From NCBI GenBank assembly GCA_964587125.1, contig CAZPKC010000001.1:163945-227944 (forward strand): a DNA stretch of 64,000 bases. Direction: 5' to 3'. A program made the position numbers and the translations under genes. This stretch comes from an uncultured Rhodospirillaceae bacterium. GTDB lineage: Bacteria; Pseudomonadota; Alphaproteobacteria; UBA9219. Position 1 is the first letter of the stretch. Every line of letters begins with the position of its first letter. This document shows, one piece after another, positions 1-64,000 of the stretch. The notes under the pieces are model-generated. The model worked only from the letters and a program-made list of their open reading frames with translations, did no database searches and was not told the DNA's origin.

Positions 1-203
1 AATGGTTGCAAGAAATTATTTTCATCGTTATAAATCGTTAACGATTGGTAAATATTGGTTTAAATAGCTAAAAAAAGAAGAAAAGCGATGAAAGTAATCA
101 AGTTCTTGCATAAGACTACCCCAAAACGGTAACAATGTACCCATATTAAGTTTTGTTTGTGCGAGAAAAAGTGTTTTTAGTTTTTTTTGGGTCTACTCGG
201 TGA

Positions 204-890
204 TTGGATATGATGACTGCAGCGCAACTTAGGGCCGCGCGGGGCCTTCTGGATTGGAGCCGGAGCGACTTATCCAAAGTCTCGAAGGTGTCTCAGGAAA
301 CGATTAAAAATATCGAACACGGAATTTTCCGCCCGCAGGAAACGACGGAAGAAGCGATCATAAGGGCCTTCGCTGCGCACGGCGTGGAGTTTACGGAAAA
401 CGAAGGGGTGCGGAAAAACCAGAATAAGGTTTTTGTTTACAAGGGCGAAAAAGGATTTAAAGATTTTCTGGACGACGTGTACGAAGCCGCCGTCAAGCAA
501 CGCGACGGGACGGATGGCGGAGGAAAGCAGATTTGCTTAAGCAATGTCGACGACCGGTTTTTTATAAAACATTTGTATGAATATTCGTTGCTGCATGCTA
601 AGCGCATGGGCGAGCTGGGAGATAAGGTTAAGGTTCGGATTCTTGTTAAAGATACCGCTGCGCTCAAGATTCCTGGGAAAGATTACAGGGAATATAAAGT
701 TCAAACGGGAATAGTTGACGGGAACGTGCCTTTTTACGTATATGGCGACAAATTGGGAATCCTTATATTCGAGGAAAATAAGGAACCCCAAATCGTGGTT
801 GTTTCTTCGGGCTTGGTGGCCAAGGCATACAGAGAACAGTTTAATGTTTTGTGGAAGAACGCAAAACCTTTAATAGACTCCCGCGATTAG
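204..890 (+). CDS. XRE-family HTH regulator with C-terminal TrmB/PLD-like sensory domain
   Basis: N-terminal AAQLRAARGLLDWSRSDLSKVSKVSQETIKNIEHG helix-turn-helix; C-terminal YVYGDKLGIL...AKAYREQFNVLW resembles a PLD-like fold lacking HKD. Confidence 0.75.
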   Translation: MDMMTAAQLRAARGLLDWSRSDLSKVSKVSQETIKNIEHGIFRPQETTEEAIIRAFAAHGVEFTENEGVRKNQNKVFVYKGEKGFKDFLDDVYEAAVKQRDGTDGGGKQICLSNVDDRFFIKHLYEYSLLHAKRMGELGDKVKVRILVKDTAALKIPGKDYREYKVQTGIVDGNVPFYVYGDKLGILIFEENKEPQIVVVSSGLVAKAYREQFNVLWKNAKPLIDSRD

Positions 891-913
891 TTTACGGGAA
901 AGCATAGGAACTT

Positions 914-1834
914 ATGAGCATCGAACAAAAAAAGATCAGGCGACCGAAAGAATATACGCTTCGTTTGGCGGAGAGAGAAGATTTGCCGACCGTTGAACGG
1001 TATATGAAGGATCCGTCGCGCCCATCGACGGTTTTTAACCGCACACGCAAGGCTTTTCAAACGGCTATCGATAACGAGCTTTTCTGGCTGCTTACCGATC
1101 CGTACGGAAACATCAATACGACGGCTGCCGTCCATATTATTCCCGTGAAAGCGGATATCGGATCGACTTTCTCGAATGCCGAGCCGCGGCATGCGTCTTT
1201 AGACATCAATTTCGCCGAAGTTGGCACGCTATGGAGAAAAGGAAACGCGCCCGCGGGATTCTGCCTCGAGCTTATGTACAGCGCATGCACCTTGCAGACC
1301 TATTTAAAAGCGAACGATCTTTCCATCAGTTGTCTTGTCACCCAGATTGTCGCCGATAATGAACATGGGCTCGATAAATTCCGGGCGTTTGGGCAAGGAT
1401 GGGAATCCTATCTTCCCAGACTGGCTTTCACGGAGCAATTTCAGAAAACGATTCCCGATCAGGAAAGCCGGGACATGAAGCTCTCGATGTTCTCCGCTTC
1501 CGTTAAAACCTCTTTGCCGAGCGCCGCGCGTTGCCTGCTGGGGGTTAAGCCTTCCAAGTTTTCACTCGCGACCCAAAGCCGCAATGTCATCAGGGCCTAC
1601 GACTTTAGATCTAAAGGCCCCGTCAGCATCGATCTTCAATCAACCAATCTGCTCTCCACGGCGCAGGAAATCGTTCGGTTGAATAAAACATCCCCCCTCG
1701 ATAAGATCGGAAGGGAAACCCCTTGGCTCTCGGCCAAAAGGTTGTTTCTCGAAAAAGTTCCCTACGCAACCGTTCCCTTGCATAAAACGAGAAAAACACG
1801 TTTGGAACAAACTCGAGCCGCGATTTCCTGTTAA
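914..1834 (+). CDS. hypothetical protein, possible GNAT-like fold
   Basis: 306-aa ORF; YTLRLAEREDL start and EVGTLWR / TQIVADNE segments weakly suggest GNAT. Confidence 0.5.
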   Translation: MSIEQKKIRRPKEYTLRLAEREDLPTVERYMKDPSRPSTVFNRTRKAFQTAIDNELFWLLTDPYGNINTTAAVHIIPVKADIGSTFSNAEPRHASLDINFAEVGTLWRKGNAPAGFCLELMYSACTLQTYLKANDLSISCLVTQIVADNEHGLDKFRAFGQGWESYLPRLAFTEQFQKTIPDQESRDMKLSMFSASVKTSLPSAARCLLGVKPSKFSLATQSRNVIRAYDFRSKGPVSIDLQSTNLLSTAQEIVRLNKTSPLDKIGRETPWLSAKRLFLEKVPYATVPLHKTRKTRLEQTRAAISC

Positions 1835-1859
1835 CGCCCATACCGCATTGGGTTTCTCG

Positions 1860-2468
1860 ATGAACGATCGGAAAGACCTGAAACGAAAAGGCTGGATCGT
1901 CGGCATTTTTTTTGCCGTGTTTTTTTCGATATCTCCGGCCTGCGCTTCCTCCTTTATCGAGCGCGCGGTGCAAATGTTGCAGGGCGGAGGGTCGGAAACG
2001 GCGCCGCTTCCCGCTTCCGCCGAAGTCGCGTTTTCTCCCGACGGGGGCGCGACCGATCTGGTGGTCAAGGCGATCGGGGCGGCCAAGCAAAGCGTCCGCG
2101 TCGCCGCGTATTCCTTCACCTCGCGCCCCATCGCATCCGCCCTCGCCGAGGCGCATCGGTCGGGCGTCGATGTCGAGGTTGTCGTCGATCACGACCAAAT
2201 TCAAAAAGACAGCCATTCGGTCGTGGCTTTTCTCGTTTCGGAGAAAATTCCCGTGCGCATCGATATTGTCCACACGCTCCAGCACGACAAATACATGATT
2301 ATCGACGGCAAGACGGTCGAGACGGGATCATTCAACTATTCCGCCGCCGCCGAACATAACAATTCCGAAAACGTCCTTGTTTTGTGGGACGACCCGAAGC
2401 TGGCCGATCTTTACTCCGGCAACTGGAAAAGTCTTTGGGATCAGGCGGAGCCTTATAACGGGCAATAA
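1860..2468 (+). CDS. phospholipase D-family (Nuc-like) endonuclease with N-terminal TM/signal segment
   Basis: single HxKxxxxD motif HDKYMIIDGKTVETGSFNYS; FSPDGG and AAYSFTS motifs; ATG at 1860 chosen over TTG at 1848. Confidence 0.88.
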   Translation: MNDRKDLKRKGWIVGIFFAVFFSISPACASSFIERAVQMLQGGGSETAPLPASAEVAFSPDGGATDLVVKAIGAAKQSVRVAAYSFTSRPIASALAEAHRSGVDVEVVVDHDQIQKDSHSVVAFLVSEKIPVRIDIVHTLQHDKYMIIDGKTVETGSFNYSAAAEHNNSENVLVLWDDPKLADLYSGNWKSLWDQAEPYNGQ

Positions 2469-2554
2469 ACGGATTAATAACATATGAAAGTAATTATGAT
2501 ATTGAAAAAGGCAGGTTTTTTTATACACTAGGCCCATATTTTCATTATAGGAGA

Positions 2555-3286
2555 ATGATAATGTCGACTAATTTATTGCGTGATTTTTGCCGCGGCAGTT
2601 TGGAACTCCTCGGTGTTTGGTACAATGACACGTACGGCGATAAAGATATATCCAAGACAGGATATCACACGCGCATTGCCGTTGACCTTAGCGGAAATCA
2701 GAGTTCCGTAGAGGAATCTATCTATGAAAATGGTAAAATTGTTTTCCGCTATAGCCAAGTCAGCGATACCGATAATAAAAAACCATTCTCTTGGACTCTT
2801 ACTGAATATGGTCCAAATTCGAACTTGAACAAAAAAAATATGACGAATTATAAAACCGGGTATGATACGTTTTGGGCAGCCAATAGACATTTCTTGTATC
2901 GCGGCAATTCCACGCACGAGGACAATTTTATCTATGAGCCTGTTTACGACGGCGACACCTTTGGAAAAAAGGATAGCCCGTTAAACGGACAAACTCTTCT
3001 TTCTCAACGCGACCGGCTGATCGAGAATTTGTTTCAGGAACATATTCATACTCCTGAAATGCCTTCTCTCGATTACTTCAACAGAAGAAGGAAGATTCTC
3101 GACTCCTCGTCTTTGGTCGAAGGGCTTCTCGATAAAGAAAAAAGGGTTCGCGCCAAAGCTGAAAATGGAACTTTTTCCTTCATTCAAATCAATGGCAGAA
3201 GCAAAAGAGAAGTTTCGTTTGAAAGTTATAGAAAATTGAAGAGCAATCCCATTTTCTCAAAACCGATAGTGCCGTTCGTGCGGTAA
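2555..3286 (+). CDS. hypothetical protein (AT-rich orphan)
   Basis: 243-aa ORF with AGGAGA RBS; no recognisable motif. Confidence 0.55.
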   Translation: MIMSTNLLRDFCRGSLELLGVWYNDTYGDKDISKTGYHTRIAVDLSGNQSSVEESIYENGKIVFRYSQVSDTDNKKPFSWTLTEYGPNSNLNKKNMTNYKTGYDTFWAANRHFLYRGNSTHEDNFIYEPVYDGDTFGKKDSPLNGQTLLSQRDRLIENLFQEHIHTPEMPSLDYFNRRRKILDSSSLVEGLLDKEKRVRAKAENGTFSFIQINGRSKREVSFESYRKLKSNPIFSKPIVPFVR

Positions 3287-3318
3287 GATAAAAGCGCTTA
3301 AGCATTCTCGCGCCTGAC

Positions 3319-3337
3319 TGGCGCGCCCTAGCAGATT
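3319..3337 (-). repeat. 19-bp direct repeat of the tRNA-Arg 3' end (att-like)
   Basis: tggcgcgccctagcagatt occurs at both 3319-3337 and 3567-3585. Confidence 0.9.
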
Positions 3338-3344
3338 GGCTTCT

Positions 3345-3409
3345 CCTGTCACTCACCCGAGCGGAGAATATTTTGCGAACAAAATTTCGTTCCTCGGGTG
3401 AGTGACAGG
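3345..3409. repeat. perfect 17-bp inverted repeat hairpin
   Basis: cctgtcactcacccgag (3345-3361) / ctcgggtgagtgacagg (3393-3409). Confidence 0.9.
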
Positions 3410-3528
3410 CTCGCCCTGACTTCGCAATAAATTTTGTTTTTTTACGCGTCCGCGTACACGTGCGCGGACGCTTTTTGAATTGCTCGTCATCGACCTGCTC
3501 TACGCAGTTCGAACACTGATAGGGGCAC

Positions 3529-3565
3529 TTAACAGAAACGGGGCAAGATGCCCCGCTTCTGTTAA
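3529..3565 (-). terminator. intrinsic terminator downstream of tRNA-Arg
   Basis: ttaacagaa-acggggca...tgccccg-cttctgttaa hairpin directly after the CCA end. Confidence 0.7.
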
Positions 3566-3566
3566 T

Positions 3567-3643
3567 TGGCGCGCCCTAGCAGATTCGAACTGCTGACCTG
3601 CCGCTTAGAAGGCGGCTGCTCTATCCAACTGAGCTAAGGGCGC
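3567..3643 (-). tRNA. tRNA-Arg(UCU)
   Basis: 77-nt cloverleaf; anticodon arm gccgc-cTTCTaa-gcggc; GTTCGAA T-loop; encoded CCA. Confidence 0.97.
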
Positions 3644-3757
3644 TTTCTGAATAGTGTCGCGTAAGGAAGCTAATAATTGGTTAGTTCCTGTTTTTTCCCG
3701 GTTTAGTCAAGCGGAAACCGGCGCGCCGCCGGAGGCCTTTTCAAGGATTTGATCCCC

Positions 3758-4705
3758 TTACAGCCTGACCCACGTCAACTCGTGCTTGTTGTTGTGCAGA
3801 TGCACAATCCGCGAGCCGGGGATAACGGCAAATTGGCGCATCGTTTCGAAATCGGTCTCGCCCTGAAATTTAATTGTGCAGACGAAATGGCTGACGTTTC
3901 CCTCGGCCAGCCATTTCTGCACCATAGCCAGAAGCCTTTTGGGATAGCAAATAACGTCCGAAAACAGCCAATCGACGGCCCCTATCGTTTTTGGATCGAG
4001 CGCAAACGCGCTTTCGCTACGATATTCGACGTTCGGAAGGCTTGAAATTTTCTGGTCGAGAGGAGCCTTATCGACGCTGAGGACGCGCGCGCCGAGTTGT
4101 TGCAAAACCCATGTCCAACCGCCCGGACACGCGCCGAGATCGAGGCAGAATTCGCCTGGCTTTGGATGCTCTCCCAAAACCGTGAACGCTTCCCACAGTT
4201 TAAGATACGCGCGGCTTGGCGAGCCGATATGGTTTTCGACAAACTGCACCTCGCCGTTGGGAAACGCGCTAGAGCATTTGGACGAAGCCAGAAGCGTGTT
4301 CGCGTCAACAAGCGTCCACGAGCCGAGCGGCGCTTTGGGCGCTTCCGTCCCGAAAACAAGCGGCTTTGCCGAAATCTTCGGCAATTTTTCGGCGATCAGT
4401 GCGGCGCGGCGATGATGCGCGAAAGAATAAAGCGTCCAATTGCGTTGAATCGCGCGCAGCTTCTTGGCGGCGTCTCCTATCGATTCAATCGGGATGAACG
4501 CCGGATTGAGCCACGCATTCGAAGCCCACGCCGCGGGCTTGCGCGTATTTTTCGCCAGAACCAGATGATCGTATGTTTTGATGACTCTATCGCCTAATTC
4601 CTTCTGAAGATCGGCAACGAAGCCTTGCGGCGCAAGATAGGCCACGAGATTCTCCGTCTCAGGCAAATCGTCGGAAGGATCGGGATGTTCGGGCGTTTTA
4701 TTCAT
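3758..4705 (-). CDS. FtsJ/RlmM-like SAM-dependent RNA methyltransferase
   Basis: SRAYLKLWE, LDLGACPGGWT and LFSDVICYP motifs. Confidence 0.85.
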   Translation of the reverse strand: MNKTPEHPDPSDDLPETENLVAYLAPQGFVADLQKELGDRVIKTYDHLVLAKNTRKPAAWASNAWLNPAFIPIESIGDAAKKLRAIQRNWTLYSFAHHRRAALIAEKLPKISAKPLVFGTEAPKAPLGSWTLVDANTLLASSKCSSAFPNGEVQFVENHIGSPSRAYLKLWEAFTVLGEHPKPGEFCLDLGACPGGWTWVLQQLGARVLSVDKAPLDQKISSLPNVEYRSESAFALDPKTIGAVDWLFSDVICYPKRLLAMVQKWLAEGNVSHFVCTIKFQGETDFETMRQFAVIPGSRIVHLHNNKHELTWVRL

Positions 4706-4711
4706 CGCGCG

Positions 4712-5734
4712 TCAGGCCACGCAGCGCGCGAAACCTTCGCGCAAGGCGCGTTCATCGAGATTGCGCCCGATGAAAACAAGGCGACTTGCGCGGTGTTCGC
4801 CTTTATTCCATGGCTGCATATTCGTGCCGTCCATCATCATATGCACGCCCTGAATGACAAGCCGCCGTTCGCTTCCCAGAAGATCGAGAATGCCTTTATA
4901 ACGAAGCAAATCCTGCCCTTTTTGCGCGCGGAGGTCCGTGATCCATTGTTCGAATTTCGCGGGGTCGAGGGGATTGGATGAAATCAGGGACAGGCTTGAA
5001 ATCGCGCTGTCGTGCTTGGGATTAGGTTCATCGTGATGAGGGTGCCCGCAACCGCAATGCGCGCCGCATTGGTGATCGTGGTCTTCCTCTTCGCCTTTCA
5101 GAAAATCGGGGTCGCGTTTGAGAATTTCGTTGAGATCGAAACTGCCGAGGCCGAGGACTTGATCGAGGGCTACGTCGCATTTCGTCGTGCGGATAATCTT
5201 GGCGTAACGGTTGATGCCGCGTATCGAGGATTCGATGCGCGCCAACTCCGCTTCATCAACGAGATCGGCCTTGTTCAGCAAAAGTACGTCGGCGAAAGCG
5301 ATCTGGTCTTCGGCTTCTTTAGAATCTTTGAGCCGCAAAGGAATGTGCTTCGCGTCTACGACGGTTACGACGCTATCGAGTTTTGTTTTCGCCGCCACAT
5401 CTTCGTCGGCGAAAAACGTTTGCGCGACGGGCGCGGGATCGGCAAGGCCCGTCGTTTCGATCAATATGCCGTCGAAAGCCGAAACGCGCTTCATCAATCC
5501 GGTTATGACGCGGATCAAATCTCCGCGCACGGTGCAGCAGATGCAGCCGTTGTTCATCTCATATATTTCTTCATCCGCGCCGACGATGAGCGCTCCGTCG
5601 ATGCCTATCTCGCCGTATTCGTTGACGATAACGGCGTATTTTTTGCCGTGCGGCTCGGACAAAATGCGGTTAAGCAGCGTGGTTTTTCCCGCGCCCAGAT
5701 AGCCTGTCAGAACGGTTACGGGAATTTGGGGCAT
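4712..5734 (-). CDS. CobW/COG0523 family metal-chaperone GTPase
   Basis: LTGYLGAGKTT, NEYGE, NGCICC and ETTGLADP motifs; His-rich linker; CobW C-terminal domain. Confidence 0.95.
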   Translation of the reverse strand: MPQIPVTVLTGYLGAGKTTLLNRILSEPHGKKYAVIVNEYGEIGIDGALIVGADEEIYEMNNGCICCTVRGDLIRVITGLMKRVSAFDGILIETTGLADPAPVAQTFFADEDVAAKTKLDSVVTVVDAKHIPLRLKDSKEAEDQIAFADVLLLNKADLVDEAELARIESSIRGINRYAKIIRTTKCDVALDQVLGLGSFDLNEILKRDPDFLKGEEEDHDHQCGAHCGCGHPHHDEPNPKHDSAISSLSLISSNPLDPAKFEQWITDLRAQKGQDLLRYKGILDLLGSERRLVIQGVHMMMDGTNMQPWNKGEHRASRLVFIGRNLDERALREGFARCVA

Positions 5735-5858
5735 GAGGGTTCTTCTTTCATTTGTTCTAAAGCGCGGGAATTATACATACGCAAAGCCAGAGTTAAAGCT
5801 TTCCGTGGAAAAAACACGTGTTTTCAAGATGTTTTACCCGCAAAATACAAAAAACCCC

Positions 5859-6087
5859 TTGCTTTCCAGCCTTCAAAAGCCTAGAAAACGCTCCGCCTTG
5901 GGGATTGTCCCTTTGGCAGATTTAAAACTCACGCATGTTTGGCTCGCGCAGTAAATCCTGCGATGCGCCGTCCGGTGTGGGGTCGCAGTCACGGTTGCGG
6001 GAAGCCAACGGAGTTGGCGTACCGCAGAGTAGTCGCGACCAACCATACAACTACATGCGGCGGATCAACCGGAGAAGGAAGTTAATT
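5859..6087 (+). promoter_or_regulatory. rpsB promoter and structured 5' leader (likely S2 autoregulatory element)
   Basis: TTGCTT-N17-TAGAAA at 5859-5887; nested pairings cgcatgt/acatgcg, ggtcgc/gcgacc, tgcgg/ccgca, gccaac/gttggc. Confidence 0.6.
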
Positions 6088-6882
6088 ATGACGATGCCCA
6101 TCGTTTCTCTGCGGCAATTGTTCGAGGCCGGCGTTCATTTCGGCCATAACACGCGCAGATGGAACCCCAAAATGCAATCCTATCTGTTCGGCGTGCGCAA
6201 CAGCGTGCACATCATCGATCTTGAGCAGACCGTTCCTATGTTTCAGCGCGCCTTGCAGGCGTTGCGCGACGTCGCCGCATCGGGCGGCCGCATCTTGTTC
6301 GTCGGCACCAAGCGCCAGGCGCAGGAGAGAATCGCCGAAGCCGCCACGCGGTGCGGCCAGTACTACGTCAACCACCGCTGGCTGGGCGGCATGCTCACCA
6401 ACTGGAAGACGATCTCGCAATCCATCAAGCGTTTGCGCGACCTGAACGACAAGCTGGAAAACGAAGCCAAGAAGCTGACCAAAAAGGAAACGCTCCAGAT
6501 GACGCGCGCGCGCGACAAGCTGGAAAAATCCTTGGGCGGCATCAAGGATATGGGCGGACTGCCGGATATCATTTTCGTGATCGACACGCTGAAGGAAGAC
6601 ATCGCGATAGCGGAAGCCGTCAAGCTTGGCGTCCCCGTCGTCGCCGTCATCGACAGCAATTCCGATCCCACCAACATCACGTTTCCGATTCCGGGCAACG
6701 ACGACGCCTCGCGCGCGATTGATCTTTATTGCGATCTTACGTCGCAGGCCGTTCTCGATGGAATCGAAGCCGAACTCGGTTCCAGCGGCAAGGACATCGG
6801 CGAAGCCGCCGTTGTGCCGAGCGGCGAAACGACGATCGCCGCAGCCGTCGAAGAAACAAAAGACGCCGCAAAAGCGGAATAA
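6088..6882 (+). CDS. rpsB: 30S ribosomal protein S2
   Basis: [23 protein letters not shown] and PIPGNDD motifs; ATG at 6088 after GGAGAAGG. Confidence 0.98.
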
Positions 6883-6892
6883 GGAGCGCAAC

Positions 6893-7813
6893 ATGCCGGA
6901 AGTCACAGCCTCAATGGTGAAAGACCTGCGCGAAAAGACCGGCGCGGGCATGATGGATTGCAAAAAGGCCTTGAACGAATCCAACGGCGACATGGAAGCT
7001 GCCGTGGATTGGTTGCGCAAGAAAGGCCTATCGGCAGCCGCCAAGAAAGCCGGTCGCGTCGCGGCCGAAGGTTTGGTCTCAATCGCCTCGACGCAGACGA
7101 AAGCGGTGCTGGTCGAAATCAACGCCGAAACCGATTTCGTCGCGCGCAACGACAAATTTCAGGCTTTCGCTCTGCAAGTCGCCAAAACCGCCCTTGAAAC
7201 CGGCGCGGATATCGAAAAGCTAAAGAACGCCAAGCTCCCGAGCGGAGAAACCGCTCAGGCGGCTTTGACAAACCTTGTCGCAACGGTCGGCGAAAATATG
7301 TCTCTGCGCCGCGCGGCGCAGATGTCCGTGAAGCAAGGCGTCGTCGCAACTTATGTCCACAACGCGTTGGCTCCGAATTTGGGTAAGATCGGCGTTTTGG
7401 TTGCTTTGGAATCTTCCGCCGATGCCGCAAAATTGATGGAACTCGGCAAGCAGATCGCGATGCACGTCGCCGCGGCCCGCCCCGAGGCTTTGGAGATCAA
7501 GGATGTCGATACCAAAGCTCTCGACCGTGAACGCAACGTGTTGGCCGATCAGGCGCGCGCGTCGGGCAAGCCCGAAGCGATCATCGCCAAGATGGTCGAG
7601 GGGCGTTTGCGCAAATACTACGAAGAAGTCGTTCTGCTTGAGCAAATCTACGTGGTGGACGGCGAAAGCCGCGTCGCGCAGGTGATCGAAAAGGCTTCCA
7701 AGGATTTCGGCGCGCCCGTCAAATTGACCGGCTTCGTGCGTTATCAGCTCGGCGAAGGCATCGAAAAGGCCCAAGACGATTTCGTCGCCGAAGTTGCTAA
7801 AATGGCGAAGTAA
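6893..7813 (+). CDS. tsf: elongation factor Ts
   Basis: [19 protein letters not shown] and [10 protein letters not shown] motifs; start at ATG 6893 after AAGGAG. Confidence 0.98.
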
Positions 7814-7834
7814 AAAGCCGTTAACCTTATTTTT

Positions 7835-7881
7835 AAAACGCCTCGTCCGGAAACTTAACGGTTTTCAGGCGGGGCGTTTTT
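7835..7881 (+). terminator. intrinsic terminator after tsf
   Basis: aaaacgcctcgtc...ggcggggcgtttt imperfect stem followed by a T-tract. Confidence 0.7.
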
Positions 7882-7996
7882 AGTTTTGGGAAGAATATCC
7901 GTATTACTTTCATCTATTCGGTGTATTCTCAGACAGCTTGTTAACCGGACACGGGATTTTTTTGTTTATTTCTTAACGAAATACGAGGCTTTTATT

Positions 7997-8596
7997 ATGT
8001 CTCAGGAATTTTTTCTTCGCCCGTCCGAGAAAACGGGGCTCGACAGCACGGTTCCTGCGTCTCTCAGTCCGCACAGGCAGGTCAGAAGGAATCTCGGAAT
8101 ACCCGCGGAATTCGATTCCGTTTCCGTTGCGTATATCCTTACCTGCCGTTCGCCTTCAGGCTTGACTGCCGCGTTTAAAATGAAAATTCCCGATATGAAT
8201 CCCTTGCCCGAACCGGATTCGGCAGACCTTCGCAAACTTTCCAAGGCGTTCGAAACGACGGAAAGATTTATGACCCCCTCCCCCGAAACCGATTCCTCCG
8301 ATTTTTGCGATGCGCTCGGAAAAATCGTGAGGGAGGCTTTCGAAAACATATCGGGGGAAAGCCATATGGATTTGAACGTTCTTTTCCTGCCGCCGATTGC
8401 CAAAGACGGATATGCCGAATGCCGGACTTTCGGTTTGGACAGAACCAAAGCCTGCCAGACTTTCTGGATGGACGAGAAAAATTACGCCGACCAGCTTTCC
8501 GAAATAAGCGCTTATATGGGCGTTCCCGAAGAAAGAAGGACGCAAGCCGATCTTTCCTCGAAGGCAACTCCGGGAGAGTTCTTGCTGAATTTATAG
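7997..8596 (+). CDS. hypothetical protein
   Basis: ORF with GAGG RBS before ATG 7997; no recognisable motif. Confidence 0.55.
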   Translation: MSQEFFLRPSEKTGLDSTVPASLSPHRQVRRNLGIPAEFDSVSVAYILTCRSPSGLTAAFKMKIPDMNPLPEPDSADLRKLSKAFETTERFMTPSPETDSSDFCDALGKIVREAFENISGESHMDLNVLFLPPIAKDGYAECRTFGLDRTKACQTFWMDEKNYADQLSEISAYMGVPEERRTQADLSSKATPGEFLLNL

Positions 8597-8606
8597 GAAA
8601 GCACCT

Positions 8607-9098
8607 TCAAGGGGTGCCCGGGATTGTCTGCTTCGTCGTCTTGACGTCCAAAGGCCGGATCGTTGTCTTTTGCGCCGTTTGCTCATTCTTAAAATCCGCG
8701 ACGAGTTTCACGATAGAGTCGGAAACAGAAGCGCCTTTTTCATAAATGCGGCCCTCGAGATCTTTCGACACATCCAATCCCCGTTCTTGAAAAAGGGTAT
8801 GGATTTGGTCCGGCGTTTTGTTGGAACAAAAATAAAAGGGCGGTGCGGCCAAATCCGTAGATTCGAAACAACGAAAATAGTCGAAAAGATCGATGCCGCC
8901 CGGATTGCCGGAGCCTTTCTTTCCCGGAAAATTGAAATCCGAAATGATCAAATCGAAGGAATTTGGTCCTTCCAATTTCTTGACGGACTCGGCGTAAGAA
9001 GGAGCGTGCACAAGTTCAATATCGGGATAGTCGGATTTCAGCCGCATCCGGACATTCATCTCAATAATAAATTCGTCCTCGATATAGAGAATTCTCAT
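8607..9098 (-). CDS. single-domain response regulator (receiver) with C-terminal tail
   Basis: MRILYIEDE and FDLIISDFNFPG (phospho-acceptor Asp). Confidence 0.8.
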   Translation of the reverse strand: MRILYIEDEFIIEMNVRMRLKSDYPDIELVHAPSYAESVKKLEGPNSFDLIISDFNFPGKKGSGNPGGIDLFDYFRCFESTDLAAPPFYFCSNKTPDQIHTLFQERGLDVSKDLEGRIYEKGASVSDSIVKLVADFKNEQTAQKTTIRPLDVKTTKQTIPGTP

Positions 9099-9272
9099 AC
9101 AGATTTTCCACTTTTATGCTTTTCCAAGCTGTTTTTTTCCTGTTTTTCCGAGTTTACCTTGCGCAAATGCTTTCAACAAACCATTTTGGGCTGTTCATTA
9201 AAAAGCAAGCTTGTATAATGGGTTGGCTCGGATGCATATAATCCGTGCCGGTTTTTTGTACCCAAAAGGAAA

Positions 9273-10034
9273 ATGCGCATGCCCCATTCCTCGGAGAAGA
9301 AAAATACGCCCGATCACGCCCCTTCGACCGCGCGCTATAAGCGCGTTTTGCTGAAATTGTCGGGAGAAGCGCTTATGGGCTCGCGCGATTACGGGCTTGA
9401 GCCGGAGGTGGTCGATCGCGTCGCGGCCGAGATCAAGTCCGTGATCGATATGGGCGTCGAAGTTTGCGTCGTGATCGGCGGCGGAAATATTTTTCGCGGC
9501 GTTTCGGGCGCTTCGCAGGGAATGGATCGCGCCGCCGCCGACTATATGGGCATGCTGGCGACCGTCATCAACGCTCTTGCGATGCAGAACGCGCTTGAAA
9601 AAGCGGGCGTGCCGACGCGCGTTTTGTCAGCTATTCCGATGTCCTCGATCTGCGAGCCCTATATCCGCCGCCGCGCGATGCGCCACATGGAAAAAGGCCG
9701 CGCCGTCATTTTTGCCGCGGGCACAGGCAATCCGTTTTTCACGACCGACAGCGCTGCCGCCTTGCGCGCGGCGGAAATGCAATGCAACGCGCTTTTAAAA
9801 GCGACGAAGGTCGACGGCGTCTATAGCGCCGATCCGAACAAGGTCAAGGACGCCAAGCGTTACGACAGGCTCAGTTATCTCGACGTTCTGACGCAGGATT
9901 TGCAGGTAATGGACACTTCCGCCATTTCTTTGGCGCGGGAAAGCAAAATTCCGATTTTGGTTTTCTCGATCTTCACGCATGGCGCGTTTGCCAATGTGAT
10001 GCAGGGTAAAGGTAACTTCACGATAGTGGAGTGA
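9273..10034 (+). CDS. pyrH: UMP kinase
   Basis: [30 protein letters not shown] and [10 protein letters not shown] motifs. Confidence 0.98.
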
Positions 10035-10039
10035 CAAAA

Positions 10040-10576
10040 ATGAATCTCGATCAAACGAAGCAACGGATGGAAGCCTCGCTCGAGGCTCTGCGCAAAGAAT
10101 TCGCGGGTCTGCGCACGGGGCGCGCGTCGGTCAATCTGCTCGACGGCGTTCACGTCGAGGCTTACGGCGCGTCGTCTCCCCTCAATCAGGTCGGAACGGT
10201 CAGCGCGCCGGAGCCTCGGTTGCTGACGGTTCAAGTATGGGACATGGGTCTTGTCAAAAGCGTCGAAAAAGCGATCCGCGACGCGGGGCTTGGGCTTAAT
10301 CCGCAACCCGACGGCAATTTGATCCGCGTGCCGCTGCCGGAATTGAGTCAGGAACGCCGCGTGGAATTGGTCAAAATAGCGGGAAAATACACGGAACAGG
10401 CCCGCATCGCGGTTCGCAACGTGCGGCGCGACGCGATGGACGCCGTCAAGAAGGAAAAAGCGTCCGAAGACGAAACCAAACACATGAACGAAAAAGTGCA
10501 GAAGCTGACCGACGAAACCATCAAGAAAATAGACGAGCTTTTCTCGGCCAAGGAAAAAGAAATCACGCGCGTCTGA
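10040..10576 (+). CDS. frr: ribosome recycling factor
   Basis: [15 protein letters not shown] and RNVRRDA motifs. Confidence 0.97.
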
Positions 10577-11326
10577 ATGGAATCGATGGGACAAAACCAT
10601 AAAGAAAGGGACGCTTCGCCTTCCCCGTTGCATATCGCGATCATTATGGACGGCAACGGTCGGTGGGCGAAAGCGCGCGGATTGCTGCGGCCTATGGGAC
10701 ATCGCGCGGGGATCGACGCCGTGCGCCGGACGATCGAAGCGGCGGGAAAACTGGGCGTCGGCTATTTGACGCTTTACAGCTTTTCGTCGGAAAACTGGCG
10801 GCGTCCCGCGACCGAAATCGGCGAACTGATGGGCCTTTTGCGCCACTATCTGCGCTCCGAGCTCGCCACGCTGCATAAAGAAGGCGTTCGCATCCGCGTC
10901 ATCGGCGACAGAAAGCCTTTGCCCGCCGATATCGTCGAAATGATCGGCCGCGCCGAAGACCTGACCGAAGGCAATAAGAAACTGAGCCTCACGCTCGCGC
11001 TTAATTACGGCGGAAGGCAGGAAATTACCGCCGCCGCGCGCGGACTTGCCAAAGCGGTCGAGCGCGGGCAGTTGCAGGCCGAGGCTATCGACGAGCATGT
11101 TTTTCAGTCGTTTCTGTTCACTGGGGGGATGCCCGACCCCGATCTCGTCATCCGCACGAGCGGCGAAAAGCGCATTTCGAATTTTTTGCTCTGGCAATCG
11201 GCGTACGCCGAATACGTTTTCATGGACGTTTTGTGGCCGGATTTTTCGGGCGAGCATCTGGCGCAGGCCATCGAGGAATTCACGAAGCGCGACCGGCGCT
11301 ACGGCGCGACGGCAAGCAAGGGTTAA
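10577..11326 (+). CDS. uppS: undecaprenyl diphosphate synthase
   Basis: HIAIIMDGNGRWA, YSFSSENWRRP and RTSGEKRISNFLLWQ motifs. Confidence 0.97.
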   Translation: MESMGQNHKERDASPSPLHIAIIMDGNGRWAKARGLLRPMGHRAGIDAVRRTIEAAGKLGVGYLTLYSFSSENWRRPATEIGELMGLLRHYLRSELATLHKEGVRIRVIGDRKPLPADIVEMIGRAEDLTEGNKKLSLTLALNYGGRQEITAAARGLAKAVERGQLQAEAIDEHVFQSFLFTGGMPDPDLVIRTSGEKRISNFLLWQSAYAEYVFMDVLWPDFSGEHLAQAIEEFTKRDRRYGATASKG

Positions 11327-12465
11327 TCCCTGTTTTTATAATACCGCCGCAACAAAAATGCCTGAAACGGCACGGCAAAAAGCGCCAAGGCGATCGCGAA
11401 ACCGAACGGCGCGCCAAAATGAATAAGCGCCGCGCAGGCCAGCGTGCCCAGAATGCCCCCGATGTCCCATCCGTATTCCATCATAAAGACCAGATGAAAG
11501 GGGCTCTGCGCCTTGCTTATGACCGTGTAAAGAGCCGTCATGAGCGTCGGATTATAGCTCGCCGTCACAAGCGCGCTCGCCATAGCGACGCCGTAGACGG
11601 AGACGAACGTCGGTTGCGCCGTGGCGCGAAAAAGGATCGCCGCCGTTAAAAGAACGGCGCTCATGACAACGGCGCGGGGGCCGTGGCCTTTATCGATGAA
11701 CCTTCCCAAGACAACTCCTCCCATCACCGACACGATAGCCGCCAGCGTCAGCGCTCCTCCGAAGGCCGTGAATCCGCGCCCCGCCCCCGTATACAAAACT
11801 ATGCCCCAGACCATGCCGAACCCCGTATAGATCCACGCATCCGTCGTAAAAAGGGCTATGGCGCTGCGCCCGGCCTTGAAAAGGCCCTCGGGAATTTTGG
11901 CCGGAACGCGGATCGGCGGCAAACCTAAAATCGGGATGATCGCCAAAAGATCGCACGCGGCGGCAAGGCCGAAAGTGACATGCTGGCCGACGTGATCGAG
12001 AAGCCAACCGCCCAAAAGAGGCGACACGATGGCCGTCGATGTCGCGAAGACCTCGCGGATTCCCACTTGTTTGCCGCGATGGGAGTTGTCGCCGACGATC
12101 GCGAAGATCGAATGAAAAGAGGTCCAGAAAAAACAGTCCGACAGCGCCTGCAACACGCAAAAAGCGAAAAAGAAGGCGTCGATCCCTTTCATGCGCGCAA
12201 AAAGCATATATTGGAACATGCAAAGAATGAGGCCGACGATGATCGTCCTGTGCAGCCCCACGCGGGGCGCGGCAAAGAGGATCAGGGGGCGAAAAATCAT
12301 CCGCAAGCTCAGCATCGCCGTGAAAGTCAGGATCGCCGCCGTCGGGGAAAATCCCTGCGAGATGAGAAAAACGATAAAAAAACTAAAGAAAAAATTCCAC
12401 CCCAGCATATGCAGGCCGTAATGGAGATTGATTCGGTTGACGGAACGGTTGGAGAAATAGGGCAT
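11323..12465 (-). CDS. MFS transporter
   Basis: about 12 hydrophobic segments; G...GRFIDKGH repeat motif. Confidence 0.8.
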   Translation of the reverse strand: MPYFSNRSVNRINLHYGLHMLGWNFFFSFFIVFLISQGFSPTAAILTFTAMLSLRMIFRPLILFAAPRVGLHRTIIVGLILCMFQYMLFARMKGIDAFFFAFCVLQALSDCFFWTSFHSIFAIVGDNSHRGKQVGIREVFATSTAIVSPLLGGWLLDHVGQHVTFGLAAACDLLAIIPILGLPPIRVPAKIPEGLFKAGRSAIALFTTDAWIYTGFGMVWGIVLYTGAGRGFTAFGGALTLAAIVSVMGGVVLGRFIDKGHGPRAVVMSAVLLTAAILFRATAQPTFVSVYGVAMASALVTASYNPTLMTALYTVISKAQSPFHLVFMMEYGWDIGGILGTLACAALIHFGAPFGFAIALALFAVPFQAFLLRRYYKNRD

Positions 12466-12500
12466 GAAACGCTAACTTCCTTGCACTTTAGAGGGCGTTT

Positions 12501-13352
12501 CTACGCCGGTTCGATCCGGTTTCTTCCTTTTGCCTTGGCGGCATACAACGCCGTGTCGGCTTTGGCCAACAGGCTTTCCACCGTCGATTGATCGTCGACA
12601 ACGACCATTCCGAAAGAGGCCGTGATGTTGATTTCCTTGCCGTCGATCAATCTGATCGGCAATTTTTCCAATCCCGACCGCACGCGCTCCAGAACCATCT
12701 TTCCGGTTTCAGCGTCCACTTCTTTCAGGCACAGCAAAATTTCTTCGCCGCCCCAGCGCCACGCTTCATCGAACGGACGCACGCTGCGGCTGATGTAATT
12801 CGAGATGGCCGATAAAACCCTGTCGCCGTTTTCATGCCCGTGCGTGTCGTTGACCCTTTTAAAATGGTCGATATCCATAAGGGCGAGGCAGAAAGGCTTA
12901 CGGGTGCGCAAAAACCGGCTCAGTTCGCGATTCAGGTCGTCGCGCATTCCCGCGCGCGAGCGAAGCCCCGTCAGCGTATCGAGCCCCGACTCCGCCGTCG
13001 CCAGCGCGCGTTCGAGCCGACGCAATCCCGTAATGAATTCCTGATATTTTATCGCGACGGCATCATAGTCGGCCGCCGTGACGGATTTTCCTTCGGGCGT
13101 TTTTAAAAGCGCGAGTTTGGCGATTCGGTGCAACTGATCGTAAAGCCCCACCAATTTGTCGAGCGCGGGCTGATCCTGAAGCGTTTTGACGGCCTCTGCC
13201 CGCCATTTTGCGAAGCTTTCCGGCGCGGGAAGATCTTCGGCGCGGGCGCTTGAGTCTTGCCGGTCGTAGAACGCGCTTCGCGTCCACGCCGACATCCAAT
13301 CGATGTGGTCGTCTATGGTTTGGGCAAGCAATGCGGTGGACAAAAACGACAT
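12501..13352 (-). CDS. diguanylate cyclase with N-terminal CZB-like domain (DgcZ-like architecture)
   Basis: DTLTGL, DIDHFKRVNDTHGH, RxxD I-site (RPFD) and GGEEI; N-terminal DHIDW...FAKW...LHRIA. Confidence 0.85.
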   Translation of the reverse strand: MSFLSTALLAQTIDDHIDWMSAWTRSAFYDRQDSSARAEDLPAPESFAKWRAEAVKTLQDQPALDKLVGLYDQLHRIAKLALLKTPEGKSVTAADYDAVAIKYQEFITGLRRLERALATAESGLDTLTGLRSRAGMRDDLNRELSRFLRTRKPFCLALMDIDHFKRVNDTHGHENGDRVLSAISNYISRSVRPFDEAWRWGGEEILLCLKEVDAETGKMVLERVRSGLEKLPIRLIDGKEINITASFGMVVVDDQSTVESLLAKADTALYAAKAKGRNRIEPA

Positions 13353-13396
13353 GCCGCCGAATCTACTTCAGAGTTGGGGATTTCGGAAAGAAGAAT

Positions 13397-13690
13397 TTAC
13401 TTCGCTACGCGCGCTTGGGCTCTGGCGAGTTGCTTCTTAACTTTTAAAGCGGTGTCGCTCAAACGGCTGTCGCGCGTCGAAAGCAGCCACGCGTCGATTC
13501 CGCCGTTATGCTCGACCGTGCGAATGCCTCTCGCGGTCAGGCGCAACTGGACGGCTTTGCCCAGAATTTCCGACGGAAACGAGCAAATTTGCAAATTCGG
13601 CTGCCAGCGGCGGCGCGTCTTGTTGTTCGCGTGGCTGACATTATTGCCAAAAAGCGGCTTCTTGCCGCTGACGGTGCATACACGTGCCAT
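13397..13690 (-). CDS. rpmB: 50S ribosomal protein L28
   Basis: MARVCTVSGK, GNNVSHANNKTRRRWQPNLQ. Confidence 0.97.
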   Translation of the reverse strand: MARVCTVSGKKPLFGNNVSHANNKTRRRWQPNLQICSFPSEILGKAVQLRLTARGIRTVEHNGGIDAWLLSTRDSRLSDTALKVKKQLARAQARVAK

Positions 13691-13807
13691 AATTTTCTCA
13701 CGGGGGAGTTAAACCCCGAGCCTTCATATTTGTTTGAATAGAGCGCGGTTTATAGGGGGTGAGACGGGGAAAAGTCAAGAATTTAGAGGATAAGCCGAAT
13801 ATATTAA

Positions 13808-14452
13808 CTATATGAAAGCCCAAACGAACTTGAAGGCTGATAAAAAGAGCTCAGCACCAAAAAAAGCCAGCACAGATCCCACGACTCTATCGATCAAGCC
13901 CTGTGCGCGTTGATACCGGGAGCGAACCTTTTCTTTGGACAGGCAGAACGCCACGAATGAAAACCACAGAAAATTTACTAAGGGAATCGCTGTCGCGAGC
14001 GCAATTTTTGTCGCCAAACTCATGTCCGGGGTCAGGACAAAAGCAAAAATGCTGGAAAAAAAGGCGACGGCTTTGGCGTTTGTCAGGTTTGTCAGCGCTC
14101 CGGTCAGAAAAGCGTTTCTCCTTTTTACGTTTGCCGGAATTTTTATCTCCGCTTGTCGTTTTTCAAGCGAAGCACGCCACATCGAAAAACCAAGATAAAG
14201 AAGATAAATCCCACCGCATAGCTTGATCGCAGTCGCTAATCCCTCGTTGCGCGCAAAAAGAGCGGACAATCCCGTCAGGCTTACCCAAACGTAGACGCTG
14301 ATGCCGACTGTCGTGCCTGCCGCGCACTTAATGCCGTCGGCACGTCCTCTGGCCAGAGACATCGAACTCACGATCATAAAGTCCGGACCCGGCGAAATAA
14401 GCGCGAGGGAAAAAATCAATAGAATCTTGAAAAAAATGCCGTATTCGATCAT
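13808..14452 (-). CDS. LysE/RhtB family translocator
   Basis: ISPGPDF, GGIYLLYLG and TNLTNAKA motifs; start at ATG 14452. Confidence 0.9.
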   Translation of the reverse strand: MIEYGIFFKILLIFSLALISPGPDFMIVSSMSLARGRADGIKCAAGTTVGISVYVWVSLTGLSALFARNEGLATAIKLCGGIYLLYLGFSMWRASLEKRQAEIKIPANVKRRNAFLTGALTNLTNAKAVAFFSSIFAFVLTPDMSLATKIALATAIPLVNFLWFSFVAFCLSKEKVRSRYQRAQGLIDRVVGSVLAFFGAELFLSAFKFVWAFI

Positions 14453-14553
14453 TGATATCCCCCGCGCGAAAAGGAAGAAATTGATGACTGGATAGAGGGT
14501 ATAAGAAGTATTTTCCCGCTTGTCGATGCCGTCGCGAAGGGACACAGTGGCTT

Positions 14554-15291
14554 ATGGCTTTTTCAGGAAAAAATATCGCGGCGAAGGTACTCGACCTTCT
14601 GCTCCCGCCCTTATGCCTCGTTTGCGACGAGCCGGTGGGCGATGCGGCGACTTTGTGCCCCGAATGTTGGAAGCAAATTCAGTTTATCGCGCCGCCTTTT
14701 TGCGCTTGTTGCGGCGCGCCGTTCGATTTTCCGGTATCGGAAGGAACGTTATGCGGAGCGTGCCTGACGGAGGCTCCTCATTTCAAGGCGGCGCGCGCAG
14801 CGATGCTTTATGACGACAACAGCCGCAAACTCGTTTTGGGCTTCAAACACGGCGACCGCACGCACGCGGCTAAGGCTCTGGCCGCGTGGATGCACCGGGC
14901 GGGAGGCGAATTTCTGGAAGCCGCCGATGCGCTTGTTCCCGTGCCCTTGCATCGGTGGAGGCTTTTTCATCGCCGGTATAACCAGTCCGCGCTTCTGGCG
15001 CAGAAAATAGGCGTTTTGGCGGGAAAACCCGTCTTGCCCGATGTTTTGCTTCGCATCCGCGCCACGCCCGTCCAAGGCCATTTGAAGCGCAAAGAGCGTC
15101 AGGAAAATGTTAAGGGTGCCTTTGCCGTCGATGCGCGGCAAAAAAGCGGCGTGGAAGGGAAAACTCTCGTGCTGATTGACGACGTTATGACGACGGGCGC
15201 GACTGTCAACGAATGCTCGCGCGTTTTATTGGCTGCGGGCGCGAAGCAAGTAAATGTTCTGACCCTGTCGCGGGTTAAGAGTTTTGTATGA
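14554..15291 (+). CDS. comF: ComF family protein (double Zn-ribbon + PRTase-like)
   Basis: CxxC pairs; PVPLH...RRYNQS; LIDDVMTTGAT. Confidence 0.93.
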   Translation: MAFSGKNIAAKVLDLLLPPLCLVCDEPVGDAATLCPECWKQIQFIAPPFCACCGAPFDFPVSEGTLCGACLTEAPHFKAARAAMLYDDNSRKLVLGFKHGDRTHAAKALAAWMHRAGGEFLEAADALVPVPLHRWRLFHRRYNQSALLAQKIGVLAGKPVLPDVLLRIRATPVQGHLKRKERQENVKGAFAVDARQKSGVEGKTLVLIDDVMTTGATVNECSRVLLAAGAKQVNVLTLSRVKSFV

Positions 15292-15841
15292 CAAGTTCCG
15301 AGATTTTTCCCGCCAACCGCAAAGCCCTATCCAACGCCGCCATTGTTTTGGACATATCGCGGGTTTTATCGCGGCGCCACGCCAGAAACGCCCACGCATA
15401 AACTGCTGATGCTCCGGCAATAAGAACGGAGCGCGGCGGCGTTTCGATTTTCGCGGCATCTATCGTGGTACCGATGCTTTTCAAAACCGCGCGCGCAAGG
15501 ACGCAAGCTAAACTATGATCGCGCCGCGCCGTTTCGGTTATGGATAAAACCGCCTTGCGGTTTTTCTGCAAAACGTCGAAACGCGACATCAGTAAATCGA
15601 ACATAACGTCGCGCGGAGAACCGCGCGTTTTGCCCGCCGATGCCAACGTTTCTCGCGTGATTTCTTCGATGACGACGGGAATTATGTCATTCGGCGAGGC
15701 AAAATGTTTTTTTAAAATTGCCGGAGAAATTTTTGCGGCTTTGGCGAGGGCGTCAAACGTCACGTTTTCCCAACCCCTAGCCGCAGCGAGGCGCAACGCG
15801 GCGGCGGCGATTTTGGCGTTTTGGGTTTGGGACTTCGGCAT
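15275..15841 (-). CDS. TetR/AcrR-family transcriptional regulator
   Basis: N-terminal AALRLAAARGWENVTFDALAKAAKIS HTH. Confidence 0.75.
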   Translation of the reverse strand: MPKSQTQNAKIAAAALRLAAARGWENVTFDALAKAAKISPAILKKHFASPNDIIPVVIEEITRETLASAGKTRGSPRDVMFDLLMSRFDVLQKNRKAVLSITETARRDHSLACVLARAVLKSIGTTIDAAKIETPPRSVLIAGASAVYAWAFLAWRRDKTRDMSKTMAALDRALRLAGKISELVIQNS

Positions 15842-15883
15842 ATGCGGATTTTAGCGAATAATAGCGTTCGACGCCATTAAGAC

Positions 15884-16486
15884 TTAAGCCTTCGCAAAAG
15901 TAACGTCCGGCTGGCGGATATAGAGCGGGCGCGGCAAAAAATCGGGGGCTTGCGGATCGGCTTTCGCCGCCAAATTCGCGCAAGCCGCCAGAATATCGTC
16001 GCCCTGCGTCGCCATATCTCCGGCGATAACGGTGTCGGGGTATTTTTTCATAAACGCGCGGATTTCTTCTTCGGTCATCATGCAGGCGTCGTGCGCTTCG
16101 CCATCCGACGGAAAATATTTACAAAACAATTCCGCCCTTTTTGAATCAATGACGATCAAAAGATTACCGACCGCCCCGGCGCATCGCCGGTAAATCTCAA
16201 AACGGTCGATGCCGACGACGGGTTTATCCGCCGCAATCCCTATGCCCCGCGCCGCGGCCAGACCTACGCGCACGCCCGTAAAGCTTCCGGGGCCGCGCGT
16301 GACCGCAATTTTATCGAGACCGGAAAAGTCGCATCCCGCTTGCTTCAACGCCTCGACGACCATCGGCATAAGCCGCGCGTCCTGCCCGCGTTCCATATGT
16401 TCCTGCGCCTGCGCCAACACGCGAGCGTCCTGAAAAACGCCGACGCCGCAAGAGGAACCGCAACTGTCGAGAACGAGGATACGCAC
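15884..16486 (-). CDS. tsaB: t6A biosynthesis protein TsaB
   Basis: ILVLDS and AVTRGPGSFTGVRVG motifs; PLYIRQPD C-terminus. Confidence 0.93.
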   Translation of the reverse strand: MRILVLDSCGSSCGVGVFQDARVLAQAQEHMERGQDARLMPMVVEALKQAGCDFSGLDKIAVTRGPGSFTGVRVGLAAARGIGIAADKPVVGIDRFEIYRRCAGAVGNLLIVIDSKRAELFCKYFPSDGEAHDACMMTEEEIRAFMKKYPDTVIAGDMATQGDDILAACANLAAKADPQAPDFLPRPLYIRQPDVTFAKA

Positions 16487-16490
16487 GAGC

Positions 16491-17042
16491 TTATTTGCCT
16501 TGCCGGACTTCGCGAACTTCCGGCACGTAATGACGAAGAAGACTTTCCACGCCCGCCTTCAGCGTCAACGCCGAACTGGGACAGCCGGAGCAGGCTCCTT
16601 TGAGCGTCAGATAAACCACGCCGTCCTCGAAGCGCTGAAAAACGATGTCGCCGCCGTCCTGCGCCACGGCGGGACGGATTTTATGATCGAGCAAATCGCG
16701 GATTTGGGCCACGACGGGGTCTTCATCCTCAGCGCTCGTCGCCTGTTCCGGTGTTTTCGCCAAAACAGGTTTGCCTGACGTGAAATGCTCCATAATCGCC
16801 GTCAAAACGGCGGGTTTCATCTCCGGCCAGTTTTTGCCCTCGTTCTTCGTGACGGTGATAAAATCCGAGCCCAAAAAAACCGCATGCACGCCGTCGATGC
16901 CGAACAGGCGCTCCGCCAAAGGCGATTGTGCGGCGTCTTTCGGGGAAACGATATCGAGCGTCCCCTCCCCCAAAACCTCGCGTCCGGGAAGGAACTTCAT
17001 CGTCGCGGGATTCGGCGTTTCTTCGGTTTGGATAAACATCAT
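16491..17042 (-). CDS. nfuA: NifU/NfuA family Fe-S cluster carrier
   Basis: MFIQTEETPNP, IRPAVAQDGGDI and GACSGCPSS; start overlaps the fbaB stop (ATGA). Confidence 0.92.
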   Translation of the reverse strand: MMFIQTEETPNPATMKFLPGREVLGEGTLDIVSPKDAAQSPLAERLFGIDGVHAVFLGSDFITVTKNEGKNWPEMKPAVLTAIMEHFTSGKPVLAKTPEQATSAEDEDPVVAQIRDLLDHKIRPAVAQDGGDIVFQRFEDGVVYLTLKGACSGCPSSALTLKAGVESLLRHYVPEVREVRQGK

Positions 17043-17965
17043 TTCCCTTTGTATATCTCGATGATCTCGTCGAGAAGCTTCAAAGCGTCTTCGCGCGACC
17101 GCTGGAAGCAGTTGCGGCCGATGATCGAGCCGAAGCCTCCGCCCGCGCAAATCGCGCGCGCGTCGGCCAGCACGCTGTCTTCGCCCTTCGCCGCGCCGCC
17201 CGAAAACACGACGATGCGCTTGTTGTCAAAGCAGCATTGCATCACGTGGCGCACGCGGTCGGCTTGGGTCGCGCGTGGAACCTTCTTTTCCTCGTAGACT
17301 TTCTGAGCTTCCTTCTGTTCGAGAAAATCCGAAGGCAATTTCACCTTGATGATGTTCGCGCCGAGCAACGCCGCCATATGCGCGCTGTAGGCGATGACAT
17401 CCAAAGCCGTTTCGCCTTCCTTCGTAATGTTTCCGCCACGCGCGTAGGACCACAAAACGACCGCCAATCCCTTGGCTTTCGCTTCGCGCGACAAATCGCG
17501 GAATTCCTCGATCTGGCCGTACACGGCGTCCGAGCCCGGGTAAATCGTGAAGCCTATCGCCGCGCATCCCAAACGCAGTGCGTCATCGACGCTCGCCGTA
17601 ACGGCTTGATCGGCGTTTTCTTTCTGGCGCGCGAGGCTATTCGCGCTGTTGAGTTTCAAAATTGTCGGGATGGCTCCGGCGAAAGTGTCGGCTCCCGCGG
17701 CCAGCGAGCCTAAAGGCGCGGCATACGCGTTCAATCCGGCGTCGATCGCCAGTTGATAGTGATAATGAGGATCATAGGCGGGAGGGTTGACGGCGAAGCT
17801 GCGCGCAGGCCCGTGCTCGAAACCCTGATCGACCGGTAAAATAACGACATGACCGGTGCCGCCCAAACGTCCCGCCATAAGAATGCGCGCAAGATTGGCT
17901 TTGGTACCCGGCGTTTCGCCTTCGTACCAGCTCAGGATTTCACGGACGCGGCGCGATAATTTCAT
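17039..17965 (-). CDS. fbaB: class I fructose-bisphosphate aldolase (FbaB/DhnA type)
   Basis: ILPVDQGFEHGP, AIGFTIYPGS, IIKVK (Schiff-base Lys) and GSIIGRN. Confidence 0.93.
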   Translation of the reverse strand: MKLSRRVREILSWYEGETPGTKANLARILMAGRLGGTGHVVILPVDQGFEHGPARSFAVNPPAYDPHYHYQLAIDAGLNAYAAPLGSLAAGADTFAGAIPTILKLNSANSLARQKENADQAVTASVDDALRLGCAAIGFTIYPGSDAVYGQIEEFRDLSREAKAKGLAVVLWSYARGGNITKEGETALDVIAYSAHMAALLGANIIKVKLPSDFLEQKEAQKVYEEKKVPRATQADRVRHVMQCCFDNKRIVVFSGGAAKGEDSVLADARAICAGGGFGSIIGRNCFQRSREDALKLLDEIIEIYKGK

Positions 17966-18132
17966 GTTTTTCTCCCATAAATTTAGCTTCAAAAGAAGGC
18001 TCTTTGATAGCCAATGAAGGCCTCTTTGTCCATCGGCGCTTCGGGATGTCAGGAGGGGCTACCCTTTTCCCCGATAATTGTGCTAAACCATTGTCCGCGT
18101 GCCTCTTTCACCTTTTTCTGACGGGGACTTTC

Positions 18133-18966
18133 ATGCGCCTTCTTTCGGCCTTTCAGCGCTTCGATACGACCAATTTGCGCCTACGCATGATATCGGCGGC
18201 GATTATGGCCCCCGTCGCTTTGCTGGCCGTTTATTTCGGCGGAATTGTTTTCGGCGCGGTGATAACGGGAGCGGTGACGATCGGATTTTACGAATGGCTG
18301 CGCCTCGTGGCTCCCCAAATTCAGCCCCGAACGGCGGGCATCGCGTGCGCCATGCTGGTAACGCTCATGGCTGCGGGCGTTTTGCTTTCTCCCTATTTCG
18401 GCGCGGCGTTGGCGGCTATTTTCACGCTCGTTCTCTTTTTTCTTTCCGCGCGCGAGCGCGACGAAGGCGCCGGATGGGTCGCTTTCGGCATCCCTTATCT
18501 GGGCGGAAGCGGATTGGCCTTGCTGGCTTTGCGCGCGACTCCCGGACACGGCGCGGCTCTTATCTTTTTCCTTCTGGCCGTCGTTTGGGGAACGGATGTC
18601 GGCGCTTTCCTGATCGGATGCCTCGTCGGAGGCCCCAAGCTTGCGCCGTCCATCAGCCCCAGCAAAACATGGGCGGGCTTTTTCGGCGGCATAGCGCTGG
18701 CCGTCGTTTTCGGATTCGCCGCGGCGGCGTTATTCGGCGCAAGATGTCTGGAAGCGGCGCTGGCCCTGTCCCTTGCCTTGGCCATCGCCGCGCAGTTGGG
18801 CGATTTGTTCGAATCCTATTTCAAACGGCGTTCGGGCGTGAAGGAAAGCGGAGATTTGATCCCGGGACACGGAGGCGTTCTCGACCGCATCGACGGCTTG
18901 GTTTTCGCCGGCGTTTTGGCTTATCTGTTCCAAGCGACACTCGGCGAACAAATGAATTGGTGGTAA
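18133..18966 (+). CDS. cdsA: phosphatidate cytidylyltransferase
   Basis: SPSKTWAG and GDLFESYFKRRSGVKESGDLIPGHGGVLDRID. Confidence 0.96.
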   Translation: MRLLSAFQRFDTTNLRLRMISAAIMAPVALLAVYFGGIVFGAVITGAVTIGFYEWLRLVAPQIQPRTAGIACAMLVTLMAAGVLLSPYFGAALAAIFTLVLFFLSARERDEGAGWVAFGIPYLGGSGLALLALRATPGHGAALIFFLLAVVWGTDVGAFLIGCLVGGPKLAPSISPSKTWAGFFGGIALAVVFGFAAAALFGARCLEAALALSLALAIAAQLGDLFESYFKRRSGVKESGDLIPGHGGVLDRIDGLVFAGVLAYLFQATLGEQMNWW

Positions 18967-18976
18967 GAAGATTACT

Positions 18977-20164
18977 ATGACTCGCGTTAAAACAGTTAAA
19001 TCCGCGACAAAGCGGCGCAAAATCGCCATTTTAGGCTCGACAGGTTCGGTCGGACGCCAGACGATCGATTTGATTTCGCGCGCGCCCACCGGCGCTTATG
19101 AAACCGTGGCCCTGACCGCCAATAAAAACGTCGCCCTTCTGGCCAAGCAAGCGCGGGCGTTGAACGCCAAGCTCGCCGTCGTCGCCGACGAACGCCATTA
19201 CCGGGCGCTGAAGGACGCGCTGGCCGGAACGAAAACCAAAGCCGCCGCCGGTGCGAAAGCCGTCGAGGAAGCGGCCGCCATGGAAAGCGATTGGCTGATG
19301 TCGGCCATCGTCGGCGCGGCGGGTTTGCCGGGCACTTTGGCCGCCGCGCGGCGCGGAGGAACGATCGCCTTCGCCAACAAAGAAACGCTTGTCTGCGCCG
19401 GGCCTTTGATGATGGAACTTGTCGCCAAAGCGGGAGCCACGCTTCTTCCCGTCGACAGCGAGCATAACGCCATTTATCAGGTTTTCGATTTCGATCACAA
19501 AGAGGGTATCGCACGATTGATCTTGACGTGCTCGGGCGGCCCTTTTCGCACTCTGTCGCGCGGCCAGATGGCGAAAGTGACGCCCGAAGCCGCGATCAAG
19601 CATCCCGTCTGGAACATGGGCGCGAAAATATCCATCGACAGCGCGACGTTGATGAACAAAGCGCAGGAAATCATCGAAGCCCATTTTTTGTTCCAGATGC
19701 CAAGCGCGCAAATCGACGTTCTGGTGCATCCGCAATCCGTCGTCCACAGCATGGTCGAATACCGCGACGGGTCGATACTCGCGCAGCTGGGCTCGCCCGA
19801 TATGCGCACGCCCATCGGGTTCTGTCTCGCGTGGCCGGAGCGCATGGAAACGCCCGTTCCGAAGCTCGATTTGGCCAAAATCTCGCAATTGACTTTCGGG
19901 AATCCAGACCCGAAGAAATTTCCCGCGCTGGGTTTTGCCCGGGAAGCGATGATCAAAGGCGGCACGGCGCCCGCCATGATGAGCGCCGCCAACGAAATCG
20001 CCGTGCAGGCGTTTCTGGACAAACGCATCGGATTCCTCGACATTGAGCGCATCGTTGAAACCGTTTTATCGTCGATTCCGCCATCGAAACTGACCGATCT
20101 GGACGTTCTGCGCGACGCCGACGCGGCAGCCCGCGCCAAAGCAAAGGAGATTATCGCCTCATGA
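18977..20164 (+). CDS. dxr: 1-deoxy-D-xylulose-5-phosphate reductoisomerase
   Basis: LGSTGSVG, ANKETLV, PVDSEH and HPVWNMGAKISIDSAT. Confidence 0.98.
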   Translation: MTRVKTVKSATKRRKIAILGSTGSVGRQTIDLISRAPTGAYETVALTANKNVALLAKQARALNAKLAVVADERHYRALKDALAGTKTKAAAGAKAVEEAAAMESDWLMSAIVGAAGLPGTLAAARRGGTIAFANKETLVCAGPLMMELVAKAGATLLPVDSEHNAIYQVFDFDHKEGIARLILTCSGGPFRTLSRGQMAKVTPEAAIKHPVWNMGAKISIDSATLMNKAQEIIEAHFLFQMPSAQIDVLVHPQSVVHSMVEYRDGSILAQLGSPDMRTPIGFCLAWPERMETPVPKLDLAKISQLTFGNPDPKKFPALGFAREAMIKGGTAPAMMSAANEIAVQAFLDKRIGFLDIERIVETVLSSIPPSKLTDLDVLRDADAAARAKAKEIIAS

Positions 20165-21318
20165 CCTCGCCCTTCGCCGTTGCGGATCAAGCGCGCTTCG
20201 TTTCCGGAAAAATCGTTTCGGTCGATTTTTCAGAAATGTCCCCTACCCCCGCTTACGACATCGTGATCGGCCAGAACATTCTGGCGGAAGCGGCGACCAT
20301 GATCCGCCAGCGTTTGGGCACGCGCCGGTGCGTGATTATTTCCGACACCAACGTCGCGCCTTTGTATCAGGATCGCCTGGAGGCGATTCTCTCCGCGGGC
20401 GGACAGGACGTTCTCAAAACGCTTATCATTCCGGCGGGCGAGGCCAGCAAGAACTTCTCAACGCTCGAAACCCTTCTGAACGAGCTTCTGGCTTTGGGCA
20501 TCGACCGCAAAGTCCTGATCGTCGCCTTGGGCGGCGGCGTCGTCGGCGATATTTCCGGCCTGACTGCGGCGCTGGCTTTTCGCGGGCTCGATTTCGTGCA
20601 AGTACCGACGACGCTTTTGGCGCAAGTGGACAGCTCGGTCGGCGGAAAAACGGGCATCGACACGCCTTACGGCAAAAATACCGTCGGCGCTTTCTATCAA
20701 CCTCGGCTCGTGTTGGCCGACGTCACGATGCTCGATTCCCTGCATGAGAGAGAAATGCGCGCCGGTTACGCCGAAGTCGTCAAGTATGGGCTTATCTCGG
20801 ACCGCGACTTTTTCCGTTGGTGCGTGGCTCACGGAGGGCAGCTTCTGAACGCCGACCATGAAGCCCAGATTCACGCCGTGAGTTATACCTGCGCCGCCAA
20901 AGCCAGGATCGTTTCCGACGACGAACGCGAAGCGGGAAAAAGGGCCTTGCTGAATCTCGGCCATACCTTCGGCCATGCGTTGGAAGCCGCGACCGGCTTT
21001 GGATCGACGCTTATTCACGGCGAAGCCGTGGCGATCGGAATGCTGATGTCTTTTCGCCTGTCGGTGAATAAGGGGTTGTGTCCCAAAAAGGATTACGACG
21101 ACATTCGCGCTCATTTTGCCGACGTGGGGCTGCCGCTCAAGCCTCCTCCCTTCGCCTACGATATCGACCGCCTGATGGAGCTGATGGCGACCGATAAAAA
21201 AGCCGAAAGCGGAAGAATTACGGTGATTATGCCTCACGGAATCGGGCACTCCGTCATCGATAAAAACATCGACCCGCGCGAAATCCGCGCCTTATGGAAG
21301 GAAGTGCTGGCCTCATGA
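20161..21318 (+). CDS. aroB: 3-dehydroquinate synthase
   Basis: GGGVVGD, VPTTLLAQVDSSVGGKTG and LLNLGHTFGHALE. Confidence 0.97.
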   Translation: MTSPFAVADQARFVSGKIVSVDFSEMSPTPAYDIVIGQNILAEAATMIRQRLGTRRCVIISDTNVAPLYQDRLEAILSAGGQDVLKTLIIPAGEASKNFSTLETLLNELLALGIDRKVLIVALGGGVVGDISGLTAALAFRGLDFVQVPTTLLAQVDSSVGGKTGIDTPYGKNTVGAFYQPRLVLADVTMLDSLHEREMRAGYAEVVKYGLISDRDFFRWCVAHGGQLLNADHEAQIHAVSYTCAAKARIVSDDEREAGKRALLNLGHTFGHALEAATGFGSTLIHGEAVAIGMLMSFRLSVNKGLCPKKDYDDIRAHFADVGLPLKPPPFAYDIDRLMELMATDKKAESGRITVIMPHGIGHSVIDKNIDPREIRALWKEVLAS

Positions 21319-22196
21319 CCTCCAAGACAAAGTTCGTCATATCCGACGAGGAACTCGACTCCCTCCTGACGCGCTATACCCGCGACATCACCGCGCAGGA
21401 CCGCGCCGGAATGTTCGATCCCATCACGGGGCGCGACGCGGAACTCGACCAGATGACCTTGATTCTCCTTCAACGCTTGCGCAAGAACGTTCTGCTTTTG
21501 GGCGGCGCGGGCGTCGGAAAGACCGCGCTTTTCATCGGCCTTGCCCAATGGATCAACCAGAACAAGGTGCCGGCCATGCTGAAAGGCGCGCGCCTGATCG
21601 AACTGGAAATGTCGATGATCGGCGCGGGGTCGCAATCGCGCGCCGATCTGGAAGGCCGCTTGATTCCCATCGTCAAGGGCGCGGCCGAACGCAACGCCGA
21701 GCGTTCGATGCCGCCCATCATTTTCTGCATCGACGAAATTCATCAATTGATGATCTCGTTCAAGGCGTCGAGCTATTCCGGCATCGCCGATCTGATGAAG
21801 CCTTACCTGACGGCGGGAAATCTCTACGTGGTCGGCGCGACGACCCGCGAGGAATACGAAGACTATGTTTCGATCGAACCCGCCATCGACCGCCGTTTTC
21901 AGAAAATCGCGCTCAGCACGCCGGATTTGCCGACGACGCTGACCATTTTGATGAATATGAAGGGCAATTTCGAAAAACATTATCGCATCGAAATCTCCCC
22001 CGAGGCCTGCCGCCGCATCGTCAAATTGGCCGACCGCTATATCCCCCTCCGCAACAATCCGGATAAATCCATTTTGTCCCTCGACCACGCCTGCGCGCGT
22101 TATGTCAAGAATGGCGGCGCGGAATCGCTTGACGTTCCTTCGATCGAAGCGGCTGTGGCTTCGGAAGCGGGCCTCGACGCCGCGGCGGTAAAGTAA
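21315..22196 (+). CDS. stand-alone Clp/Hsp100 NBD1-like AAA+ ATPase
   Basis: DPITGRDAEL, Walker A GGAGVGKT, Walker B IIFCIDEIH, GATTREEY, DRRFQ, DRYIP...PDKSI; no N-domain or second NBD. Confidence 0.85.
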   Translation: MTSKTKFVISDEELDSLLTRYTRDITAQDRAGMFDPITGRDAELDQMTLILLQRLRKNVLLLGGAGVGKTALFIGLAQWINQNKVPAMLKGARLIELEMSMIGAGSQSRADLEGRLIPIVKGAAERNAERSMPPIIFCIDEIHQLMISFKASSYSGIADLMKPYLTAGNLYVVGATTREEYEDYVSIEPAIDRRFQKIALSTPDLPTTLTILMNMKGNFEKHYRIEISPEACRRIVKLADRYIPLRNNPDKSILSLDHACARYVKNGGAESLDVPSIEAAVASEAGLDAAAVK

Positions 22197-22232
22197 GCAT
22201 TTTCTTTGGTTTGCCGTTTGGCAAATCATTAG

Positions 22233-22363
22233 AAAATGCTTATCCCCGCGAAAGCGGGGATCCATCTTGGCTTCAAGAAAAATGCTTATCCCCGCGAAAG
22301 CGGGGATCCATCTTGGCTTCGAGAAAAATGCTTATCCCCGTCCCTGCCTTCGCAGGCATGACG
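22233..22363. repeat. tandem 46-bp REP-like palindromic repeat (about 2.3 copies) plus closing palindrome
   Basis: atgcttatccccgcgaaagcggggatccatcttggcttc unit starts at 22236, 22282 and 22328; followed by tccctgccttcgcaggcatgacg. Confidence 0.9.
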
Positions 22364-22569
22364 AGTGAATCTACATCAAGGTTAATTGACCGTCGAAATA
22401 TCCAGCATTTTCTCATTTATTTCTTAACATTAAATTTGCCGTTAAGAAATAAATAACCAACATATTGAAAGTATTAGATTATTTTGCTTCTTGGGTAGTT
22501 TTTTGTTAAAATGAAAATCGAAATTTGATGTTTGATGTTTTTATCGCGAATTATAGGACGGATGCCATT

Positions 22570-23238
22570 ATGACAAAAAACCAGAATTCAAAATACAACG
22601 TCGAGACATTGCCTGAAGCTCAAGCGTTGCTTGTGGAGAAATCCGAAGAACTCGAAAGTTTTTTTGGTCAGATACTCTCCTACGTCGATGACCCTCCTTC
22701 TCTTGAAGAGATAAAAAAATTTCAAGGAGAACTGCGTCGTTACGATATAGACGTTTTCGTTTTACGGAATTCGTTGAAAAAAGTTCGAGATAATAGCGAT
22801 GCGTGGGTTATGGCTTCTGACGAATGCAAAGATCAGATTGAAGAAATAAGTCGTTTTGAAACCAAGCTAGCGAGCCAAAGACGGGAAAGAGAATTGCAGT
22901 TAGAGAAAAATGCATTAGACTTCGCAGTCTTGCTTTTTAATGCCTCCGTTCCTCCGAGCGCCTTAGCCGCTATTGCCAAGTTAACAGGAGCCAGCGATAC
23001 TTTGGCTTTATCGGTAGCTGTTTTCTTCTCAACCACCAGCGTAGGGTACTATTTCAGCAAAAGAGCCGACAGACTATGGAACGGCGTTGCAAAAATATTG
23101 ACACGACAGTCAAAACGCAACTCCGTCCTTACAGCTCAGCCTGTGCCGCCTTGTAAGCCTATCGAAAAAGGCTTAATTGCGCCGCCAAGAATCAACGATA
23201 AGTATAGAAGATATAGTTACCATAAGAACAGCCGTTAA
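22570..23238 (+). CDS. hypothetical coiled-coil/membrane protein (AT-rich orphan)
   Basis: coiled-coil-like N-terminal half followed by two hydrophobic segments. Confidence 0.55.
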   Translation: MTKNQNSKYNVETLPEAQALLVEKSEELESFFGQILSYVDDPPSLEEIKKFQGELRRYDIDVFVLRNSLKKVRDNSDAWVMASDECKDQIEEISRFETKLASQRRERELQLEKNALDFAVLLFNASVPPSALAAIAKLTGASDTLALSVAVFFSTTSVGYYFSKRADRLWNGVAKILTRQSKRNSVLTAQPVPPCKPIEKGLIAPPRINDKYRRYSYHKNSR

Positions 23239-23414
23239 CCGCCCAGATTATTTTCGCATTTAATAGCAGATTTTTTTGCAAGCTGTGCAGACAGCCACGC
23301 GCTTATCTCTTTACGTTTGCCCATGGCTGCGCCAAACGAGAGTCCAACACCCGCCGCCACAACAGGCCAAAGGACTTGAACATTATCTCCAACAGATGAA
23401 ACTGGAATAATCAT
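23235..23414 (-). CDS. 59-aa small membrane protein (absent from the ORF track)
   Basis: MIIPVSSVGDNVQVLWPVVAAGVGLSFGAAMGKRKEISAW...; GGAGG RBS just upstream of the ATG. Confidence 0.55.
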   Translation of the reverse strand: MIIPVSSVGDNVQVLWPVVAAGVGLSFGAAMGKRKEISAWLSAQLAKKSAIKCENNLGG

Positions 23415-23560
23415 ATATCCCTCCGTTACGGGTTCATTTTATGCCTTTTTTCCCAATTTCTCAAGCGGATACGAGAGCTTAATACTTTCATGAAAAAGGG
23501 CATAATTTCAAGACACTATTATATGCCGCGCTAGACCGCCTCTGCGGCGGGGAACCAGTT

Positions 23561-24451
23561 TTATTTCCCTTCGTTCAAAAGCGTTCGGATGATCGTGCCC
23601 CCATTTGTGGTGGCGAGTTCGAACGTGCGTAATTTCTTTTCGTGCGTCAGATGCAAAATGGAAATCGTCGAGCGCGGCGGCGTGGGTCGCACGAACAGAT
23701 TTTTTTCCGCATCGAACAGCGGAAGAGCATAGAGCGACAGCCAGTTAAATTCCGCAGGCATGATCTTGAGGGGCAGCCCTTTCGTGTAAACCGCGATGTT
23801 CAGGCTTAGCTGGTCGCACATGAACTGCTGTTTCGTCATTCTGGTAAAGCGTTGGAGGCACGCCGTGTATTCGTCACCCCACGCCTTCCATACCGGCGAG
23901 GTCGCGCGCATCGCCCAAACGCCCGCGTTCAGCATCGGGCGCGGGAAAATCGCGGCCACGGTTTCGGCGGGAAAATTCGCGCGATACCATTTCAACTGGT
24001 ATTCCCACGGCTGCGAGCTGAGAAAATAGGGGCGGTAATCGCGATCGATCTCGGCGGCGACGAAAAGCGAATCCTCGGCCGCCGCGCCCGCCAGCATCGT
24101 GTCGATCGCTTCGGGCGTTTGCGCCCAGGCGTCGGCGTCCACCAACATATAAACGTCATAGCCCTGAAAAGTGTCGCGGAAATAAGGCCGCGCCGTCAGC
24201 GAACGAAACGCGGGCGCTTGCTTCTCCCACGCCAGACGGTCGGGATAGTCGATATCCACACGCGCGGGAACGATCGTCGCGCCAAACGCGGCGATCTGGG
24301 CCTTCGCGTCTTCGCCAAGGCCGACATCCAAAACGCCGATATCGAAAGGAACTGAAAACGCGAGCCCGCGCAAAGACCTCAACAGGCCGAGCGCAAGAGG
24401 CAAATAAAGATCGTTGGCCGCCGTGATGACAATGTTGCGCGGCTTCGTCAA
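23561..24451 (-). CDS. GT-A fold glycosyltransferase (GT8/GT77-like)
   Basis: VITAANDLY, DxD motif LVDADAW, LNAGVW and CDQLSLN. Confidence 0.75.
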   Translation of the reverse strand: MTKPRNIVITAANDLYLPLALGLLRSLRGLAFSVPFDIGVLDVGLGEDAKAQIAAFGATIVPARVDIDYPDRLAWEKQAPAFRSLTARPYFRDTFQGYDVYMLVDADAWAQTPEAIDTMLAGAAAEDSLFVAAEIDRDYRPYFLSSQPWEYQLKWYRANFPAETVAAIFPRPMLNAGVWAMRATSPVWKAWGDEYTACLQRFTRMTKQQFMCDQLSLNIAVYTKGLPLKIMPAEFNWLSLYALPLFDAEKNLFVRPTPPRSTISILHLTHEKKLRTFELATTNGGTIIRTLLNEGK

Positions 24452-24577
24452 CTAGCCCTGACGCGCTTTATAGCGCGGATTAGTTTTGTTGATGACATAG
24501 GTGCGGCCTTTGCGGCGCACAACTTTGCAATCGGCGTGGCGCTTCTTGAGCGATTTAAGCGAATTGGCGACTTTCAT
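24452..24577 (-). CDS. rpmJ: 50S ribosomal protein L36, type B (Zn-independent)
   Basis: translated by hand: [41 protein letters not shown] (41 aa). Confidence 0.96.
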
Positions 24578-25051
24578 AACGATCATCCTTAATGTTCGCC
24601 CGCCTTCGCGCGAGGCTTCGGCGGATCGGAGAAACTTGTCCGGCGAAGCTTTAACGTAGCCGGAGAGGCCGCAAAGTAGGGATTAGCGGCCGCGCTGTCA
24701 AGGAAATCGCACGGCGTATTCGTTTCGGACGCGTTTGAAGTTTTTCTTGAAAAAAGCGCCAAACGTAACTGTTTATTAACCAAAAAATCCTACTATGGCG
24801 CGAGAATACATGGATTGGGATAAAAGTTTTAAATTTCAGAGCGATAGAGACAATCCCGCTGGATTTTCGGCGGGAACAGGAGGCAGGAAGATTAGTAAGT
24901 CGCATCCAGCCCTCGTATCCGTTCAGCCCCCTTCCGGCTCTATTTCCCCTTCTGCATTTTTCACGCTTTTTCGGCCCGCGCGTTGCGCGTCGGCGCGGAA
25001 AATCCGTCATCTTTCCGGCACTCTCTCTTCCCTCAAACATAAGGAGTTCCT

Positions 25052-25795
25052 ATGGGCAAGCGGCGCGACCAGTTAAACCGCAAAGAAAAAACGTATAACG
25101 TCGAACCTCTCTATGGAAGAAATTCGCCTTGGGATCCTCTCAGCAGTCCCGCTTTCGACCGCCGCGATCAAAGTTACGTCCGTAAAGTCAAGCCCCAGAA
25201 CGCCAACCAGTCCCTTCTTCTGGAAGCAATGGCGGAAAACAACCTCGTCATCGCCGTCGGCCCCGCCGGAACCGGCAAAACCTATCTGGCGATTACGGCT
25301 GCCGTCGAAGCCCTCGAAGCGGGGCGCGTGGACCGCATCATCTTGTCGCGTCCGGCGGTGGAAGCCGGAGAAACTCTGGGTTATCTGCCGGGAGATTTGC
25401 AGGAAAAAATGTCGCCGTTCCTCAGGCCTCTCTACGACGCCCTTAACGACCGCATGGGCGGAAAGCGCCTTAAACAGCTTTTGGCGGAAGGCTCGATCGA
25501 GATCGCGCCGATAGGCTTCATGCGCGGGCGCACGCTGAACAACGCGTTCATCGTCATCGACGAGGCGCAGAACTGCACCTATGTTCAGATCAAGATGCTG
25601 CTGACGCGCTTGGGTTGGCATTCGACGATGGTTTTGACGGGCGACCCCGATCAAAGCGATTTGCTGGAAGGATTGTCGGGCCTTAGCGAAATCACGCGCA
25701 AGCTTGAAGTCGTTCCGGGCATCGGCGTCGTGCGCATGACCGACAAGGACATCGTGCGGCATCCCTTGGTCGCGAGCATGCTGGGCGTTCTATAG
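25052..25795 (+). CDS. PhoH family ATPase
   Basis: GPAGTGKT, RPAVEAGETLGYLPG, RGRTLNNAFIVIDEAQN and TGDPDQSD. Confidence 0.95.
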   Translation: MGKRRDQLNRKEKTYNVEPLYGRNSPWDPLSSPAFDRRDQSYVRKVKPQNANQSLLLEAMAENNLVIAVGPAGTGKTYLAITAAVEALEAGRVDRIILSRPAVEAGETLGYLPGDLQEKMSPFLRPLYDALNDRMGGKRLKQLLAEGSIEIAPIGFMRGRTLNNAFIVIDEAQNCTYVQIKMLLTRLGWHSTMVLTGDPDQSDLLEGLSGLSEITRKLEVVPGIGVVRMTDKDIVRHPLVASMLGVL

Positions 25796-25798
25796 AAT

Positions 25799-26230
25799 CT
25801 AGAAAGAATAGTCTGACGGCGCGGCTTCCCTTTGCGACGAAGGCGCGCGCTGATTTGTCATTTCAGCAAGCCTGTAAATAACATCGTCCAACTGATAATA
25901 TTCGAACCTGTCGCTACCCTCCCTGCCTTTGTACGCAAAGTATAAACTCCCCTCTTCAGAATTGAATATGCAAAGACAGGTATCCTTATCCGCCTCCTGC
26001 GCCAAACCGCCTTCGAGGACCAGATTTGTTGCGATACTATCTTTGAACATGAAGAATTTAAATTTGTCGCCGGAAGCCTCATTCAGTTGAAATAAGGCGC
26101 GGGGCAATCCCTCCACCCTTCTCTCCCATATATCAAAAATGCGCCTGTGTTCGTTTTGAACCTCTTTCGACGCGTCACTCCAAATTTCCCAAACCGGCTT
26201 AGAAAGAGGCAACATCTTTTCCATAATCAA
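25799..26230 (-). CDS. hypothetical protein
   Basis: 143-aa ORF; GGGAGA RBS; no recognisable motif. Confidence 0.5.
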   Translation of the reverse strand: MIMEKMLPLSKPVWEIWSDASKEVQNEHRRIFDIWERRVEGLPRALFQLNEASGDKFKFFMFKDSIATNLVLEGGLAQEADKDTCLCIFNSEEGSLYFAYKGREGSDRFEYYQLDDVIYRLAEMTNQRAPSSQREAAPSDYSF

Positions 26231-26362
26231 TCTCCCGATAAATTAATACGATTTACAATTCGCCCACACCGATACCGCGCCCAAAATACTTGCGCAACAG
26301 AGATATATGGTTAAAAGGCGGCGGGATTTATGGGAAGGTTATATTCAGTAATGCTCTAAACG

Positions 26363-26569
26363 TTATTTACCAAATCGCAAAAAACGGATGCCTCGTAAAA
26401 ATGTTCCTTGCTCAATGGGCGGGATTTTGGGGCAGGGTTTGTCTACCAAGGAGACTATTTCTCCGTCTCCACCAAAGGTAACCCCCGTCTCACCCGCAGT
26501 CGCCCCTGCGACTGCTGTGATTTTTCCCTTTTCTGCACGAAAATCACCGAGTTCTAATCCCATGCCCAT
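26363..26569 (-). CDS. possible small hypothetical protein
   Basis: 68-aa ORF with AAAGGGGA upstream, in an otherwise empty 460-bp gap. Confidence 0.35.
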   Translation of the reverse strand: MGMGLELGDFRAEKGKITAVAGATAGETGVTFGGDGEIVSLVDKPCPKIPPIEQGTFLRGIRFLRFGK

Positions 26570-26695
26570 GATAAAATCCCCTTTTCTGGTAACAAATTGC
26601 TAGATAATGGTAATCTATGATAAATACTTGCGCAATGAGATTTTTTGGTTAACGCATAAAAACGCTCCGAAAACCTCGATAAGCGAAGCTTTATT

Positions 26696-27277
26696 TTACA
26701 TCTGTCCGGTTAAAGATTCCTTTCCGGGCGTGCTTTGTTTGTCGAGCAACGCAAATAATTCCTTAACGTTGGAGACCACCTTGAACAAATCGAAATCGGG
26801 CGGCTGGGAGAATCCTTCCGTAATCGTTTTTTTGATGAGGGCGATCATCTCGTTCCAATAGCCGTCCTGATTGAACAAAATAATCAGATCGTTATGAAGT
26901 TTGAGTTTTTTCCATGTCATGATCTCGAACACTTCGTCCAGCGTGCCGAATCCTCCCGGCAGGATGATGAACGCGTCTGCCCGATCGACCATCATGCGCT
27001 TGCGCGTGTGCATGTCGGGAACGACGTGCAGTTCGGTCAATCCCTTATGCTGGATTTCCTGCTCGCGGATATGTTCGGGGATGATGCCGATAACGGTGCC
27101 TCCCGCCGCAAGCGCGGCGTTGGCGACGATGCCCATAAGACCGGCGCGGCCGCCGCCATAGACAATGTGCAATTTGCGCCGCGCCAATTCCGTCCCGATG
27201 TAGTGAGCCGAGTCCTTAAATTTCTGCGCGACATGATCGGAAGACCCGCAATAAACGCATACAGTCGATAATTTCAA
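26696..27277 (-). CDS. LOG family (TIGR00730) nucleotide phosphoribohydrolase
   Basis: VCVYCGSS, VYGGGRAGLMG and PGGFGTLDE. Confidence 0.94.
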   Translation of the reverse strand: MKLSTVCVYCGSSDHVAQKFKDSAHYIGTELARRKLHIVYGGGRAGLMGIVANAALAAGGTVIGIIPEHIREQEIQHKGLTELHVVPDMHTRKRMMVDRADAFIILPGGFGTLDEVFEIMTWKKLKLHNDLIILFNQDGYWNEMIALIKKTITEGFSQPPDFDLFKVVSNVKELFALLDKQSTPGKESLTGQM

Positions 27278-27357
27278 GATACAGTCCTACTTTCGCATGT
27301 TGGATGAAAAAAAACAGAATTCTTTGTCCAGTTTATGCCCAATTTACTAAGAATAAA

Positions 27358-27852
27358 CTAACCGGCCTTATTCTCCGTCTTTGCCTTTAGCGCCGGAGTT
27401 GGCGCGATCAGGTATTTCCCGATTAATTGAATAAAAGGCCGCGCTTCCTGCATAAAAAGGATCAACGGATAAAATATAAAATCCGGCGCGACGATGCGCT
27501 CCATCTCGAACAAAGCGCTGGCCGATACCCGGCTCGACGTATCGACTCCGAAGCGCACGTTCGGCAAACTCCGCGTCGAAATAATAATGGTTTTGATGGC
27601 CTCTCTGCGCTCGTCGGATTCGATGCTGAACGGCATATATCCCATCGTCGCGGTGACCAGAAAACGATAGCCGCTCTCCTGTTGGGCGCAGCGCACGTCG
27701 AAATTCAATCCGTCAAGGCAAAAGCAAAACCTTTCAAGCGTCTTGGCCGAAAGATTCTCGAATTCCTTGTCGAGCTTCTGCAACAATTCCCCGAAATTCG
27801 GCGAAAAGTCGGAAGCCGGAGAAACAGCGACGGCGGAAGCGGGGTCTGGCAT
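27358..27852 (-). CDS. hypothetical protein
   Basis: 164-aa ORF with host-like codon usage. Confidence 0.55.
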   Translation of the reverse strand: MPDPASAVAVSPASDFSPNFGELLQKLDKEFENLSAKTLERFCFCLDGLNFDVRCAQQESGYRFLVTATMGYMPFSIESDERREAIKTIIISTRSLPNVRFGVDTSSRVSASALFEMERIVAPDFIFYPLILFMQEARPFIQLIGKYLIAPTPALKAKTENKAG

Positions 27853-28024
27853 CGAAGGAAAGCCTGAAAAACGAGGGAGGGATTTGCAGTTGGATTCGCC
27901 GAGGAGATATCATACACTTTGAGGGAGCCTTATGACAGCGTTAATCTGCTTCTCTGTCAAGGACGCGCAGTGAAATGCGCCGGAATTTCGTTTAAAAGCG
28001 CCAACGCACATAAAGGAAAAAGTC

Positions 28025-28732
28025 ATGACGAACGACAAACCTATCCTTTCTTTCCACCCTGCGGGTTGGCCTTTTATGGCGCTTGCCGTCGGCATAACTT
28101 TCTTCCTGTCCTTTATTGGCATTGCGTCTTTCTTTGTCGGCCTTGTGATAACGGTTTGGTGTTTTTATTTCTTCCGCAATCCCGAACGGGTTACCCCCGT
28201 ACGTTCCGGCCTTTTGGTCAGCCCGGCGGACGGCAAAGTCATCGCCATAGAAGACGTCGTTCCCGACGCCGAATTCGGCCTTGGCGACCTACCCCTGACG
28301 CGCATCAGCATCTTTTTAAGCGTGTTCAACGTGCATGTGAACCGCATTCCCGCCGATGGCAAGATTATTGCCCGTCGTTACCGTCCGGGAAAATTTTTCT
28401 ATGCTTCTCTCGATAAAGCCAGCAAGGAAAACGAACGCATGGCGTTGACGATCAAGCTTTCGGGCGATCATCCGTACGCGGGGCAACACATCGGCGTCGT
28501 GCAAATCGCCGGTCTTATCGCCCGCCGCATCGTGTGCGACGCGCAGGAAGGGCAGGAAGTCAGGGCGGGCGATCGTTTCGGCATTATCCGCTTCGGCAGC
28601 CGCACGGAGGTTTATTTGCCCAAAGGCGTTCATCCTTTGGTTTCCGTAGGGCAAACGATGCTTGGCGGAGAAACGGTTTTGGCCGATCTTCTCTCGGTTG
28701 AAGCCGCCCGCAGCGGGGAAGCGCGCCCATGA
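28025..28732 (+). CDS. psd: phosphatidylserine decarboxylase (short type)
   Basis: SPADGKV, FLSVFNVHVNR and IRFGSRTEVYLP (GS cleavage). Confidence 0.96.
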   Translation: MTNDKPILSFHPAGWPFMALAVGITFFLSFIGIASFFVGLVITVWCFYFFRNPERVTPVRSGLLVSPADGKVIAIEDVVPDAEFGLGDLPLTRISIFLSVFNVHVNRIPADGKIIARRYRPGKFFYASLDKASKENERMALTIKLSGDHPYAGQHIGVVQIAGLIARRIVCDAQEGQEVRAGDRFGIIRFGSRTEVYLPKGVHPLVSVGQTMLGGETVLADLLSVEAARSGEARP

Positions 28733-29511
28733 CGGACGAACGCCCTCTCTCGCCCCGCCGCACGGCCAAGGACCTTCCTTTGACGCGATTGCTTCCCAAC
28801 ATTCTGACTCTGCTCTCGCTTTGTTCGGGCTTGACCGGCGTTCGCTTTGCGATGCAGGGATTATGGGAATACGCCGTTCTGGCGATCGTTATCGCTTCCA
28901 TTTTCGACGTTTTGGACGGGCGCGTCGCGCGCCTGCTGAACATCGCCAGCAAATTCGGCGCGGAATTGGACAGCCTTTCGGACGCGATCAGCTTCGGCGT
29001 GGCCCCCGGCTTCATCATGTACGAATGGACTCTGAAAGACGCGGAAAGCATCGGCTGGATCGCCGTTCTGATTTTCGCCGTGTGCTGCGCCTTGCGCCTC
29101 GCGCGGTTCAACACGATGCTCGACGATCACGATCTTCCGGCGTGGACCAAACGTTATTTCACGGGCGTTCCGGCTCCGGCGGGAGCGTCCCTTGGCTTGC
29201 TGCCTTTGGCCTATGTTTTGCAATTCGGCAGCGCCGCGCAGCTTCCCGCTTCGGTCTGCGCGTTCTGGATGCTTCTGGTCGGCGGCCTTATGGTCAGCCG
29301 GTTGCCGACTTTCTCTTTGAAGGGATGGAGGATCGAGCCTTTGTGGGTCGCGCCGCTTTTCGTCGGCGTTGTCGCGCTTGTCGCCGGATTGATTACGAAT
29401 ACGTGGTTGACTTTATCTGGAGCGGGAACCCTTTACGTTCTCATGTTGCCCGTCGGCTGGTACAGCTATCATTCGCGCGCCAAGAAGGAAGCGGGGCAGT
29501 CGCGGTTGTGA
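28729..29511 (+). CDS. pssA: CDP-diacylglycerol--serine O-phosphatidyltransferase
   Basis: DVLDGRVAR...FGAELDSLSDAISFG; ALRLARFN. Confidence 0.95.
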   Translation: MTDERPLSPRRTAKDLPLTRLLPNILTLLSLCSGLTGVRFAMQGLWEYAVLAIVIASIFDVLDGRVARLLNIASKFGAELDSLSDAISFGVAPGFIMYEWTLKDAESIGWIAVLIFAVCCALRLARFNTMLDDHDLPAWTKRYFTGVPAPAGASLGLLPLAYVLQFGSAAQLPASVCAFWMLLVGGLMVSRLPTFSLKGWRIEPLWVAPLFVGVVALVAGLITNTWLTLSGAGTLYVLMLPVGWYSYHSRAKKEAGQSRL

Positions 29512-29561
29512 GCTGCGCGTCAGCGCCGGTCACAAAGCAGTCGCCCCAAATGGAGAACTTT

Positions 29562-30404
29562 ATGACAAAACCAAAACACGTCGAAATTCCCCTGCCCAAA
29601 GGCGGCGCGATCAAGGTCGGCGACGATCTGCCCTTGGTCTTTTTTCTGGGCCCGTGCCAGATGGAATCGCGCGCGCATGCGCTGGAGACATCCGCCGCGA
29701 TCAAGGAAATCGGCGAAAAATTCGGCGTCGGCGTCGTTTATAAAACATCGTTCGACAAAGCCAACCGCTCGTCGATCAAGACCGAGCGCGGCATCGGGTT
29801 TGAAAAAGCGTTGCCGATATTCGCGGAAATCCGGAAAAAAACGGGATTGCCCGTCCTGACCGACGTTCACGAACGCGAGCAATGCGCGCGCTTGGCCAAA
29901 GTCGTCGATATTCTGCAAATTCCCGCGTTTTTATGCCGCCAAACCGATTTGCTTTTGGCAGCCGGAGAAACGGGCCGTGTGATTAACGTGAAAAAAGGCC
30001 AATTTCTCGCGCCGTGGGATATGAAGAACGTCGCGGCGAAAATCGCCTCGACCGGCAACGATAAAATCATGCTGTGCGAGCGCGGCGCGAGTTTCGGCTA
30101 CAATACGCTCGTGTCCGACATGCGCAGCCTGCCGATTATGGCCGAGACGGGATATCCCATTGTGTTCGATGCCACGCATTCGGTGCAGCAGCCGGGCGGC
30201 CAAGGAGAAACAAGCGGAGGCCAACGCGAATTCGTGCCCGTCCTCGCGCGTGCCGCCGTGGCCGTGGGAGTCGCCGCCGTTTTCATGGAAGTCCACGAAG
30301 ACCCCGACAACGCGCCCTCCGACGGCCCGAATATGATCAAGCTGAAAGATTTGCCCGCGCTGATCGAAACGCTGATGGCGTTCGATAGGTTGGCCAAAAA
30401 GTAG
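29562..30404 (+). CDS. kdsA: KDO8P synthase
   Basis: KTSFDKANRS, QIPAFLCRQTD, KKGQF and DATHSVQQPGG; start after GGAGAA RBS. Confidence 0.97.
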   Translation: MTKPKHVEIPLPKGGAIKVGDDLPLVFFLGPCQMESRAHALETSAAIKEIGEKFGVGVVYKTSFDKANRSSIKTERGIGFEKALPIFAEIRKKTGLPVLTDVHEREQCARLAKVVDILQIPAFLCRQTDLLLAAGETGRVINVKKGQFLAPWDMKNVAAKIASTGNDKIMLCERGASFGYNTLVSDMRSLPIMAETGYPIVFDATHSVQQPGGQGETSGGQREFVPVLARAAVAVGVAAVFMEVHEDPDNAPSDGPNMIKLKDLPALIETLMAFDRLAKK

Positions 30405-30405
30405 A

Positions 30406-30783
30406 TTAACGCAACGTCAGTCCGGGAAGAAATACCCTGCGGAGAAAAGGGAGGTCATGTAACATTTCCTCAGGCTGCTCAAGAAAGCCATCATATCTGC
30501 TACGGAGTCCACTATAGAATAGACTGTCACCGGTCAACGAGGCGTTCATGCCTGTGTACATGGCGAAGCAAATTGCCATCGCCGCAAACCCAAATTGAAA
30601 AGTTGGTGAAGAGATTGCGCCGATGACGCATGCGGCAGTGGCAATGCCTGCAGCCTCAGTCATACCGACACAAAAAGTCGCCTCCAAAAACTGAACCGGA
30701 GATGTAACTGCCGTCGCCGCTATCGCAAACGCGGTCCGGATTCCGGATTTACCGGCATTAATGATTGTTTGTCCCGCGCCCAT
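30406..30783 (-). CDS. hypothetical membrane protein (orphan)
   Basis: hydrophobic Ala-rich ORF; GAGGAG RBS before MGAGQ. Confidence 0.5.
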   Translation of the reverse strand: MGAGQTIINAGKSGIRTAFAIAATAVTSPVQFLEATFCVGMTEAAGIATAACVIGAISSPTFQFGFAAMAICFAMYTGMNASLTGDSLFYSGLRSRYDGFLEQPEEMLHDLPFLRRVFLPGLTLR

Positions 30784-30920
30784 TATTAACTCCTCATAAA
30801 AATATGATTTCAAAAAATACATTTTCCGCCTGATGCGGGAATACTCTTTTTTTGTACCATAAAATCATGAAAGCAATTGCGCAAAAACCGCGTTAACCAT
30901 GATTTTTAATAAAAAATCAT

Positions 30921-30959
30921 CGTCATTCCCGCCCCGTGTCGGAGCACGGGGCGGGAATA
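30921..30959. repeat. REP-like palindrome, also the likely dnaE terminator
   Basis: cgtc-attcccgccccgtg tcggag cacggggcgggaat, 14-bp stem. Confidence 0.8.
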
Positions 30960-30974
30960 ACAGCAAAAGGGAGA

Positions 30975-33900
30975 TTAATACTCCACCACTTCCAGCCCCT
31001 CGCCGATTTGGCGCAGGGCGGTTTTTGCGGCTTCGTTCAGCATAAAGCCCCCCGGAAGTTCGACTTCCGCCTCTTCTCCGTTATCCAATTCCAAGGCCAA
31101 AACGACTTGCGCGCGGCCTTTGGGCGTCGAAGCCAAAACTTTATGAATTTCCGCGACGGGCGAAGGCTCGAATAATTTTATACGAACGCCCTTCGCCGCG
31201 CGCGCCGCGGCGTCGGCCAAAGGCTCGATGTTGCGCGCGATAAAGCGCAAATCTGACGAGCCTTCCACATTTCTCCCGCCCGCGCCGAACGTATTGGTTT
31301 GGGCGTCAACTTCGATCAGAACGGCCTGCCCCGTTTCCAGAATATCGCGCTTTTGGGCCAGCAATTCCGAAAACACCGTGACTTCAAACGCGCCGCCGCC
31401 GTCGGACAATTGCACGAAGGCGAATTTGTTTCCCTGTTTGGAGGTGCGTTCCTGTTTCGACACGACGATGCCCGCGAGCTTGAAACGGCTCGACGCCGCC
31501 TCGCGCTTTTCGGAAATTTTACTGACCTGAACGACGCCCATGCGTTCCAAAATGGCGCGGTAATTGTCCAAAGGATGCGCGGACATATAAAACCCGAGCG
31601 CCGCAAATTCATGCTGAAGGCGCGTCAGGTCGTCCCAGTTTTTGACTTGCGGCAAGGGCGGGCGCGAAGCATCGGATTGGTCAGCGAACATATTCGCTTG
31701 TCCGCTCACAGCTTCGGCATGTTTTTGCTGGCTGTGCTTGAGCAGAACGTCGATTCCCGCGATGACCTGCGCCCTATTCTTATTCAAACAGTCAAAAACC
31801 CCCGCTGCCGCCATGTTTTCCCATTGCTTGCGGTTCACGGCATGCGCGTCGATGCGTTCGGCGAAATCAAAAAGGTCTTTAAACGCGCCGTTTTGACGGG
31901 CCTCAACTACTCCCTTCATCGCCGCTTCGCCGACGCCTTTGATAGCAGCCAAAGCGTAGCGAATGGCGGCCTTACCGGAAGTTTCCTCGACGGCGAATTT
32001 CGGAAAAGAATGATTGACGTCGGGCGGAAGCAAGGGAATGCGGTTGCGCGCCAATTCCTGACGAAACACGTTGAGCTTGTCGGTGTCGCCCATTTCGAAA
32101 TTCATCGCGGCGGCGAAAAATTCGACCGGAGTGTTGGCCTTCAGGTATGCCGTCTGATACGCGACGAGCGCATAGGCCGCCGCGTGGCTTTTGTTGAATC
32201 CATAGCCCGCGAATTTGTCGATCTGGTCGAAAATCGTTCCGGCCTGATCGCTCGGAACATTATGTTTTTTCCCCGCGCCCTTGATGAAATTCGCGCGTTG
32301 CGCGGCCATTTCCGAGGCTTTCTTCTTGCCCATCGCGCGGCGCAGCAAATCGGCCGCGCCGAGGCTGTATCCCGCGAGCAACTGCGCCGCCTGCATCACC
32401 TGTTCCTGATAAATCAGGATGCCGAACGTGTCTTCCAGAATAGGGCGCAGGGAGGGATGGAGATAATCGACTTCTTCCTCGCCTTTTTTGCGCTTGATAT
32501 ACGTCGGAATATTGTCCATCGGGCCCGGACGGTACAAAGCGACGAGCGCGATGATATCCTCGAAACGGTTGGGCTTCATCTTGCGCAGAACGTCGCGCAT
32601 GCCCGAACTTTCAAGCTGGAACACGCCCGTCGTGTCGCCTTTAGCCAGCATTTGAAACGTCTTGGCGTCGTCGAGCGGCAGATGCGTGAGATCGATGTCG
32701 ATATTCCGTTTTTTCAAAAGTTCAACCGCCATCTGCAAAACGTCGAGCGTTTTGAGGCCCAGAAAGTCGAACTTGACCAAGCCCGCCTGTTCCACGGTTT
32801 TCATGTTGAACTGCGTCGCGGGCAAAGGCGAATCTGGATCGCGGTAAAGCGGCACCAATTCGACCAAAGGCCTGTCGCCGATCACGACTCCCGCCGCGTG
32901 CGTGGACGCATTGCGGAAAAGGCCTTCCAGTTTCAGCGCAATATCCATCATCTGCGCGATTGTCGGATCGTCGTCGCGCATTTTCCGCAAGGCCGGTTCG
33001 CTTTCGATCGCCTGTCCGAGGGTTAAAGGATTGGCGGGATTGTTCGGAACCAGTTTGCAGATTTTATCGACGTAGCCGTAGGGAATCGCCAGCACGCGGC
33101 CCACGTCGCGCAACGCCGCGCGCGCCTGCAATTTGCCGAAAGTGATGATTTGCGCGACGCGGTCTGCGCCGTATTTTTCCTGAACGTAGCGAATGGTTTC
33201 GTCGCGTCTTTCCTGGCAAAAATCGATGTCGAAGTCGGGCATCGACACGCGTTCGGGATTCAAAAAACGCTCGAACAGCAAGCCGAAGCGCAACGGATCG
33301 AGGTCGGTGATGAGCAGCGACCACGCGACGACCGACCCCGCGCCCGAGCCGCGTCCGGGCCCCACGGCAACGCCGTTTTGCTTCGACCATTTGATGAAAT
33401 CGGAAACGATGAGAAAATAGCCCGCGAAGCCCATCGCGATGATCGTATCGAGCTCGAATTTCAGACGGTCTTCGTATGCTTTGCGATCCGGCGTTCCCGC
33501 CGCGTCAAGCCGCGCCTTCAGGCCTTCTTTCGCCTGCGCGCGCAATTCCTGCTCCTCGCTGCGGCCTTTGGCGGTCGGAAAAGCGGGCAAAATCGGCTTG
33601 CGCGCCGGCGGCATATAGGCGCAGCGTTTGGCGATCACAAGCGTGTTGTCGCAGGCTTCGGGCAGATCGGCGAAAAGCGCGCGCATCTCGGCGGCGGATT
33701 TAAAGCAATGATCGCGCGTCAAATGGCGGCGGTTTTTATCCGCGACGACCCTTTTATCGGCGATGCACAGCAAAGCGTCGTGCGCTTCGAACATATGGGG
33801 CTCGCCGAAATAAACGTCGTTGGTCGCCGTCAAGGGAAGATCGTATTTATAAGCAAGATCGATAAGGGCGCGTTCGATGCGTTGTTCGGCGGCGCCTGTG

Positions 33901-34490
33901 GCTCCGCCGTGATGCCGCGTGATTTCGATATAAAAACGCCCGTTAAAAAGCGCGGCGTATTTCTTGGCCGCGACTTCCGCCGCGTCGTTCTGGTTGCCGA
34001 GCAAAAGCCGCCCGATTTCGCCTTCAATGCCGCCCGAAAGAGCGATAAGGCCTTCGGCATGCTTCGCCAATTCGTCGGCCGTGACGAAAGGATCGGCGCG
34101 GTTCTGTTCGACGAACGACAGCGTGACCAAAGACGACAGATTGCGGTAACCCGTTTCATTTTGAACGAGAAGGACGAGCTGGTCGTACCCGTCCCGCGTC
34201 ATCGTTTTAAGCGATGCCTGTTCGGGACGCAGAACGGCGATCTGGCAGCCGATAATCGGCTGAACGCCAGCCTCCGACGCCGCCTGGCTGAATTCCAGCG
34301 CGCCGAACAAATTGCCTTTGTCGGTCAAAGCGACGGCCGGCATTTCGTATTGCAAGCAAAGTTTGGCCAGGTCTTTACGCGGCGGCGTAGAGCCGTCTTT
34401 CGGTTTTTCCTCGACGACTTTTATCGCGCCCTCGGCGAGCGAATAGGCGGAATGAACGCGAAGATGGATGAAGGAGGGAGAGGACATCAT
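30975..34490 (-). CDS. dnaE: DNA polymerase III alpha subunit
   Basis: PHP FIHLRVHS, GPGRGSGAGS, SMPDFDIDF, KFDFLGL and YGFNKSHAAAY. Confidence 0.99.
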   Translation of the reverse strand: MMSSPSFIHLRVHSAYSLAEGAIKVVEEKPKDGSTPPRKDLAKLCLQYEMPAVALTDKGNLFGALEFSQAASEAGVQPIIGCQIAVLRPEQASLKTMTRDGYDQLVLLVQNETGYRNLSSLVTLSFVEQNRADPFVTADELAKHAEGLIALSGGIEGEIGRLLLGNQNDAAEVAAKKYAALFNGRFYIEITRHHGGATGAAEQRIERALIDLAYKYDLPLTATNDVYFGEPHMFEAHDALLCIADKRVVADKNRRHLTRDHCFKSAAEMRALFADLPEACDNTLVIAKRCAYMPPARKPILPAFPTAKGRSEEQELRAQAKEGLKARLDAAGTPDRKAYEDRLKFELDTIIAMGFAGYFLIVSDFIKWSKQNGVAVGPGRGSGAGSVVAWSLLITDLDPLRFGLLFERFLNPERVSMPDFDIDFCQERRDETIRYVQEKYGADRVAQIITFGKLQARAALRDVGRVLAIPYGYVDKICKLVPNNPANPLTLGQAIESEPALRKMRDDDPTIAQMMDIALKLEGLFRNASTHAAGVVIGDRPLVELVPLYRDPDSPLPATQFNMKTVEQAGLVKFDFLGLKTLDVLQMAVELLKKRNIDIDLTHLPLDDAKTFQMLAKGDTTGVFQLESSGMRDVLRKMKPNRFEDIIALVALYRPGPMDNIPTYIKRKKGEEEVDYLHPSLRPILEDTFGILIYQEQVMQAAQLLAGYSLGAADLLRRAMGKKKASEMAAQRANFIKGAGKKHNVPSDQAGTIFDQIDKFAGYGFNKSHAAAYALVAYQTAYLKANTPVEFFAAAMNFEMGDTDKLNVFRQELARNRIPLLPPDVNHSFPKFAVEETSGKAAIRYALAAIKGVGEAAMKGVVEARQNGAFKDLFDFAERIDAHAVNRKQWENMAAAGVFDCLNKNRAQVIAGIDVLLKHSQQKHAEAVSGQANMFADQSDASRPPLPQVKNWDDLTRLQHEFAALGFYMSAHPLDNYRAILERMGVVQVSKISEKREAASSRFKLAGIVVSKQERTSKQGNKFAFVQLSDGGGAFEVTVFSELLAQKRDILETGQAVLIEVDAQTNTFGAGGRNVEGSSDLRFIARNIEPLADAAARAAKGVRIKLFEPSPVAEIHKVLASTPKGRAQVVLALELDNGEEAEVELPGGFMLNEAAKTALRQIGEGLEVVEY

Positions 34491-34717
34491 AATAACCGGT
34501 TTCGACCAAAACGAACGCTACACCAAGATAAATCAAAATTCTTTGGTTAATTTTTTAGCCCTAAAAACAGCTTTTGGCATTAAGCACGGTTAAGGCAAGC
34601 GCTTAGCACATCGATGACGTCGGCAATTTCCGGCATCGGGCGGCAGGCGGCGCGTTTCCGGAATAGGGAGAGGGAAAGATATTGCCGGGGGTCAAGATGC
34701 CGGAGAACTAAGAATAA

Positions 34718-35482
34718 CTAACGAAAGAGTCCCTTTAAATATCTCGTCATTTTCGGCTTAAAGTTCCGGCAAAAACCGATCTCCGTTTTCATAGCGCCGG
34801 AAGACGTCGCCGCCGGTTTGGACTCTCCGACCGTTTTTTCAAACCCTCTACCGCATATGATGCTTTCGACGTCATCGGGGCTATGGCCGACGGTATTCTT
34901 GGGATTTTCGTGCGTCTCGAAAGAAAGCGCGAAAACCTCCGGCCCCGCATCCGAAACGAGTTTGACGAATTTTTCCACATCCGGAAATTTCAGATAATGG
35001 ATGAAATTCAGCGCCGTAATGATCGACGGCTTTCTTCCTTCGCAAAGCTCTTTCAATTTTTTCGCATCGACGTCGCGCGCGTCGCAAAGAAAAAGACGTA
35101 TTTTCCCGTTCGCCGGGTTTTCGGAAAGCCTTTCATTTCTCGTATCGACGATGTCTTGCAGTTTGCGCCTCTCCGCTTCACCCTGAGCGCCCGCGAAATC
35201 GATGACGAGCGCGTCGAATCCTTTTTCGGCCAGCCTCATCGCCGTTCGCCCGCACCCGCCGCCGAAATCGATCGCAAGAGGTTTTCGCCCCGAAGAATGT
35301 AACCGCTTCAATACTTCCGCCTGAACCAGAACCCATTCAAGGACCGGCGGCACGTGTATCAACTCTTCAGTGCCGTAATAGGGCATGCAAGAGAGAGGCG
35401 CTATCGTCGTGACATAGCGTACGTCGGTTTCTTCCTCCGGCAAACTTCTTTTTTTCTTCGGTTCAAGCATCATCTTTTTCAA
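34718..35482 (-). CDS. class I SAM-dependent methyltransferase
   Basis: AIDFGGGCGRTAMRLAEKGFDALVID motif I. Confidence 0.75.
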   Translation of the reverse strand: MKKMMLEPKKKRSLPEEETDVRYVTTIAPLSCMPYYGTEELIHVPPVLEWVLVQAEVLKRLHSSGRKPLAIDFGGGCGRTAMRLAEKGFDALVIDFAGAQGEAERRKLQDIVDTRNERLSENPANGKIRLFLCDARDVDAKKLKELCEGRKPSIITALNFIHYLKFPDVEKFVKLVSDAGPEVFALSFETHENPKNTVGHSPDDVESIICGRGFEKTVGESKPAATSSGAMKTEIGFCRNFKPKMTRYLKGLFR

Positions 35483-35569
35483 AAAATAATTTCCTTGGCA
35501 TCGGCGCGCCGATTTTATTTTTCAGAAAACCAAAAGTTTTTCTGTTTTATCGTCGCCGAAATCAACCGT

Positions 35570-36061
35570 TCACGGCGAAGGCGCGCACTCCTGCGAAAAC
35601 GTGTTCATTGGGGCGCGAGCGAACATGTCTCCGAGAAGATACATTGCAAGCGGGGTAAGAGGCGTAACAGTCGGATCTAAAATGCCCATCGACGTGGCTG
35701 TGAATAAGCTGATAAAAACCCCTGCCTCCCCCGCGAGCAATATCTTCGCTCTCGCCCCAAATGAATGCCGGCCCACCTCGGGATAGAAACCATAATCTCG
35801 CGCGGAAAAATTTCCCGCTATGAAAGCCGCCTCGTTAAGCACTGCGTTCACCGGAGAGACGGTGCCAAGATGCACGCACACGATCTGCCCTATCGCCATG
35901 CCGACGCTATATAATGTCTCCGGCTTGGTAATTTCTCTGCCGACAATGCGCGCGCCTTCGATGCATGAATCGAGGGTCGTCCGCACCGCTTCTTGGGCAC
36001 CTGATGCTTTCCGCGCAAATTGGAAACGCGCGGCTTTGGGAAATAGAGAAACGGTTTTCAT
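35570..36061 (-). CDS. hypothetical protein (orphan)
   Basis: AAAGGCG RBS-like sequence before MKTVSLF; no recognisable motif. Confidence 0.5.
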   Translation of the reverse strand: MKTVSLFPKAARFQFARKASGAQEAVRTTLDSCIEGARIVGREITKPETLYSVGMAIGQIVCVHLGTVSPVNAVLNEAAFIAGNFSARDYGFYPEVGRHSFGARAKILLAGEAGVFISLFTATSMGILDPTVTPLTPLAMYLLGDMFARAPMNTFSQECAPSP

Positions 36062-36222
36062 GTAATAATCGCCTTTCAAAACTTGAAAACTTACGGCCCC
36101 ATACTACACGAAATCTATGAAAGTAAAAAAGAAATCCCGCCATTCAATGCTTTCTTTCTTTTAGATCAATATGTTAATTGTTTTTACGATTTTGGGGTCT
36201 TTACAAAAAAACTTTATAAAAA

Positions 36223-37092
36223 TCACTCATTAATCACGCACGTTTCGACCCACCACCTTTGCCTCATGACGCGGATTTGCTGGGCGGCGGATTTTGCCGA
36301 AGCCGCATCGGGAAAAATGCCGAAGCACGAAGCGCCGCTTCCCGACATGCGCGCCAGCAAACATTCGCCGGACGCTTCCAGAACGCCGACGATCTCCTCA
36401 ATCTCCGGCATCAGGCGGCAGGCGGGCGCGTAAAGATCGTTGCCGCGAAGCTTCAACGCCGCGACAAGTTCTTGCGCCGTCGCGGGCGTTTTTTCCAGAC
36501 GCGACAGGGGCGAAAATTCATCGCCCTTGTCGCGGTATTCTTTATAAACGGCGGGCGTCGGCAATCCCTTGCCCGGATTGATCAGCACGATATCGGCGCG
36601 GGGCAATTTCGGCGCGGGCAAAACGCCCGTCGCCGTCATGTAAGTATTTTCTATTTTCACGCAAACGGGAACGTCCTGCCCGTGAAGCGCCGCCGCCTGC
36701 ATGAGGCGCGGATCGTCTTTCGCCAATCCCCAATGCCGCCCCAAAGCGCGCAAAGCAGCCGCGGCGTCGCTCGATCCGCCGCCGATGCCGGAAGCTATGG
36801 GAAGATTTTTCACCAAAACAATATGCGCGTCGAGTTCGTGCCCCGTCAGTTCGGCCAAAGACCGCGCCGCCTTGACGACGAGATTGCTTTCCGGGTCGTC
36901 GTGCGCCAAAGCCTCGGCCCAAGGCCCCGTGATTTCAAAACGAAAATCTTTTCCGGCACGCAAGGCGATTTCGTCGCCGATGGAAGCGAACGCAACAATA
37001 CTGTCGAGATCGTGATAGCCGTTCGCCTGCCTGCCCGTGATGTGCAGGTACAGATTAAGCTTGGCCGGAGCGAATTCGCGGATAAGGGTCAT
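36223..37092 (-). CDS. ispE: 4-diphosphocytidyl-2-C-methyl-D-erythritol kinase
   Basis: APAKLNLYLHITG, KNLPIASGIGGGSSDAA and MSGSGASCF. Confidence 0.97.
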   Translation of the reverse strand: MTLIREFAPAKLNLYLHITGRQANGYHDLDSIVAFASIGDEIALRAGKDFRFEITGPWAEALAHDDPESNLVVKAARSLAELTGHELDAHIVLVKNLPIASGIGGGSSDAAAALRALGRHWGLAKDDPRLMQAAALHGQDVPVCVKIENTYMTATGVLPAPKLPRADIVLINPGKGLPTPAVYKEYRDKGDEFSPLSRLEKTPATAQELVAALKLRGNDLYAPACRLMPEIEEIVGVLEASGECLLARMSGSGASCFGIFPDAASAKSAAQQIRVMRQRWWVETCVINE

Positions 37093-37159
37093 GGGAACGA
37101 TCTTTTACGCGATTTGGGCTCAAAAACAACCCCGAAGCGCAACCAATCCCCCGCCAAGC

Positions 37160-37963
37160 TCAGCAGAAAGAACGGCACGGCGTGACAAGCGGCGTTCGCC
37201 TGAGAGGAACCATAGGAATGCGATGGGCGCGGATGAGCCCGGAAATTTCCTCCTTCGCGAGTTTTCTTGCAAATTCTCCATCGAGGAGAGACTGATCTCC
37301 CTCGCGCGGGCTTGCGCCGTAAAATTCGTGGATTTCCGCAAGGGTCATTGTCACGCCGCCATTGTACCGGCATCTGACGTCTTGAACCGGAAGCGTGACG
37401 GCTTGCTCCGCCCGATCATAGGGGATGGCGACGGCATGAAGGCCGTTATAAGACAAACCATGTCTCGGCGCGGTTATGACAAGATAGCCTTCTATCCCTT
37501 GGAGGGGCCGCCACAATTCGACGGCGTCTATCGGTTCGTGATCCAAAGGAGGAGAAAGAAAAACGGCCTTCCCCGTTCGAATTTTATGTTCGACGCCAAC
37601 TATTTTTTCCGGAAAAAGACTCTGCCATTTGTATGAATGCGGGCCGTAAGTCAGTTTTGCAGAATCTCCGGATACCGTTATGCAATACTCTTTGCTGCCG
37701 CCGCCGGCAGCGATGAAATAGGTCGTTTGCGACACGCCCCGAACGGTTTCCATCACGCGTTGTTCATAAAATTTCAGCGACCCTACCGGCGCAAAGAAAC
37801 AACGGCCATTGGCGTCGAAAATGACGGTGCCCTTATTGCGTTTTTTGATCGCTTGGACGATTTCAAACCGCTCCATCCCTTCAAGGGGCTGGGGCGCGAG
37901 AGGACTTGGATTCCAGAACGTTGCGTCGCAAGCGACTGCGCAAACTCCGCCTTGGGACATCAT
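37160..37963 (-). CDS. hypothetical protein
   Basis: 267-aa ORF; no recognisable motif. Confidence 0.5.
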   Translation of the reverse strand: MMSQGGVCAVACDATFWNPSPLAPQPLEGMERFEIVQAIKKRNKGTVIFDANGRCFFAPVGSLKFYEQRVMETVRGVSQTTYFIAAGGGSKEYCITVSGDSAKLTYGPHSYKWQSLFPEKIVGVEHKIRTGKAVFLSPPLDHEPIDAVELWRPLQGIEGYLVITAPRHGLSYNGLHAVAIPYDRAEQAVTLPVQDVRCRYNGGVTMTLAEIHEFYGASPREGDQSLLDGEFARKLAKEEISGLIRAHRIPMVPLRRTPLVTPCRSFC

Positions 37964-38152
37964 TTTTCTCCCTTTGCCGCCGTGCGGCGGCCTTGCGTCG
38001 CCGCTAACGAAGGGCGCGGCGACAAAACCCCCACATCAAGTTAGTCCGGCGATTCGCGCTTCAGAGAAAAGCGCTAAGGCTTTTCTCTGAAGCGATCGCG
38101 GACTGAGCCGGAAAATTTCCGGCGTGGGAGATCGGATATGTGCGGGAGAAAA

Positions 38153-38238
38153 ATAAAAAAAGCCCCCGCACAACGCGATCACCCGCCAGGGATCACAGTG
38201 CGGAAGCTTGACGCTTTCCAATTCTGTGACGCTTTAGC
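38153..38238 (-). ncRNA. candidate small RNA
   Basis: TTGACA at 38272-38267 (minus strand), then about 85 nt ending in a long GC stem and U-tract; no plausible ORF. Confidence 0.35.
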
Positions 38239-38354
38239 TGTTGTTAACGCGGCAGCAAGCTGCTCCTGTCAAATCCCGCGGATTGGCTTTTATTCGCCAA
38301 TCGAATCGACGCCATATAAGAAAAATTTTCCGATATTGTCAAGTAACCGGTGTT

Positions 38355-38834
38355 TTATCGCGCCGGAGAGTCTTTCAGATCGAGCGTGTAATCGGGGACG
38401 TTGGCGCCGACGTCCTGCTCGCGAAATCCCGCCGATTGGAAATTGCGCGCGGCGCAATCGCCGTCCCCGTCGATGCGGAAAGCTTTTTTATCGACGCAAA
38501 AAATATATTTTCCGTCCCATTCCATCGGTTTGGCGTCTTTCTGGCCTTCCGTCACCGCGCGCGCGTAATAATAATAAAAACGCTGCGAGAGGGACTGTGC
38601 GTAAACGCGCGCGCATTGGCCCGGCTCGATCAGCCACCAGCCTTCGGACACCCAATTATCGGCTTTGTCGTCCGCATCGCCGCGATAGGCGAGCGCGGCT
38701 TCGAGCGCGACCGACGTCCTGTTGCAAAAAGACATGGCCGCAAAGGCTTCGCGCGGATTGCCTCCCGCGGCACAAACAAAGACGAACAACGCAAGAGCAA
38801 CAGGAAGGGCGCGGATAAAGGAAGAATATTTCAT
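38355..38834 (-). CDS. DUF1036-family secreted protein
   Basis: signal-like N-terminus; FCNRTS, SEGWWLIEPGQC, YYYYAR, FCV...DC pattern. Confidence 0.75.
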   Translation of the reverse strand: MKYSSFIRALPVALALFVFVCAAGGNPREAFAAMSFCNRTSVALEAALAYRGDADDKADNWVSEGWWLIEPGQCARVYAQSLSQRFYYYYARAVTEGQKDAKPMEWDGKYIFCVDKKAFRIDGDGDCAARNFQSAGFREQDVGANVPDYTLDLKDSPAR

Positions 38835-38908
38835 GACTATTCGACGGATTTCACAGATTTAGCGACTCTTTCGATCTATCACATCTCGCCCGCCGAAGCC
38901 AAGCCTTG

Positions 38909-40201
38909 CTAATCCGCAAACGGGTCCTTCATCAGGATCGTGTCGTCCCGCTCGGGGCTCGTCGAAAGCAGAATGACCGGCGTTTCGATTATTTCCTCGA
39001 TCCGGCGGATGTATTTCAACGCCTGAGCCGGTAAATCCGCCCAGCTCCGCAAGCCGTGCGTGTTGCAGTTCCATCCTTCGCAGATGTCGTAAACCGGCTC
39101 GACCGACGCTTGGGCTTGCTGGCCCGCGGGAAGATAGTCGATTGTTTTGCCGTCGAGCTTATAGGCGTGGCAAATTTTCAATTCCTTGAAAACGTCGAGG
39201 ATGTCGAGTTTCGTCAAAGCGATCCCGTCGATCCCTCCCGTTTTGACCGCTTGGCGCAAGGCGACCGCGTCCAGCCAGCCGCACCGGCGCTTGCGCCCCG
39301 TATTAGTGCCGAATTCCTTGCCGCGCGTGCCAAGCGTCTCGCCGTCCTCGCCTTTGTCCTCGGTCGGGAACGGCCCCGCGCCTACGCGCGTCGTGTATGC
39401 CTTGCAGATTCCCACGACGCGGCCCACGGTTTTCGCGCCGATGCCGGAGCCCACAGCCGCGTTCGCCGCGACCGTATTGCTGGACGTAACGTAAGGGTAT
39501 GTTCCGTGATCGACGTCGAGCAACGCGCCTTGCGCTCCCTCGAACAGCATCAGCTTGCCTTGCTTGCGCGCCGCTTCGAGCCGCGACCAGACCACGCCGA
39601 CGTAAGGCATGATTTGGGACGCGATATCCATGATCTTTTCGTAAAGCCCGTCCGTATCGAAATTTTCGACGCCGAAGCCTTTCAGCAAGGCGTTGTGATA
39701 ATGCAGCAGATAATCGAGCTTCGCGCGCAAAACTTCGGGTTCGCCGAAATCGCAAAGCCGGATCGCGCGGCGCGCCGCTTTGTCTTCGTAAGCGGGGCCG
39801 ATGCCGCGTCCCGTCGTGCCGATTTTGGCTTCGCCCCGCGCGGCTTCTCTTGCGCGGTCGAGCGCGGCGTGAACCGGAAGAATAACAGGGCAATTTTCGG
39901 CAATGAGAAGATTTTTCGGCGATATCTCGATGCCTTTTCCCTTAAGCTCCGCGATTTCGTTCAGCAGATGCCACGGATCGACGACGACGCCGTTGCCGAT
40001 GACCGAAAGCTTGCCTTTGCGCACGATGCCCGAGGGAAGCAGGCTAAGTTTATAAGTGACGCCGTCGATGACAAGCGTATGTCCGGCGTTATGCCCGCCC
40101 TGATAGCGCACGACGATGTCCGCGCGGTACGAGAGCCAATCGACGATCTTGCCTTTGCCTTCATCGCCCCATTGGGAGCCCACGACGACGACGTTTTTCA
40201 T
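38909..40201 (-). CDS. purA: adenylosuccinate synthetase
   Basis: [22 protein letters not shown] and [14 protein letters not shown]. Confidence 0.99.
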
Positions 40202-40316
40202 AATATTACCGGCAGTTCAGGCGCTTCGGGGCAAGGCATCCCGCGAGCACCGATTCATCACCCGCCTTGCAGCTTTTTCTAGCCGAAAAGAAACGAAAAG
40301 GAAAAGAAAAAAACAC

Positions 40317-40344
40317 CGTCATTCCCGCGAAAGCGGGAATCCAG
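40317..40344. repeat. REP-like palindrome
   Basis: cgtcattcccgcgaaagcgggaatccag. Confidence 0.85.
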
Positions 40345-40378
40345 CGCCGCGTGTCTGGACGGTAAGAGTCTTAGGCTT

Positions 40379-41512
40379 TTATCTTGCCCGCGCCGCAACG
40401 CGAACCAGCGTTTCTTCTTCCTCGGCTTCTGCGGCTTTCCACACGAACCTGACGCGGTTCTGGATGCCCGTCAGAAGATCGTACGACACGCGGTCGCTAA
40501 AGGCCGACAGTTCTTCGATCGGAAGGTCCTCGCCCCATAACGTGACTTTGTCGCCGACGACGGCGTCGGCGCAGGGGCGCAAATCGACCGCAGCCATGTC
40601 CATCGCGACGCGTCCGACCAAGGGGCAGCGTTCGCCGTCGACCAGAACGACGGCGCCCGGCCTTACGATGCGCGGAAAGCCGTCGCCGTAGCCGACCGAC
40701 GCGATGCCCACCGGCATGTCTTCGGGGCAGGTAAAGGCCGCGCCGTAGCCGACGTTGTCGCCGCGCCTGAATTTCTGGACCGCGATAAGCTCGGTCCGGA
40801 AGTTCATGACCGGTTTGAGCCCCAGCGATTCCGCCGACCGTCCTTCCAAAGGCGACGCGCCATAAAGCGCGAGGCCCGGGCGAATCCAGTCATACTGCAT
40901 CTCGGGAAAAGCGAAGGCCGCGGCGGAATTACAGAAGCTTTTTTGGCCGGGCTTATCTTTAATAAATTTTTGGAACGCGGCGATTTGCTTTTGGTTTATC
41001 GGTTTTTCGGGTTCGTCGGCGCAGGCAAAGTGCGACATGATTCCGACGGGTTGATGCACCGAGGAACTTTCCGATAAAATTCGAAACGCCTGCGCTTCCG
41101 TTTCGGGGGAAAATCCGAGACGTCCCATCCCCGTGTCGATTTTAAGCCACGCGTGAATTTTCGACGGAAGTTTCGCTTGTTTCAGCCACTCGACCTGATG
41201 ATCGCTGTGAAAGACGACGGAAAATCCCTGTTCGGAAGCCAAGGCCAGTTCTTCCGGCGCGAAAACGCCTTCGATCAGCGTGATCGGCGTTTGGACTTTG
41301 GCTTGGCGCAACGCTATCGCCTCGTCGATGCAGGCCACGCCCAAGGCGTCAACGGAACCTTCCAATCTTTGCGAAACAGAACGGATCCCGTGCCCATAGC
41401 CGTTGGCTTTGACCATCGCCATGACTTTGGCTCTCGGCGCTCGAGCTTTGATCGTCTCAAGGTTATGAAGCAGGTTCGCCGTCGAAAGCGTGCAAAGTGT
41501 TTTCCGTGCCAT
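40379..41512 (-). CDS. alr: alanine racemase
   Basis: AMVKANGYGHG (PLP Lys), KIDTGMGRLGF, RPGLALYG, GYGDG and GRVAMD. Confidence 0.97.
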   Translation of the reverse strand: MARKTLCTLSTANLLHNLETIKARAPRAKVMAMVKANGYGHGIRSVSQRLEGSVDALGVACIDEAIALRQAKVQTPITLIEGVFAPEELALASEQGFSVVFHSDHQVEWLKQAKLPSKIHAWLKIDTGMGRLGFSPETEAQAFRILSESSSVHQPVGIMSHFACADEPEKPINQKQIAAFQKFIKDKPGQKSFCNSAAAFAFPEMQYDWIRPGLALYGASPLEGRSAESLGLKPVMNFRTELIAVQKFRRGDNVGYGAAFTCPEDMPVGIASVGYGDGFPRIVRPGAVVLVDGERCPLVGRVAMDMAAVDLRPCADAVVGDKVTLWGEDLPIEELSAFSDRVSYDLLTGIQNRVRFVWKAAEAEEEETLVRVAARAR

Positions 41513-41710
41513 CTATTCAAAGTCCCTGCATAAATAAGTAGATCAATCCTGTTGAGAGCCTTTTGCAAGGTGTAGGCCAACGGATTGATACTTAAGCCCT
41601 ATTATGACGCACATGCGAACGCATGCACTAATATGTTGATAGGTATACGATATTCCACGGAAAAGGCAATGTTTTTGCGAACCCCGAACTTAAGGGGTTA
41701 AAGGCTTGGA

Positions 41711-42526
41711 TTATCCCAATTCCGTCTGGCTCAAAATGCCGCCGACGCGCACAGGCTCGATCTTCACAGCCAGTCCCGTCGCGTCGTCCGTCGTCACCGC
41801 CACGCCGCAAACCGTCGCGGGCCCTTCGGCGGGAGACTTGCGTTCGGGCGGCGGCGTTTGGCGCGTGAATCGCCAAATGGCGGTGTCTTTTTTTATACCG
41901 ACGACGCTGTCGTAATCGCCGCACATGCCCGCGTCGGACATATAGGCCGTCCCGCGAGGCAAAATATGCTCATCCGAGGTGGGAATATGCGTGTGCGTGC
42001 CGATGACCGCGCTGACGCGTCCGTCGAAAACGTGCGCGAAGGCCATTTTTTCGGATGTCGCCTCGCCGTGAAGATCGACGAAAATTTGCAAGTTTCCGGA
42101 AAGTTTGCGCGCACCCAAAAATTTTTCCATCGCGGCGAAGGGATCGTCGAGCGACGGTTCGACAAACAACCGCGTCATCGCGTTGACGATCAAAAGCTTG
42201 CGCCCGCCGAGCGCGGAAAGCGGATAAAAACCGCTTCCCGGGGTCCCTTCGGGATAATTCAAGGGCCGAACGATGCGGGGTTCGCGATCGATCGAGGTCA
42301 AAAGTTCCTTTTGCTTCCACGCGTGATTGCCCAAAGTCAGGCAGGAAACGCCCTGAGCCAGAAATTCTTCCGCCATTTTCATCGTGACGCCAAGGCCGCC
42401 CGCCGCGTTTTCGGCATTGACAATGATCGCGTCCGGCTTGAAGCGTTCTTTAAGTTTCGGCAAATGCTGCGCCAGCCCTTCGCGCCCGCTGCGCCCCACG
42501 ACATCGCCAAAAAACAAAATAATCAT
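41711..42526 (-). CDS. TIGR00282/YmdB family metallophosphoesterase
   Basis: FGDVVG, NAENAAGG, TLGNH, DLHGEATSEK and GTHTH. Confidence 0.95.
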   Translation of the reverse strand: MIILFFGDVVGRSGREGLAQHLPKLKERFKPDAIIVNAENAAGGLGVTMKMAEEFLAQGVSCLTLGNHAWKQKELLTSIDREPRIVRPLNYPEGTPGSGFYPLSALGGRKLLIVNAMTRLFVEPSLDDPFAAMEKFLGARKLSGNLQIFVDLHGEATSEKMAFAHVFDGRVSAVIGTHTHIPTSDEHILPRGTAYMSDAGMCGDYDSVVGIKKDTAIWRFTRQTPPPERKSPAEGPATVCGVAVTTDDATGLAVKIEPVRVGGILSQTELG

Positions 42527-43608
42527 CGAATGCCTCCCTCGGACGGGGGGCACAGCCCGTCGCCGAATAACGCGGACATGCCGCACGCCGAACCGAACAA
42601 GGTTACCGCGTCATTCGCGCCCTCCCTGGTCTTGGCGAAAATTTGGGTGCGCTCGGCGACGTCGCCGTAGAGCGTATGCAGGTACAGCCGGTAATTTTCG
42701 GCGCGCGACGCGCTGTCCGCGCCTTGCATCAGCGCCGCGCATGTGGTGTCGAGGAACGTATTAGGGTTTTTCCCCTCCGCGCTCAGATAGGTTATCGACC
42801 GCGTGGCGTAATCTTCCTTGGCGGCGTTCGCGCCCGCGCGACGCCCATAGGCGTTCAGTTTTTCGAGGCCATAAGGATAGTCGTTAACGGAAGGGCACGC
42901 CGACGCGTCGGGAAGGCCGAAGCCGTTTTTGCCTCCCAGAGGGCGCGAAGCCGTCAGATAAAGATAAGACGACGGCGACGCGAGGACATAGCGCAAGCCG
43001 ATGTTTTGCCTGCTCACGGCGCCGTACGCGGCGGAAAACGCGGCATATCGCTGAATGAAATTCGCGCCCGCGCCGAATCCCGCGATGACGATTTCCTTCA
43101 AATCCGGAAAAGCGTTGCGGTCGGACAAATACATCAAAAGCAAATCCATAACCGTGAAGGAACTGACGCTTTTCGTCGACGGAACCGGCATGGAATCGTC
43201 GCCCGAACTCCATCCCAAGACCTGCCACGCGGCGAAGCCCCGGCCTCTGTCGGGAAGATAATCGGCAAAACGAACGATGTCGGAGGGAAGCAAAAATTGC
43301 GGCGCAAGAATAATCGTCGCCGCGTTCTGGCTTCCGGCCAAAGCCGAAATGACGGCCAGCGCGGCGTTCGCGTCGCGGGATTCGTCATGAACGACCACGA
43401 TCGCGCGCGTCAGGCCCGCATGAATCCCTTCGAGCGGGTGATTGGCGGCAAGAGGAACCAGTTGCGGTTCGGCGTCGGCAGGCGCATCGAACGGCAGCAC
43501 GGGAAAATAGGCGGTCGCGGGAACGGTCTCGTCCGCGCGCGCAGAGCCGGAGACACCGAGCGGCGGCCCGACGAAGAAAAAAAACGTTAGAAGAAGAAAA
43601 ATACGCAT
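42523..43608 (-). CDS. secreted alpha/beta-hydrolase-like protein
   Basis: signal peptide; VIAGFGAGANFIQRYA at the nucleophile elbow position (Gly where Ser is expected); YPYGL. Confidence 0.65.
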   Translation of the reverse strand: MRIFLLLTFFFFVGPPLGVSGSARADETVPATAYFPVLPFDAPADAEPQLVPLAANHPLEGIHAGLTRAIVVVHDESRDANAALAVISALAGSQNAATIILAPQFLLPSDIVRFADYLPDRGRGFAAWQVLGWSSGDDSMPVPSTKSVSSFTVMDLLLMYLSDRNAFPDLKEIVIAGFGAGANFIQRYAAFSAAYGAVSRQNIGLRYVLASPSSYLYLTASRPLGGKNGFGLPDASACPSVNDYPYGLEKLNAYGRRAGANAAKEDYATRSITYLSAEGKNPNTFLDTTCAALMQGADSASRAENYRLYLHTLYGDVAERTQIFAKTREGANDAVTLFGSACGMSALFGDGLCPPSEGGIR

Positions 43609-43691
43609 GAAGGAAACATTTAAAGGACTTTTTGCGGGATTCGGCAAGAAATCTCTCCGAACTCTTGCTTTTCTCCCTGTTCTTGCGAAGA

Positions 43692-44906
43692 ATGCTCGGC
43701 ATGACGAGCGTTCTCGATAAGAATCAACAAGCGAAAATCCTGACCCCGGACGCGCGGCGATTGATGTCGGCTTTGGGCGGACAGGCGCGCGTGGTGGGCG
43801 GAGCGGTGCGCGACGTTCTTTTGGGGCGCGCCGTCGGCGATATCGATCTGGCCTCGGCCTTGCCGCCCGAACGCGTGATGGAAATTCTGGGAACGGCGGG
43901 AATCAAAACCGCGCCGACCGGATTTGCTCACGGCACGGTCACGGCCATCATCGATCATAAAGGCTATGAAATCACGACGCTGCGGCGCGACGTGCAGACC
44001 GACGGACGCCACGCCGAAGTCGCCTTTACCGGCGATTGGCGGGAAGACGCCGCGCGGCGCGATTTCACGCTTAACGCGCTTTACGTCGATGCGGACGGAA
44101 ATTTGTACGATTATTTCGGCGGCGCGGAGGACGCGAAAGAAGGGCGCGTGAAATTTATCGGCGATGCGCGCGCGCGCATCCGCGAAGACGTTCTGCGCAT
44201 TTTGCGTTTTTTCCGGTTCACCGCGTTTTTCGGAAAAGGCGACGCGGATAAGGAAGCCCTCGCCGCTTGCCGCGAATTGGCCGGGCTTATTCCGAAACTT
44301 TCCGCCGAACGCATCGCCCGCGAGTTCATAAAATTAGCGTCGGCGGAAAATCCCCTCCCTGCCCTGCGTTTGATGAAAGACGGCGGCGTTTTGGATTCTT
44401 TCTTGCCGGAAGCCGCGGATTTATCCCGCCTGCGCGCTTTGCTTGAAACGGAGAAAAAACAAAACGCCGCGCCGGATGCTTTGATCCGGTTTGCCGCCCT
44501 GCTGCCGGAGGACGAAAATATCGCCGCAGCCGTTTCCGCGCGGCTTAAGCTTTCGAACCGCGACGCCGAAACGCTTCGCGTCCTCGCCGAATTGCCGGAT
44601 GTCTTACGCGGCAATCTCGCCCCCAAAGTTTTGCGCCCCATCCTATACCGATACGGGGCGGATTATTGCCGCGCCGCCGCGTTTTTGACCGGAAAAGACA
44701 TAACCGAAGCCCTCGCCGCGATCGCCGCGTGGGACTCTCCCGTTTTTCCCGTCAAGGGCGAAGACATCGTCAAGCTTGGGATTCCTGCAGGTCCGCGCGT
44801 CGGGGAAATCCTCCGCGCCGTCGAAAAAGAGTGGATCGACGGCGGTTTTAAAGCCGACAAAGCCGCGTGCTTGGCGCGCGCCAAGGAATATGGGAAAAAT
44901 CCTTGA
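43692..44906 (+). CDS. cca: CCA-adding tRNA nucleotidyltransferase
   Basis: VGGAVRD, DIDLA, EITTLRRD, RRDFTLNA and EDVLRILRFFRF. Confidence 0.95.
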   Translation: MLGMTSVLDKNQQAKILTPDARRLMSALGGQARVVGGAVRDVLLGRAVGDIDLASALPPERVMEILGTAGIKTAPTGFAHGTVTAIIDHKGYEITTLRRDVQTDGRHAEVAFTGDWREDAARRDFTLNALYVDADGNLYDYFGGAEDAKEGRVKFIGDARARIREDVLRILRFFRFTAFFGKGDADKEALAACRELAGLIPKLSAERIAREFIKLASAENPLPALRLMKDGGVLDSFLPEAADLSRLRALLETEKKQNAAPDALIRFAALLPEDENIAAAVSARLKLSNRDAETLRVLAELPDVLRGNLAPKVLRPILYRYGADYCRAAAFLTGKDITEALAAIAAWDSPVFPVKGEDIVKLGIPAGPRVGEILRAVEKEWIDGGFKADKAACLARAKEYGKNP

Positions 44907-44967
44907 CCTAACCTTAAAGTTGGGATAAATCATAAGTCCTCGATTGTCATTCATATGGAGGATTCAT

Positions 44968-45510
44968 ATGGCTTCCCGTTCGCGCCGCCGCCCCGTTTCG
45001 ACCGACAAAAGATTCCGCAAAATTTACGGCAAAGGCGATCACGGAACGCCCGAACGCTGGCAGCATTCGGGCTGCACGTTCGAGCTGACCGACCGCGCGG
45101 GCATTTTGGCCGCGCGCGCAACGGAAGAGCATATTCTCGATATTTTGGGATTGAAGCTTCTGCTCAACGCATTGCAAATCGAAGCGGGAATGAAATTCAA
45201 GGCCGATTACCACGCGGCGGCAATCGCAGCGCACGTTACCGGAAGTTATTCCGGTCTTTCGAGCGCGCGGGATTTTTTCCGCGCCGAACGCGAACGCACG
45301 GACGCCGAAGAAGCGGCCTACCGCCGGTGGAGGGCCGCCGTGCGCGAATTGGGCCTGCGCCACGGCACGGCGGTCATTTCCGTCGTCTGCCACGACGAAG
45401 CTCCCCTGCCCCGCGACCTGGCCGCCTTGCAAGACGGCCTCGATAAATTGGCGGCGTGGTACGGGATGGGAAAAAACTCAAACGCCCATTCCACACAAAG
45501 GAAAGGTTAG
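44968..45510 (+). CDS. DUF6456-like protein (GafA/GafZ-type GTA or phage late regulator)
   Basis: Q..AG.K...DY..A...VTG.Y, A.RRW.AA..ELG...V..VVC and L..GL..LA.WYG pattern; GGAGG RBS. Confidence 0.65.
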   Translation: MASRSRRRPVSTDKRFRKIYGKGDHGTPERWQHSGCTFELTDRAGILAARATEEHILDILGLKLLLNALQIEAGMKFKADYHAAAIAAHVTGSYSGLSSARDFFRAERERTDAEEAAYRRWRAAVRELGLRHGTAVISVVCHDEAPLPRDLAALQDGLDKLAAWYGMGKNSNAHSTQRKG

Positions 45511-45641
45511 ACCGCCCCCTCTTTCGTCATTCCGCAAAAGTTTCTTTCGCTGCGCGAAGAGAAACTTTATGCGGAATCCGATTTGGTTTTCTTTTTGTCG
45601 CCTCTTTACATCCGCGCGCAAAAAAGTAAGAATGCGCGAGC

Positions 45642-46073
45642 ATGTTTTCCCGCCGCATCTTTATCCTCATCGCCGTTTTCGTTTCCGCCGCGCTGCTTTC
45701 CGGCTGCGCGGACAGCCTTCGCCGCGACGACGACGCGGCAAAAGCCAAAACGCGCATGATCGGCATGTCGCGCGTCGAAGTTCTCTCCTGCATGGGCCCA
45801 CCCAAGAAAAAAGCGCACGAGGACACAGTCGAAGTCTGGTCCTATCTTTCGACCGACGACACGGGCACTTCCAGAGGAAACGGCTATAAGCCGACCCCCT
45901 TAAATTTTTGGGGAAGTTCGCATGAAAAAAGCTTTTGCACCGTCAACGTCGTGATGAAAGACGGAGTCGTGACGGCGATCCATTACCTCGGCCCGACAAA
46001 AACGAGTTTTTATAACGACAATGACCAATGCGGCTTCGCCGTCGCCGCCTGCGTCGAACACGGCGCGGAGTAA
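45642..46073 (+). CDS. outer-membrane lipoprotein (SmpA/BamE-like fold)
   Basis: lipobox LLSGC; IGMSRVEVLSCMGPP and EVWSY. Confidence 0.75.
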   Translation: MFSRRIFILIAVFVSAALLSGCADSLRRDDDAAKAKTRMIGMSRVEVLSCMGPPKKKAHEDTVEVWSYLSTDDTGTSRGNGYKPTPLNFWGSSHEKSFCTVNVVMKDGVVTAIHYLGPTKTSFYNDNDQCGFAVAACVEHGAE

Positions 46074-46310
46074 TCAGGCCAAGACGTCCACCAAACTTCC
46101 CCTCGGCAATTTCGCCGTGGAAGAGCCGCCGTTTTTCGAGGCCTGCGGCACGGCGAAAACTTTCACCGGCGCGACGGCGTTCGACGACCGTTGCTGCGTT
46201 TGCTGAACGGCCGTCAGCACCTGCGTGCTGCGCAAACTGTTCGTCTGCAACGCCGTCTGAGCGCGCTGGGTCGATGGAAGGGATGTGGAGCTTCCGATAG
46301 AGTCAATCAT
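46074..46310 (-). CDS. small Ser/Thr/Gln-rich hypothetical protein
   Basis: low-complexity 78 aa ending in PRGSLVDVLA. Confidence 0.6.
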   Translation of the reverse strand: MIDSIGSSTSLPSTQRAQTALQTNSLRSTQVLTAVQQTQQRSSNAVAPVKVFAVPQASKNGGSSTAKLPRGSLVDVLA

Positions 46311-46723
46311 GGGTCGTCCTCTCGATCTCTCTTTTTAAAGAGGTACCCTGTCCTAGGCTCTTGGTGAACGCGATCATCCTAATCACGTTTATTCGCGATA
46401 TGCGCGGAAGCGAAAACGCTTCAAGCCGAATCAATCGCTTATCTGGTTAAAAAAGCTAGTCCAACGAGTCGCCTTTGTCAAAAAAAGGGATAATATCGTC
46501 GTCATCCCGCAAAAGCCGCCTTTTTGCACTCGCAAAAAGGCGGCTTTATGCGGAATCCGATTGTTTTTCTTACATAAAAACATTAAAAGGGAAAAATCTC
46601 ATTTATTTTATCATTTTGTGTGATTTTTCCCTTGACTCGCCCTTTCGAAAGGCGTATTGACACTCCCACGGCGCATTGTATCCCGACTTCGCCAAGCAAG
46701 CCAAAATAAAACTCCCCGAACAA

Positions 46724-46870
46724 TAGACCTCTTGCATAACCCGCTCGGACGAGGGGAATGCGAGAAGCGAGGAGCGCAGGACCGCAAGCGTACTCCAACG
46801 TACGTGCGGATCCGAGCACCGAAGCGACAAAGCAGTCACCCGTCCGAGTTAGGGTTAGGCAAGGGGTCTA
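46724..46870. mobile_element. 147-nt palindromic element resembling Rickettsia RPE-1
   Basis: terminal inverted repeats tagacctcttgcataac / gttaggcaaggggtcta; internal gcgtac...gtacgtg...cgagcaccg core; TA at both ends. Confidence 0.7.
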
Positions 46871-46872
46871 AA

Positions 46873-47226
46873 ATGACCGAAAACGAAAACCCTCTGGCTG
46901 ACGAAGCCGTAGACACGCTGCATGGCCTGATGAAGGACAGCGAAAGCGATTCGGACAAGATCAGGGCCGCGAAAATCCTTCTCGACCGCGCTGCGCCGAA
47001 AGAAGACGATGAAGCAAAAAAACACGAAGCTGAAGAACGTGACGCTGCGTTTACAGAGGCGTATGGACTCCTTACGGAACTTGCCCGCTACAAATATGCA
47101 TTCCATCGCCTCCAGAATGCGCTGGCTGAAGCAAGCAAGGCCCCAGCAGCTGACCCCGCCCGGCAATTGGCGGATTTGGCTGATTTTGGCTGGGCGCGGC
47201 TGGGGGAAGACGAGAACGGGGGCTGA
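46873..47226 (+). CDS. putative small terminase-like protein
   Basis: helical DKIRAAKILLDRA segment; overlaps the 5' end of the large terminase. Confidence 0.55.
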   Translation: MTENENPLADEAVDTLHGLMKDSESDSDKIRAAKILLDRAAPKEDDEAKKHEAEERDAAFTEAYGLLTELARYKYAFHRLQNALAEASKAPAADPARQLADLADFGWARLGEDENGG

Positions 47227-47557
47227 GGATATTGCCCATTACGTTCTCTGGAACCCGGGCGTGCGCGTCGGCGTGATAGCCCCTACTTATGCCGACGCGC
47301 GCGATACCTGCGTCGAGGGCGAAAGCGGCCTTTTGGAAACGATTCCTCCCGCCTGCATCGAGAAATGGAACCGCTCGATGGGCGAGATGATGCTCAAAAA
47401 CGGAAGCCGCATCAAATTATTCTCCGCCGACCAGCCAGAGCGGCTGCGCGGCCCGCAGCATCACCGCGTGTGGTGCGACGAAATGGGAGCTTGGGGAAAG
47501 CGCGAAGCCTTCGATCAGCTCTTTTTCGGATTGCGCTTGGGTAAACCCGTTACATAA
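47009..47557 (+). pseudogene. large terminase, ATPase N-terminal half only (GTA g2-like), truncated
   Basis: W...ARPQQLTPPGNWRIWLILAGRGWGKTRTGAE (Walker A), ERLRGPQ, WCDE (Walker B); breaks after GLRLG; nuclease domain absent. Confidence 0.9.
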
Positions 47558-47802
47558 ACCCTGATACCGGTCAATCAGTAGTGATCGATAATTCGACAGG
47601 CTCTGTTATCCATGTAGGCGGTCAAGATTTTCAGTATGGAATAGAAAGCGGAGACCTGCCTAACGCACAAATCAGACCGGGAACTTTCAGCTCAGGGAGC
47701 GCGGGTGGTGGTGGAGGTGGAGGCGGTGGAGGCGGTGGAGGTGGAATGTTTGGCCATATATTTCCAAAAATTCCCGGTGATTCAGAACAAGAATTAGAAT
47801 AG
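47545..47802 (+). pseudogene. C-terminal toxin fragment (colicin E5-like RNase) with a poly-Gly tail
   Basis: hand translation TRYINPDTGQSVVIDNSTGSVIHVGGQDFQYG; 14 Gly codons at 47704-47745; 5' part missing. Confidence 0.6.
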
Positions 47803-47828
47803 GATATTGCAAAACACGGGTGATAGAA

Positions 47829-48164
47829 ATGCAAGAACCAGCATGGATTTCAATACTACCGCCGGACTTGACAAAAATGGCCTATCGAGCGGGAGCAGAA
47901 TTGGCGTGGCCTCGCGATCAGGCTTTGCGTGTTTTAGATTTGTTGAACAAGAAAAAATATATCATCGTCGGCGTGGAAACTTGGATTCCTACCAAACCGG
48001 GACCAACACCGCTCATTAATGATTGGACTCCTGAGCGCGCAAAAAAATCCGATTCATTTCCCCAAACTGCACAAAATTTTGTTTCCGCCTTCAAGCGCGA
48101 TCCGGCTGAAAATGGGGGGGTAGCTACCATTTTTTGTATTTCTGCACTACGTCCTAAGAATTAG
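47829..48164 (+). CDS. immunity protein, Imm40-like
   Basis: AELAWPRDQALRVLDLL...IIVGVETW pattern; lies directly downstream of the toxin fragment. Confidence 0.6.
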   Translation: MQEPAWISILPPDLTKMAYRAGAELAWPRDQALRVLDLLNKKKYIIVGVETWIPTKPGPTPLINDWTPERAKKSDSFPQTAQNFVSAFKRDPAENGGVATIFCISALRPKN

Positions 48165-48185
48165 ACATACAGCACGGGTCTGCGC

Positions 48186-49082
48186 GTGATCGCGGGCATA
48201 GATCATTGGCTGTGCCCGATGTACCGCGACAGGCCGGAACTCGACTTCGATCCCGATGCGATAAGCGCGCTCACCGACAAGCGGCAAGCCCAATGGAGCA
48301 AAGTCCAAAACGCCAACTTCCTGACGCGCAACGAAAAGCGCGAGGCGGCGGGCTATGGCCCCGTGCCGGGCGGCGACGAGGCAGACGATTATGACGACGG
48401 GACGAAACGCGCGGCTCGGCCAAAATTTAACCCCTATCACGACGACCTAGGCCGCTTCACTTTCGGGCCAGGCGAAGATGACGATGGGGATGACGATACT
48501 TCATCGGATCAACCTCAAAGCTCGCCAAGCGGTTCAGACAGCGGCCCCGGAATTTTCGGCTTGCCGGAAAATATAGAGCATCCGGCAACCGCAACTCCGG
48601 CAAACGCGGGGCCAGCCGATAATAATTCGTTTGATGCCGATAAGGCGGTTGATACGCTAAATCAAAATGTCGACGAGCTTAAAAGACAGCAGATTGAAGA
48701 TGGACAACCTAATTTGTATGGAGAGCACGCCTGTGCACAATATGTCAGGGGCGCTTTAAACGATGGCGGTGGACTCAATGTCGGGACACCGGCAAACGGG
48801 CTAGGAAACGCTGCAGACTATGGTCCTCCACTCGAAAATGCCGGGTTTCAACCTGTCGCCAACGGCAACGCATATCCGCCGGAAGATTATACGCCTCAAG
48901 CCGGAGATGTGGCAGTTATTCAACCCACAAACGAAAACGCGAGTGGTCATATGGAGATGTATAACGGCTCGCAATGGGTTTCGGATTTTAGACAGGATGG
49001 GTTTTGGCCGGGGCCTCATTATAGGAATGAAACGCCTCATTTTGTCATTTACCGCTATCCAAACTCCTCGATAAACATATAA
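48186..49082 (+). CDS. portal C-terminal fragment fused in frame to a Cys/His (CHAP/Tae-like) amidase domain
   Basis: DHWLCPMY...DPDAISAL...W.KVQNANFLTRNEKREAAGYGPVPGGD (portal tail); KFNPYHDDLGRFT; acidic linker; CAQYVRGAL...PQAGDVAVI...SGHMEMYNGSQWVSDFRQ. Confidence 0.8.
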   Translation: MIAGIDHWLCPMYRDRPELDFDPDAISALTDKRQAQWSKVQNANFLTRNEKREAAGYGPVPGGDEADDYDDGTKRAARPKFNPYHDDLGRFTFGPGEDDDGDDDTSSDQPQSSPSGSDSGPGIFGLPENIEHPATATPANAGPADNNSFDADKAVDTLNQNVDELKRQQIEDGQPNLYGEHACAQYVRGALNDGGGLNVGTPANGLGNAADYGPPLENAGFQPVANGNAYPPEDYTPQAGDVAVIQPTNENASGHMEMYNGSQWVSDFRQDGFWPGPHYRNETPHFVIYRYPNSSINI

Positions 49083-49087
49083 AAACC

Positions 49088-49717
49088 CTATTGCTCCGAA
49101 GACAGGGAAATTGTTTCAGGACAGCAAATGCTATCGATACGCCAAGCTCCACGTTCAACCCTGAGCCGAACAGAAAGACGCACCGCAAAATAAGAACGCC
49201 CACCATTAGGACGAAAAAGGCGACTTGCGACAATCAAAGCACGATCCCCATCCATCTCGATAAGTTGTGCCGTTGCGTTAAGCCACTCGTCAAATGCGTC
49301 CTGTGAACAAGTTATAACGTTTGTACCGGAGGGACAATATTGAGGCTTTGGCTCTGGCTCCTGATCTGATGTATAGGTTGTCGTCCAGTGATAAAATTCT
49401 GATGTCAACATTTTACGCATAATTATATCTTGATTACGCGCGCGAACATGTTCACTACGCGCCTCTGCTGAAAACTTTCGAGGGAATGAGAAAAAAACGA
49501 TGTTGTTTGCCTCATTCCATTTGTAGAAACCTGCGACAAAAGCTTCCAGATGTTCGGAACTGCGGTCGCAGGTGGCGGCGTCTTTGCACTCGACAAGCGC
49601 GGGAGGTTGTATTTTTTCCGCTTTTTCGACCGAGACTTTTGCCGACGCTCCGGATGAAACGGCGAGCAACGCCGCCAGAAACGTGAGGATAGAAATCAGG
49701 CGTTTGCGCAGTTTCAT
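49088..49717 (-). CDS. secreted DUF3828/YbjP-like protein, candidate amidase immunity protein
   Basis: Sec signal peptide; FVAGFYKW, CSQD..W and V.L..ERGAWRIDSI. Confidence 0.65.
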   Translation of the reverse strand: MKLRKRLISILTFLAALLAVSSGASAKVSVEKAEKIQPPALVECKDAATCDRSSEHLEAFVAGFYKWNEANNIVFFSFPRKFSAEARSEHVRARNQDIIMRKMLTSEFYHWTTTYTSDQEPEPKPQYCPSGTNVITCSQDAFDEWLNATAQLIEMDGDRALIVASRLFRPNGGRSYFAVRLSVRLRVERGAWRIDSICCPETISLSSEQ

Positions 49718-50337
49718 TTTTGCAAATCCTCGAAGCGAAGAGCCTTTAAACTATCAAGTCCTGACCAACTTGCAATAATTTCCTGACGCGCAACGAAAAG
49801 CGCGAAGCTGTGGGCTACGGCCCCGTTCCGGGCGGCGACGAAGGGGACGGCGGCATAAACAACCTGCTTCACTCCGATCAGCCGCCGAAGGATTTTGAGG
49901 GAGGCTTTGTGATGCTCGAGGCTCTCGTGGCTCGCGCAGGCTTTTGAAAGGACGACGGGGCGGAGGCCTGCTTCGAACAAATCCACGGCGGTTTTAAGGA
50001 CGCAGCAATCTGTGTCGATGCCGCAAAGGAAAACTTCCGAAATTTTGCGCTTTTTCAAAAGGCGGAGAAATTTTTCATCGACGCAGGTGTAGACGCGCTT
50101 TTCGAAAATTTCGGCGCGGGCGCAGGGTTTGAAGGCAAGTTCCGTGTCTTTCGTTCCTATGCCGAATCTTTTCCATTTCAGCAGTTTGCGGAAAGGCGAA
50201 CGCGGCGCGTTGACGACGCGGAAGATGAACACGTTGCGAAAATAGGATTGCAGCGCCTCGACGATCGCCGGAATTTTTTTCGTGCGCTTGTTGATGAATC
50301 CTTTTTGCACATCGATGATAAGCAGGCATGAGATCAT
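49714..50337 (-). CDS. isochorismatase/cysteine hydrolase family protein with read-through C-terminal extension
   Basis: LLIIDVQKGF, FEKRVY and CGIDTDCCVLKTA; tail reads antisense through the portal repeat. Confidence 0.85.
   Translation of the reverse strand: MISCLLIIDVQKGFINKRTKKIPAIVEALQSYFRNVFIFRVVNAPRSPFRKLLKWKRFGIGTKDTELAFKPCARAEIFEKRVYTCVDEKFLRLLKKRKISEVFLCGIDTDCCVLKTAVDLFEAGLRPVVLSKACASHESLEHHKASLKILRRLIGVKQVVYAAVPFVAARNGAVAHSFALFVARQEIIASWSGLDSLKALRFEDLQK
49777..49841 (+). repeat. second portal-tail copy (59/65 nt identical to 48315-48379)
   Basis: encodes NFLTRNEKREAVGYGPVPGGDE; 6 mismatches, 5 of them synonymous. Confidence 0.9.
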
Positions 50338-50420
50338 AACGCGAGGCTAGCAGACGCCGCGCGGATATTCCAGCGCCGGATGGTGCTTTTCAAGTTTTTC
50401 CAACAACCAAAAAGGCAATC

Positions 50421-51002
50421 ATGGACGTTAAACACATGTCCCTTCCGCTGAGGGTCAAGACTCTCGGCGGCGACGGGATTTTTACGGGTTACGCCTCCGT
50501 TTTCGGCGAGCTCGATCAGCAAAACGAAATCGTGGCTGCGGGCGCGTTCTCACGCACGCTGTCGAAGTGGCGGCGGCAAAATCGCACGCCCGCGCTTTTG
50601 TGGATGCACGATCCGACGCAACCCATCGGCATCTGGCAAAGCGTCCGCGAAGACGCGAGCGGCCTTCTGGTCGAAGGACGCCTCGCGCTTCGCACGCAAA
50701 AAGGCGGCGAGGCTTACGAACTTCTCAAACTCGGCGCGTTGACCGGCCTTTCAATCGGCTATCGCGTCGTCTCTAGCCAGATCGACGCCAAACGCAAGGC
50801 CAGAATCCTGACTGACGTCGATTTGTTCGAAATTTCGCTGGTGACTTTTCCGGCGAACGAAGCGGCGCGCGTCAGCGACGTGAAAAGAAGGGACCGGCAT
50901 TCGGAATCCGGCGTTCGGGGAAAAGAATGCATCGATCCCTCCCTTTTGGCCCAAGCCGCCGAAAGACTCCGCCAAGCCGCGCGAACTTTGACGGACAGAT
51001 AA
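50421..51002 (+). CDS. HK97-type prohead protease (GTA g4-like)
   Basis: FTGYASVF, LLWMHDP..PIGIW, GLSIGY and EISLVTFPANE. Confidence 0.95.
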   Translation: MDVKHMSLPLRVKTLGGDGIFTGYASVFGELDQQNEIVAAGAFSRTLSKWRRQNRTPALLWMHDPTQPIGIWQSVREDASGLLVEGRLALRTQKGGEAYELLKLGALTGLSIGYRVVSSQIDAKRKARILTDVDLFEISLVTFPANEAARVSDVKRRDRHSESGVRGKECIDPSLLAQAAERLRQAARTLTDR

Positions 51003-51028
51003 AATCAACATCAACAACGGAGAAAAAC

Positions 51029-51607
51029 ATGATTGATATGAGCGAAGTACGCTCGGCCACCGATACTCTGGCGCGAGCTTTTGAAGAATATAAAAGCGTC
51101 AACGACCAGCGTTTGCACGAAATCGAGCAACGCGGATCGGCCGACGTTCTGCACGACGAACATCTGGGCCGCATGGACAAGTCCATCAACCGGCTGCAGG
51201 ACGACATCACGAGCCTGAAAACCTCGATGCTGCGTCCGGGCAAGTCGGGCGCGTCTTTGGCTCCGGCAGACAGCGCGCACAAGCAGGCGTTTTTGAAATA
51301 CATCGCCAAAGGATACGACGCGGGGCTGGCCTCGTTCGAAAGCAAATCTTTGGAAGTCATCAACAACGCCGAAGGCGGATACATGATTCCGCCGGAACTT
51401 TCCGACCGCATCGTCACGCGCCAATACGACACCACGCCGATGCGCCAGATTTCGACGGTCATGAGCATCTCGACCGAAGCGGTCGAAATGCTGCGCGATA
51501 CGAACGAACCCGTCGCGTTGTGGATTTCGGAACTGGGCGTTCCGGCTCCGACATCCGAAGGATTGTTGGAACGGCGCAAACTTTGTTCGGCGGAACGACG
51601 CCTGTGA
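51029..51607 (+). pseudogene. HK97 major capsid protein, N-terminal part (GTA g5-like), truncated near 51540
   Basis: AFEEYK..ND.RL.EIE.RG.AD, GGYMIPPE and PMRQISTV; similarity stops after LWISE. Confidence 0.88.
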
Positions 51608-51810
51608 ACGGATTCGCCGTATACAATCCCGACTCCACGAACGATCTGTGGATCAGCGACAGCACGACGGCCGCCGTCAATGGTGTCGGTTCCATTCGTA
51701 TTGTAGCCAACGGCGGAGGTTTCGAGACGCCCCCGGGATATAAGCCGCTTGGAGCCGTGTCGATCGTATCGGCAACGACCGGCGCCAAAATCACCGCACG
51801 CCGGTGGTGA
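51545..51810 (+). pseudogene. 5'-truncated phage structural protein (possible head decoration/fibre partner)
   Basis: GTAQTLFGG..P.NGF.V.NP...ETP.GYKP.G.VSI...TTG.KITARRW; true start lost at the junction. Confidence 0.55.
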
Positions 51811-51815
51811 GCGTC

Positions 51816-53021
51816 ATGTGTCCGCTTATCTTTCCGCCCGACACGTACGCCAGCGGAGGTTTCGACCTGCGCACGTACAAAAGAGGCGTCGGACCCGTTT
51901 CCGGCGTGGTCAAAACTTATAATTTTCTTTCCGGAACATTGCCGAGCGACTTGACCTTCTCCCGCGCGTCGAGTGCGTGGTATTTCAACTCGTCGGGCGT
52001 TTTGACGCAAGCGTCGAGCAATGCGCCGCGTTTCGATTACGGGTATTATGGAAGCTCGTCTTTGCAGGGACTGTTGGCCGAGGGGCAAAGCACTAATCTG
52101 GCTCTCCAAAGCAACGCTTTTACAACCTCTCCGTGGACAAAATCGGCGGCCGTTACGGCAGGGGCCGCCACTTCTCCCGATGGAACGACGGACGCTTTTT
52201 CGTTTCTGGCCTCGGCGGCATATCAATATGCGCGTCAATCCATAACCCTCTCGGGAAGCACGACTTACACGTTATCCTGTTGGCTGCGCGTTTCCTCGGG
52301 CACTTATACGAATTTAGAATTGTACGGGTACGACGGAACCAGCCAATACGGGGTAACGCCGACGATCACAACGACGTGGACGCGCTATACAAAAACCTTC
52401 ACGACGGTGGCTTCGCCGTCAGCCGGAACTATTTATTTACAGGATAATAATACGAGCGGATGGCAAACCGTCTATATCTATGGAATGCAACTCGAACAAG
52501 GTTCTTTGGCTACTTCCTATATCCCGACGACAACGGTAACAGTCACCCGCGCCGCCGACAGCCTTTATAACTCTTCGCTTCCTTGGTTCAACGCGACGAC
52601 GGGGACTTTTGTCGCGCGCGGCATTCTTGAAGGGGCAAATACTTCTCATGCGGCCTATCTCTCGTCGTTCAGCGACGGAACGGCGAATAACAATATCGCG
52701 TTGTTCGCAAACACAAGCGGAAAGGCGCAAGGCGGCGATACGGTTTCCGGAACGGCCTATACGTCTGCCGCGACTGCCGGAAGCCCTGTCGTTGGAACGG
52801 CGTTTAAGCAAGCCCTTAAATACGCCTCCGGCAGCAATGTCGCCGATTTTGGGAGCACGATAGACGGCGCGGGAACTTTCGGCGCAGCCGCCATACCTTC
52901 GGGCATAAGCCGTCTCGATCTCGGCAATAATGTAAGCGGAACGGCGGCTTTCAACGGCTGGCTGCAATCGTTCTCTTACTACAACACGGCTTTAACCAAC
53001 GCGCAAATACAGGGGCTATAA
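51816..53021 (+). CDS. phage head-spike/fibre-like protein
   Basis: LTFSRASSAWYFNSSG, PRFDY, GLL.EG..TNL..S..F...W, QLEQGS.ATSYIPT, VTRAAD; Ser/Thr/Gly-rich. Confidence 0.75.
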   Translation: MCPLIFPPDTYASGGFDLRTYKRGVGPVSGVVKTYNFLSGTLPSDLTFSRASSAWYFNSSGVLTQASSNAPRFDYGYYGSSSLQGLLAEGQSTNLALQSNAFTTSPWTKSAAVTAGAATSPDGTTDAFSFLASAAYQYARQSITLSGSTTYTLSCWLRVSSGTYTNLELYGYDGTSQYGVTPTITTTWTRYTKTFTTVASPSAGTIYLQDNNTSGWQTVYIYGMQLEQGSLATSYIPTTTVTVTRAADSLYNSSLPWFNATTGTFVARGILEGANTSHAAYLSSFSDGTANNNIALFANTSGKAQGGDTVSGTAYTSAATAGSPVVGTAFKQALKYASGSNVADFGSTIDGAGTFGAAAIPSGISRLDLGNNVSGTAAFNGWLQSFSYYNTALTNAQIQGL

Positions 53022-53318
53022 ATGACAGACTTTTACTTTTCCGCTTCTTCTTACAACACGCTTGCCGGAATGCTGACGGGCAACGTCGGCGGCACGTTTC
53101 AGGTGCTTTACCAAAACATTCTTGGCCCCGCGCAGGGACGCGCCGCGATTCCGGCCGGAACGGACGCGAACGGCAATCCTGTCGCCGCCGTTCCTGCGGT
53201 GGGCGATCCCTCAACGTGGTATGTCGGGATTCGCAACGATGCTGCAATGACGCCGCCTACAGGCGTTTCCGTTTGCGACGCGGCGACGGGCGCGGAAGTG
53301 CTGGGAGTGTGGATGTAA
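53022..53318 (+). CDS. hypothetical phage-associated protein
   Basis: starts immediately after the fibre gene stop; Gly/Pro-rich. Confidence 0.6.
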   Translation: MTDFYFSASSYNTLAGMLTGNVGGTFQVLYQNILGPAQGRAAIPAGTDANGNPVAAVPAVGDPSTWYVGIRNDAAMTPPTGVSVCDAATGAEVLGVWM

Positions 53319-53321
53319 GCC

Positions 53322-54149
53322 TTAGCTGCGTCTAAACGGGTGCGCGGGATAGACGCCTAAAATTTTAACCTCGTGCGCGAAGAATGCCAGTTCTTCGAGC
53401 GCGAGGCGAAGCGGCGTGTCTTTCGGATGCCCTTCGACATCGACATAAAATTGGGCCGCCGTAAAATTGCCGTCGACCAGATAGCTTTCCAGTTTTGTGA
53501 TGTTGACGCCGTTGGTGGCAAATCCCCCCAGCGCTTTATACAATGCCGCCGGAACGCTGCGCACGCGAAACACAAGCGTGGTCATGCAATCGCTGCCCTG
53601 CGGCGCTTCTTTCGCCTTGCGCGAAAGGATGAGAAAACGGGTCGTGTTCTTCGGCCCGTCGGCGATGTTCGTCGCCAGACATTTTAATCCGTAAATCTTC
53701 CCCGCCAAACCGGAAGCTATCGCCGCGACCGTCTTGTCGCCGCGCTGGCTCACTTCCTCCGCCGCGCCTGCCGTGTCTGCGTGGATTACCGGCTTGATTC
53801 CGTGGCTTTTGATCCACTTCTGGCATTGAGCCAGCGCTTGCACGTGGCTTTCGACGCGTTTGATGTCTTTTAATTTTGCGCCCCTGATCGCCAGAAGGCG
53901 ATGGTCGATCGGCTGGTAATGCTCGCCGATAATATGCAGCTTGCCTTGCGGCAAGAGATGATGCACGTCGGCCACGCGGCCGGCTGTGGAATTCTCGACG
54001 GGGATCATGGCCAGATGGGCTTTCCTGTCGACCACCGCCGCGAAAGCGTCGTCAAACCCCAAGCAGGGCAACGTCTCGCAACCGGGAAAAACCTTCCGGC
54101 ACGCCAAGTCCGAATTCGCGCCGAACGTTCCTTGAAATGCTATTTTCAT
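53322..54149 (-). CDS. pheA: prephenate dehydratase
   Basis: IAFQGTFGANS, PVENSTAG, NTTRF, NITKLES and ACT domain. Confidence 0.96.
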   Translation of the reverse strand: MKIAFQGTFGANSDLACRKVFPGCETLPCLGFDDAFAAVVDRKAHLAMIPVENSTAGRVADVHHLLPQGKLHIIGEHYQPIDHRLLAIRGAKLKDIKRVESHVQALAQCQKWIKSHGIKPVIHADTAGAAEEVSQRGDKTVAAIASGLAGKIYGLKCLATNIADGPKNTTRFLILSRKAKEAPQGSDCMTTLVFRVRSVPAALYKALGGFATNGVNITKLESYLVDGNFTAAQFYVDVEGHPKDTPLRLALEELAFFAHEVKILGVYPAHPFRRS

Positions 54150-54152
54150 CCT

Positions 54153-55250
54153 TTACATCCCTTCGCCTATCTTTTTAAGCCATCTCGCCAGACGCCGCTT
54201 GGCTTTGGGCGACGGCGCCTGCAAATGAATGAAGAACTGCCCGGCGCTCGCAGACCACGAAAAAGCCGAAGCGAACGCCTGCGGAATTGAAGGATTGTCG
54301 GGCATCGAAAGCGCCCGATCAACCGCTTTTTGCAGATTTTCATCCAAAACGGCAAAGGTTTTGCCGGCCTCGTTCGAAAAAATGTCCAAAGGCCCCGCCA
54401 CGGGATAGGCGGCCACGCGCAGCCCCGCCGCGCACGCTTCCAAAAGCACCAAGCCGAACGTATCCGTTTTCGAGGGAAAGACGAACAGATCGGCGGCGGC
54501 GTAAGCCTTCGCCAAAGAGTCGCCGCCCATGGATCCCAGAAAATGCGCTTCCGGATACTGCTGGCGAAGCGCCTCAAGATCGGGCCCGTCTCCGATGACG
54601 ACTTTGCTGCCCGGCGTTTTGAGATCGAGGAACGCGCGCAGGTTTTTTTCGACCGCCACGCGCCCGACGTTGAGAAGAATGGGACGCGGCAGATTTTCGT
54701 AAGCCCTCAGGGATTTTCCCCAAGGTTTGAACACATCGGTATCGACGCCGCGCGACCAGCGGACGAGCCGGTAAAATTTCCGCGCGCGAAGCTCGTTTTC
54801 GAGCGACGGGGTCGCCACCATAATCGCTCCCGACGGCGCGTGAAATCGCCGCAGAACGGAGAACGCGATGAAGGAAATCAGCGGCGCAAGAAAACGGGGG
54901 CTTCGATGAACCAGATAATCGGGAAAGCTTGTGTGGTAGGATGTCGTAAAAGGCCTGCCTTGGCGCAGGCAAAGGCCCCGCGCCGCCCAGCCCAAGGGGC
55001 CTTCGGTCGCGATATGCGTGTAATCGGGGGAGAAATCGCGGATGATTTTCGCCAAACGGGAATGCGCGAAAAATTCCAGCTTGATATTGGGATAAAACGG
55101 GATCGGAACGGCAAAGAAGCTCTCGATGTCGGGGCCTATGATCCGGACTTCGTGCCCCATGCGCGCCAATTCCCTCGACGTCGTTTCCAGCGTCCGCACG
55201 ACGCCGTTGATTTGCGGCTTCCACGCGTCGGAGACGATGAGAATTTTCAT
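54153..55250 (-). CDS. GT4 family glycosyltransferase
   Basis: MKILIVSDAWKPQINGVV, HIATEGPLG and PSKTDTFGLVLLEA. Confidence 0.93.
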   Translation of the reverse strand: MKILIVSDAWKPQINGVVRTLETTSRELARMGHEVRIIGPDIESFFAVPIPFYPNIKLEFFAHSRLAKIIRDFSPDYTHIATEGPLGWAARGLCLRQGRPFTTSYHTSFPDYLVHRSPRFLAPLISFIAFSVLRRFHAPSGAIMVATPSLENELRARKFYRLVRWSRGVDTDVFKPWGKSLRAYENLPRPILLNVGRVAVEKNLRAFLDLKTPGSKVVIGDGPDLEALRQQYPEAHFLGSMGGDSLAKAYAAADLFVFPSKTDTFGLVLLEACAAGLRVAAYPVAGPLDIFSNEAGKTFAVLDENLQKAVDRALSMPDNPSIPQAFASAFSWSASAGQFFIHLQAPSPKAKRRLARWLKKIGEGM

Positions 55251-56353
55251 AAGCGCGCCTCTAGCGCGGAAAGAAAGCGCGGCAAGACCTGACTCCATAA
55301 TAATTCTTTCCGAACCCGTTTTTGCGCGGCCGCGCCGAGTTTCCGGCGAAGGGCTTCGTCGTCGAGCAGGCGCAAGAGTTTCAACGTGACTTCGGTCTGG
55401 TTTTCCCCGTCGCACAACAAGCCCGTTTTTCCGTCCAAAACGGCGTCTTCCGCGCCGCCGTCCTTGCCTCCCAGAGACGGCACGCCGAAAAAGGCCGCTT
55501 CGATATAGCTTAAGCCAAAACCTTCGACCGACGTGCCGACGCGGCGCACGGGCATTGCAAAAACATCGCTCTGCGAAAAAAGCGCGGATTTTTTATCCCC
55601 GTCGAGAAAGCCTAAAAATTCTACGTGTTCTTCGATGCTTTTTTCTTCCGCGAGCGCGCGCAACCGCGTTTCATCGCCGCCTTTGCCCCCGATCAGCAAA
55701 ACGGCCGACGGATGCTTTGCAAGAACGGAGGGCAGCGCCGTAATGAGGCGATCGATGCCTTTGCGCGGCTCGAGGCGCGCGAGAACGGAGATGACGGGAT
55801 GTCTCCCGCCGATAATCTCGCGCATATTTGCCTGCGCTTCCGGCAAAGGATCGGGCAAGGGGTTAATCGGCGGAAGAACGATGCCAAGGCGCGGATCGTC
55901 GGAGCGTTTGAGATAGGGACGGACGGCTTCCGCCGTAAAATGGGAGTTTGCGATGATGCCGGAGCTGCGCGCTAACGCCTTCTCGATGCGCCTTCTTTTG
56001 CGCTTCGACGGAGAAACGGGATATTCCGCGCCGTGCGCAAAAACGATGATCGGCGCGGAGATGCTTCGCGGCAGGGCTTCCACGCTTTTCCACGAGTCGC
56101 AAAAAACGCCTTCGATGAGCCTCATGAAAAGAAGGGCCGCGAGAGCGCGGCGCTTTTGAAAGCGCCGAAAAGGCCTCCAGCCGCCGAAGCGCTTCAAAAC
56201 ATAGGGAGCTTGCGGTTCAAAATTTTTATCCTTGCCGTCCGCAAAAACGGCTATTTCCCGGCCCGCCAAAGCCAGATGCTCGGCAAGCGCCGTCATAAAG
56301 GTTTCCATGCCGCCTTTAGCCGGAGCAAATGTTTGCGTTACGATGAGGATCAT
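55247..56353 (-). CDS. GT4 family glycosyltransferase
   Basis: GGMETFM, ARLEPRKG and EGFGLSYIEA. Confidence 0.92.
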   Translation of the reverse strand: MILIVTQTFAPAKGGMETFMTALAEHLALAGREIAVFADGKDKNFEPQAPYVLKRFGGWRPFRRFQKRRALAALLFMRLIEGVFCDSWKSVEALPRSISAPIIVFAHGAEYPVSPSKRKRRRIEKALARSSGIIANSHFTAEAVRPYLKRSDDPRLGIVLPPINPLPDPLPEAQANMREIIGGRHPVISVLARLEPRKGIDRLITALPSVLAKHPSAVLLIGGKGGDETRLRALAEEKSIEEHVEFLGFLDGDKKSALFSQSDVFAMPVRRVGTSVEGFGLSYIEAAFFGVPSLGGKDGGAEDAVLDGKTGLLCDGENQTEVTLKLLRLLDDEALRRKLGAAAQKRVRKELLWSQVLPRFLSALEARL

Positions 56354-56467
56354 TCTTCGATCTCGTATCTAAAGCGCGATTTGCCTTTTTCGCCGAAGCC
56401 CCCCGTCTCCCGCAGCCTTGGCGTAGGGGCAGCACGAAGGCGGAAGCCCAAGATCGCTTAATCGGCG

Positions 56468-57274
56468 TCATTCTTCTTCGTCGTCGCTTTTGGGCTGGCA
56501 GATGGGACGGTCGGCTGCTGCGCGGATAAAATCGATAATTCGCTCGACCTGAGCCTGATTTTTGTATTGCGACGCCGTTTCCTCAAGCCTTTCCGCAAGC
56601 GTGCCTTCGGGCGCGAACAACATACGGTAGGCGCTACGCAAGGCGCGAACATCCTCGCGGTTGAATCCGCGCCTTTCGAGGCCGATAAGATTCAGTCCCG
56701 CAAGATAGGCGCGGTCGCCTCTCACAAGGCCAAAAGGAATAACGTCCTTGCCGACCGGCGACATGCCGCCGATGATCGCATAGGCTCCTATGCGCACGAA
56801 TTGATGCACGCCCGACAAGCCGCCGATAATGACGAAATCCCCCACCGTGACGTGGCCCGCCAGCGTTACGTTGTTTGCGAACACGACGCCGTTGCCGATT
56901 TGGCAATCGTGCGCGATGTGCGTGTTGATCATGAACAATCCGTTGTTGCCGACGCGGGTCGTCATGCCGCCGCCCTCGGTTCCGATATGCATCGTCACGT
57001 GTTCGCGGATTTGATTGCCCGATCCGATTTCAAGCTGTGAGGGTTCGCCTTTATATTTCAGGTCTTGCGGACGCAGGCCCAGCGTGACGAAAGGATATAC
57101 GACCGTGTCCTCGCCGATCGTCGTGCGTCCGTCGACCACAACGTGCGAGACGAGGCGGACGCGGTCGCCAAGCTTGGCTTGGGCGCCGACCGTGCAATAG
57201 GGGCCGATGAAAACGTCCTCGCCCAGTTGCGCTTTGGGATCGACGATCGCGGATGCGTGAATGGTGGATGCCAT
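56468..57274 (-). CDS. lpxA: UDP-N-acetylglucosamine acyltransferase
   Basis: hexapeptide repeats; PQDLKY, REHVTMHIGT, HIAHDC and HQFVRIG. Confidence 0.97.
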   Translation of the reverse strand: MASTIHASAIVDPKAQLGEDVFIGPYCTVGAQAKLGDRVRLVSHVVVDGRTTIGEDTVVYPFVTLGLRPQDLKYKGEPSQLEIGSGNQIREHVTMHIGTEGGGMTTRVGNNGLFMINTHIAHDCQIGNGVVFANNVTLAGHVTVGDFVIIGGLSGVHQFVRIGAYAIIGGMSPVGKDVIPFGLVRGDRAYLAGLNLIGLERRGFNREDVRALRSAYRMLFAPEGTLAERLEETASQYKNQAQVERIIDFIRAAADRPICQPKSDDEEE

Positions 57275-57281
57275 GGGCGTT

Positions 57282-57761
57282 TTACTCGCTTCGAACTTCG
57301 TCGCGCGGCACGAGCATCGCCGTATAAACCGCTTCGGCGCATAATTTATCGCCCACGAAAGCCTCGCCTTGGAATTTCCAGACGTTGCCGCGCGTCCGTT
57401 CTTTCTTCACCTTGATATGCAGCGTATCGCCCGGCATGACGGGATTGCGGAACCTCGCGCTGTCGATCGTCATGAAATAGACGATGTGCGTGTCGCACGT
57501 GACGCCTTCCAGAGACGCCACGACCAAAGTCGCCGAAGTTTGCGCCATCGCCTCGATGATAAAGACGCCCGGCATGATGGGATGGCCCGGAAAATGGCCT
57601 TGGAAGAACGGCTCGTTGGCCGAAACGTTTTTGATCCCTGTGCAACTTTCGGAGGGAACGATGTCGATGACGCGGTCGATCAGCAGCATCGGGAAACGAT
57701 GCGGGATGCGCGCCATAATGCCGCCGATGTCGAGCGAGGTTGGGACTTTAAAGGTTGTCAT
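57282..57761 (-). CDS. fabZ: 3-hydroxyacyl-ACP dehydratase
   Basis: [13 protein letters not shown] and [23 protein letters not shown]. Confidence 0.97.
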
Positions 57762-57939
57762 GTAAAAGGCTCCATTAAGGGCATGTTTGTAGCGCGTTTG
57801 GCGGGGATGGAGCAAGAGGAAGCGAAAAATCCCCAAGAAACACGAAAAGATGAGCTTTTTAGATGTTTTTGGCGTTCTTTCGCTTCTGCTTTCGGAAGCG
57901 AATTGGTAAGATTGCAAGGACGCGTCGAAGGAGAAAACC

Positions 57940-58332
57940 ATGAGCAACGATTGGTGTTTTGCCTGCGGAAAATTGAACCCTATCGGGTTGAAATTGACAT
58001 TTGCCGAAGAAGGCAATGTTTACGTTGCGCGGTTTACGCCCGGCATCGAACACCAGAGCTATGACGGAACCATTCACGGCGGGATTATCGCCACGCTTCT
58101 CGACGAAGTCATGGGCCGATACCTTTACGCCACCGAGGGACGCAATGTCGTCACGGCAAAGTTGGAAACGCGCTTTCGAAAACCTACGCCCGTGGGGCAG
58201 GAATTGACGATACGCGGATGGATCGTGAAGCAGCGCGGTAAAGTGATCGAGATGGAAGGAACGGTAGCAACGGCGGACGGAACCATTACCGCCGAAGGAA
58301 AGGCGATGCTGGTGGAGGGGAAGAAGGGATAA
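57940..58332 (+). CDS. PaaI-family (hotdog) thioesterase
   Basis: CFACG..NP.GL, HGGIIATLLDEVMG and FRKPTP. Confidence 0.9.
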   Translation: MSNDWCFACGKLNPIGLKLTFAEEGNVYVARFTPGIEHQSYDGTIHGGIIATLLDEVMGRYLYATEGRNVVTAKLETRFRKPTPVGQELTIRGWIVKQRGKVIEMEGTVATADGTITAEGKAMLVEGKKG

Positions 58333-58362
58333 GATCGGCGGTTTTTCAGGTTATCGCGTCGA

Positions 58363-58728
58363 TTATTTCTCTTTCACGGGCGTCCAGCCGTTTTGGGTGA
58401 GACAGTTGCGGATGGCTTGATCGCGGGCGGGTTTATTGTCATCGACCGACGTAACTGTCGGCGGCACGGATTGCCCGCCCGACATCGCGCATCTGATGGA
58501 AGCGCCTGCGCCGCTGCAGTTTGCCGCCGGAGGCGTCGTATGGGCGTCTTCGTTCTCCACAAGCCGCATCTGGGGCGGAAGATGCGCCGTCGCCCAGCGG
58601 GTGCATGCCGCATTTATGTGCTCAAAATCCTTTTCCGAAGCGCCCGGCTTCTCCCATTCCTGAGCGCGGCAGGAAAGAAGGGCCAAAGACAAAATACAAC
58701 AAATGAGAGAAATCGTTCTGTTGGTCAT
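58363..58728 (-). CDS. small lipoprotein
   Basis: LALLSC lipobox; W.KPG motif; C-terminal C...GW. Confidence 0.7.
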   Translation of the reverse strand: MTNRTISLICCILSLALLSCRAQEWEKPGASEKDFEHINAACTRWATAHLPPQMRLVENEDAHTTPPAANCSGAGASIRCAMSGGQSVPPTVTSVDDNKPARDQAIRNCLTQNGWTPVKEK

Positions 58729-58965
58729 GATGAACCCTTCTCTAAAAGAGAAACGGAAAAAACATCTCCTCTGGTTAAATGTACACCGAAAAATAGCGCA
58801 TATCTTCACCGTTTTTTTGCTTCGCCCCCTGCTTTTTTGCGAAAAAACAAGGTAATTCATTGATAAATTGACGAAACTAATCTTCCTGTTGACCCGAGGA
58901 AGCTTTGTTTGCTTTGATGGGCCCGCAAGAATTTGAAAAATTCATTCATGGGATAAAGCATTATC

Positions 58966-59868
58966 ATGACCGCTTTGCCGGAAATCGACTCGGATATTAT
59001 CATCCCCTCTTTTGAAGAAACACAGAAGCTTATCGAGAACCTTTCTCTCGAAACATCGAAGTTTAATTTGGAATATAGAAACTCGCTAACCCGCCTGACT
59101 CCCCAAGGCCTGAAAGACAGCTTGATCTGGTTTGGGCAAATTCAGGAAACGGGAAGCGGCATGCTGCATATCATCGAATTTCTTGAAACCAAATTTCCCG
59201 AGGAAAGCCCGCCTTTCGCCGTGCCAATGCGCGCGGTTGTTTTAGAATCCATGAGCCGCACGATATTCTTTATCGAATTTCTTTTAAAGATGCCCCGGGA
59301 TCGATTGGAAACTTTGTCTCGCAACCCGGATTTGTTTAAACTGGCGCCTTATTTGCGCTTCATGATGCGCCAAAACCTCCGGCAGGAAAAACCGTTGCCG
59401 CCCAAATATCTGGAAGATCTCGGCGCAAAATTGAAAAATCATTTTGTCGGCAACCCAAATCTGGACAAAGACGCGCTTCGGCAACTCATTCCTTTTTCGC
59501 GCGCTTTTTTAAAAGCTTCGCAGCACGGGTTTAGCGATCCTCTCGCATTCGACAATTATAATAATCTTCTCGGCGAAAACGAAGTAGCGGCTCTGCGCGG
59601 CGTCCTCGATTCCCATAAGGACATCTTGCGGCAATACCTTGGCCTGCGCGGGCTAAAGCCTTTTTCGGGGGATTCGTCGAGCCTGCGGAACGTGGATACT
59701 CCAGGGGTTCTCGATTGGAAAAAAGCCGCTGATCTGACGGTTAAAGCGCACGCGGCCCTATCGCCGGAATTAGGGGACGCGGCGGAAAGTATTTTCAGCC
59801 GCGGGTTGGCAAGAGCGTCAAGCCGTCGCTCCAGCGAGCCGGCTTCTTTTTCCAAAGCCAGTTCCTGA
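58966..59868 (+). pseudogene. divergent M3B oligoendopeptidase F-like protein, 3'-truncated near 59812
   Basis: weak N-terminal PepF-like pattern and W..A...V.A...SPE.G..A...F..G; no HExxH motif; tail is antisense to DUF2924. Confidence 0.55.
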
Positions 59869-60017
59869 ATCCTGTACGCCAAGCGGTTGGAGATTCCCTT
59901 GCGATTAAAATCGGGAGGATCGGTTCGGTAGTATTCCCGCCACAGCTTTTTCAGATGACTGAAAGGTGCTGTTTGCAAGGCGGCGATTTGGGCGACAAGT
60001 TCGTTATTCATCATCAT
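59813..60017 (-). pseudogene. DUF2924-family protein, truncated
   Basis: QIAALQ....LKKLWREYY..PP..NRK....RLAYRIQELA. Confidence 0.75.
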
Positions 60018-60186
60018 GCTCCTGCACAACAGGAACACTCTTGTCCGCTCTGAAGTCCAGTGCTTTACGCTTCATAAAGCCTTTATTTGCAGCACTTTTC
60101 CGCAGTTTAAGGCGCAGGATGCCCAAGGCCAGAAGAGAGGCGATTTCGTCTTGGGTCTGGGCGTCGAGGATGATGTTGTTTTGCAT
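60004..60186 (-). CDS. small island protein upstream of DUF2924
   Basis: EIASLLALGILRL...LDF...SV pattern; overlaps the DUF2924 start. Confidence 0.55.
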   Translation of the reverse strand: MQNNIILDAQTQDEIASLLALGILRLKLRKSAANKGFMKRKALDFRADKSVPVVQEHDDE

Positions 60187-60516
60187 GCCCCGATGATAAT
60201 AGCGCAGCTTTTCAGAGCAACGCGACTCCCTACGCAAAAACGCGTGGAAACAAGTTTTTGCGCCGCCAACTGGTAGGCAGTTGGATTCACAAACGCAAAA
60301 ATACAAAACCGTGGAAGATCATATGCTTAAGGCTATGCACATGACGACCAAATGTGCATAGCCCTTCTTAGGAGATACGGCTTTTCAGGAAAAAACAGGT
60401 GGTTTTTGGCAAGAAAAATGCCCGTCCATGTGCATAGCTATGTGCGGGAAACCCTGCAAAATAAGGGCTAAATGACGGCGATCAAAAAAGTTATAAGAAA
60501 GTTTTTATTTGAGTAA

Positions 60517-60606
60517 TGGCGGATGGGGTGAGATTCGAACTCACGGTGGAGTCGCCTCCACGCCGGTTTTCAAGACCGGTTCCTTAAACCACTCGGACAC
60601 CCATCC
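60517..60606 (-). tRNA. tRNA-Ser(UGA)
   Basis: 90 nt with long variable arm; anticodon arm ccggt-cTTGAaa-accgg; encoded CCA. Confidence 0.97.
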
Positions 60607-60706
60607 GGATTTATGAAAACTTACACTTAGAGCGGTGCGACGGGAACAAAAATTTGCGTTAGGTATTGAAACCGTTGGGAAAGGATGGTTTTCGCGGAAA
60701 GGCCAA

Positions 60707-60735
60707 CTGGATTCCGGCGTTCGCCGGAATGACGA
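60707..60735. repeat. REP-like palindrome (reverse orientation) after panD
   Basis: ctggattccggcgttcgccggaatgacga. Confidence 0.85.
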
Positions 60736-60747
60736 TAATGTTTTGAT

Positions 60748-61161
60748 TTATTTCAACTTGTCGATGAAAAAGTCGTAAGGCTGCTTCATGCCTTCGGACA
60801 CGCGATATTGCAGGACTTCGGAAATTTCGTTTTTTTCGGTGAATGTAAGGACGCGCGGCCTTTTATCGCAGAGTTCGTCGGGTTCGATATGCTCGGTCGC
60901 GGCGATGATGATTTCGTCGCCGATCTGGCACGTCCGCGCGGCGGCTCCGTTTAAGATGCAGCAGCGTGAGCCCGCTTTTCCGTATATCACGTAGGTCGAG
61001 ATGCGCGCGCCCGTGTTTTTGTTCCAAATATTGACGAATTCCAGCGGATAAATCCCCGCTTCGGCGCAATGCTCGGGGTCGAGCGTGATCGACCCATGAT
61101 AGGTGATGTCCGCCCCCGTTACGCGCAGGCCGTGAAGTTTGGCTCGGATAACTTTGATCAT
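60748..61161 (-). CDS. panD: aspartate 1-decarboxylase
   Basis: [13 protein letters not shown] (G-S cleavage), TYVI and LNGAAAR. Confidence 0.96.
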
Positions 61162-61417
61162 GCCTTAGTGCCTCGAATCGAAGAGCGAAGGACATACACT
61201 AAAAGAGGCGCTTATACCAGCGGGCACATGAAATCCGATTTGCCGTCTGACATCACTCGCTTTGCGCCTCGCTTGTCGCTTGCCGGGTTAACCATGTTAT
61301 TTATAATGGTTTCTTCAGTCCGGCGAGCGACAGGCTCCTCGCAACCGCTCGTGACCTATACGAGTCGCTTCAAGGAGCCGCTCGCATTAGTATACCTTGT
61401 TTTTCCTTAATTTTCAC
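61162..61417 (-). promoter_or_regulatory. panD promoter and long structured leader
   Basis: GTGAAA-N17-TATACT (61417-61389, minus strand); 63-nt nested hairpin at 61323-61385. Confidence 0.5.
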
Positions 61418-61509
61418 GCGTGTTTTGCCCTTAAGATCGAAGATTGCCCGTTTTTCGCCTCTACGGGATAAAAATTGCGCAGACAGTTCGGGAGCGTTAC
61501 ATTCAGCGC

Positions 61510-62859
61510 GTGAACAACAAAACGCCCCTTTTCCCGCACCGGCTTCCCTGGACGCTTCGCCTGAAACGCATGCTGCCGCGCAGCCTTTTCGGCCGCACGC
61601 TTTTGATTTTCGTCGTGCCGACTTTCATTATGCTGGCCGTCGCCACATACGTTTTCTTCGACCGCCATTGGTACACCGTCACGCAACGCATGACGCATGC
61701 TTTGGCCGGAGACACCGCGATCGTCGTCGAGCTGTTGCAGAGAAGCAATAGCCCCCAAACGACGGAAGGCATCAAGCGTCTGGCTGCCGAAAAAATGGAT
61801 TTGGTCGTCACTTTCGCGCCCGGGGAAACGTTGCCTAACCCTATCCCCGTTCGCGGCCCGATTGCCGTCATGCTGAAACACGCCCTTAACGAAAGTTTGT
61901 CGAATCCTTATATCCTCGACATGACCTATGCGCCCGAAACGATTAGCGTTCGCGTGGGCGTTCCCGAAGGCGTTTACACGATTTTATCTCCGGAACGGCG
62001 CGTTTATACGCCGACGACGCAGGTATTCATTTTGTGGATGACGGGAAGCTCGATTCTTTTGACGACCGTCGCGCTTCTTTTCATGCGCAACCAGATCAGG
62101 CCCGTCCGGCGCCTTGCCGCAGCGGCGGAAGCCATCGGCAAAGGCCGCGAAGTGCCGTGGTTTAAGGTCGAGGGGTCGGCAGAAGTCCGGCAGGCGGGCG
62201 CCGCGTTGATGGTCATGCGCGACCGCTTGAAGCGCCAAATCGCGCAGCGCACCGCCATGCTGGCGGGTGTGAGCCACGATTTGCGGACGCCTTTGACCCG
62301 CATGAGGCTTCAGATCGAATTGATGGGGATTACGCCGGAAACGGACGAGCTTTCCTCGGACGTCGCCGAGATGGAGGAAATGCTGAACGCCTATCTGGCC
62401 TTTGCGCGCGGCGAGGAAGCCGAAGCCACCCTGCCCGTCAATATCGGCGACCTTTTGAACGAAATCGCGACGGCCGCGCGGCGGCAGAATCCGAATATCG
62501 CCCTAAACGCGCCGCAAGACATCGAGATTATCATGCGGCGCAACGCCATGAAGCGCTGCCTGACGAATCTGGTCAGCAACGCTTTGCGCTACGGAAGCCG
62601 CGCCGAGATCAACGCCTCGGTCAACGAGCAAACGGTGTCGGTCACGATCGACGACAACGGGCCAGGAATCGATCCCGCGCTGCGCGAAGAAATGTTCCGG
62701 CCCTTCACGCGCGTCGAAGAATCCCGCAATCCGGCGACGGGCGGCGTGGGGCTTGGATTGACGATCGCGCGCGACATCGCGCGTTCGCACGGCGGCGACG
62801 TAATTTTGGAAGACAGCCCCTTGGGCGGGTTGAGGGCGCGGGTTTGGATACCGGTGTAA
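61510..62859 (+). CDS. EnvZ-like sensor histidine kinase
   Basis: two TM segments, HAMP domain, H-box GVSHDLRTPL, N/G1/F/G2 boxes. Confidence 0.95.
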   Translation: MNNKTPLFPHRLPWTLRLKRMLPRSLFGRTLLIFVVPTFIMLAVATYVFFDRHWYTVTQRMTHALAGDTAIVVELLQRSNSPQTTEGIKRLAAEKMDLVVTFAPGETLPNPIPVRGPIAVMLKHALNESLSNPYILDMTYAPETISVRVGVPEGVYTILSPERRVYTPTTQVFILWMTGSSILLTTVALLFMRNQIRPVRRLAAAAEAIGKGREVPWFKVEGSAEVRQAGAALMVMRDRLKRQIAQRTAMLAGVSHDLRTPLTRMRLQIELMGITPETDELSSDVAEMEEMLNAYLAFARGEEAEATLPVNIGDLLNEIATAARRQNPNIALNAPQDIEIIMRRNAMKRCLTNLVSNALRYGSRAEINASVNEQTVSVTIDDNGPGIDPALREEMFRPFTRVEESRNPATGGVGLGLTIARDIARSHGGDVILEDSPLGGLRARVWIPV

Positions 62860-62980
62860 GGGGTTAGCGGCTATCGCCTATGGATAAAACGATGTAAGTC
62901 TTTATTTACCAAATTATAATAGAATGATCGGAATGCATTATTTATCCGGATGCTTTTTGAAGAGTTTTGGAATTATTTTC

Positions 62981-63544
62981 ATGTCGAAAGATAAAAAAGC
63001 AGATGTCGCTAATTCATTGGATGACCTGACGCTTGTCGGCGAAAGAAAGCTTTTGGGATATCTGCCCCTAAGTACAATTTTCGAAAACTGCCGCGCCGAT
63101 CCGCATGACCTTTTGAAAGCAGCGGAAGCAAAAGGGTTAAAAGCCCTTATCTTGGGCAAGGAAGAAACTTACATTCCTTCCGGCGCTTTGTTCGTCTATG
63201 ATCCGCTGAAGCTTCAGGATTATTTGCTTGTGCAACAAAACAGGGACATCTTGGAACGAAATGGCTGGCCTACCGATGCCGCCGATTTTGTAAAATCCGT
63301 TGCCGCATTTTTTGTCGATCCTGCGAGATCGTCTTTCGATTTGGCCAACAGAAAAACTCTCTGCGATTTAATTGCCCTGACTTTCAACGATCCGCGCCCG
63401 GAGTATCAAAACTTTAAACAATATCCCGAAGGCCCTTCGGTTCCGCACGTTTATAAAGACACGGCCTTGTCTTCGGAAATATCAGCCCATGCGCCGACAT
63501 TTCGGGGAACGATCCGAAAAATAATCAGACACCATAAGATTTAA
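62981..63544 (+). CDS. hypothetical protein
   Basis: ORF contains K.LGYLP, GALF.YD..L..L..N..IL...GWP segments; family not recognised. Confidence 0.55.
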   Translation: MSKDKKADVANSLDDLTLVGERKLLGYLPLSTIFENCRADPHDLLKAAEAKGLKALILGKEETYIPSGALFVYDPLKLQDYLLVQQNRDILERNGWPTDAADFVKSVAAFFVDPARSSFDLANRKTLCDLIALTFNDPRPEYQNFKQYPEGPSVPHVYKDTALSSEISAHAPTFRGTIRKIIRHHKI

Positions 63545-63548
63545 GGTC

Positions 63549-64000
63549 TTACCCGACCTTTTTCGTTCCGGATTGCTCTTGCAAACGGCGGGTGACCGCG
63601 TCGGTAAGGCCGTCGCCCGTCATTTCAAGCTGATTCAGAATCTGGCGCAACGATCCCATTAGGTCTTCGCCCTGAAGCTTGAGCGCCGCCCTCATGCGAT
63701 CGGTGCGGGCCTGCATTTCGTCGATGCTTCTGTTCATGCTCAAGACCTGGCTATGCGCTTCGCCAACACCTTTCGTCAAAGAGCCCGTCTGGTCGTTGTA
63801 GATTTGGCCGATGCCGCGCATGATTCCCGCCGCCGTTTGAGCGCCCGTCGTCAGCTTGCTCATTTGCGTTTGAACCGCCGTGACGACTTCGTCCAAGCGT
63901 TCGATCGCATGCTGGCTGACGTCGCCCGACATCGCGCGCGCGGCTTCGAGCTTTTCGGCGATCGTGCCGAGATGCCCCAACATGCGTTGCAGATGCTCGA
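63549..64000 (-). CDS. 3' end of a large coiled-coil protein (partial; starts beyond the window)
   Basis: heptad-rich open frame running off the window end. Confidence 0.65.
   Translation of the reverse strand, partial: EHLQRMLGHLGTIAEKLEAARAMSGDVSQHAIERLDEVVTAVQTQMSKLTTGAQTAAGIMRGIGQIYNDQTGSLTKGVGEAHSQVLSMNRSIDEMQARTDRMRAALKLQGEDLMGSLRQILNQLEMTGDGLTDAVTRRLQEQSGTKKVG

What the first reader, a model, noticed from the sequence alone, without database searches (positions are those of the whole stretch)
47545..49860. Candidate new system: stacked polymorphic toxin-immunity modules at the 3' end of a GTA-like portal gene
Seen: between terL and the prohead protease, where the portal belongs, there is no intact portal. 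Instead the order is a toxin C-terminus with an Imm40-like gene, then portal tail::amidase, then a DUF3828-like gene, then a second, toxin-less portal tail. The two tails (48315-48379 and 49777-49841) match at 59/65 nt, and 5 of the 6 differences are synonymous, so they are two coding alleles rather than one duplicated read. The cargo genes are visibly more AT-rich than the packaging genes. Known: CDI, Rhs and MafB loci accumulate orphan CT/immunity cassettes headed by a repeat of the conserved stem, and MuF head proteins carry phage polymorphic toxins. Inference: here the portal C-terminus is the exchangeable stem. Incoming tail+toxin+immunity cassettes recombine into the portal 3' end and push older ends downstream (plain tail oldest, amidase next, RNase newest), so particles could deliver toxin to non-kin recipients.
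Basis: partly seen in the sequence, partly recalled or inferred. Interest (0 to 1): 0.9.

Follow-up and report, generated by a model that had tools for sequence, protein, structure and literature searches.

The report
Toxin cassettes stacked on GTA portal tail
This locus is the decayed remnant of an apparently undescribed arrangement in which the portal protein of a gene-transfer-agent (phage-like) particle carries swappable toxin domains with matching immunity genes, which raises the untested possibility that such particles deliver toxins as well as DNA.

Summary
Two portal 3' ends (48315-48379 and 49777-49841) match at 59/65 nt, and 5 of the 6 differences are synonymous. The window holds no intact portal.

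The region is a stack of toxin/immunity modules inside a broken RcGTA-like head gene cluster:
- a remnant of a colicin-E5-like RNase C-terminus with its 114-aa partner;
- portal tail + acidic linker + a conserved KFNPYHDDLGRFTFG motif + a Tae3-family peptidoglycan amidase, with a signal-peptide, Tai3-like partner on the opposite strand;
- a bare second tail.

Elsewhere, full-length portals in intact RcGTA-like clusters carry the same tail and motif, followed by unrelated toxin domains (CdiA-CT RNase A, colicin E5, pesticin, WHH/colicin DNase, Tae3). There were 25 sequence clusters among 36 C-termini. Each is followed by a small gene. Downstream lie arrays of up to five orphan "portal fragment::toxin + immunity" modules (L102, L247, L010, L007).

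Delivery by particles is inferred only. In this genome the machine is dead, because terL, portal, capsid and tail genes are deleted, so the locus now most likely serves as an immunity island.

I rate it a new variant of a known kind; the nearest relatives are MuF head-packaged toxins and CDI/Rhs orphan arrays. Interest is high.

The parts
46873..47160 (+). g1-like small gene of the RcGTA-type cluster (inside ORF 46657..47226)
   Evidence: tblastn with the L004 gene upstream of terL: 54% identity over 97 aa. DNA synteny with L004.
47096..47545 (+). Large terminase, N-terminal 150 codons only; the frame then runs into a stop at 47555-47557
   Evidence: Pfam Terminase_6N profile positions 19-116 only. 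tblastn matches terL of L004 residues 1-150 of 407 at 83%. blastn homology ends at 47541.
47545..47802 (+). Pseudogene remnant of a colicin-E5-like RNase toxin C-terminus (homology 47545-47676), with a glycine-codon run at 47699-47745
   Evidence: 55% identity, E 6e-15, to residues 205-248 of P0069, a portal tail::motif::Colicin_E5 protein (PF12106 at residues 166-231). The frame opens only at 47545, after a stop.
47820..48164 (+). 114-aa candidate immunity protein for the colicin-E5-like toxin; intact ORF, no signal peptide
   Evidence: 42% identity, E 1e-29, to the gene directly downstream of P0069 in L093. Precomputed weak Imm40 hit. No hit in my Pfam scans.
48183..48379 (+). Portal tail 1: the last ~65 codons of an RcGTA-type portal (residues 333-397)
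   Evidence: tblastn with P0017: 82%. blastn to the L004 portal 3' end: 84%. omega 0.07 against the L004 portal.
48186..49082 (+). Orphan module ORF (298 aa): portal tail + acidic linker + pre-toxin motif + Tae3-family amidase; no obvious ribosome-binding site
   Evidence: ORF list. Homologues P0004 and P0005 are portal bodies fused to the same C-terminus.
48423..48461 (+). Conserved pre-toxin motif (RP)KFNPYHDDLGRFTFG
   Evidence: Motif scan.
48603..49082 (+). Tae3-family (CHAP/NlpC-P60-like) peptidoglycan amidase domain; Cys codon 48732-48734, His codon 48948-48950
   Evidence: Family profile against PDB 4hz9_A (Tae3): E 4e-35. Cys and His are invariant in alignment A3. Pfam CHAP E 1e-4, below cut-off. 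omega ~0.06 against L007 P0002.
49088..49717 (-). 209-aa signal-peptide protein; candidate periplasmic immunity (Tai3-like)
   Evidence: Homologues sit in the same position and orientation after Tae3-like C-termini in L007 (twice) and L010. The only PDB hit of its profile is 4hz9_B (Tai3), E 0.16. The N-terminal signal peptide is read from the sequence.
49777..49851 (+). Portal tail 2: the last ~21-25 codons, with no toxin attached; frame open 49765..49947
   Evidence: Repeat D1. 86% to the L004 portal 3' end. tblastn matches P0017 residues 377-397.
49714..50337 (-). Isochorismatase-family gene whose 3' end abuts tail 2 and reads through its antisense. Probably unrelated cargo or an insertion.
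   Evidence: Pfam PF00857, E 6e-24, residues 3-151 of 207. The remaining ~45 codons are the antisense of tail 2.
50421..51002 (+). Prohead serine protease (S78), apparently intact
   Evidence: Pfam PF04586, E 8e-34. tblastn and blastn matches to L007, L004 and L011.
51029..51583 (+). Major capsid protein, N-terminal 185 codons only
   Evidence: tblastn matches the L007 capsid residues 1-185 of 407 at 84%. Pfam Phage_capsid profile positions 1-63 only.
51804..53021 (+). C-terminal half of a tail protein with a carbohydrate-binding module; the far edge of the second deletion
   Evidence: PHROG 5939 tail protein, profile positions 357-760/801, E 8e-49. Pfam CBM_4_9.

Best explanation
What it is. 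This is the fossil of a polymorphic toxin-immunity locus built on the C-terminus of an RcGTA-type portal protein.

The intact state. In intact relatives a single portal gene encodes a complete portal, then an acidic linker, then a short conserved pre-toxin motif (KFNPxHDxxGRFTxG or KYSPDQPRVPAG..GGQWTxGG), then a variable toxin domain. A small gene that I take to be the immunity gene follows. Older modules remain downstream as orphans, each headed by a fragment of the portal 3' end.

The state in this window. One deletion runs from terL codon ~150 into the first toxin, a colicin-E5-like RNase. It removed the portal body and left the RNase's 114-aa partner intact. The next module is a complete orphan: portal tail::motif::Tae3-family amidase, with a periplasmic Tai3-like partner. 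A bare third tail follows. A second deletion runs from capsid codon ~185 into a tail protein.

Inferred mechanism in the intact state (about 45% likely):
1. The toxin extension of the 12 portal subunits lies inside the head.
2. It is freed at or near the motif, perhaps by the prohead protease.
3. It leaves through the portal and tail channel with the DNA into the recipient's periplasm.
4. Peptidoglycan hydrolases act there, while nucleases need further import.
5. Kin cells that carry the cognate immunity gene survive.

Inferred present role here. No particle can be made from this cluster, so the locus most likely acts as an immunity island against toxin-bearing particles from neighbours such as L178, which comes from the same metagenome. 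It also holds a silent toxin cassette.

What is shown: the architecture, the toxin diversity, the gene adjacency and the orphan arrays. What is inferred: toxicity, neutralisation, packaging, cleavage and delivery.
For: Anatomy of the window.

Portal::toxin fusions with complete portal domains: P0080 (PF04860 1-320/321 plus PF18431 RNAse_A_bac), P0035, P0036, P0037, P0055, P0093, P0136. Also L178, L011 and L102.

Intact RcGTA-like clusters around them (g12 DUF2460, g13 BR0599, g14 NLPC_P60; g15 Rcc01698_C in L007 and L095): L091, with chromosomal genes on the upstream side, L094-L096 (identical protein in three samples) and L007.

Toxin diversity: 36 C-termini fall in 25 BLAST clusters. Pfam names include Colicin_E5, RNAse_A_bac, Pesticin and WHH/Colicin-DNase, and Tae3 by PDB match.

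Orphan arrays: L102 (2 modules), L247 (5), L216 (3), L010 (3), L007, L093.

Recurrent toxin-partner pairs: the colicin-E5-like C-terminus with the 114-aa family in two loci, and the Tae3-like C-terminus with the signal-peptide family in four modules. That family's only PDB hit is Tai3, the partner of Tae3 in the same crystal (PMC13095208, PMC6099711).

Foreign origin of the cassettes: low GC. The tails differ mostly at synonymous sites, omega 0.08. The toxin's synonymous divergence from L007 (pS 0.71) exceeds that of the flanking capsid (0.44) and protease (0.52).

Head-cargo link: the motif recurs about every 200 aa in giant proteins that carry ART-PolyVal or ADPrib_exo_Tox domains. Portal-effector fusions and head packaging are discussed in PMC5512222.

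Compartment logic: RcGTA ejects into the periplasm and its portal channel is 28 A wide (PMC7296036).
Against: No experiment of any kind supports toxicity, immunity, packaging, cleavage or delivery.

All portal::toxin examples come from metagenomes or MAGs. The one scan of GTDB species representatives was seeded with the Tae3 domain. Among the loci I motif-scanned from it (up to L092, most of its 80), a portal tail appeared only in MAG L011, where the portal-fused C-terminus is not Tae3-like.

Twelve covalently attached domains of 20-30 kDa might interfere with portal function. Folded domains cannot pass a 28 A channel without unfolding.

Nuclease toxins delivered to the periplasm would need an import step that I did not identify.

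The Tai3-like proteins are only 30-45% identical although the window and L007 toxins are 82% identical, which is unexpected for cognate pairs.

Peptidoglycan-hydrolase C-termini could simply aid DNA entry.

The orphan Tae3 ORF in the window has no visible translation start signal.
Confidence: 0.7

Rival explanations
1. The portal extensions are virion-associated entry enzymes or host-takeover effectors, like phage ejection proteins or polyvalent proteins. On this view they help the DNA of a phage or GTA enter or establish itself, and are not weapons against non-kin. The neighbouring small genes protect the producer during assembly.
For: Several C-termini are peptidoglycan hydrolases: Tae3-like, Pesticin, and a possibly GH108-like one (my reading of the sequence; Pfam gave no hit). 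RcGTA already ejects a cell-wall peptidase (PMC7296036). Portal fusions to PBECR, 2H and InPase domains were read this way in PMC5512222. The motif is shared with polyvalent proteins.
Against: An entry function does not predict 25 unrelated C-terminus clusters, including colicin-type RNases and DNases. It does not predict orphan arrays of up to five modules each with its own partner gene. It does not predict retention of partner genes after the particle genes are lost, as in this window.
Confidence: 0.15
2. The cassettes are selfish toxin-antitoxin-like addiction modules or generic toxin islands that merely insert next to the portal gene. The portal fragments would be by-products of insertion, with no role for the particle.
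For: The same Tae3-like C-terminus occurs with a different 45-aa N-terminal stem next to a MobA/MobL relaxase in an integrative element (L001). It also occurs widely outside GTA clusters: 209 relatives in GTDB genomes. The cargo is AT-rich and foreign.
Against: In many independent lineages the toxin is in frame with a complete, single-copy portal. The portal bodies are 46-56% identical between clades. The fusion always goes through the same tail and motif. This is not expected from random insertion, and such insertion would destroy an essential gene unless the fusion works.
Confidence: 0.08
3. The stacked tails in this window are a local tandem duplication followed by decay, or an assembly chimera of two strains. 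On this view they have no biological meaning.
For: The contig is a metagenome assembly. The locus is full of truncated genes.
Against: The gene is reported on three long contigs, and the contig shown occurs in 2 samples. The tails differ by 12%, almost only at synonymous sites, unlike a recent duplication or a collapsed repeat. The same architecture recurs in unrelated samples (L007, L010, L102, L247).
Confidence: 0.03

Closest known systems
MuF (SPP1 gp7 / Mu F) polymorphic toxins of temperate phages (Zhang 2012 PMC3482391; Jamet 2017 PMC5576092; Apk2 and Bxa, PMC11699363)
   Same: A conserved head-morphogenesis protein serves as the N-terminal carrier. The C-terminal toxin domains vary, and immunity genes follow directly. 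The genes lie in the packaging module beside terminase and portal. Packaging into the head and co-injection with DNA are presumed in both cases, and the biological role is unproven in both.
   Different: The carrier here is the portal itself (PF04860), which is essential and present in 12 copies, not MuF (1-2 copies). No MuF domain is present in the toxin-bearing proteins. Portal-MuF fusions exist but are a separate class (P0068). The host element is an RcGTA-like cluster, not a temperate phage. Orphan arrays headed by carrier fragments are prominent here, whereas the word 'orphan' does not occur in Jamet 2017.
Orphan CT/immunity arrays of CDI (cdiA-CT/cdiI), Rhs and MafB loci
   Same: A full-length gene with CT1 and imm1 is followed by modules that keep a piece of the conserved stem joined to a different C-terminus and immunity gene (L102, L247). 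A short conserved pre-toxin motif marks the junction. Some toxin families are shared, for example PF18431 CdiA-CT RNase A and colicin-type nucleases.
   Different: There are no T5SS, T6SS or Sec carriers and no VENN, PxxxxDPxGL or MafB motifs. The stem is a virion structural protein, and the proposed vehicle is a phage-like particle.
T6SS amidase effector-immunity pair Tae3-Tai3 (Ralstonia pickettii, PDB 4HZ9/4HZB)
   Same: The window's toxin domain is a clear Tae3 homologue (E 4e-35, Cys/His conserved). Its neighbour is a secreted protein whose only PDB match is Tai3.
   Different: No T6SS genes appear among the called genes within about 10 kb on either side. The domain is fused to a portal tail rather than standing alone. 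The similarity to Tai3 is weak (E 0.16).
Phage polyvalent proteins and portal-effector fusions (Iyer 2017, PMC5512222)
   Same: Effector domains are fused to portal or MuF and presumed to be packaged and injected. The KFNPYHDERGRF-type motif found here also separates the domains of giant ART-bearing proteins (P0089, P0108).
   Different: Those fusions were read as aids to infection and counter-defence. The passages I read do not mention immunity genes, hypervariable C-termini or orphan arrays. I did not find the motif described there: searches of the text for 'linker', 'peptide motif' and 'short motif' returned nothing.
RcGTA-type gene transfer agents of Alphaproteobacteria
   Same: Relatives show the gene order terL-portal-protease-capsid...g12-g15 in a chromosomal context (upstream flank of L091). 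The window shares flanking synteny with an Alphaproteobacteria MAG (L004).
   Different: The portal of characterised RcGTA, as far as I recall, has no toxin extension. In the window the cluster is reduced to g1, terL', portal tails, protease, capsid' and a tail-protein fragment.
T4 internal proteins and Alt (from my own knowledge, not checked here)
   Same: Head-packaged proteins are released by the prohead protease at a short targeting sequence and injected with the DNA. This is a precedent for the cleavage step proposed here.
   Different: They are separate genes with an N-terminal capsid-targeting sequence. They are not portal fusions, not polymorphic, and have no immunity genes.

Membership tests
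Polymorphic toxin system (sensu Zhang et al. 2012) | Conserved N-terminal carrier/stem shared by proteins with different C-termini | tested here: met
   The portal body or tail is shared. Pfam finds complete portal domains in P0080, P0035-37, P0055, P0093 and P0136.
Polymorphic toxin system (sensu Zhang et al. 2012) | Highly variable C-terminal toxin domains drawn from known toxin families | tested here: met
   25 BLAST clusters among 36 C-termini. Colicin_E5, RNAse_A_bac, Pesticin, WHH/Colicin-DNase. Tae3.
Polymorphic toxin system (sensu Zhang et al. 2012) | Cognate immunity gene immediately downstream, co-varying with the toxin | tested here: inconclusive
   A small gene follows nearly every module I inspected; none is obvious after the L247 module at 3614..4303. 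Two toxin-partner family pairings recur. Neutralisation is untested, and the Tai3-like proteins diverge more than their toxins do.
Polymorphic toxin system (sensu Zhang et al. 2012) | Downstream orphan CT-immunity cassettes headed by a piece of the stem | tested here: met
   The window (2 tails), L102, L247 (5), L216 (3), L010 (3), L007, L093.
Polymorphic toxin system (sensu Zhang et al. 2012) | Toxicity to cells lacking immunity, and export or delivery by the carrier | not testable with these tools
   Needs expression, competition and particle proteomics.
MuF polymorphic toxins | N-terminal MuF domain (PF04233/PF06152 or MuF3/4) | tested here: not met
   There is no MuF hit in the window proteins or in the toxin-bearing portals. 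MuF appears only in a separate class of ~700-aa portal-MuF fusions that lack the motif (P0068).
Tae3 amidase effector family | Sequence homology to Tae3 with the catalytic Cys and His | tested here: met
   Profile against 4hz9_A: E 4e-35 over 109 residues. Cys and His are invariant in 13 sequences.
Tae3 amidase effector family | Association with a type VI secretion system | tested here: not met
   No T6SS gene appears among the called genes within about 10 kb on either side. The domain is fused in frame to a portal tail.
Tai3 immunity family | Periplasmic protein homologous to Tai3, encoded next to Tae3 | tested here: inconclusive
   It has a signal peptide and is adjacent. The only PDB hit is 4hz9_B, but at E 0.16. 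The AlphaFold model was too poor to compare (pLDDT 49).
Colicin E5-like RNase toxin | Complete PF12106 domain | tested here: not met
   The window keeps only the part aligned to P0069 residues 205-248, while the domain spans 166-231. There is no Pfam hit on the fragment itself. It is a pseudogene remnant.
RcGTA-like gene transfer agent cluster | Complete head-tail gene set g1-g15 in conserved order, without phage replication, lysogeny or lysis genes | tested here: not met
   Window: only g1, terL 1-150, portal tails, protease and capsid 1-185, plus a tail-protein fragment. The condition is met in the relatives L007, L091, L094 and L095 as far as the contigs reach.
RcGTA-like gene transfer agent cluster | Production of particles that package host DNA | not testable with these tools
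   All loci are metagenomic.

The most novel reading that the evidence does not exclude
In several lineages of Alphaproteobacteria, RcGTA-type particles double as kin-discriminating toxin injectors. On this reading the portal C-terminus, and also a separate 45-aa 'stem2' peptide found at other sites in the cluster, tether swappable toxins inside the head. A universal short motif (KFNPxHDxxGRF / KYSPDQPR..GGQW), shared with phage polyvalent proteins, marks head cargo for processing or release. Because the conserved portal and protease genes flank each cassette and a module is only about 1-1.5 kb, cassettes could be exchanged by the particles themselves.
Probability: 0.35. Interest if true: 0.92.

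Novelty: new variant of a known kind. Interest (0 to 1): 0.8.

Why it matters
Why bacteria maintain gene transfer agents, whose production kills the producer cell, is a long-standing question. A toxin cargo with kin immunity would give these particles a direct competitive role, like a tailocin that also carries DNA. It would also make that idea testable through particle proteomics and through competition between immunity-plus and immunity-minus siblings.

The finding also extends head-packaged polymorphic toxins from the accessory protein MuF to the essential portal. It shows CDI/Rhs-style orphan arrays in a virion gene. And it exposes a short conserved motif that may be a general tag or cleavage site for proteins carried in phage heads, which could be useful for annotating head cargo and for engineering it.

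For this genome in particular, it explains an odd cluster of truncated phage genes. They are a decayed weapon locus whose immunity genes outlived the weapon.

Tried and rejected
1. Pfam on the 85-aa, 114-aa and 209-aa products gave nothing. PHROGs also gave nothing for the 114-aa and 209-aa products. Their roles rest on context and pairwise or profile matches.
2. My single NCBIfam attempt failed on a coordinate error and was not repeated, so I make no claim from NCBIfam.
3. The AlphaFold model of the 209-aa protein, built from a 3-sequence alignment, had pLDDT 49. It was unusable, so no fold search was run.
4. The promoter/terminator scan of 46300-50600 was at chance level, so I draw no conclusion about expression.
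5. The GTDB genome scan seeded with the Tae3 domain found 209 relatives across many phyla. Among the loci I motif-scanned (most of the 80 kept), the only portal-linked locus was L011, where the Tae3-like C-terminus sits on 'stem2' and the portal carries a different C-terminus. I found no cultured example.
6. The L004 minus-strand gene between portal and protease is unrelated to the Tai3-like family.
7. Many portals of ~700 aa at first looked like giant toxin fusions. The one I scanned (P0068) is a portal-MuF fusion, and the others have similar extensions by eye.
8. I considered and rejected an assembly chimera and a recent tandem duplication.
9. The capsid delta-domain contains 'DVLHDEHLGRMDKS', which resembles the pre-toxin motif. 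The L247 capsid lacks it, so I make no claim from it.

Full report
OBSERVATION

The region was read on both strands. 48315-48387 and 49777-49849 match at 88% over 73 nt. Nei-Gojobori counting over 25 codons gives dS 0.65 and dN 0.055. The two copies therefore diverged as functional coding sequence. They are not a recent duplicate or a collapsed read.

Both copies are portal 3' ends. In the whole 64-kb window, a tblastn with a related 405-aa portal (P0017) hits only its residues 333-397 (48183-48377) and 377-397 (49777-49839).

The same search shows how broken the cluster is:
- a g1-like gene at 46873-47160;
- terL residues 1-150 only (47096-47545);
- an apparently intact S78 prohead protease (50421-51002);
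- capsid residues 1-185 only (51029-51583);
- no homologue of the L007 cluster genes downstream of the capsid.

The 405-aa ORF at 51804-53021 is the C-terminal half of a tail protein (PHROG 5939, profile positions 357-760 of 801). Two deletions have therefore gutted the cluster.

Cargo genes have 0.46-0.49 GC, portal tails 0.64-0.67, and packaging genes 0.57-0.59.

The gene for the tail::amidase protein is reported on three contigs of more than 200 kb, and the contig shown occurs in 2 samples. This argues against a one-off chimera.

ANATOMY OF THE CARGO

Module 1. The frame at 47545-47802 opens just after a stop codon. Its first 44 codons are 55% identical (E 6e-15) to residues 205-248 of P0069. 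P0069 consists of a portal tail, the motif KFNPYHDPDNGQFTFG and a Pfam Colicin_E5 RNase domain at residues 166-231. The window therefore keeps only about the last 27 residues of that domain, so this is a pseudogene remnant.

The 114-aa ORF that follows (47820-48164) is 42% identical (E 1e-29) to the gene directly downstream of P0069 in locus L093. The toxin-partner pairing is thus seen twice independently. The 'Imm40' label exists only as a precomputed weak hit, and my Pfam scans did not reproduce it.

Module 2. The ORF at 48186-49082 has four parts:
- the last ~65 codons of the portal (84% DNA identity to the portal 3' end of the intact locus L004);
- an acidic linker;
- the motif KFNPYHDDLGRFTFG (48423-48461);
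- a C-terminal domain.

A profile of the family of that C-terminal domain matches PDB 4hz9 chain A at E 4e-35. 4HZ9 is the Tae3-Tai3 complex of Ralstonia pickettii; Tae3 is a type VI amidase effector (PMC13095208, PMC6099711). The Cys codon (48732-48734) and His codon (48948-48950) correspond to positions that are invariant in 13 homologues.

Converging on this ORF from the minus strand is a 209-aa protein with a signal peptide (49088-49717). Homologues of it, 30-45% identical and sharing the motifs CDR..EHLE.FV..FY.W and WRID, occupy the same place and orientation after Tae3-like C-termini in L007 (twice) and L010. The only PDB hit of their profile is 4hz9 chain B, which is Tai3, though only at E 0.16. 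An AlphaFold model was too poor to settle this (pLDDT 49).

Module 3. This is the bare tail 2 (49777-49851). It abuts the 3' end of a minus-strand isochorismatase-family gene. That gene has lost its own stop codon and reads ~45 codons through the antisense of the tail.

WHAT RELATIVES SHOW

A search with the tail::amidase protein found portals fused to the same C-terminus: P0004 with at least 240 residues of portal body, and P0005. It also found a tail fused to a different C-terminus, P0026.

A profile of tail+linker+motif was searched against 1.84 billion representative proteins. It gave 1220 hits, of which the best 150 were returned. The 36 C-termini of 60 aa or more fall into 25 BLAST clusters.

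Pfam names several of them:
- CdiA-CT RNase A (P0080, a complete portal 1-320/321 plus toxin; also P0173);
- Colicin_E5 (P0069);
- Pesticin (P0051, E 5e-32);
- WHH/Colicin-DNase (P0106);
- a weak AHH hit (P0093).

Portals of about 700 aa are a separate class. The one I scanned (P0068) is a portal-MuF fusion without the motif.

Portal bodies that carry toxins belong to at least four clades that are only 46-56% identical to each other. Within one clade they are 85-89% identical to plain portals. The extension is therefore gained and lost often.

Context of the fusions:
- L091 is a 119-kb contig. It runs g1, terL, portal::RNase A (631 aa), three small genes (one of them DUF2019), protease, capsid, then genes through g12 (DUF2460), g13 (BR0599), g14 (NLPC_P60) and the start of a large downstream gene, with chromosomal genes on the upstream side.
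- L094-L096 carry an identical 582-aa portal::CT in three samples. It is followed by an overlapping 113-aa gene, and in L094 and L095 by a compact RcGTA-like cluster.
- L178 comes from the same metagenome as the window. It has an intact terL 3' end, a 590-aa portal::CT, a 203-aa gene, and a protease nearly identical to the window's.

Arrays:
- L102 shows the canonical layout. terL is followed by a full 639-aa portal with motif and an RNase-A-like C-terminus, then a 98-aa gene. Next comes an orphan made of a portal 3' fragment, the motif and a different C-terminus, then a 148-aa gene.
- L247 has five successive tail::motif::CT modules ahead of protease and capsid, most with a small gene after them.
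- L216 has three tails, L010 has three modules, and L093 has at least two.
- L007 has an array ahead of a complete RcGTA-like cluster. Its Tae3-like C-terminus is 82% identical to the window's.

The trait is uncommon. Of 160 loci fetched with the stem, 17 have an extension of 90 aa or more, some of which are MuF-type fusions, and 3 have two or more tails.

HISTORY OF THIS LOCUS

This section is inference from alignments to L004, L007 and L011. The ancestor probably read: terL, portal::colicin-E5-like CT, immunity gene, orphan [tail::Tae3-like CT with Tai3-like gene], a further tail, protease, capsid, and so on.

One deletion joined terL codon ~150 to the middle of the first toxin. A second joined capsid codon ~185 to the middle of a tail protein. 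An isochorismatase gene now abuts tail 2.

The cassettes were not inherited with the cluster. The synonymous divergence of the Tae3 domain from L007 is saturated (pS 0.71), against 0.44-0.52 for capsid and protease. Its omega is about 0.06, which shows long purifying selection on the toxin.

HOW IT MOST LIKELY WORKS

Shown: the carrier-motif-toxin architecture, the toxin diversity, the partner genes and the orphan arrays.

Inferred (about 45% likely):
1. The extension of the portal subunits lies inside the head. This follows from established knowledge that the portal C-terminal crown faces the capsid interior.
2. It is released at or near the conserved motif, possibly by the co-encoded S78 protease.
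3. It exits with the DNA.

RcGTA ejects its contents into the periplasm through a portal channel 28 A wide (PMC7296036). That compartment suits the peptidoglycan hydrolase C-termini and their signal-peptide partners. Nuclease C-termini would need an import step.

The motif also recurs about every 200 residues in giant proteins that carry ART-PolyVal or exoenzyme-type ADP-ribosyltransferase domains (P0089, P0108). These resemble the phage polyvalent proteins thought to be packaged in heads (PMC5512222). This links the motif to head cargo, but it does not reveal what the motif does.

In this genome no particle can be built from the cluster. The intact partner genes most plausibly protect against toxin-bearing particles from neighbours. 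The Tae3 cassette has no visible start signal and is probably silent.

COMPARISON AND NOVELTY

The closest known system is the MuF family of phage polymorphic toxins (PMC3482391, PMC5576092, PMC11699363). The logic is the same, but here the carrier is the portal, the element is GTA-like, and orphan arrays are prominent.

The array architecture matches CDI/Rhs/MafB orphans. The Tae3/Tai3-like pair matches a T6SS effector-immunity pair, but without T6SS genes among the neighbouring called genes.

Portal fusions to PBECR, 2H and InPase domains were noted in passing for phage polyvalent proteins (PMC5512222). The passages I read do not mention immunity genes or polymorphism.

Seven full-text searches found no description of portal-borne polymorphic toxins or of toxin cargo in GTA clusters. 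I therefore rate this a new variant of a known kind.

LIMITS

Every supporting locus is metagenomic. Nothing was tested experimentally. The Tai3-like proteins are much more divergent than their toxins (30-45% against 82%), which I cannot explain.

Noticed in passing
P0089 (2764 aa) and P0108 (1984 aa), proteins: The pre-toxin motif (T/K)K(F/Y)NPYHDERGRF recurs 11 and 7 times, about every 200 residues. The proteins are giant and carry ART-PolyVal or six ADP-ribosyltransferase exoenzyme domains. The motif behaves like punctuation between cargo domains. No Pfam family covers it.
   Followed up: partly
L011:1398-2066, 9815-10408, 12123-12689; L007:1680-1810; L001:10001-10819: A second carrier, a ~45-aa N-terminal 'stem2' (consensus roughly M.LE.R..EIHEKA..LA..FYLRKG.VP.EL.EII.AT.SL), precedes the same motif and various toxins. 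It occurs at several positions inside GTA-like clusters (after terL, after the g6 adaptor). It also occurs once next to a MobA/MobL relaxase in an integrative element. In L007 it lies between a frameshifted portal fragment and the Tae3-like C-terminus.
   Followed up: partly
window 49714-50337 (-): This isochorismatase-family gene is fused at its 3' end to the antisense of portal tail 2. Its natural stop is lost and ~45 extra codons are read. No homologue was seen at this position in the related loci I inspected. Its link to the toxin system, if any, is unknown.
   Followed up: no
window 51804-53318: A C-terminal half of a tail protein (PHROG 5939, CBM_4_9 module) and a 98-aa ORF are all that remains of the tail genes. 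They mark a second deletion that starts in capsid codon ~185.
   Followed up: partly
window 49088-49717 compared with L007:2524-3159 and L010:1923-2396: The Tai3-like proteins are only 30-45% identical, although the adjacent Tae3-like toxins of the window and L007 are 82% identical. This is unexpected if they are cognate pairs. It may reflect recombination between toxin and immunity genes, or fast evolution of the immunity gene.
   Followed up: partly
L257 (NCBI GCA_900291855.1, OLLY01000216.1), 6265-10604: Another GTA-like cluster is peppered with cargo between its structural genes. It holds an Ntox44-like gene, a lysozyme fragment next to an LprI (lysozyme inhibitor) gene after the g6 adaptor, and a Tai3-like gene (P0185).
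   Followed up: no
window 51090-51130 (capsid delta-domain): The capsid scaffold region contains DVLHDEHLGRMDKS, which resembles the pre-toxin motif NPYHDDLGRFTFG. The L247 capsid lacks it. It may be coincidence or a shared protease or docking signal.
   Followed up: no
L009:765-935 and L093:10-267: Small zinc-ribbon (CPCC-like) ORFs flank portal-tail toxin modules in two loci: one lies downstream of P0026 and one upstream of the P0069 module. They may be another immunity family.
   Followed up: no

What the first reader, a model, noticed from the sequence alone, without database searches (positions are those of the whole stretch)
48186..49082. Portal tail fused in frame to a Cys/His peptidoglycan amidase via an NPYHD..GRFT motif and acidic linker
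Seen: a single open frame joins about 65 aa of GTA-g3-like portal tail, KFNPYHDDLGRFT, a D/S/G/P-rich linker and a domain with putative catalytic Cys (CAQYV) and His (SGHMEM). It has no signal peptide and no clear RBS, which fits a silent orphan cassette. Known: such CHAP/NlpC-P60-like domains act as Tae-type secreted amidase effectors. Inference: it is either a virion-delivered periplasmic toxin or a portal-tethered cell-wall hydrolase aiding DNA entry. The NPYHD motif may be a packaging or cleavage signal.
Basis: partly seen in the sequence, partly recalled or inferred. Interest (0 to 1): 0.75.

Follow-up and report, generated by a model that had tools for sequence, protein, structure and literature searches.

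The report
Orphan portal-tail amidase toxin cassette
This reading frame is a leftover swap-in cassette from a phage-like particle gene cluster: the last 65 residues of the portal protein fused to a cell-wall-cutting toxin of the Tae3 family, with its protective immunity gene next door, which suggests that such particles can carry interchangeable toxins on their portal.

Summary
ORF 48186-49082 (+) joins the last ~65 aa of an HK97/RcGTA-type portal, the motif KFNPYHDDLGRFT, a disordered acidic linker, and a confidently folded papain-like domain. That domain belongs to the Tae3 family of type VI amidase effectors (profile E 1.4e-32, TM 0.83), with C183, H255 and S266 at Tae3's catalytic positions.

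A convergent gene (49088-49717) encodes a secreted partner found after almost every Tae3 copy examined, and its only PDB match is the immunity protein Tai3. A 73-nt portal-tail repeat brackets the toxin-immunity unit. The surrounding GTA-like head module is decayed, with no portal body, half a capsid gene and no tail genes.

Elsewhere, about 10% of related full-length portals carry the same tail, motif and linker followed by different C-terminal toxins. These include a pesticin-like lysozyme and a CdiA-type RNase, followed by small immunity-like genes and arrays of 5'-truncated portal-tail cassettes. The motif also marks domain junctions in other portal families and in MuF proteins.

Best reading: an orphan, now undeliverable cassette of a portal-borne polymorphic toxin system. 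Delivery by the particle is inferred. Fusions of effectors to portal and MuF are known, so this is a new variant of a known kind.

The parts
48183..48380 (+). C-terminal ~65 residues of an HK97/RcGTA-g3-type portal (crown end and tail). This is the homology arm of the cassette. The portal body, about 330 aa, is absent.
   Evidence: tblastn to P0007 residues 332-421, 71% identity, E 2e-38. Pfam PF04860 profile 272-320/321. PHROG 12. No other portal segment in the 64-kb window apart from 49777-49911.
48423..48461 (+). Pre-toxin junction motif KFNPYHDDLGRFT (residues 80-92).
   Evidence: Conserved in P0003, P0006, P0026, L089 and L010. It aligns with the longer variant K[YF][SN]PDQPRVPAG...GGQW. 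A variant is present in all 10 extended portals of the genome scan. It precedes 32 of 160 Tae3-like domains.
48462..48632 (+). Acidic, Ser/Gly/Pro-rich linker predicted to be disordered.
   Evidence: pLDDT below 50 for residues 65-143. Composition read directly from the sequence.
48633..49082 (+). Tae3-family papain-like peptidoglycan amidase domain. C183 = nt 48732-48734, H255 = nt 48948-48950, S266-D267 = nt 48981-48986. Ends at stop TAA 49080-49082.
   Evidence: Profile hit to 4HZ9_A (Tae3), E 1.4e-32, with C183 and H255 on Tae3 C23 and H81 (dyad per PMC11796386). Foldseek TM 0.83. pLDDT about 90. Invariant C, H, S, D. Weak CHAP hit. PHROG endolysin, E 1.5e-9.
49088..49717 (-). Convergent gene for a secreted (signal peptide MKLRKRLISILTFLAALLAVSSGASA) Tai3-like candidate immunity protein, 209 aa.
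   Evidence: Homologues lie immediately after the Tae3 domain on the opposite strand in L001-3, L006 (twice), L007, L004 and L283. A convergent gene of undetermined family also follows P0004. A profile of 9 homologues has a single PDB hit, 4HZ9_B (Tai3), E 0.054, aligned from the QD motif (window SQDAFDEWLN) to the C-terminus. There is no Pfam hit.
48315..48387 (+). Direct repeat, copy 1 (encodes NFLTRNEKREAAGYGPVPGGDEAD).
   Evidence: 73-nt repeat, 88% identity with 49777-49849, spacing 1462 nt.
49777..49911 (+). Second, displaced portal-tail fragment. It contains direct repeat copy 2 (49777-49849) and continues as ...GDGGINNLLHSDQPPKDFEGGFV, a degenerate motif.
   Evidence: tblastn to P0007 residues 376-421, E 1e-8. 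Repeat. Translation.
47820..48164 (+). Imm40-like orphan immunity gene, 114 aa. Same frame as the finding's ORF, separated from it by one TAG (48162-48164).
   Evidence: Precomputed Pfam PF15569 Imm40, weak. 43% identical homologue in the portal-protease island of L004/L012, E 2e-27. My own hmmscan gave no hit at E <= 0.1.
47545..47802 (+). Remnant of the last ~30 residues of a colicin-E5-type tRNase toxin domain (TRYINPDTGQSVVIDNSTGSVIHVGG...), followed by a poly-Gly run.
   Evidence: P0184 77% identity, E 1e-9. P0185 74% identity and carries PF12106 Colicin_E5, E 1.7e-9. The window fragment itself has no Pfam hit.
47009..47557 (+). N-terminal fragment of the large terminase.
   Evidence: Pfam Terminase_6N, E 1e-14. 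72-84% identical to the N-terminal part of sequences upstream of extended portals in L010, L011, L012 and L015. The ORF stops after 182 aa.
50421..51002 (+). Intact HK97-type prohead serine protease (S78).
   Evidence: Pfam PF04586, E 7.6e-34. 85% identity over the full length to the L004 protease.
51029..51583 (+). N-terminal half of the major capsid protein. The gene is truncated.
   Evidence: tblastn covers residues 1-185 of the 407-aa L004 capsid, 71% identity. Pfam Phage_capsid positions 1-63 only.
49714..50337 (-). Isochorismatase-family gene inserted between the displaced portal tail and the protease. Its last ~40 codons are antisense to the second portal-tail fragment.
   Evidence: Pfam PF00857, E 6e-24, on residues 3-151 of 207. 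Overlap seen from coordinates and translations.

Best explanation
The ORF is an orphan, displaced cassette of a portal-borne polymorphic toxin system. It sits in a decayed RcGTA-like head gene module.

In intact relatives the portal gene ends in a conserved tail. This is followed by a short junction motif (KFNP[YN]HD..GRF, or K[YF][SN]PDQPRVPAG..GGQW), a disordered linker and an exchangeable C-terminal toxin domain. Immunity genes and further 5'-truncated 'portal-tail + toxin' cassettes follow.

The window's cassette carries a Tae3-family peptidoglycan amidase with catalytic C183, H255 and S266. Its partner is a convergent gene for a secreted Tai3-like immunity protein.

Inferred mechanism in intact elements. 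The twelve portal C-termini point into the capsid, so the toxin is packaged in the head, either tethered or cut off near the motif. It leaves through the portal and tail channel with the DNA into the recipient's periplasm, where it cuts cell-wall cross-links unless the recipient makes the immunity protein.

In this genome the portal body, half the capsid gene and all tail genes are gone. The toxin fragment also lacks start signals and a signal peptide. It is therefore probably silent and cannot be delivered. The immunity gene may still protect against relatives' particles.
For: SHOWN
1. Domain identity: Tae3 profile E 1.4e-32, TM 0.83, catalytic residues aligned and invariant.
2. Conserved partner. 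A homologous convergent gene lies right after the Tae3 domain at every complete Tae3 site examined. It has a signal peptide. Its only PDB match is Tai3, aligned at the QD motif (Tai3 features per bioRxiv 10.1101/2025.03.19.644130).
3. Same architecture on full-length portals. Ten of 80 species-level genome loci have portals with 180-340 aa extensions, and all ten show the motif directly after the tail. IMG/VR adds L089, L090, L093, L132 and L165. P0004 and P0005 join portal body, motif and Tae3 in one frame.
4. The C-terminal domains are polymorphic: Tae3, Pesticin PF16754 (E 1.8e-22), CdiA-CT RNase A PF18431 (E 6.6e-12), a weak DUF4258 hit, and others.
5. Orphan arrays and scars: the 73-nt repeat in the window, three cassettes in L007, rearranged copies in L006, three portal copies in L165.
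6. A second toxin remnant with its immunity gene lies directly upstream: colicin-E5-like plus Imm40-like.
7. The same toxin domain rides other carriers, RHS and MuF. The 82%-identical domain in L006 sits behind a different N-terminal module.
8. The cassette has 45-51% GC against 56-60% in the flanks.
9. Local decay.

INFERRED
Packaging in the head, cleavage at the motif, ejection into the recipient's periplasm, and protection by the immunity protein.
Against: - Nothing here shows that any portal-fused domain leaves the capsid or kills cells.
- The immunity assignment rests on conserved neighbourhood plus a marginal Tai3 hit (E 0.054). Pfam DUF3828 did not hit. The AlphaFold model was poor (pLDDT 49) and its fold search inconclusive.
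- The immunity gene is convergent rather than co-directional, which is unusual for polymorphic toxin loci.
- Several portal-borne domains are cell-wall enzymes. Published work reads such fusions as aids to entry (PMC5512222).
- Tae3-like domains also sit in the baseplate hub of T4-like Acinetobacter phages.
- Twelve copies of a ~25-kDa extension would crowd a small GTA head.
- All intact relatives are metagenome-assembled, so some arrays could be assembly artefacts.
Confidence: 0.7

Rival explanations
1. Entry lysin. The portal-linked amidase is a virion-associated cell-wall hydrolase. It is ejected first to open the peptidoglycan locally for DNA entry, and is not an inter-bacterial toxin.
For: A Tae3-like domain (36% identity, E 5e-8) forms part of the gp27 baseplate hub or central spike in T4-like Acinetobacter phages. 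At least three portal-borne domains are cell-wall enzymes or look like them: Tae3, Pesticin-like lysozyme, and another Cys/His domain in L007. Iyer et al. 2017 interpret lysozyme fusions to portal and other virion proteins this way.
Against: An entry enzyme has no need for the conserved secreted Tai3-like partner gene. Sister portals carry RNase-type toxins that do not act on the wall. Intact RcGTA-like relatives already encode a tail NlpC/P60 peptidase. Exchangeable cassettes and orphan arrays are hallmarks of toxin diversification.
Confidence: 0.15
2. Accidental debris. The in-frame junction of portal tail and amidase is a by-product of deletions in a dying GTA cluster and has no meaning as a unit.
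For: The local cluster is heavily decayed. No start signals are visible. The upstream breakpoint lies about 20 nt after the stop of another gene.
Against: The same order of tail, motif, linker and Tae3 recurs in one frame in independent metagenomes (P0003, P0004, P0005), and with other toxins on full-length portals. The domain has evolved under strong purifying selection, dN/dS about 0.05.
Confidence: 0.05
3. Still-active stand-alone toxin. The ORF is translated from GTG 48186 or ATG 48219, possibly coupled to the Imm40-like gene. It is released by lysis or an unknown route and acts as a bacteriocin-like amidase without any particle.
For: The ORF is intact, and so is the immunity gene. Short proteins made of motif, linker and Tae3 with little or no N-terminal carrier exist (P0135, P0145, P0163). 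The upstream gene ends 21 nt before the GTG, in the same frame.
Against: There is no signal peptide and no recognisable ribosome-binding site or promoter. No secretion system genes lie nearby: the flanks are housekeeping genes. A Tae3-type enzyme must reach the periplasm of a target cell.
Confidence: 0.1

Closest known systems
Tae3-Tai3 type VI secretion amidase effector-immunity pair (Ralstonia pickettii, PDB 4HZ9; Russell et al. 2012; Dong et al. 2013)
   Same: The toxin domain is a clear homologue, with the same Cys-His(-Ser) active site and fold. The partner is a secreted protein. Its only PDB match is Tai3, and it has a QD motif at the aligned position.
   Different: There is no T6SS context. 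The carrier is a phage or GTA portal tail, not a free cargo effector or a VgrG, PAAR or Rhs protein. The immunity gene is convergent, and its similarity to Tai3/DUF3828 is marginal (E 0.054, no Pfam hit).
MuF polymorphic toxins of temperate phages (Zhang et al. 2012, PMC3482391; Jamet et al. 2017, PMC5576092)
   Same: A head-internal structural protein serves as N-terminal carrier. The C-terminal toxin domain is exchangeable and immunity genes are adjacent. Delivery through the capsid and DNA-ejection route is proposed. The same Tae3-like domain is found on a MuF carrier (P0043), and the same junction motif occurs in MuF polyvalent proteins.
   Different: The carrier here is the portal itself, not MuF. 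Orphan cassettes carry a portal-tail homology arm. The context is an RcGTA-like cluster. The papers I could read do not describe portal-tail cassette arrays or this motif.
Portal- or MuF-fused injected effectors and polyvalent proteins of phages (Iyer et al. 2017, PMC5512222; Iyer et al. 2022, PMC9503650)
   Same: These papers record enzymatic domains (PBECR RNases, 2H, InPase, Nudix, ART, lysozyme) fused to portal domains and infer that they are packaged in the head and injected.
   Different: Those fusions are read as counter-defence or entry factors acting for the phage. No immunity genes or cassette arrays are reported for them. Here the extension behaves like a polymorphic toxin with immunity.
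Rhs / CdiA / MafB polymorphic toxin loci with orphan C-terminal cassettes
   Same: A conserved junction motif lies before a variable toxin tip, with the immunity gene adjacent. Downstream 'orphan' cassettes keep a short piece of the conserved region, and displaced 3' ends leave direct repeats.
   Different: The carrier and the presumed delivery machine differ. The junction motif is unlike VENN or PxxxxDPxGL. The immunity gene of the Tae3 cassette is on the opposite strand.
RcGTA (Rhodobacter capsulatus gene transfer agent) g3 portal and head-tail cluster
   Same: The intact relatives L004 and L006 show RcGTA-like gene content in an order resembling the RcGTA cluster. It includes Pfam families DUF2460, Phage_BR0599, NLPC_P60 and Rcc01698_C. 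From memory, these correspond to RcGTA g12 to g15. The window keeps fragments of terminase, portal, protease and capsid in that order.
   Different: As far as I know, no C-terminal toxin extension has been described on the canonical g3 portal. Most related portals in the scan end 13-22 aa after the NEKR helix. The window's cluster cannot build a particle.

Membership tests
Tae3 family (papain-like/CHAP-type peptidoglycan amidase effectors) | Significant sequence and fold similarity to Tae3 | tested here: met
   Profile versus 4HZ9_A, E 1.4e-32 over almost the whole chain. Foldseek E 1.7e-8, target-normalised TM 0.83, rmsd 2.8. The family has 2860 cluster representatives at E <= 1e-3.
Tae3 family (papain-like/CHAP-type peptidoglycan amidase effectors) | Catalytic Cys-His dyad (Tae3 C23/H81) with a Ser as third residue | tested here: met
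   C183 and H255 align to C23 and H81 (dyad per PMC11796386). S266 in WVSDF is invariant, and the Cys-His-Ser triad is described in PMC10318531.
Tae3 family (papain-like/CHAP-type peptidoglycan amidase effectors) | Adjacent cognate periplasmic immunity protein of the Tai3/DUF3828 type (signal peptide, QDx motif) | tested here: inconclusive
   The neighbour is conserved and has a signal peptide. Its only PDB hit is Tai3, at E 0.054, aligned from the QD motif. Pfam DUF3828 did not hit, and the structure model was too poor to compare.
Tae3 family (papain-like/CHAP-type peptidoglycan amidase effectors) | Export by a type VI secretion system (T6SS genomic context) | tested here: not met
   The neighbours are phage head genes and housekeeping genes, and no T6SS family was seen in the flanks scanned. 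The domain works like Tae3 but is not a T6SS effector here.
Tae3 family (papain-like/CHAP-type peptidoglycan amidase effectors) | Peptidoglycan amidase/endopeptidase activity and periplasmic toxicity | not testable with these tools
   Needs an enzyme assay and periplasmic expression with a C183A control.
HK97/RcGTA-g3 portal protein (Pfam PF04860) | Complete portal fold of about 400 aa | tested here: not met
   Only the last ~65 residues are present (profile 272-320/321; P0007 residues 332-421). No portal body anywhere in the window.
HK97/RcGTA-g3 portal protein (Pfam PF04860) | Homology of the retained segment to portal C-termini | tested here: met
   67-80% identity to many portals over this segment. 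tblastn E 2e-38. PHROG 12, E 4e-6.
Polymorphic toxin systems (sensu Zhang et al. 2012) | Conserved N-terminal carrier with variable C-terminal toxin domains in homologous proteins | tested here: met
   Ten of 80 genome loci, plus IMG/VR loci, have the same portal tail and motif followed by unrelated C-terminal domains.
Polymorphic toxin systems (sensu Zhang et al. 2012) | Cognate immunity gene immediately adjacent to the toxin tip | tested here: met
   A convergent partner follows every complete Tae3 tip examined. Small co-directional genes follow other tips, for example three paralogues in L011. Neutralisation itself was not tested.
Polymorphic toxin systems (sensu Zhang et al. 2012) | Orphan cassettes that keep a fragment of the conserved region, and displaced 3' ends | tested here: met
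   Window repeat 48315-48387 / 49777-49849. Arrays in L007, L006 and L165.
Polymorphic toxin systems (sensu Zhang et al. 2012) | Delivery of the toxin into a neighbouring cell | not testable with these tools
   Inferred only from the carrier's position in the virion.
MuF polymorphic toxins (Jamet et al. 2017) | N-terminal MuF (PF04233/PF06152-type) domain | tested here: not met
   No MuF hit in the ORF. A MuF carrier with the same toxin domain exists elsewhere (P0043).
RcGTA-like gene transfer agent cluster | Complete head-tail gene set in RcGTA order | tested here: not met
   The window keeps only the terminase N-fragment, portal tail, protease and capsid N-half. No adaptor or tail genes were found at E <= 1e-3. 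The relatives L004 and L006 do have the set.

The most novel reading that the evidence does not exclude
RcGTA-like particles and related phages use the portal C-terminus as a loading dock for exchangeable toxins. DNA transfer then comes bundled with a kin test: recipients without the matching immunity gene are damaged or killed. The [FY][NS]P.[QH][PD]R..G[RGQ][FW] motif would be the shared processing or ejection signal for head-packaged cargo. It is found after portals of at least two Pfam families and between domains of MuF polyvalent proteins.
Probability: 0.3. Interest if true: 0.8.

Novelty: new variant of a known kind. Interest (0 to 1): 0.6.

Why it matters
Gene transfer agents are usually discussed as cooperative DNA-sharing devices, and phage heads as DNA containers. 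Portals that carry swappable toxins with matching immunity genes would make these particles weapons as well as vectors. Who may receive DNA would then depend on which immunity genes the recipient holds.

The finding also shows a Tae3/Tai3-type pair working outside type VI secretion. In addition it supplies a short, easily searched junction motif that could flag head-packaged cargo proteins in phage genomes.

All of this can be tested with ordinary toxin-immunity assays and particle proteomics. For this particular window the consequence is modest. The cassette is a relic whose most likely remaining use is the immunity gene.

Tried and rejected
- Pfam and PDB sequence searches on the immunity candidate. 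No Pfam hit. A 4-sequence profile found nothing relevant in PDB. Only the 9-sequence profile gave the marginal Tai3 hit.
- AlphaFold of the immunity protein. The allowed alignment had 3 sequences and gave pLDDT 49. The fold search returned only weak NTF2-like matches and not Tai3, so it is inconclusive.
- Homology search with the immunity protein found only 3 proteins.
- Idea that the short N-terminal module of P0008- and P0010-type proteins mimics the C-terminus of the head-tail adaptor. hhalign probability was 1%, so it is not supported.
- Literature search for the motif as a string (GGQW, PRVPAG, DERGRF and others) gave no relevant paper. Searches for gene transfer agent plus polymorphic toxin or portal toxin found no description of portal-tail cassettes.
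- Prohead-protease cleavage at the motif. By eye, the capsid N-terminal region shows no similar sequence. No formal test was possible, so this stays a hypothesis.
- Comparing the portal-to-protease gap between extended and ordinary portals. The gap varies widely in both groups, so it does not discriminate.
- Pfam gave no name for most sister C-terminal domains (L010, L011, L012, P0026, L007 ORF1).
Full report
**1. What is at the coordinates**

ORF 48186-49082 (+) is open for 298 codons from a GTG. Public gene calls on the same contig start at ATG 48219 and give 287 aa (P0001). It has four parts.

- Residues 1-64 are the end of an HK97/RcGTA-type portal. Pfam PF04860 matches only profile positions 272-320 of 321, below threshold. 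PHROG 12 (portal) gives E 4e-6. tblastn gives 71% identity to residues 332-421 of the 446-aa portal P0007.
- Residues 80-92 are KFNPYHDDLGRFT.
- Residues ~93-149 are an acidic, Ser/Gly/Pro-rich stretch that AlphaFold leaves disordered.
- Residues ~150-295 fold confidently, with pLDDT about 90.

Homology to portal begins at nt 48183. That is about 20 nt after the TAG of the upstream gene, which happens to be in the same frame. I see no Shine-Dalgarno-like sequence before either start. The scan found no sigma-70-like promoter upstream on this strand, and the N-terminus does not look like a signal peptide.

**2. The C-terminal domain is a Tae3-family amidase**

- An alignment of 14 homologues has invariant C183, H255, S266 and D267.
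- A profile of the domain hits PDB 4HZ9 chain A at E 1.4e-32. This is the type VI amidase effector Tae3 of Ralstonia pickettii. C183 falls on Tae3 C23 and H255 on H81.
- C23 and H81 are the published catalytic dyad (PMC11796386). The third residue in Tae3 is a serine (PMC10318531), which matches the invariant S266.
- Foldseek returns the Tae3 chains first (TM 0.83), then Tae4 and phage CHAP lysins.
- The family is large. It has 2860 representatives at 50% clustering, and in the 150 best-scoring proteins listed the domain mostly sits at the C-terminal end of proteins of 122 to 3521 aa.
- Carriers include RHS repeats, LysM, a peptidoglycan-binding domain and a MuF domain. That pattern is typical of a polymorphic toxin tip.
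- Between the window and its 82%-identical relative in L006, pN is 0.10 and pS 0.72. The domain has therefore been under purifying selection.

**3.

Five bases after the stop, on the opposite strand, ORF 49088-49717 encodes 209 aa with a classic signal peptide.

- Homologues lie in the same convergent position after the Tae3 domain in very different settings. These are an integrative mobilisable element (L001-3, where the partner is tandemly duplicated within one ORF), an intact GTA-like cluster (L004), two sites in L006, L007, and the contig of P0005.
- A convergent gene also follows P0004, but no DNA was available to check its family.
- Pfam does not recognise the protein.
- A profile of nine homologues has exactly one hit among 177,635 PDB sequences. 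It is 4HZ9 chain B, the immunity protein Tai3, at E 0.054. The alignment starts at the QD motif (window SQDAFDEWLN) and runs to the C-terminus.
- Tai3 is a periplasmic DUF3828 protein whose conserved QDx motif is involved in inhibiting Tae3 (bioRxiv 10.1101/2025.03.19.644130; PMC6099711).
- The structure model of the partner was too poor to add anything.

I take this gene as the cognate immunity gene. Neighbourhood support is good. Homology support is weak.

**4. The local cluster is a ruin, and the cassette carries a recombination scar**

Proteins of the intact relative L004 were compared with the whole window. Only four matched: the portal tail, a full-length prohead protease (50421-50999, 85% identity), the first 185 of 407 capsid residues (51029-51583), and the Tae3 domain. 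No adaptor or tail genes were found.

The gene order is as follows.

- Terminase N-fragment, 47009-47557.
- The last ~30 residues of a colicin-E5-type tRNase domain followed by poly-Gly, 47545-47802.
- An Imm40-like gene, 47820-48164.
- The finding's ORF.
- The immunity gene.
- A second portal-tail fragment, 49777-49911.
- An isochorismatase-family gene on the minus strand.
- The protease, then half a capsid gene.

A 73-nt direct repeat of 88% identity (48315-48387 and 49777-49849) encodes NFLTRNEKRE.AGYGPVPGGDE. It brackets exactly the unit of motif, linker, toxin and immunity gene, with a spacing of 1462 nt. That unit has 45-51% GC against 56-60% around it. This is what insertion of a foreign cassette by recombination in the portal tail would leave. 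A later deletion then removed the portal body. The order of those events is inferred. The flanks of the whole ~6.5-kb remnant are ordinary chromosomal genes, and no T6SS genes appear among them.

**5. The same architecture on intact portals elsewhere**

*Genome scan.* A scan of one genome per species with the tail-plus-motif profile returned 80 loci.

- Most portals end 13-22 residues after the NEKR helix.
- Ten have extensions of 180-340 aa behind a full-length body.
- All ten show a variant of the motif directly after the tail, followed by a low-complexity linker and unrelated C-terminal domains.
- One extension is a pesticin-type lysozyme (PF16754, E 1.8e-22). One gives a weak DUF4258 hit. 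One carries an HHIIPQH motif that looks nuclease-like to me. Three carry TPR repeats. The rest are unnamed.

*IMG/VR and short contigs.* IMG/VR adds further cases, including one from the same metagenome as the window (L090) and a contig with three successive portal copies (L165). P0004 and P0005 join portal body, tail, motif, linker and Tae3 in one frame that stays open to the contig edge.

*Intact relatives.* L004 and L006 have RcGTA-like gene content in an order resembling the RcGTA cluster, including the Pfam family named after RcGTA g15. In L004 the 579-aa portal carries a different tip, followed by four small genes. An ORF of mine in that same island, lying between the called genes, is a 43%-identical homologue of the window's Imm40-like gene.

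*Downstream genes.* Extended portals are followed by small immunity-like families, for example three tandem paralogues in L011.

*Arrays.*
- L007 holds three portal-tail cassettes in 3.2 kb. Two carry Tae3 tips. One carries another Cys/His domain followed by a signal-peptide ORF.
- L006 holds two Tae3-immunity units interleaved with portal fragments, ahead of an otherwise intact cluster.
- In L006 the 82%-identical Tae3 sits behind a different short N-terminal module with the long motif variant. The exchange point therefore lies in the linker.

**6. The motif**

The short form is KFNP[YN]HD[DE]LGRF. The long form is K[YF][SN]P[DENS]QPR[VI]PAG...GG[QR]W. The two align as one motif with a six-residue insertion.

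- An exact-coding scan for PDQPRVPAG in IMG/VR gave 114 stretches and 128 in-frame hits. Typically 100-300 residues follow each hit.
- Of five long carriers tested, three have PF04860 and one has the Mu-type portal PF06074. One tip is a CdiA-CT RNase A domain (PF18431, E 6.6e-12).
- In large MuF-containing polyvalent proteins the motif recurs between domains.

It is therefore a general junction mark of head-associated cargo proteins. What it does is unknown. A proteolytic processing site is the most natural guess. From memory and unchecked here, phage Mu's portal is trimmed at its C-terminus during head maturation (Grimaud 1996). I could not test this.

**7. Mechanism**

*Shown.* The domain identities, the conserved partner, the variable tips on one carrier, the cassette arrays, the repeat scar, and the decay of the local cluster.

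*Inferred.* Portal C-termini face the capsid interior in HK97-type portals (established structural knowledge). The extension would therefore be packaged, released or pulled through the channel at ejection, and would reach the recipient's periplasm. There a Tae3-type enzyme cuts peptidoglycan unless the Tai3-like protein blocks it.

In this window the cassette cannot be delivered and is probably not translated. The immunity gene may still be useful. Confidence in this reading is 0.7.

**8. Rivals**

- An entry-lysin role (0.15) is suggested by Tae3-like domains in the baseplate hub of T4-like Acinetobacter phages and by the published reading of lysozyme fusions. It explains neither the immunity partner, nor the RNase tips, nor the cassette arrays.
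- Pure debris (0.05) is contradicted by the recurrence of the architecture and by purifying selection.
- A still-active stand-alone toxin (0.1) lacks any export route or start signals.

**9. Comparison with what is known, and novelty**

- MuF polymorphic toxins (PMC3482391, PMC5576092) and portal- or MuF-fused injected effectors (PMC5512222, PMC9503650) establish the general idea of head-packaged effectors.
- In the literature available to me I found no description of four things. These are portal-tail toxin-immunity cassettes with orphan arrays, their presence in RcGTA-like clusters, a Tae3/Tai3-like pair outside type VI secretion, and this junction motif. The searchable library omits many subscription-journal papers.
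- I file it as a new variant of a known kind.
- It works like a Tae3 toxin but is not a T6SS effector. It contains a portal fragment but is not a portal.

Interest: 0.6.

Noticed in passing
window 47545-47802: The terminase fragment is joined directly to the last ~30 residues of a colicin-E5-type tRNase toxin domain (TRYINPDTGQSVVIDNSTGSVIHVGG; 74-77% identical to P0184 and P0185, the latter carrying PF12106). A run of about 15 glycine codons follows (GGN repeats at 47699-47745).
   Followed up: partly
window 47820-48164: An Imm40-like orphan immunity gene sits right after the toxin remnant. Its 43%-identical homologue lies in the portal-protease island of the intact cluster L004/L012. It is in the same frame as the finding's ORF, with a single TAG (48162-48164) between them.
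   Followed up: partly
window 49714-50337 (-): The isochorismatase-family ORF matches its Pfam domain only over residues 3-151. Its last ~40 codons run antisense through the second portal-tail fragment, so its 3' end was probably created by the insertion.
   Followed up: no
window 51029-53021: Capsid homology stops at residue 185 of 407 (51583). The next ORF (51804-53021, 405 aa) has a CBM_4_9 carbohydrate-binding domain and looks like a fibre or spike-type protein unrelated to the L004 tail genes.
   Followed up: no
phage records H3-H25 (e.g. NC_014663.1 126200-126499): A Tae3-like domain (35-36% identity, E about 1e-7) lies within the gene annotated as gp27 baseplate hub or central spike in T4-like Acinetobacter phages. 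In these phages the same fold serves as a tail-tip wall enzyme.
   Followed up: no
L171 (IMGVR_UViG_3300020603_003181), matches at 1448, 3254, 4844, 6650: Four portal-tail + PDQPRVPAG + tip cassettes sit in a 7.8-kb contig with alternating spacing. This looks like a tandem array of two cassette types, or an assembly repeat.
   Followed up: no
L131 and L153 (IMG/VR): Portals of the same clade are fused in one frame to a long region ending in a motif that resembles MuF (CxCRCVLVY). In L131 a further large insert is present. These are portal-MuF fusions without the junction motif.
   Followed up: no
L001 8001-9867: A Tae3 cassette with the short N-terminal module (P0010) lies in an integrase plus MobA/MobL relaxase element rather than a phage cluster. 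Its convergent immunity ORF contains two tandem copies of the immunity domain.
   Followed up: partly
P0035 (2419 aa) and P0054 (1836 aa): Two very long proteins contain 7 and 4 separate Tae3-like stretches respectively.
   Followed up: no
L004 7331-8594: In the intact cluster, a Tae3 cassette with the short N-terminal module starts 1 nt after the stop of the head-tail adaptor gene. The module loosely resembles the adaptor's C-terminal helix, but hhalign does not support homology (probability 1%).
   Followed up: yes
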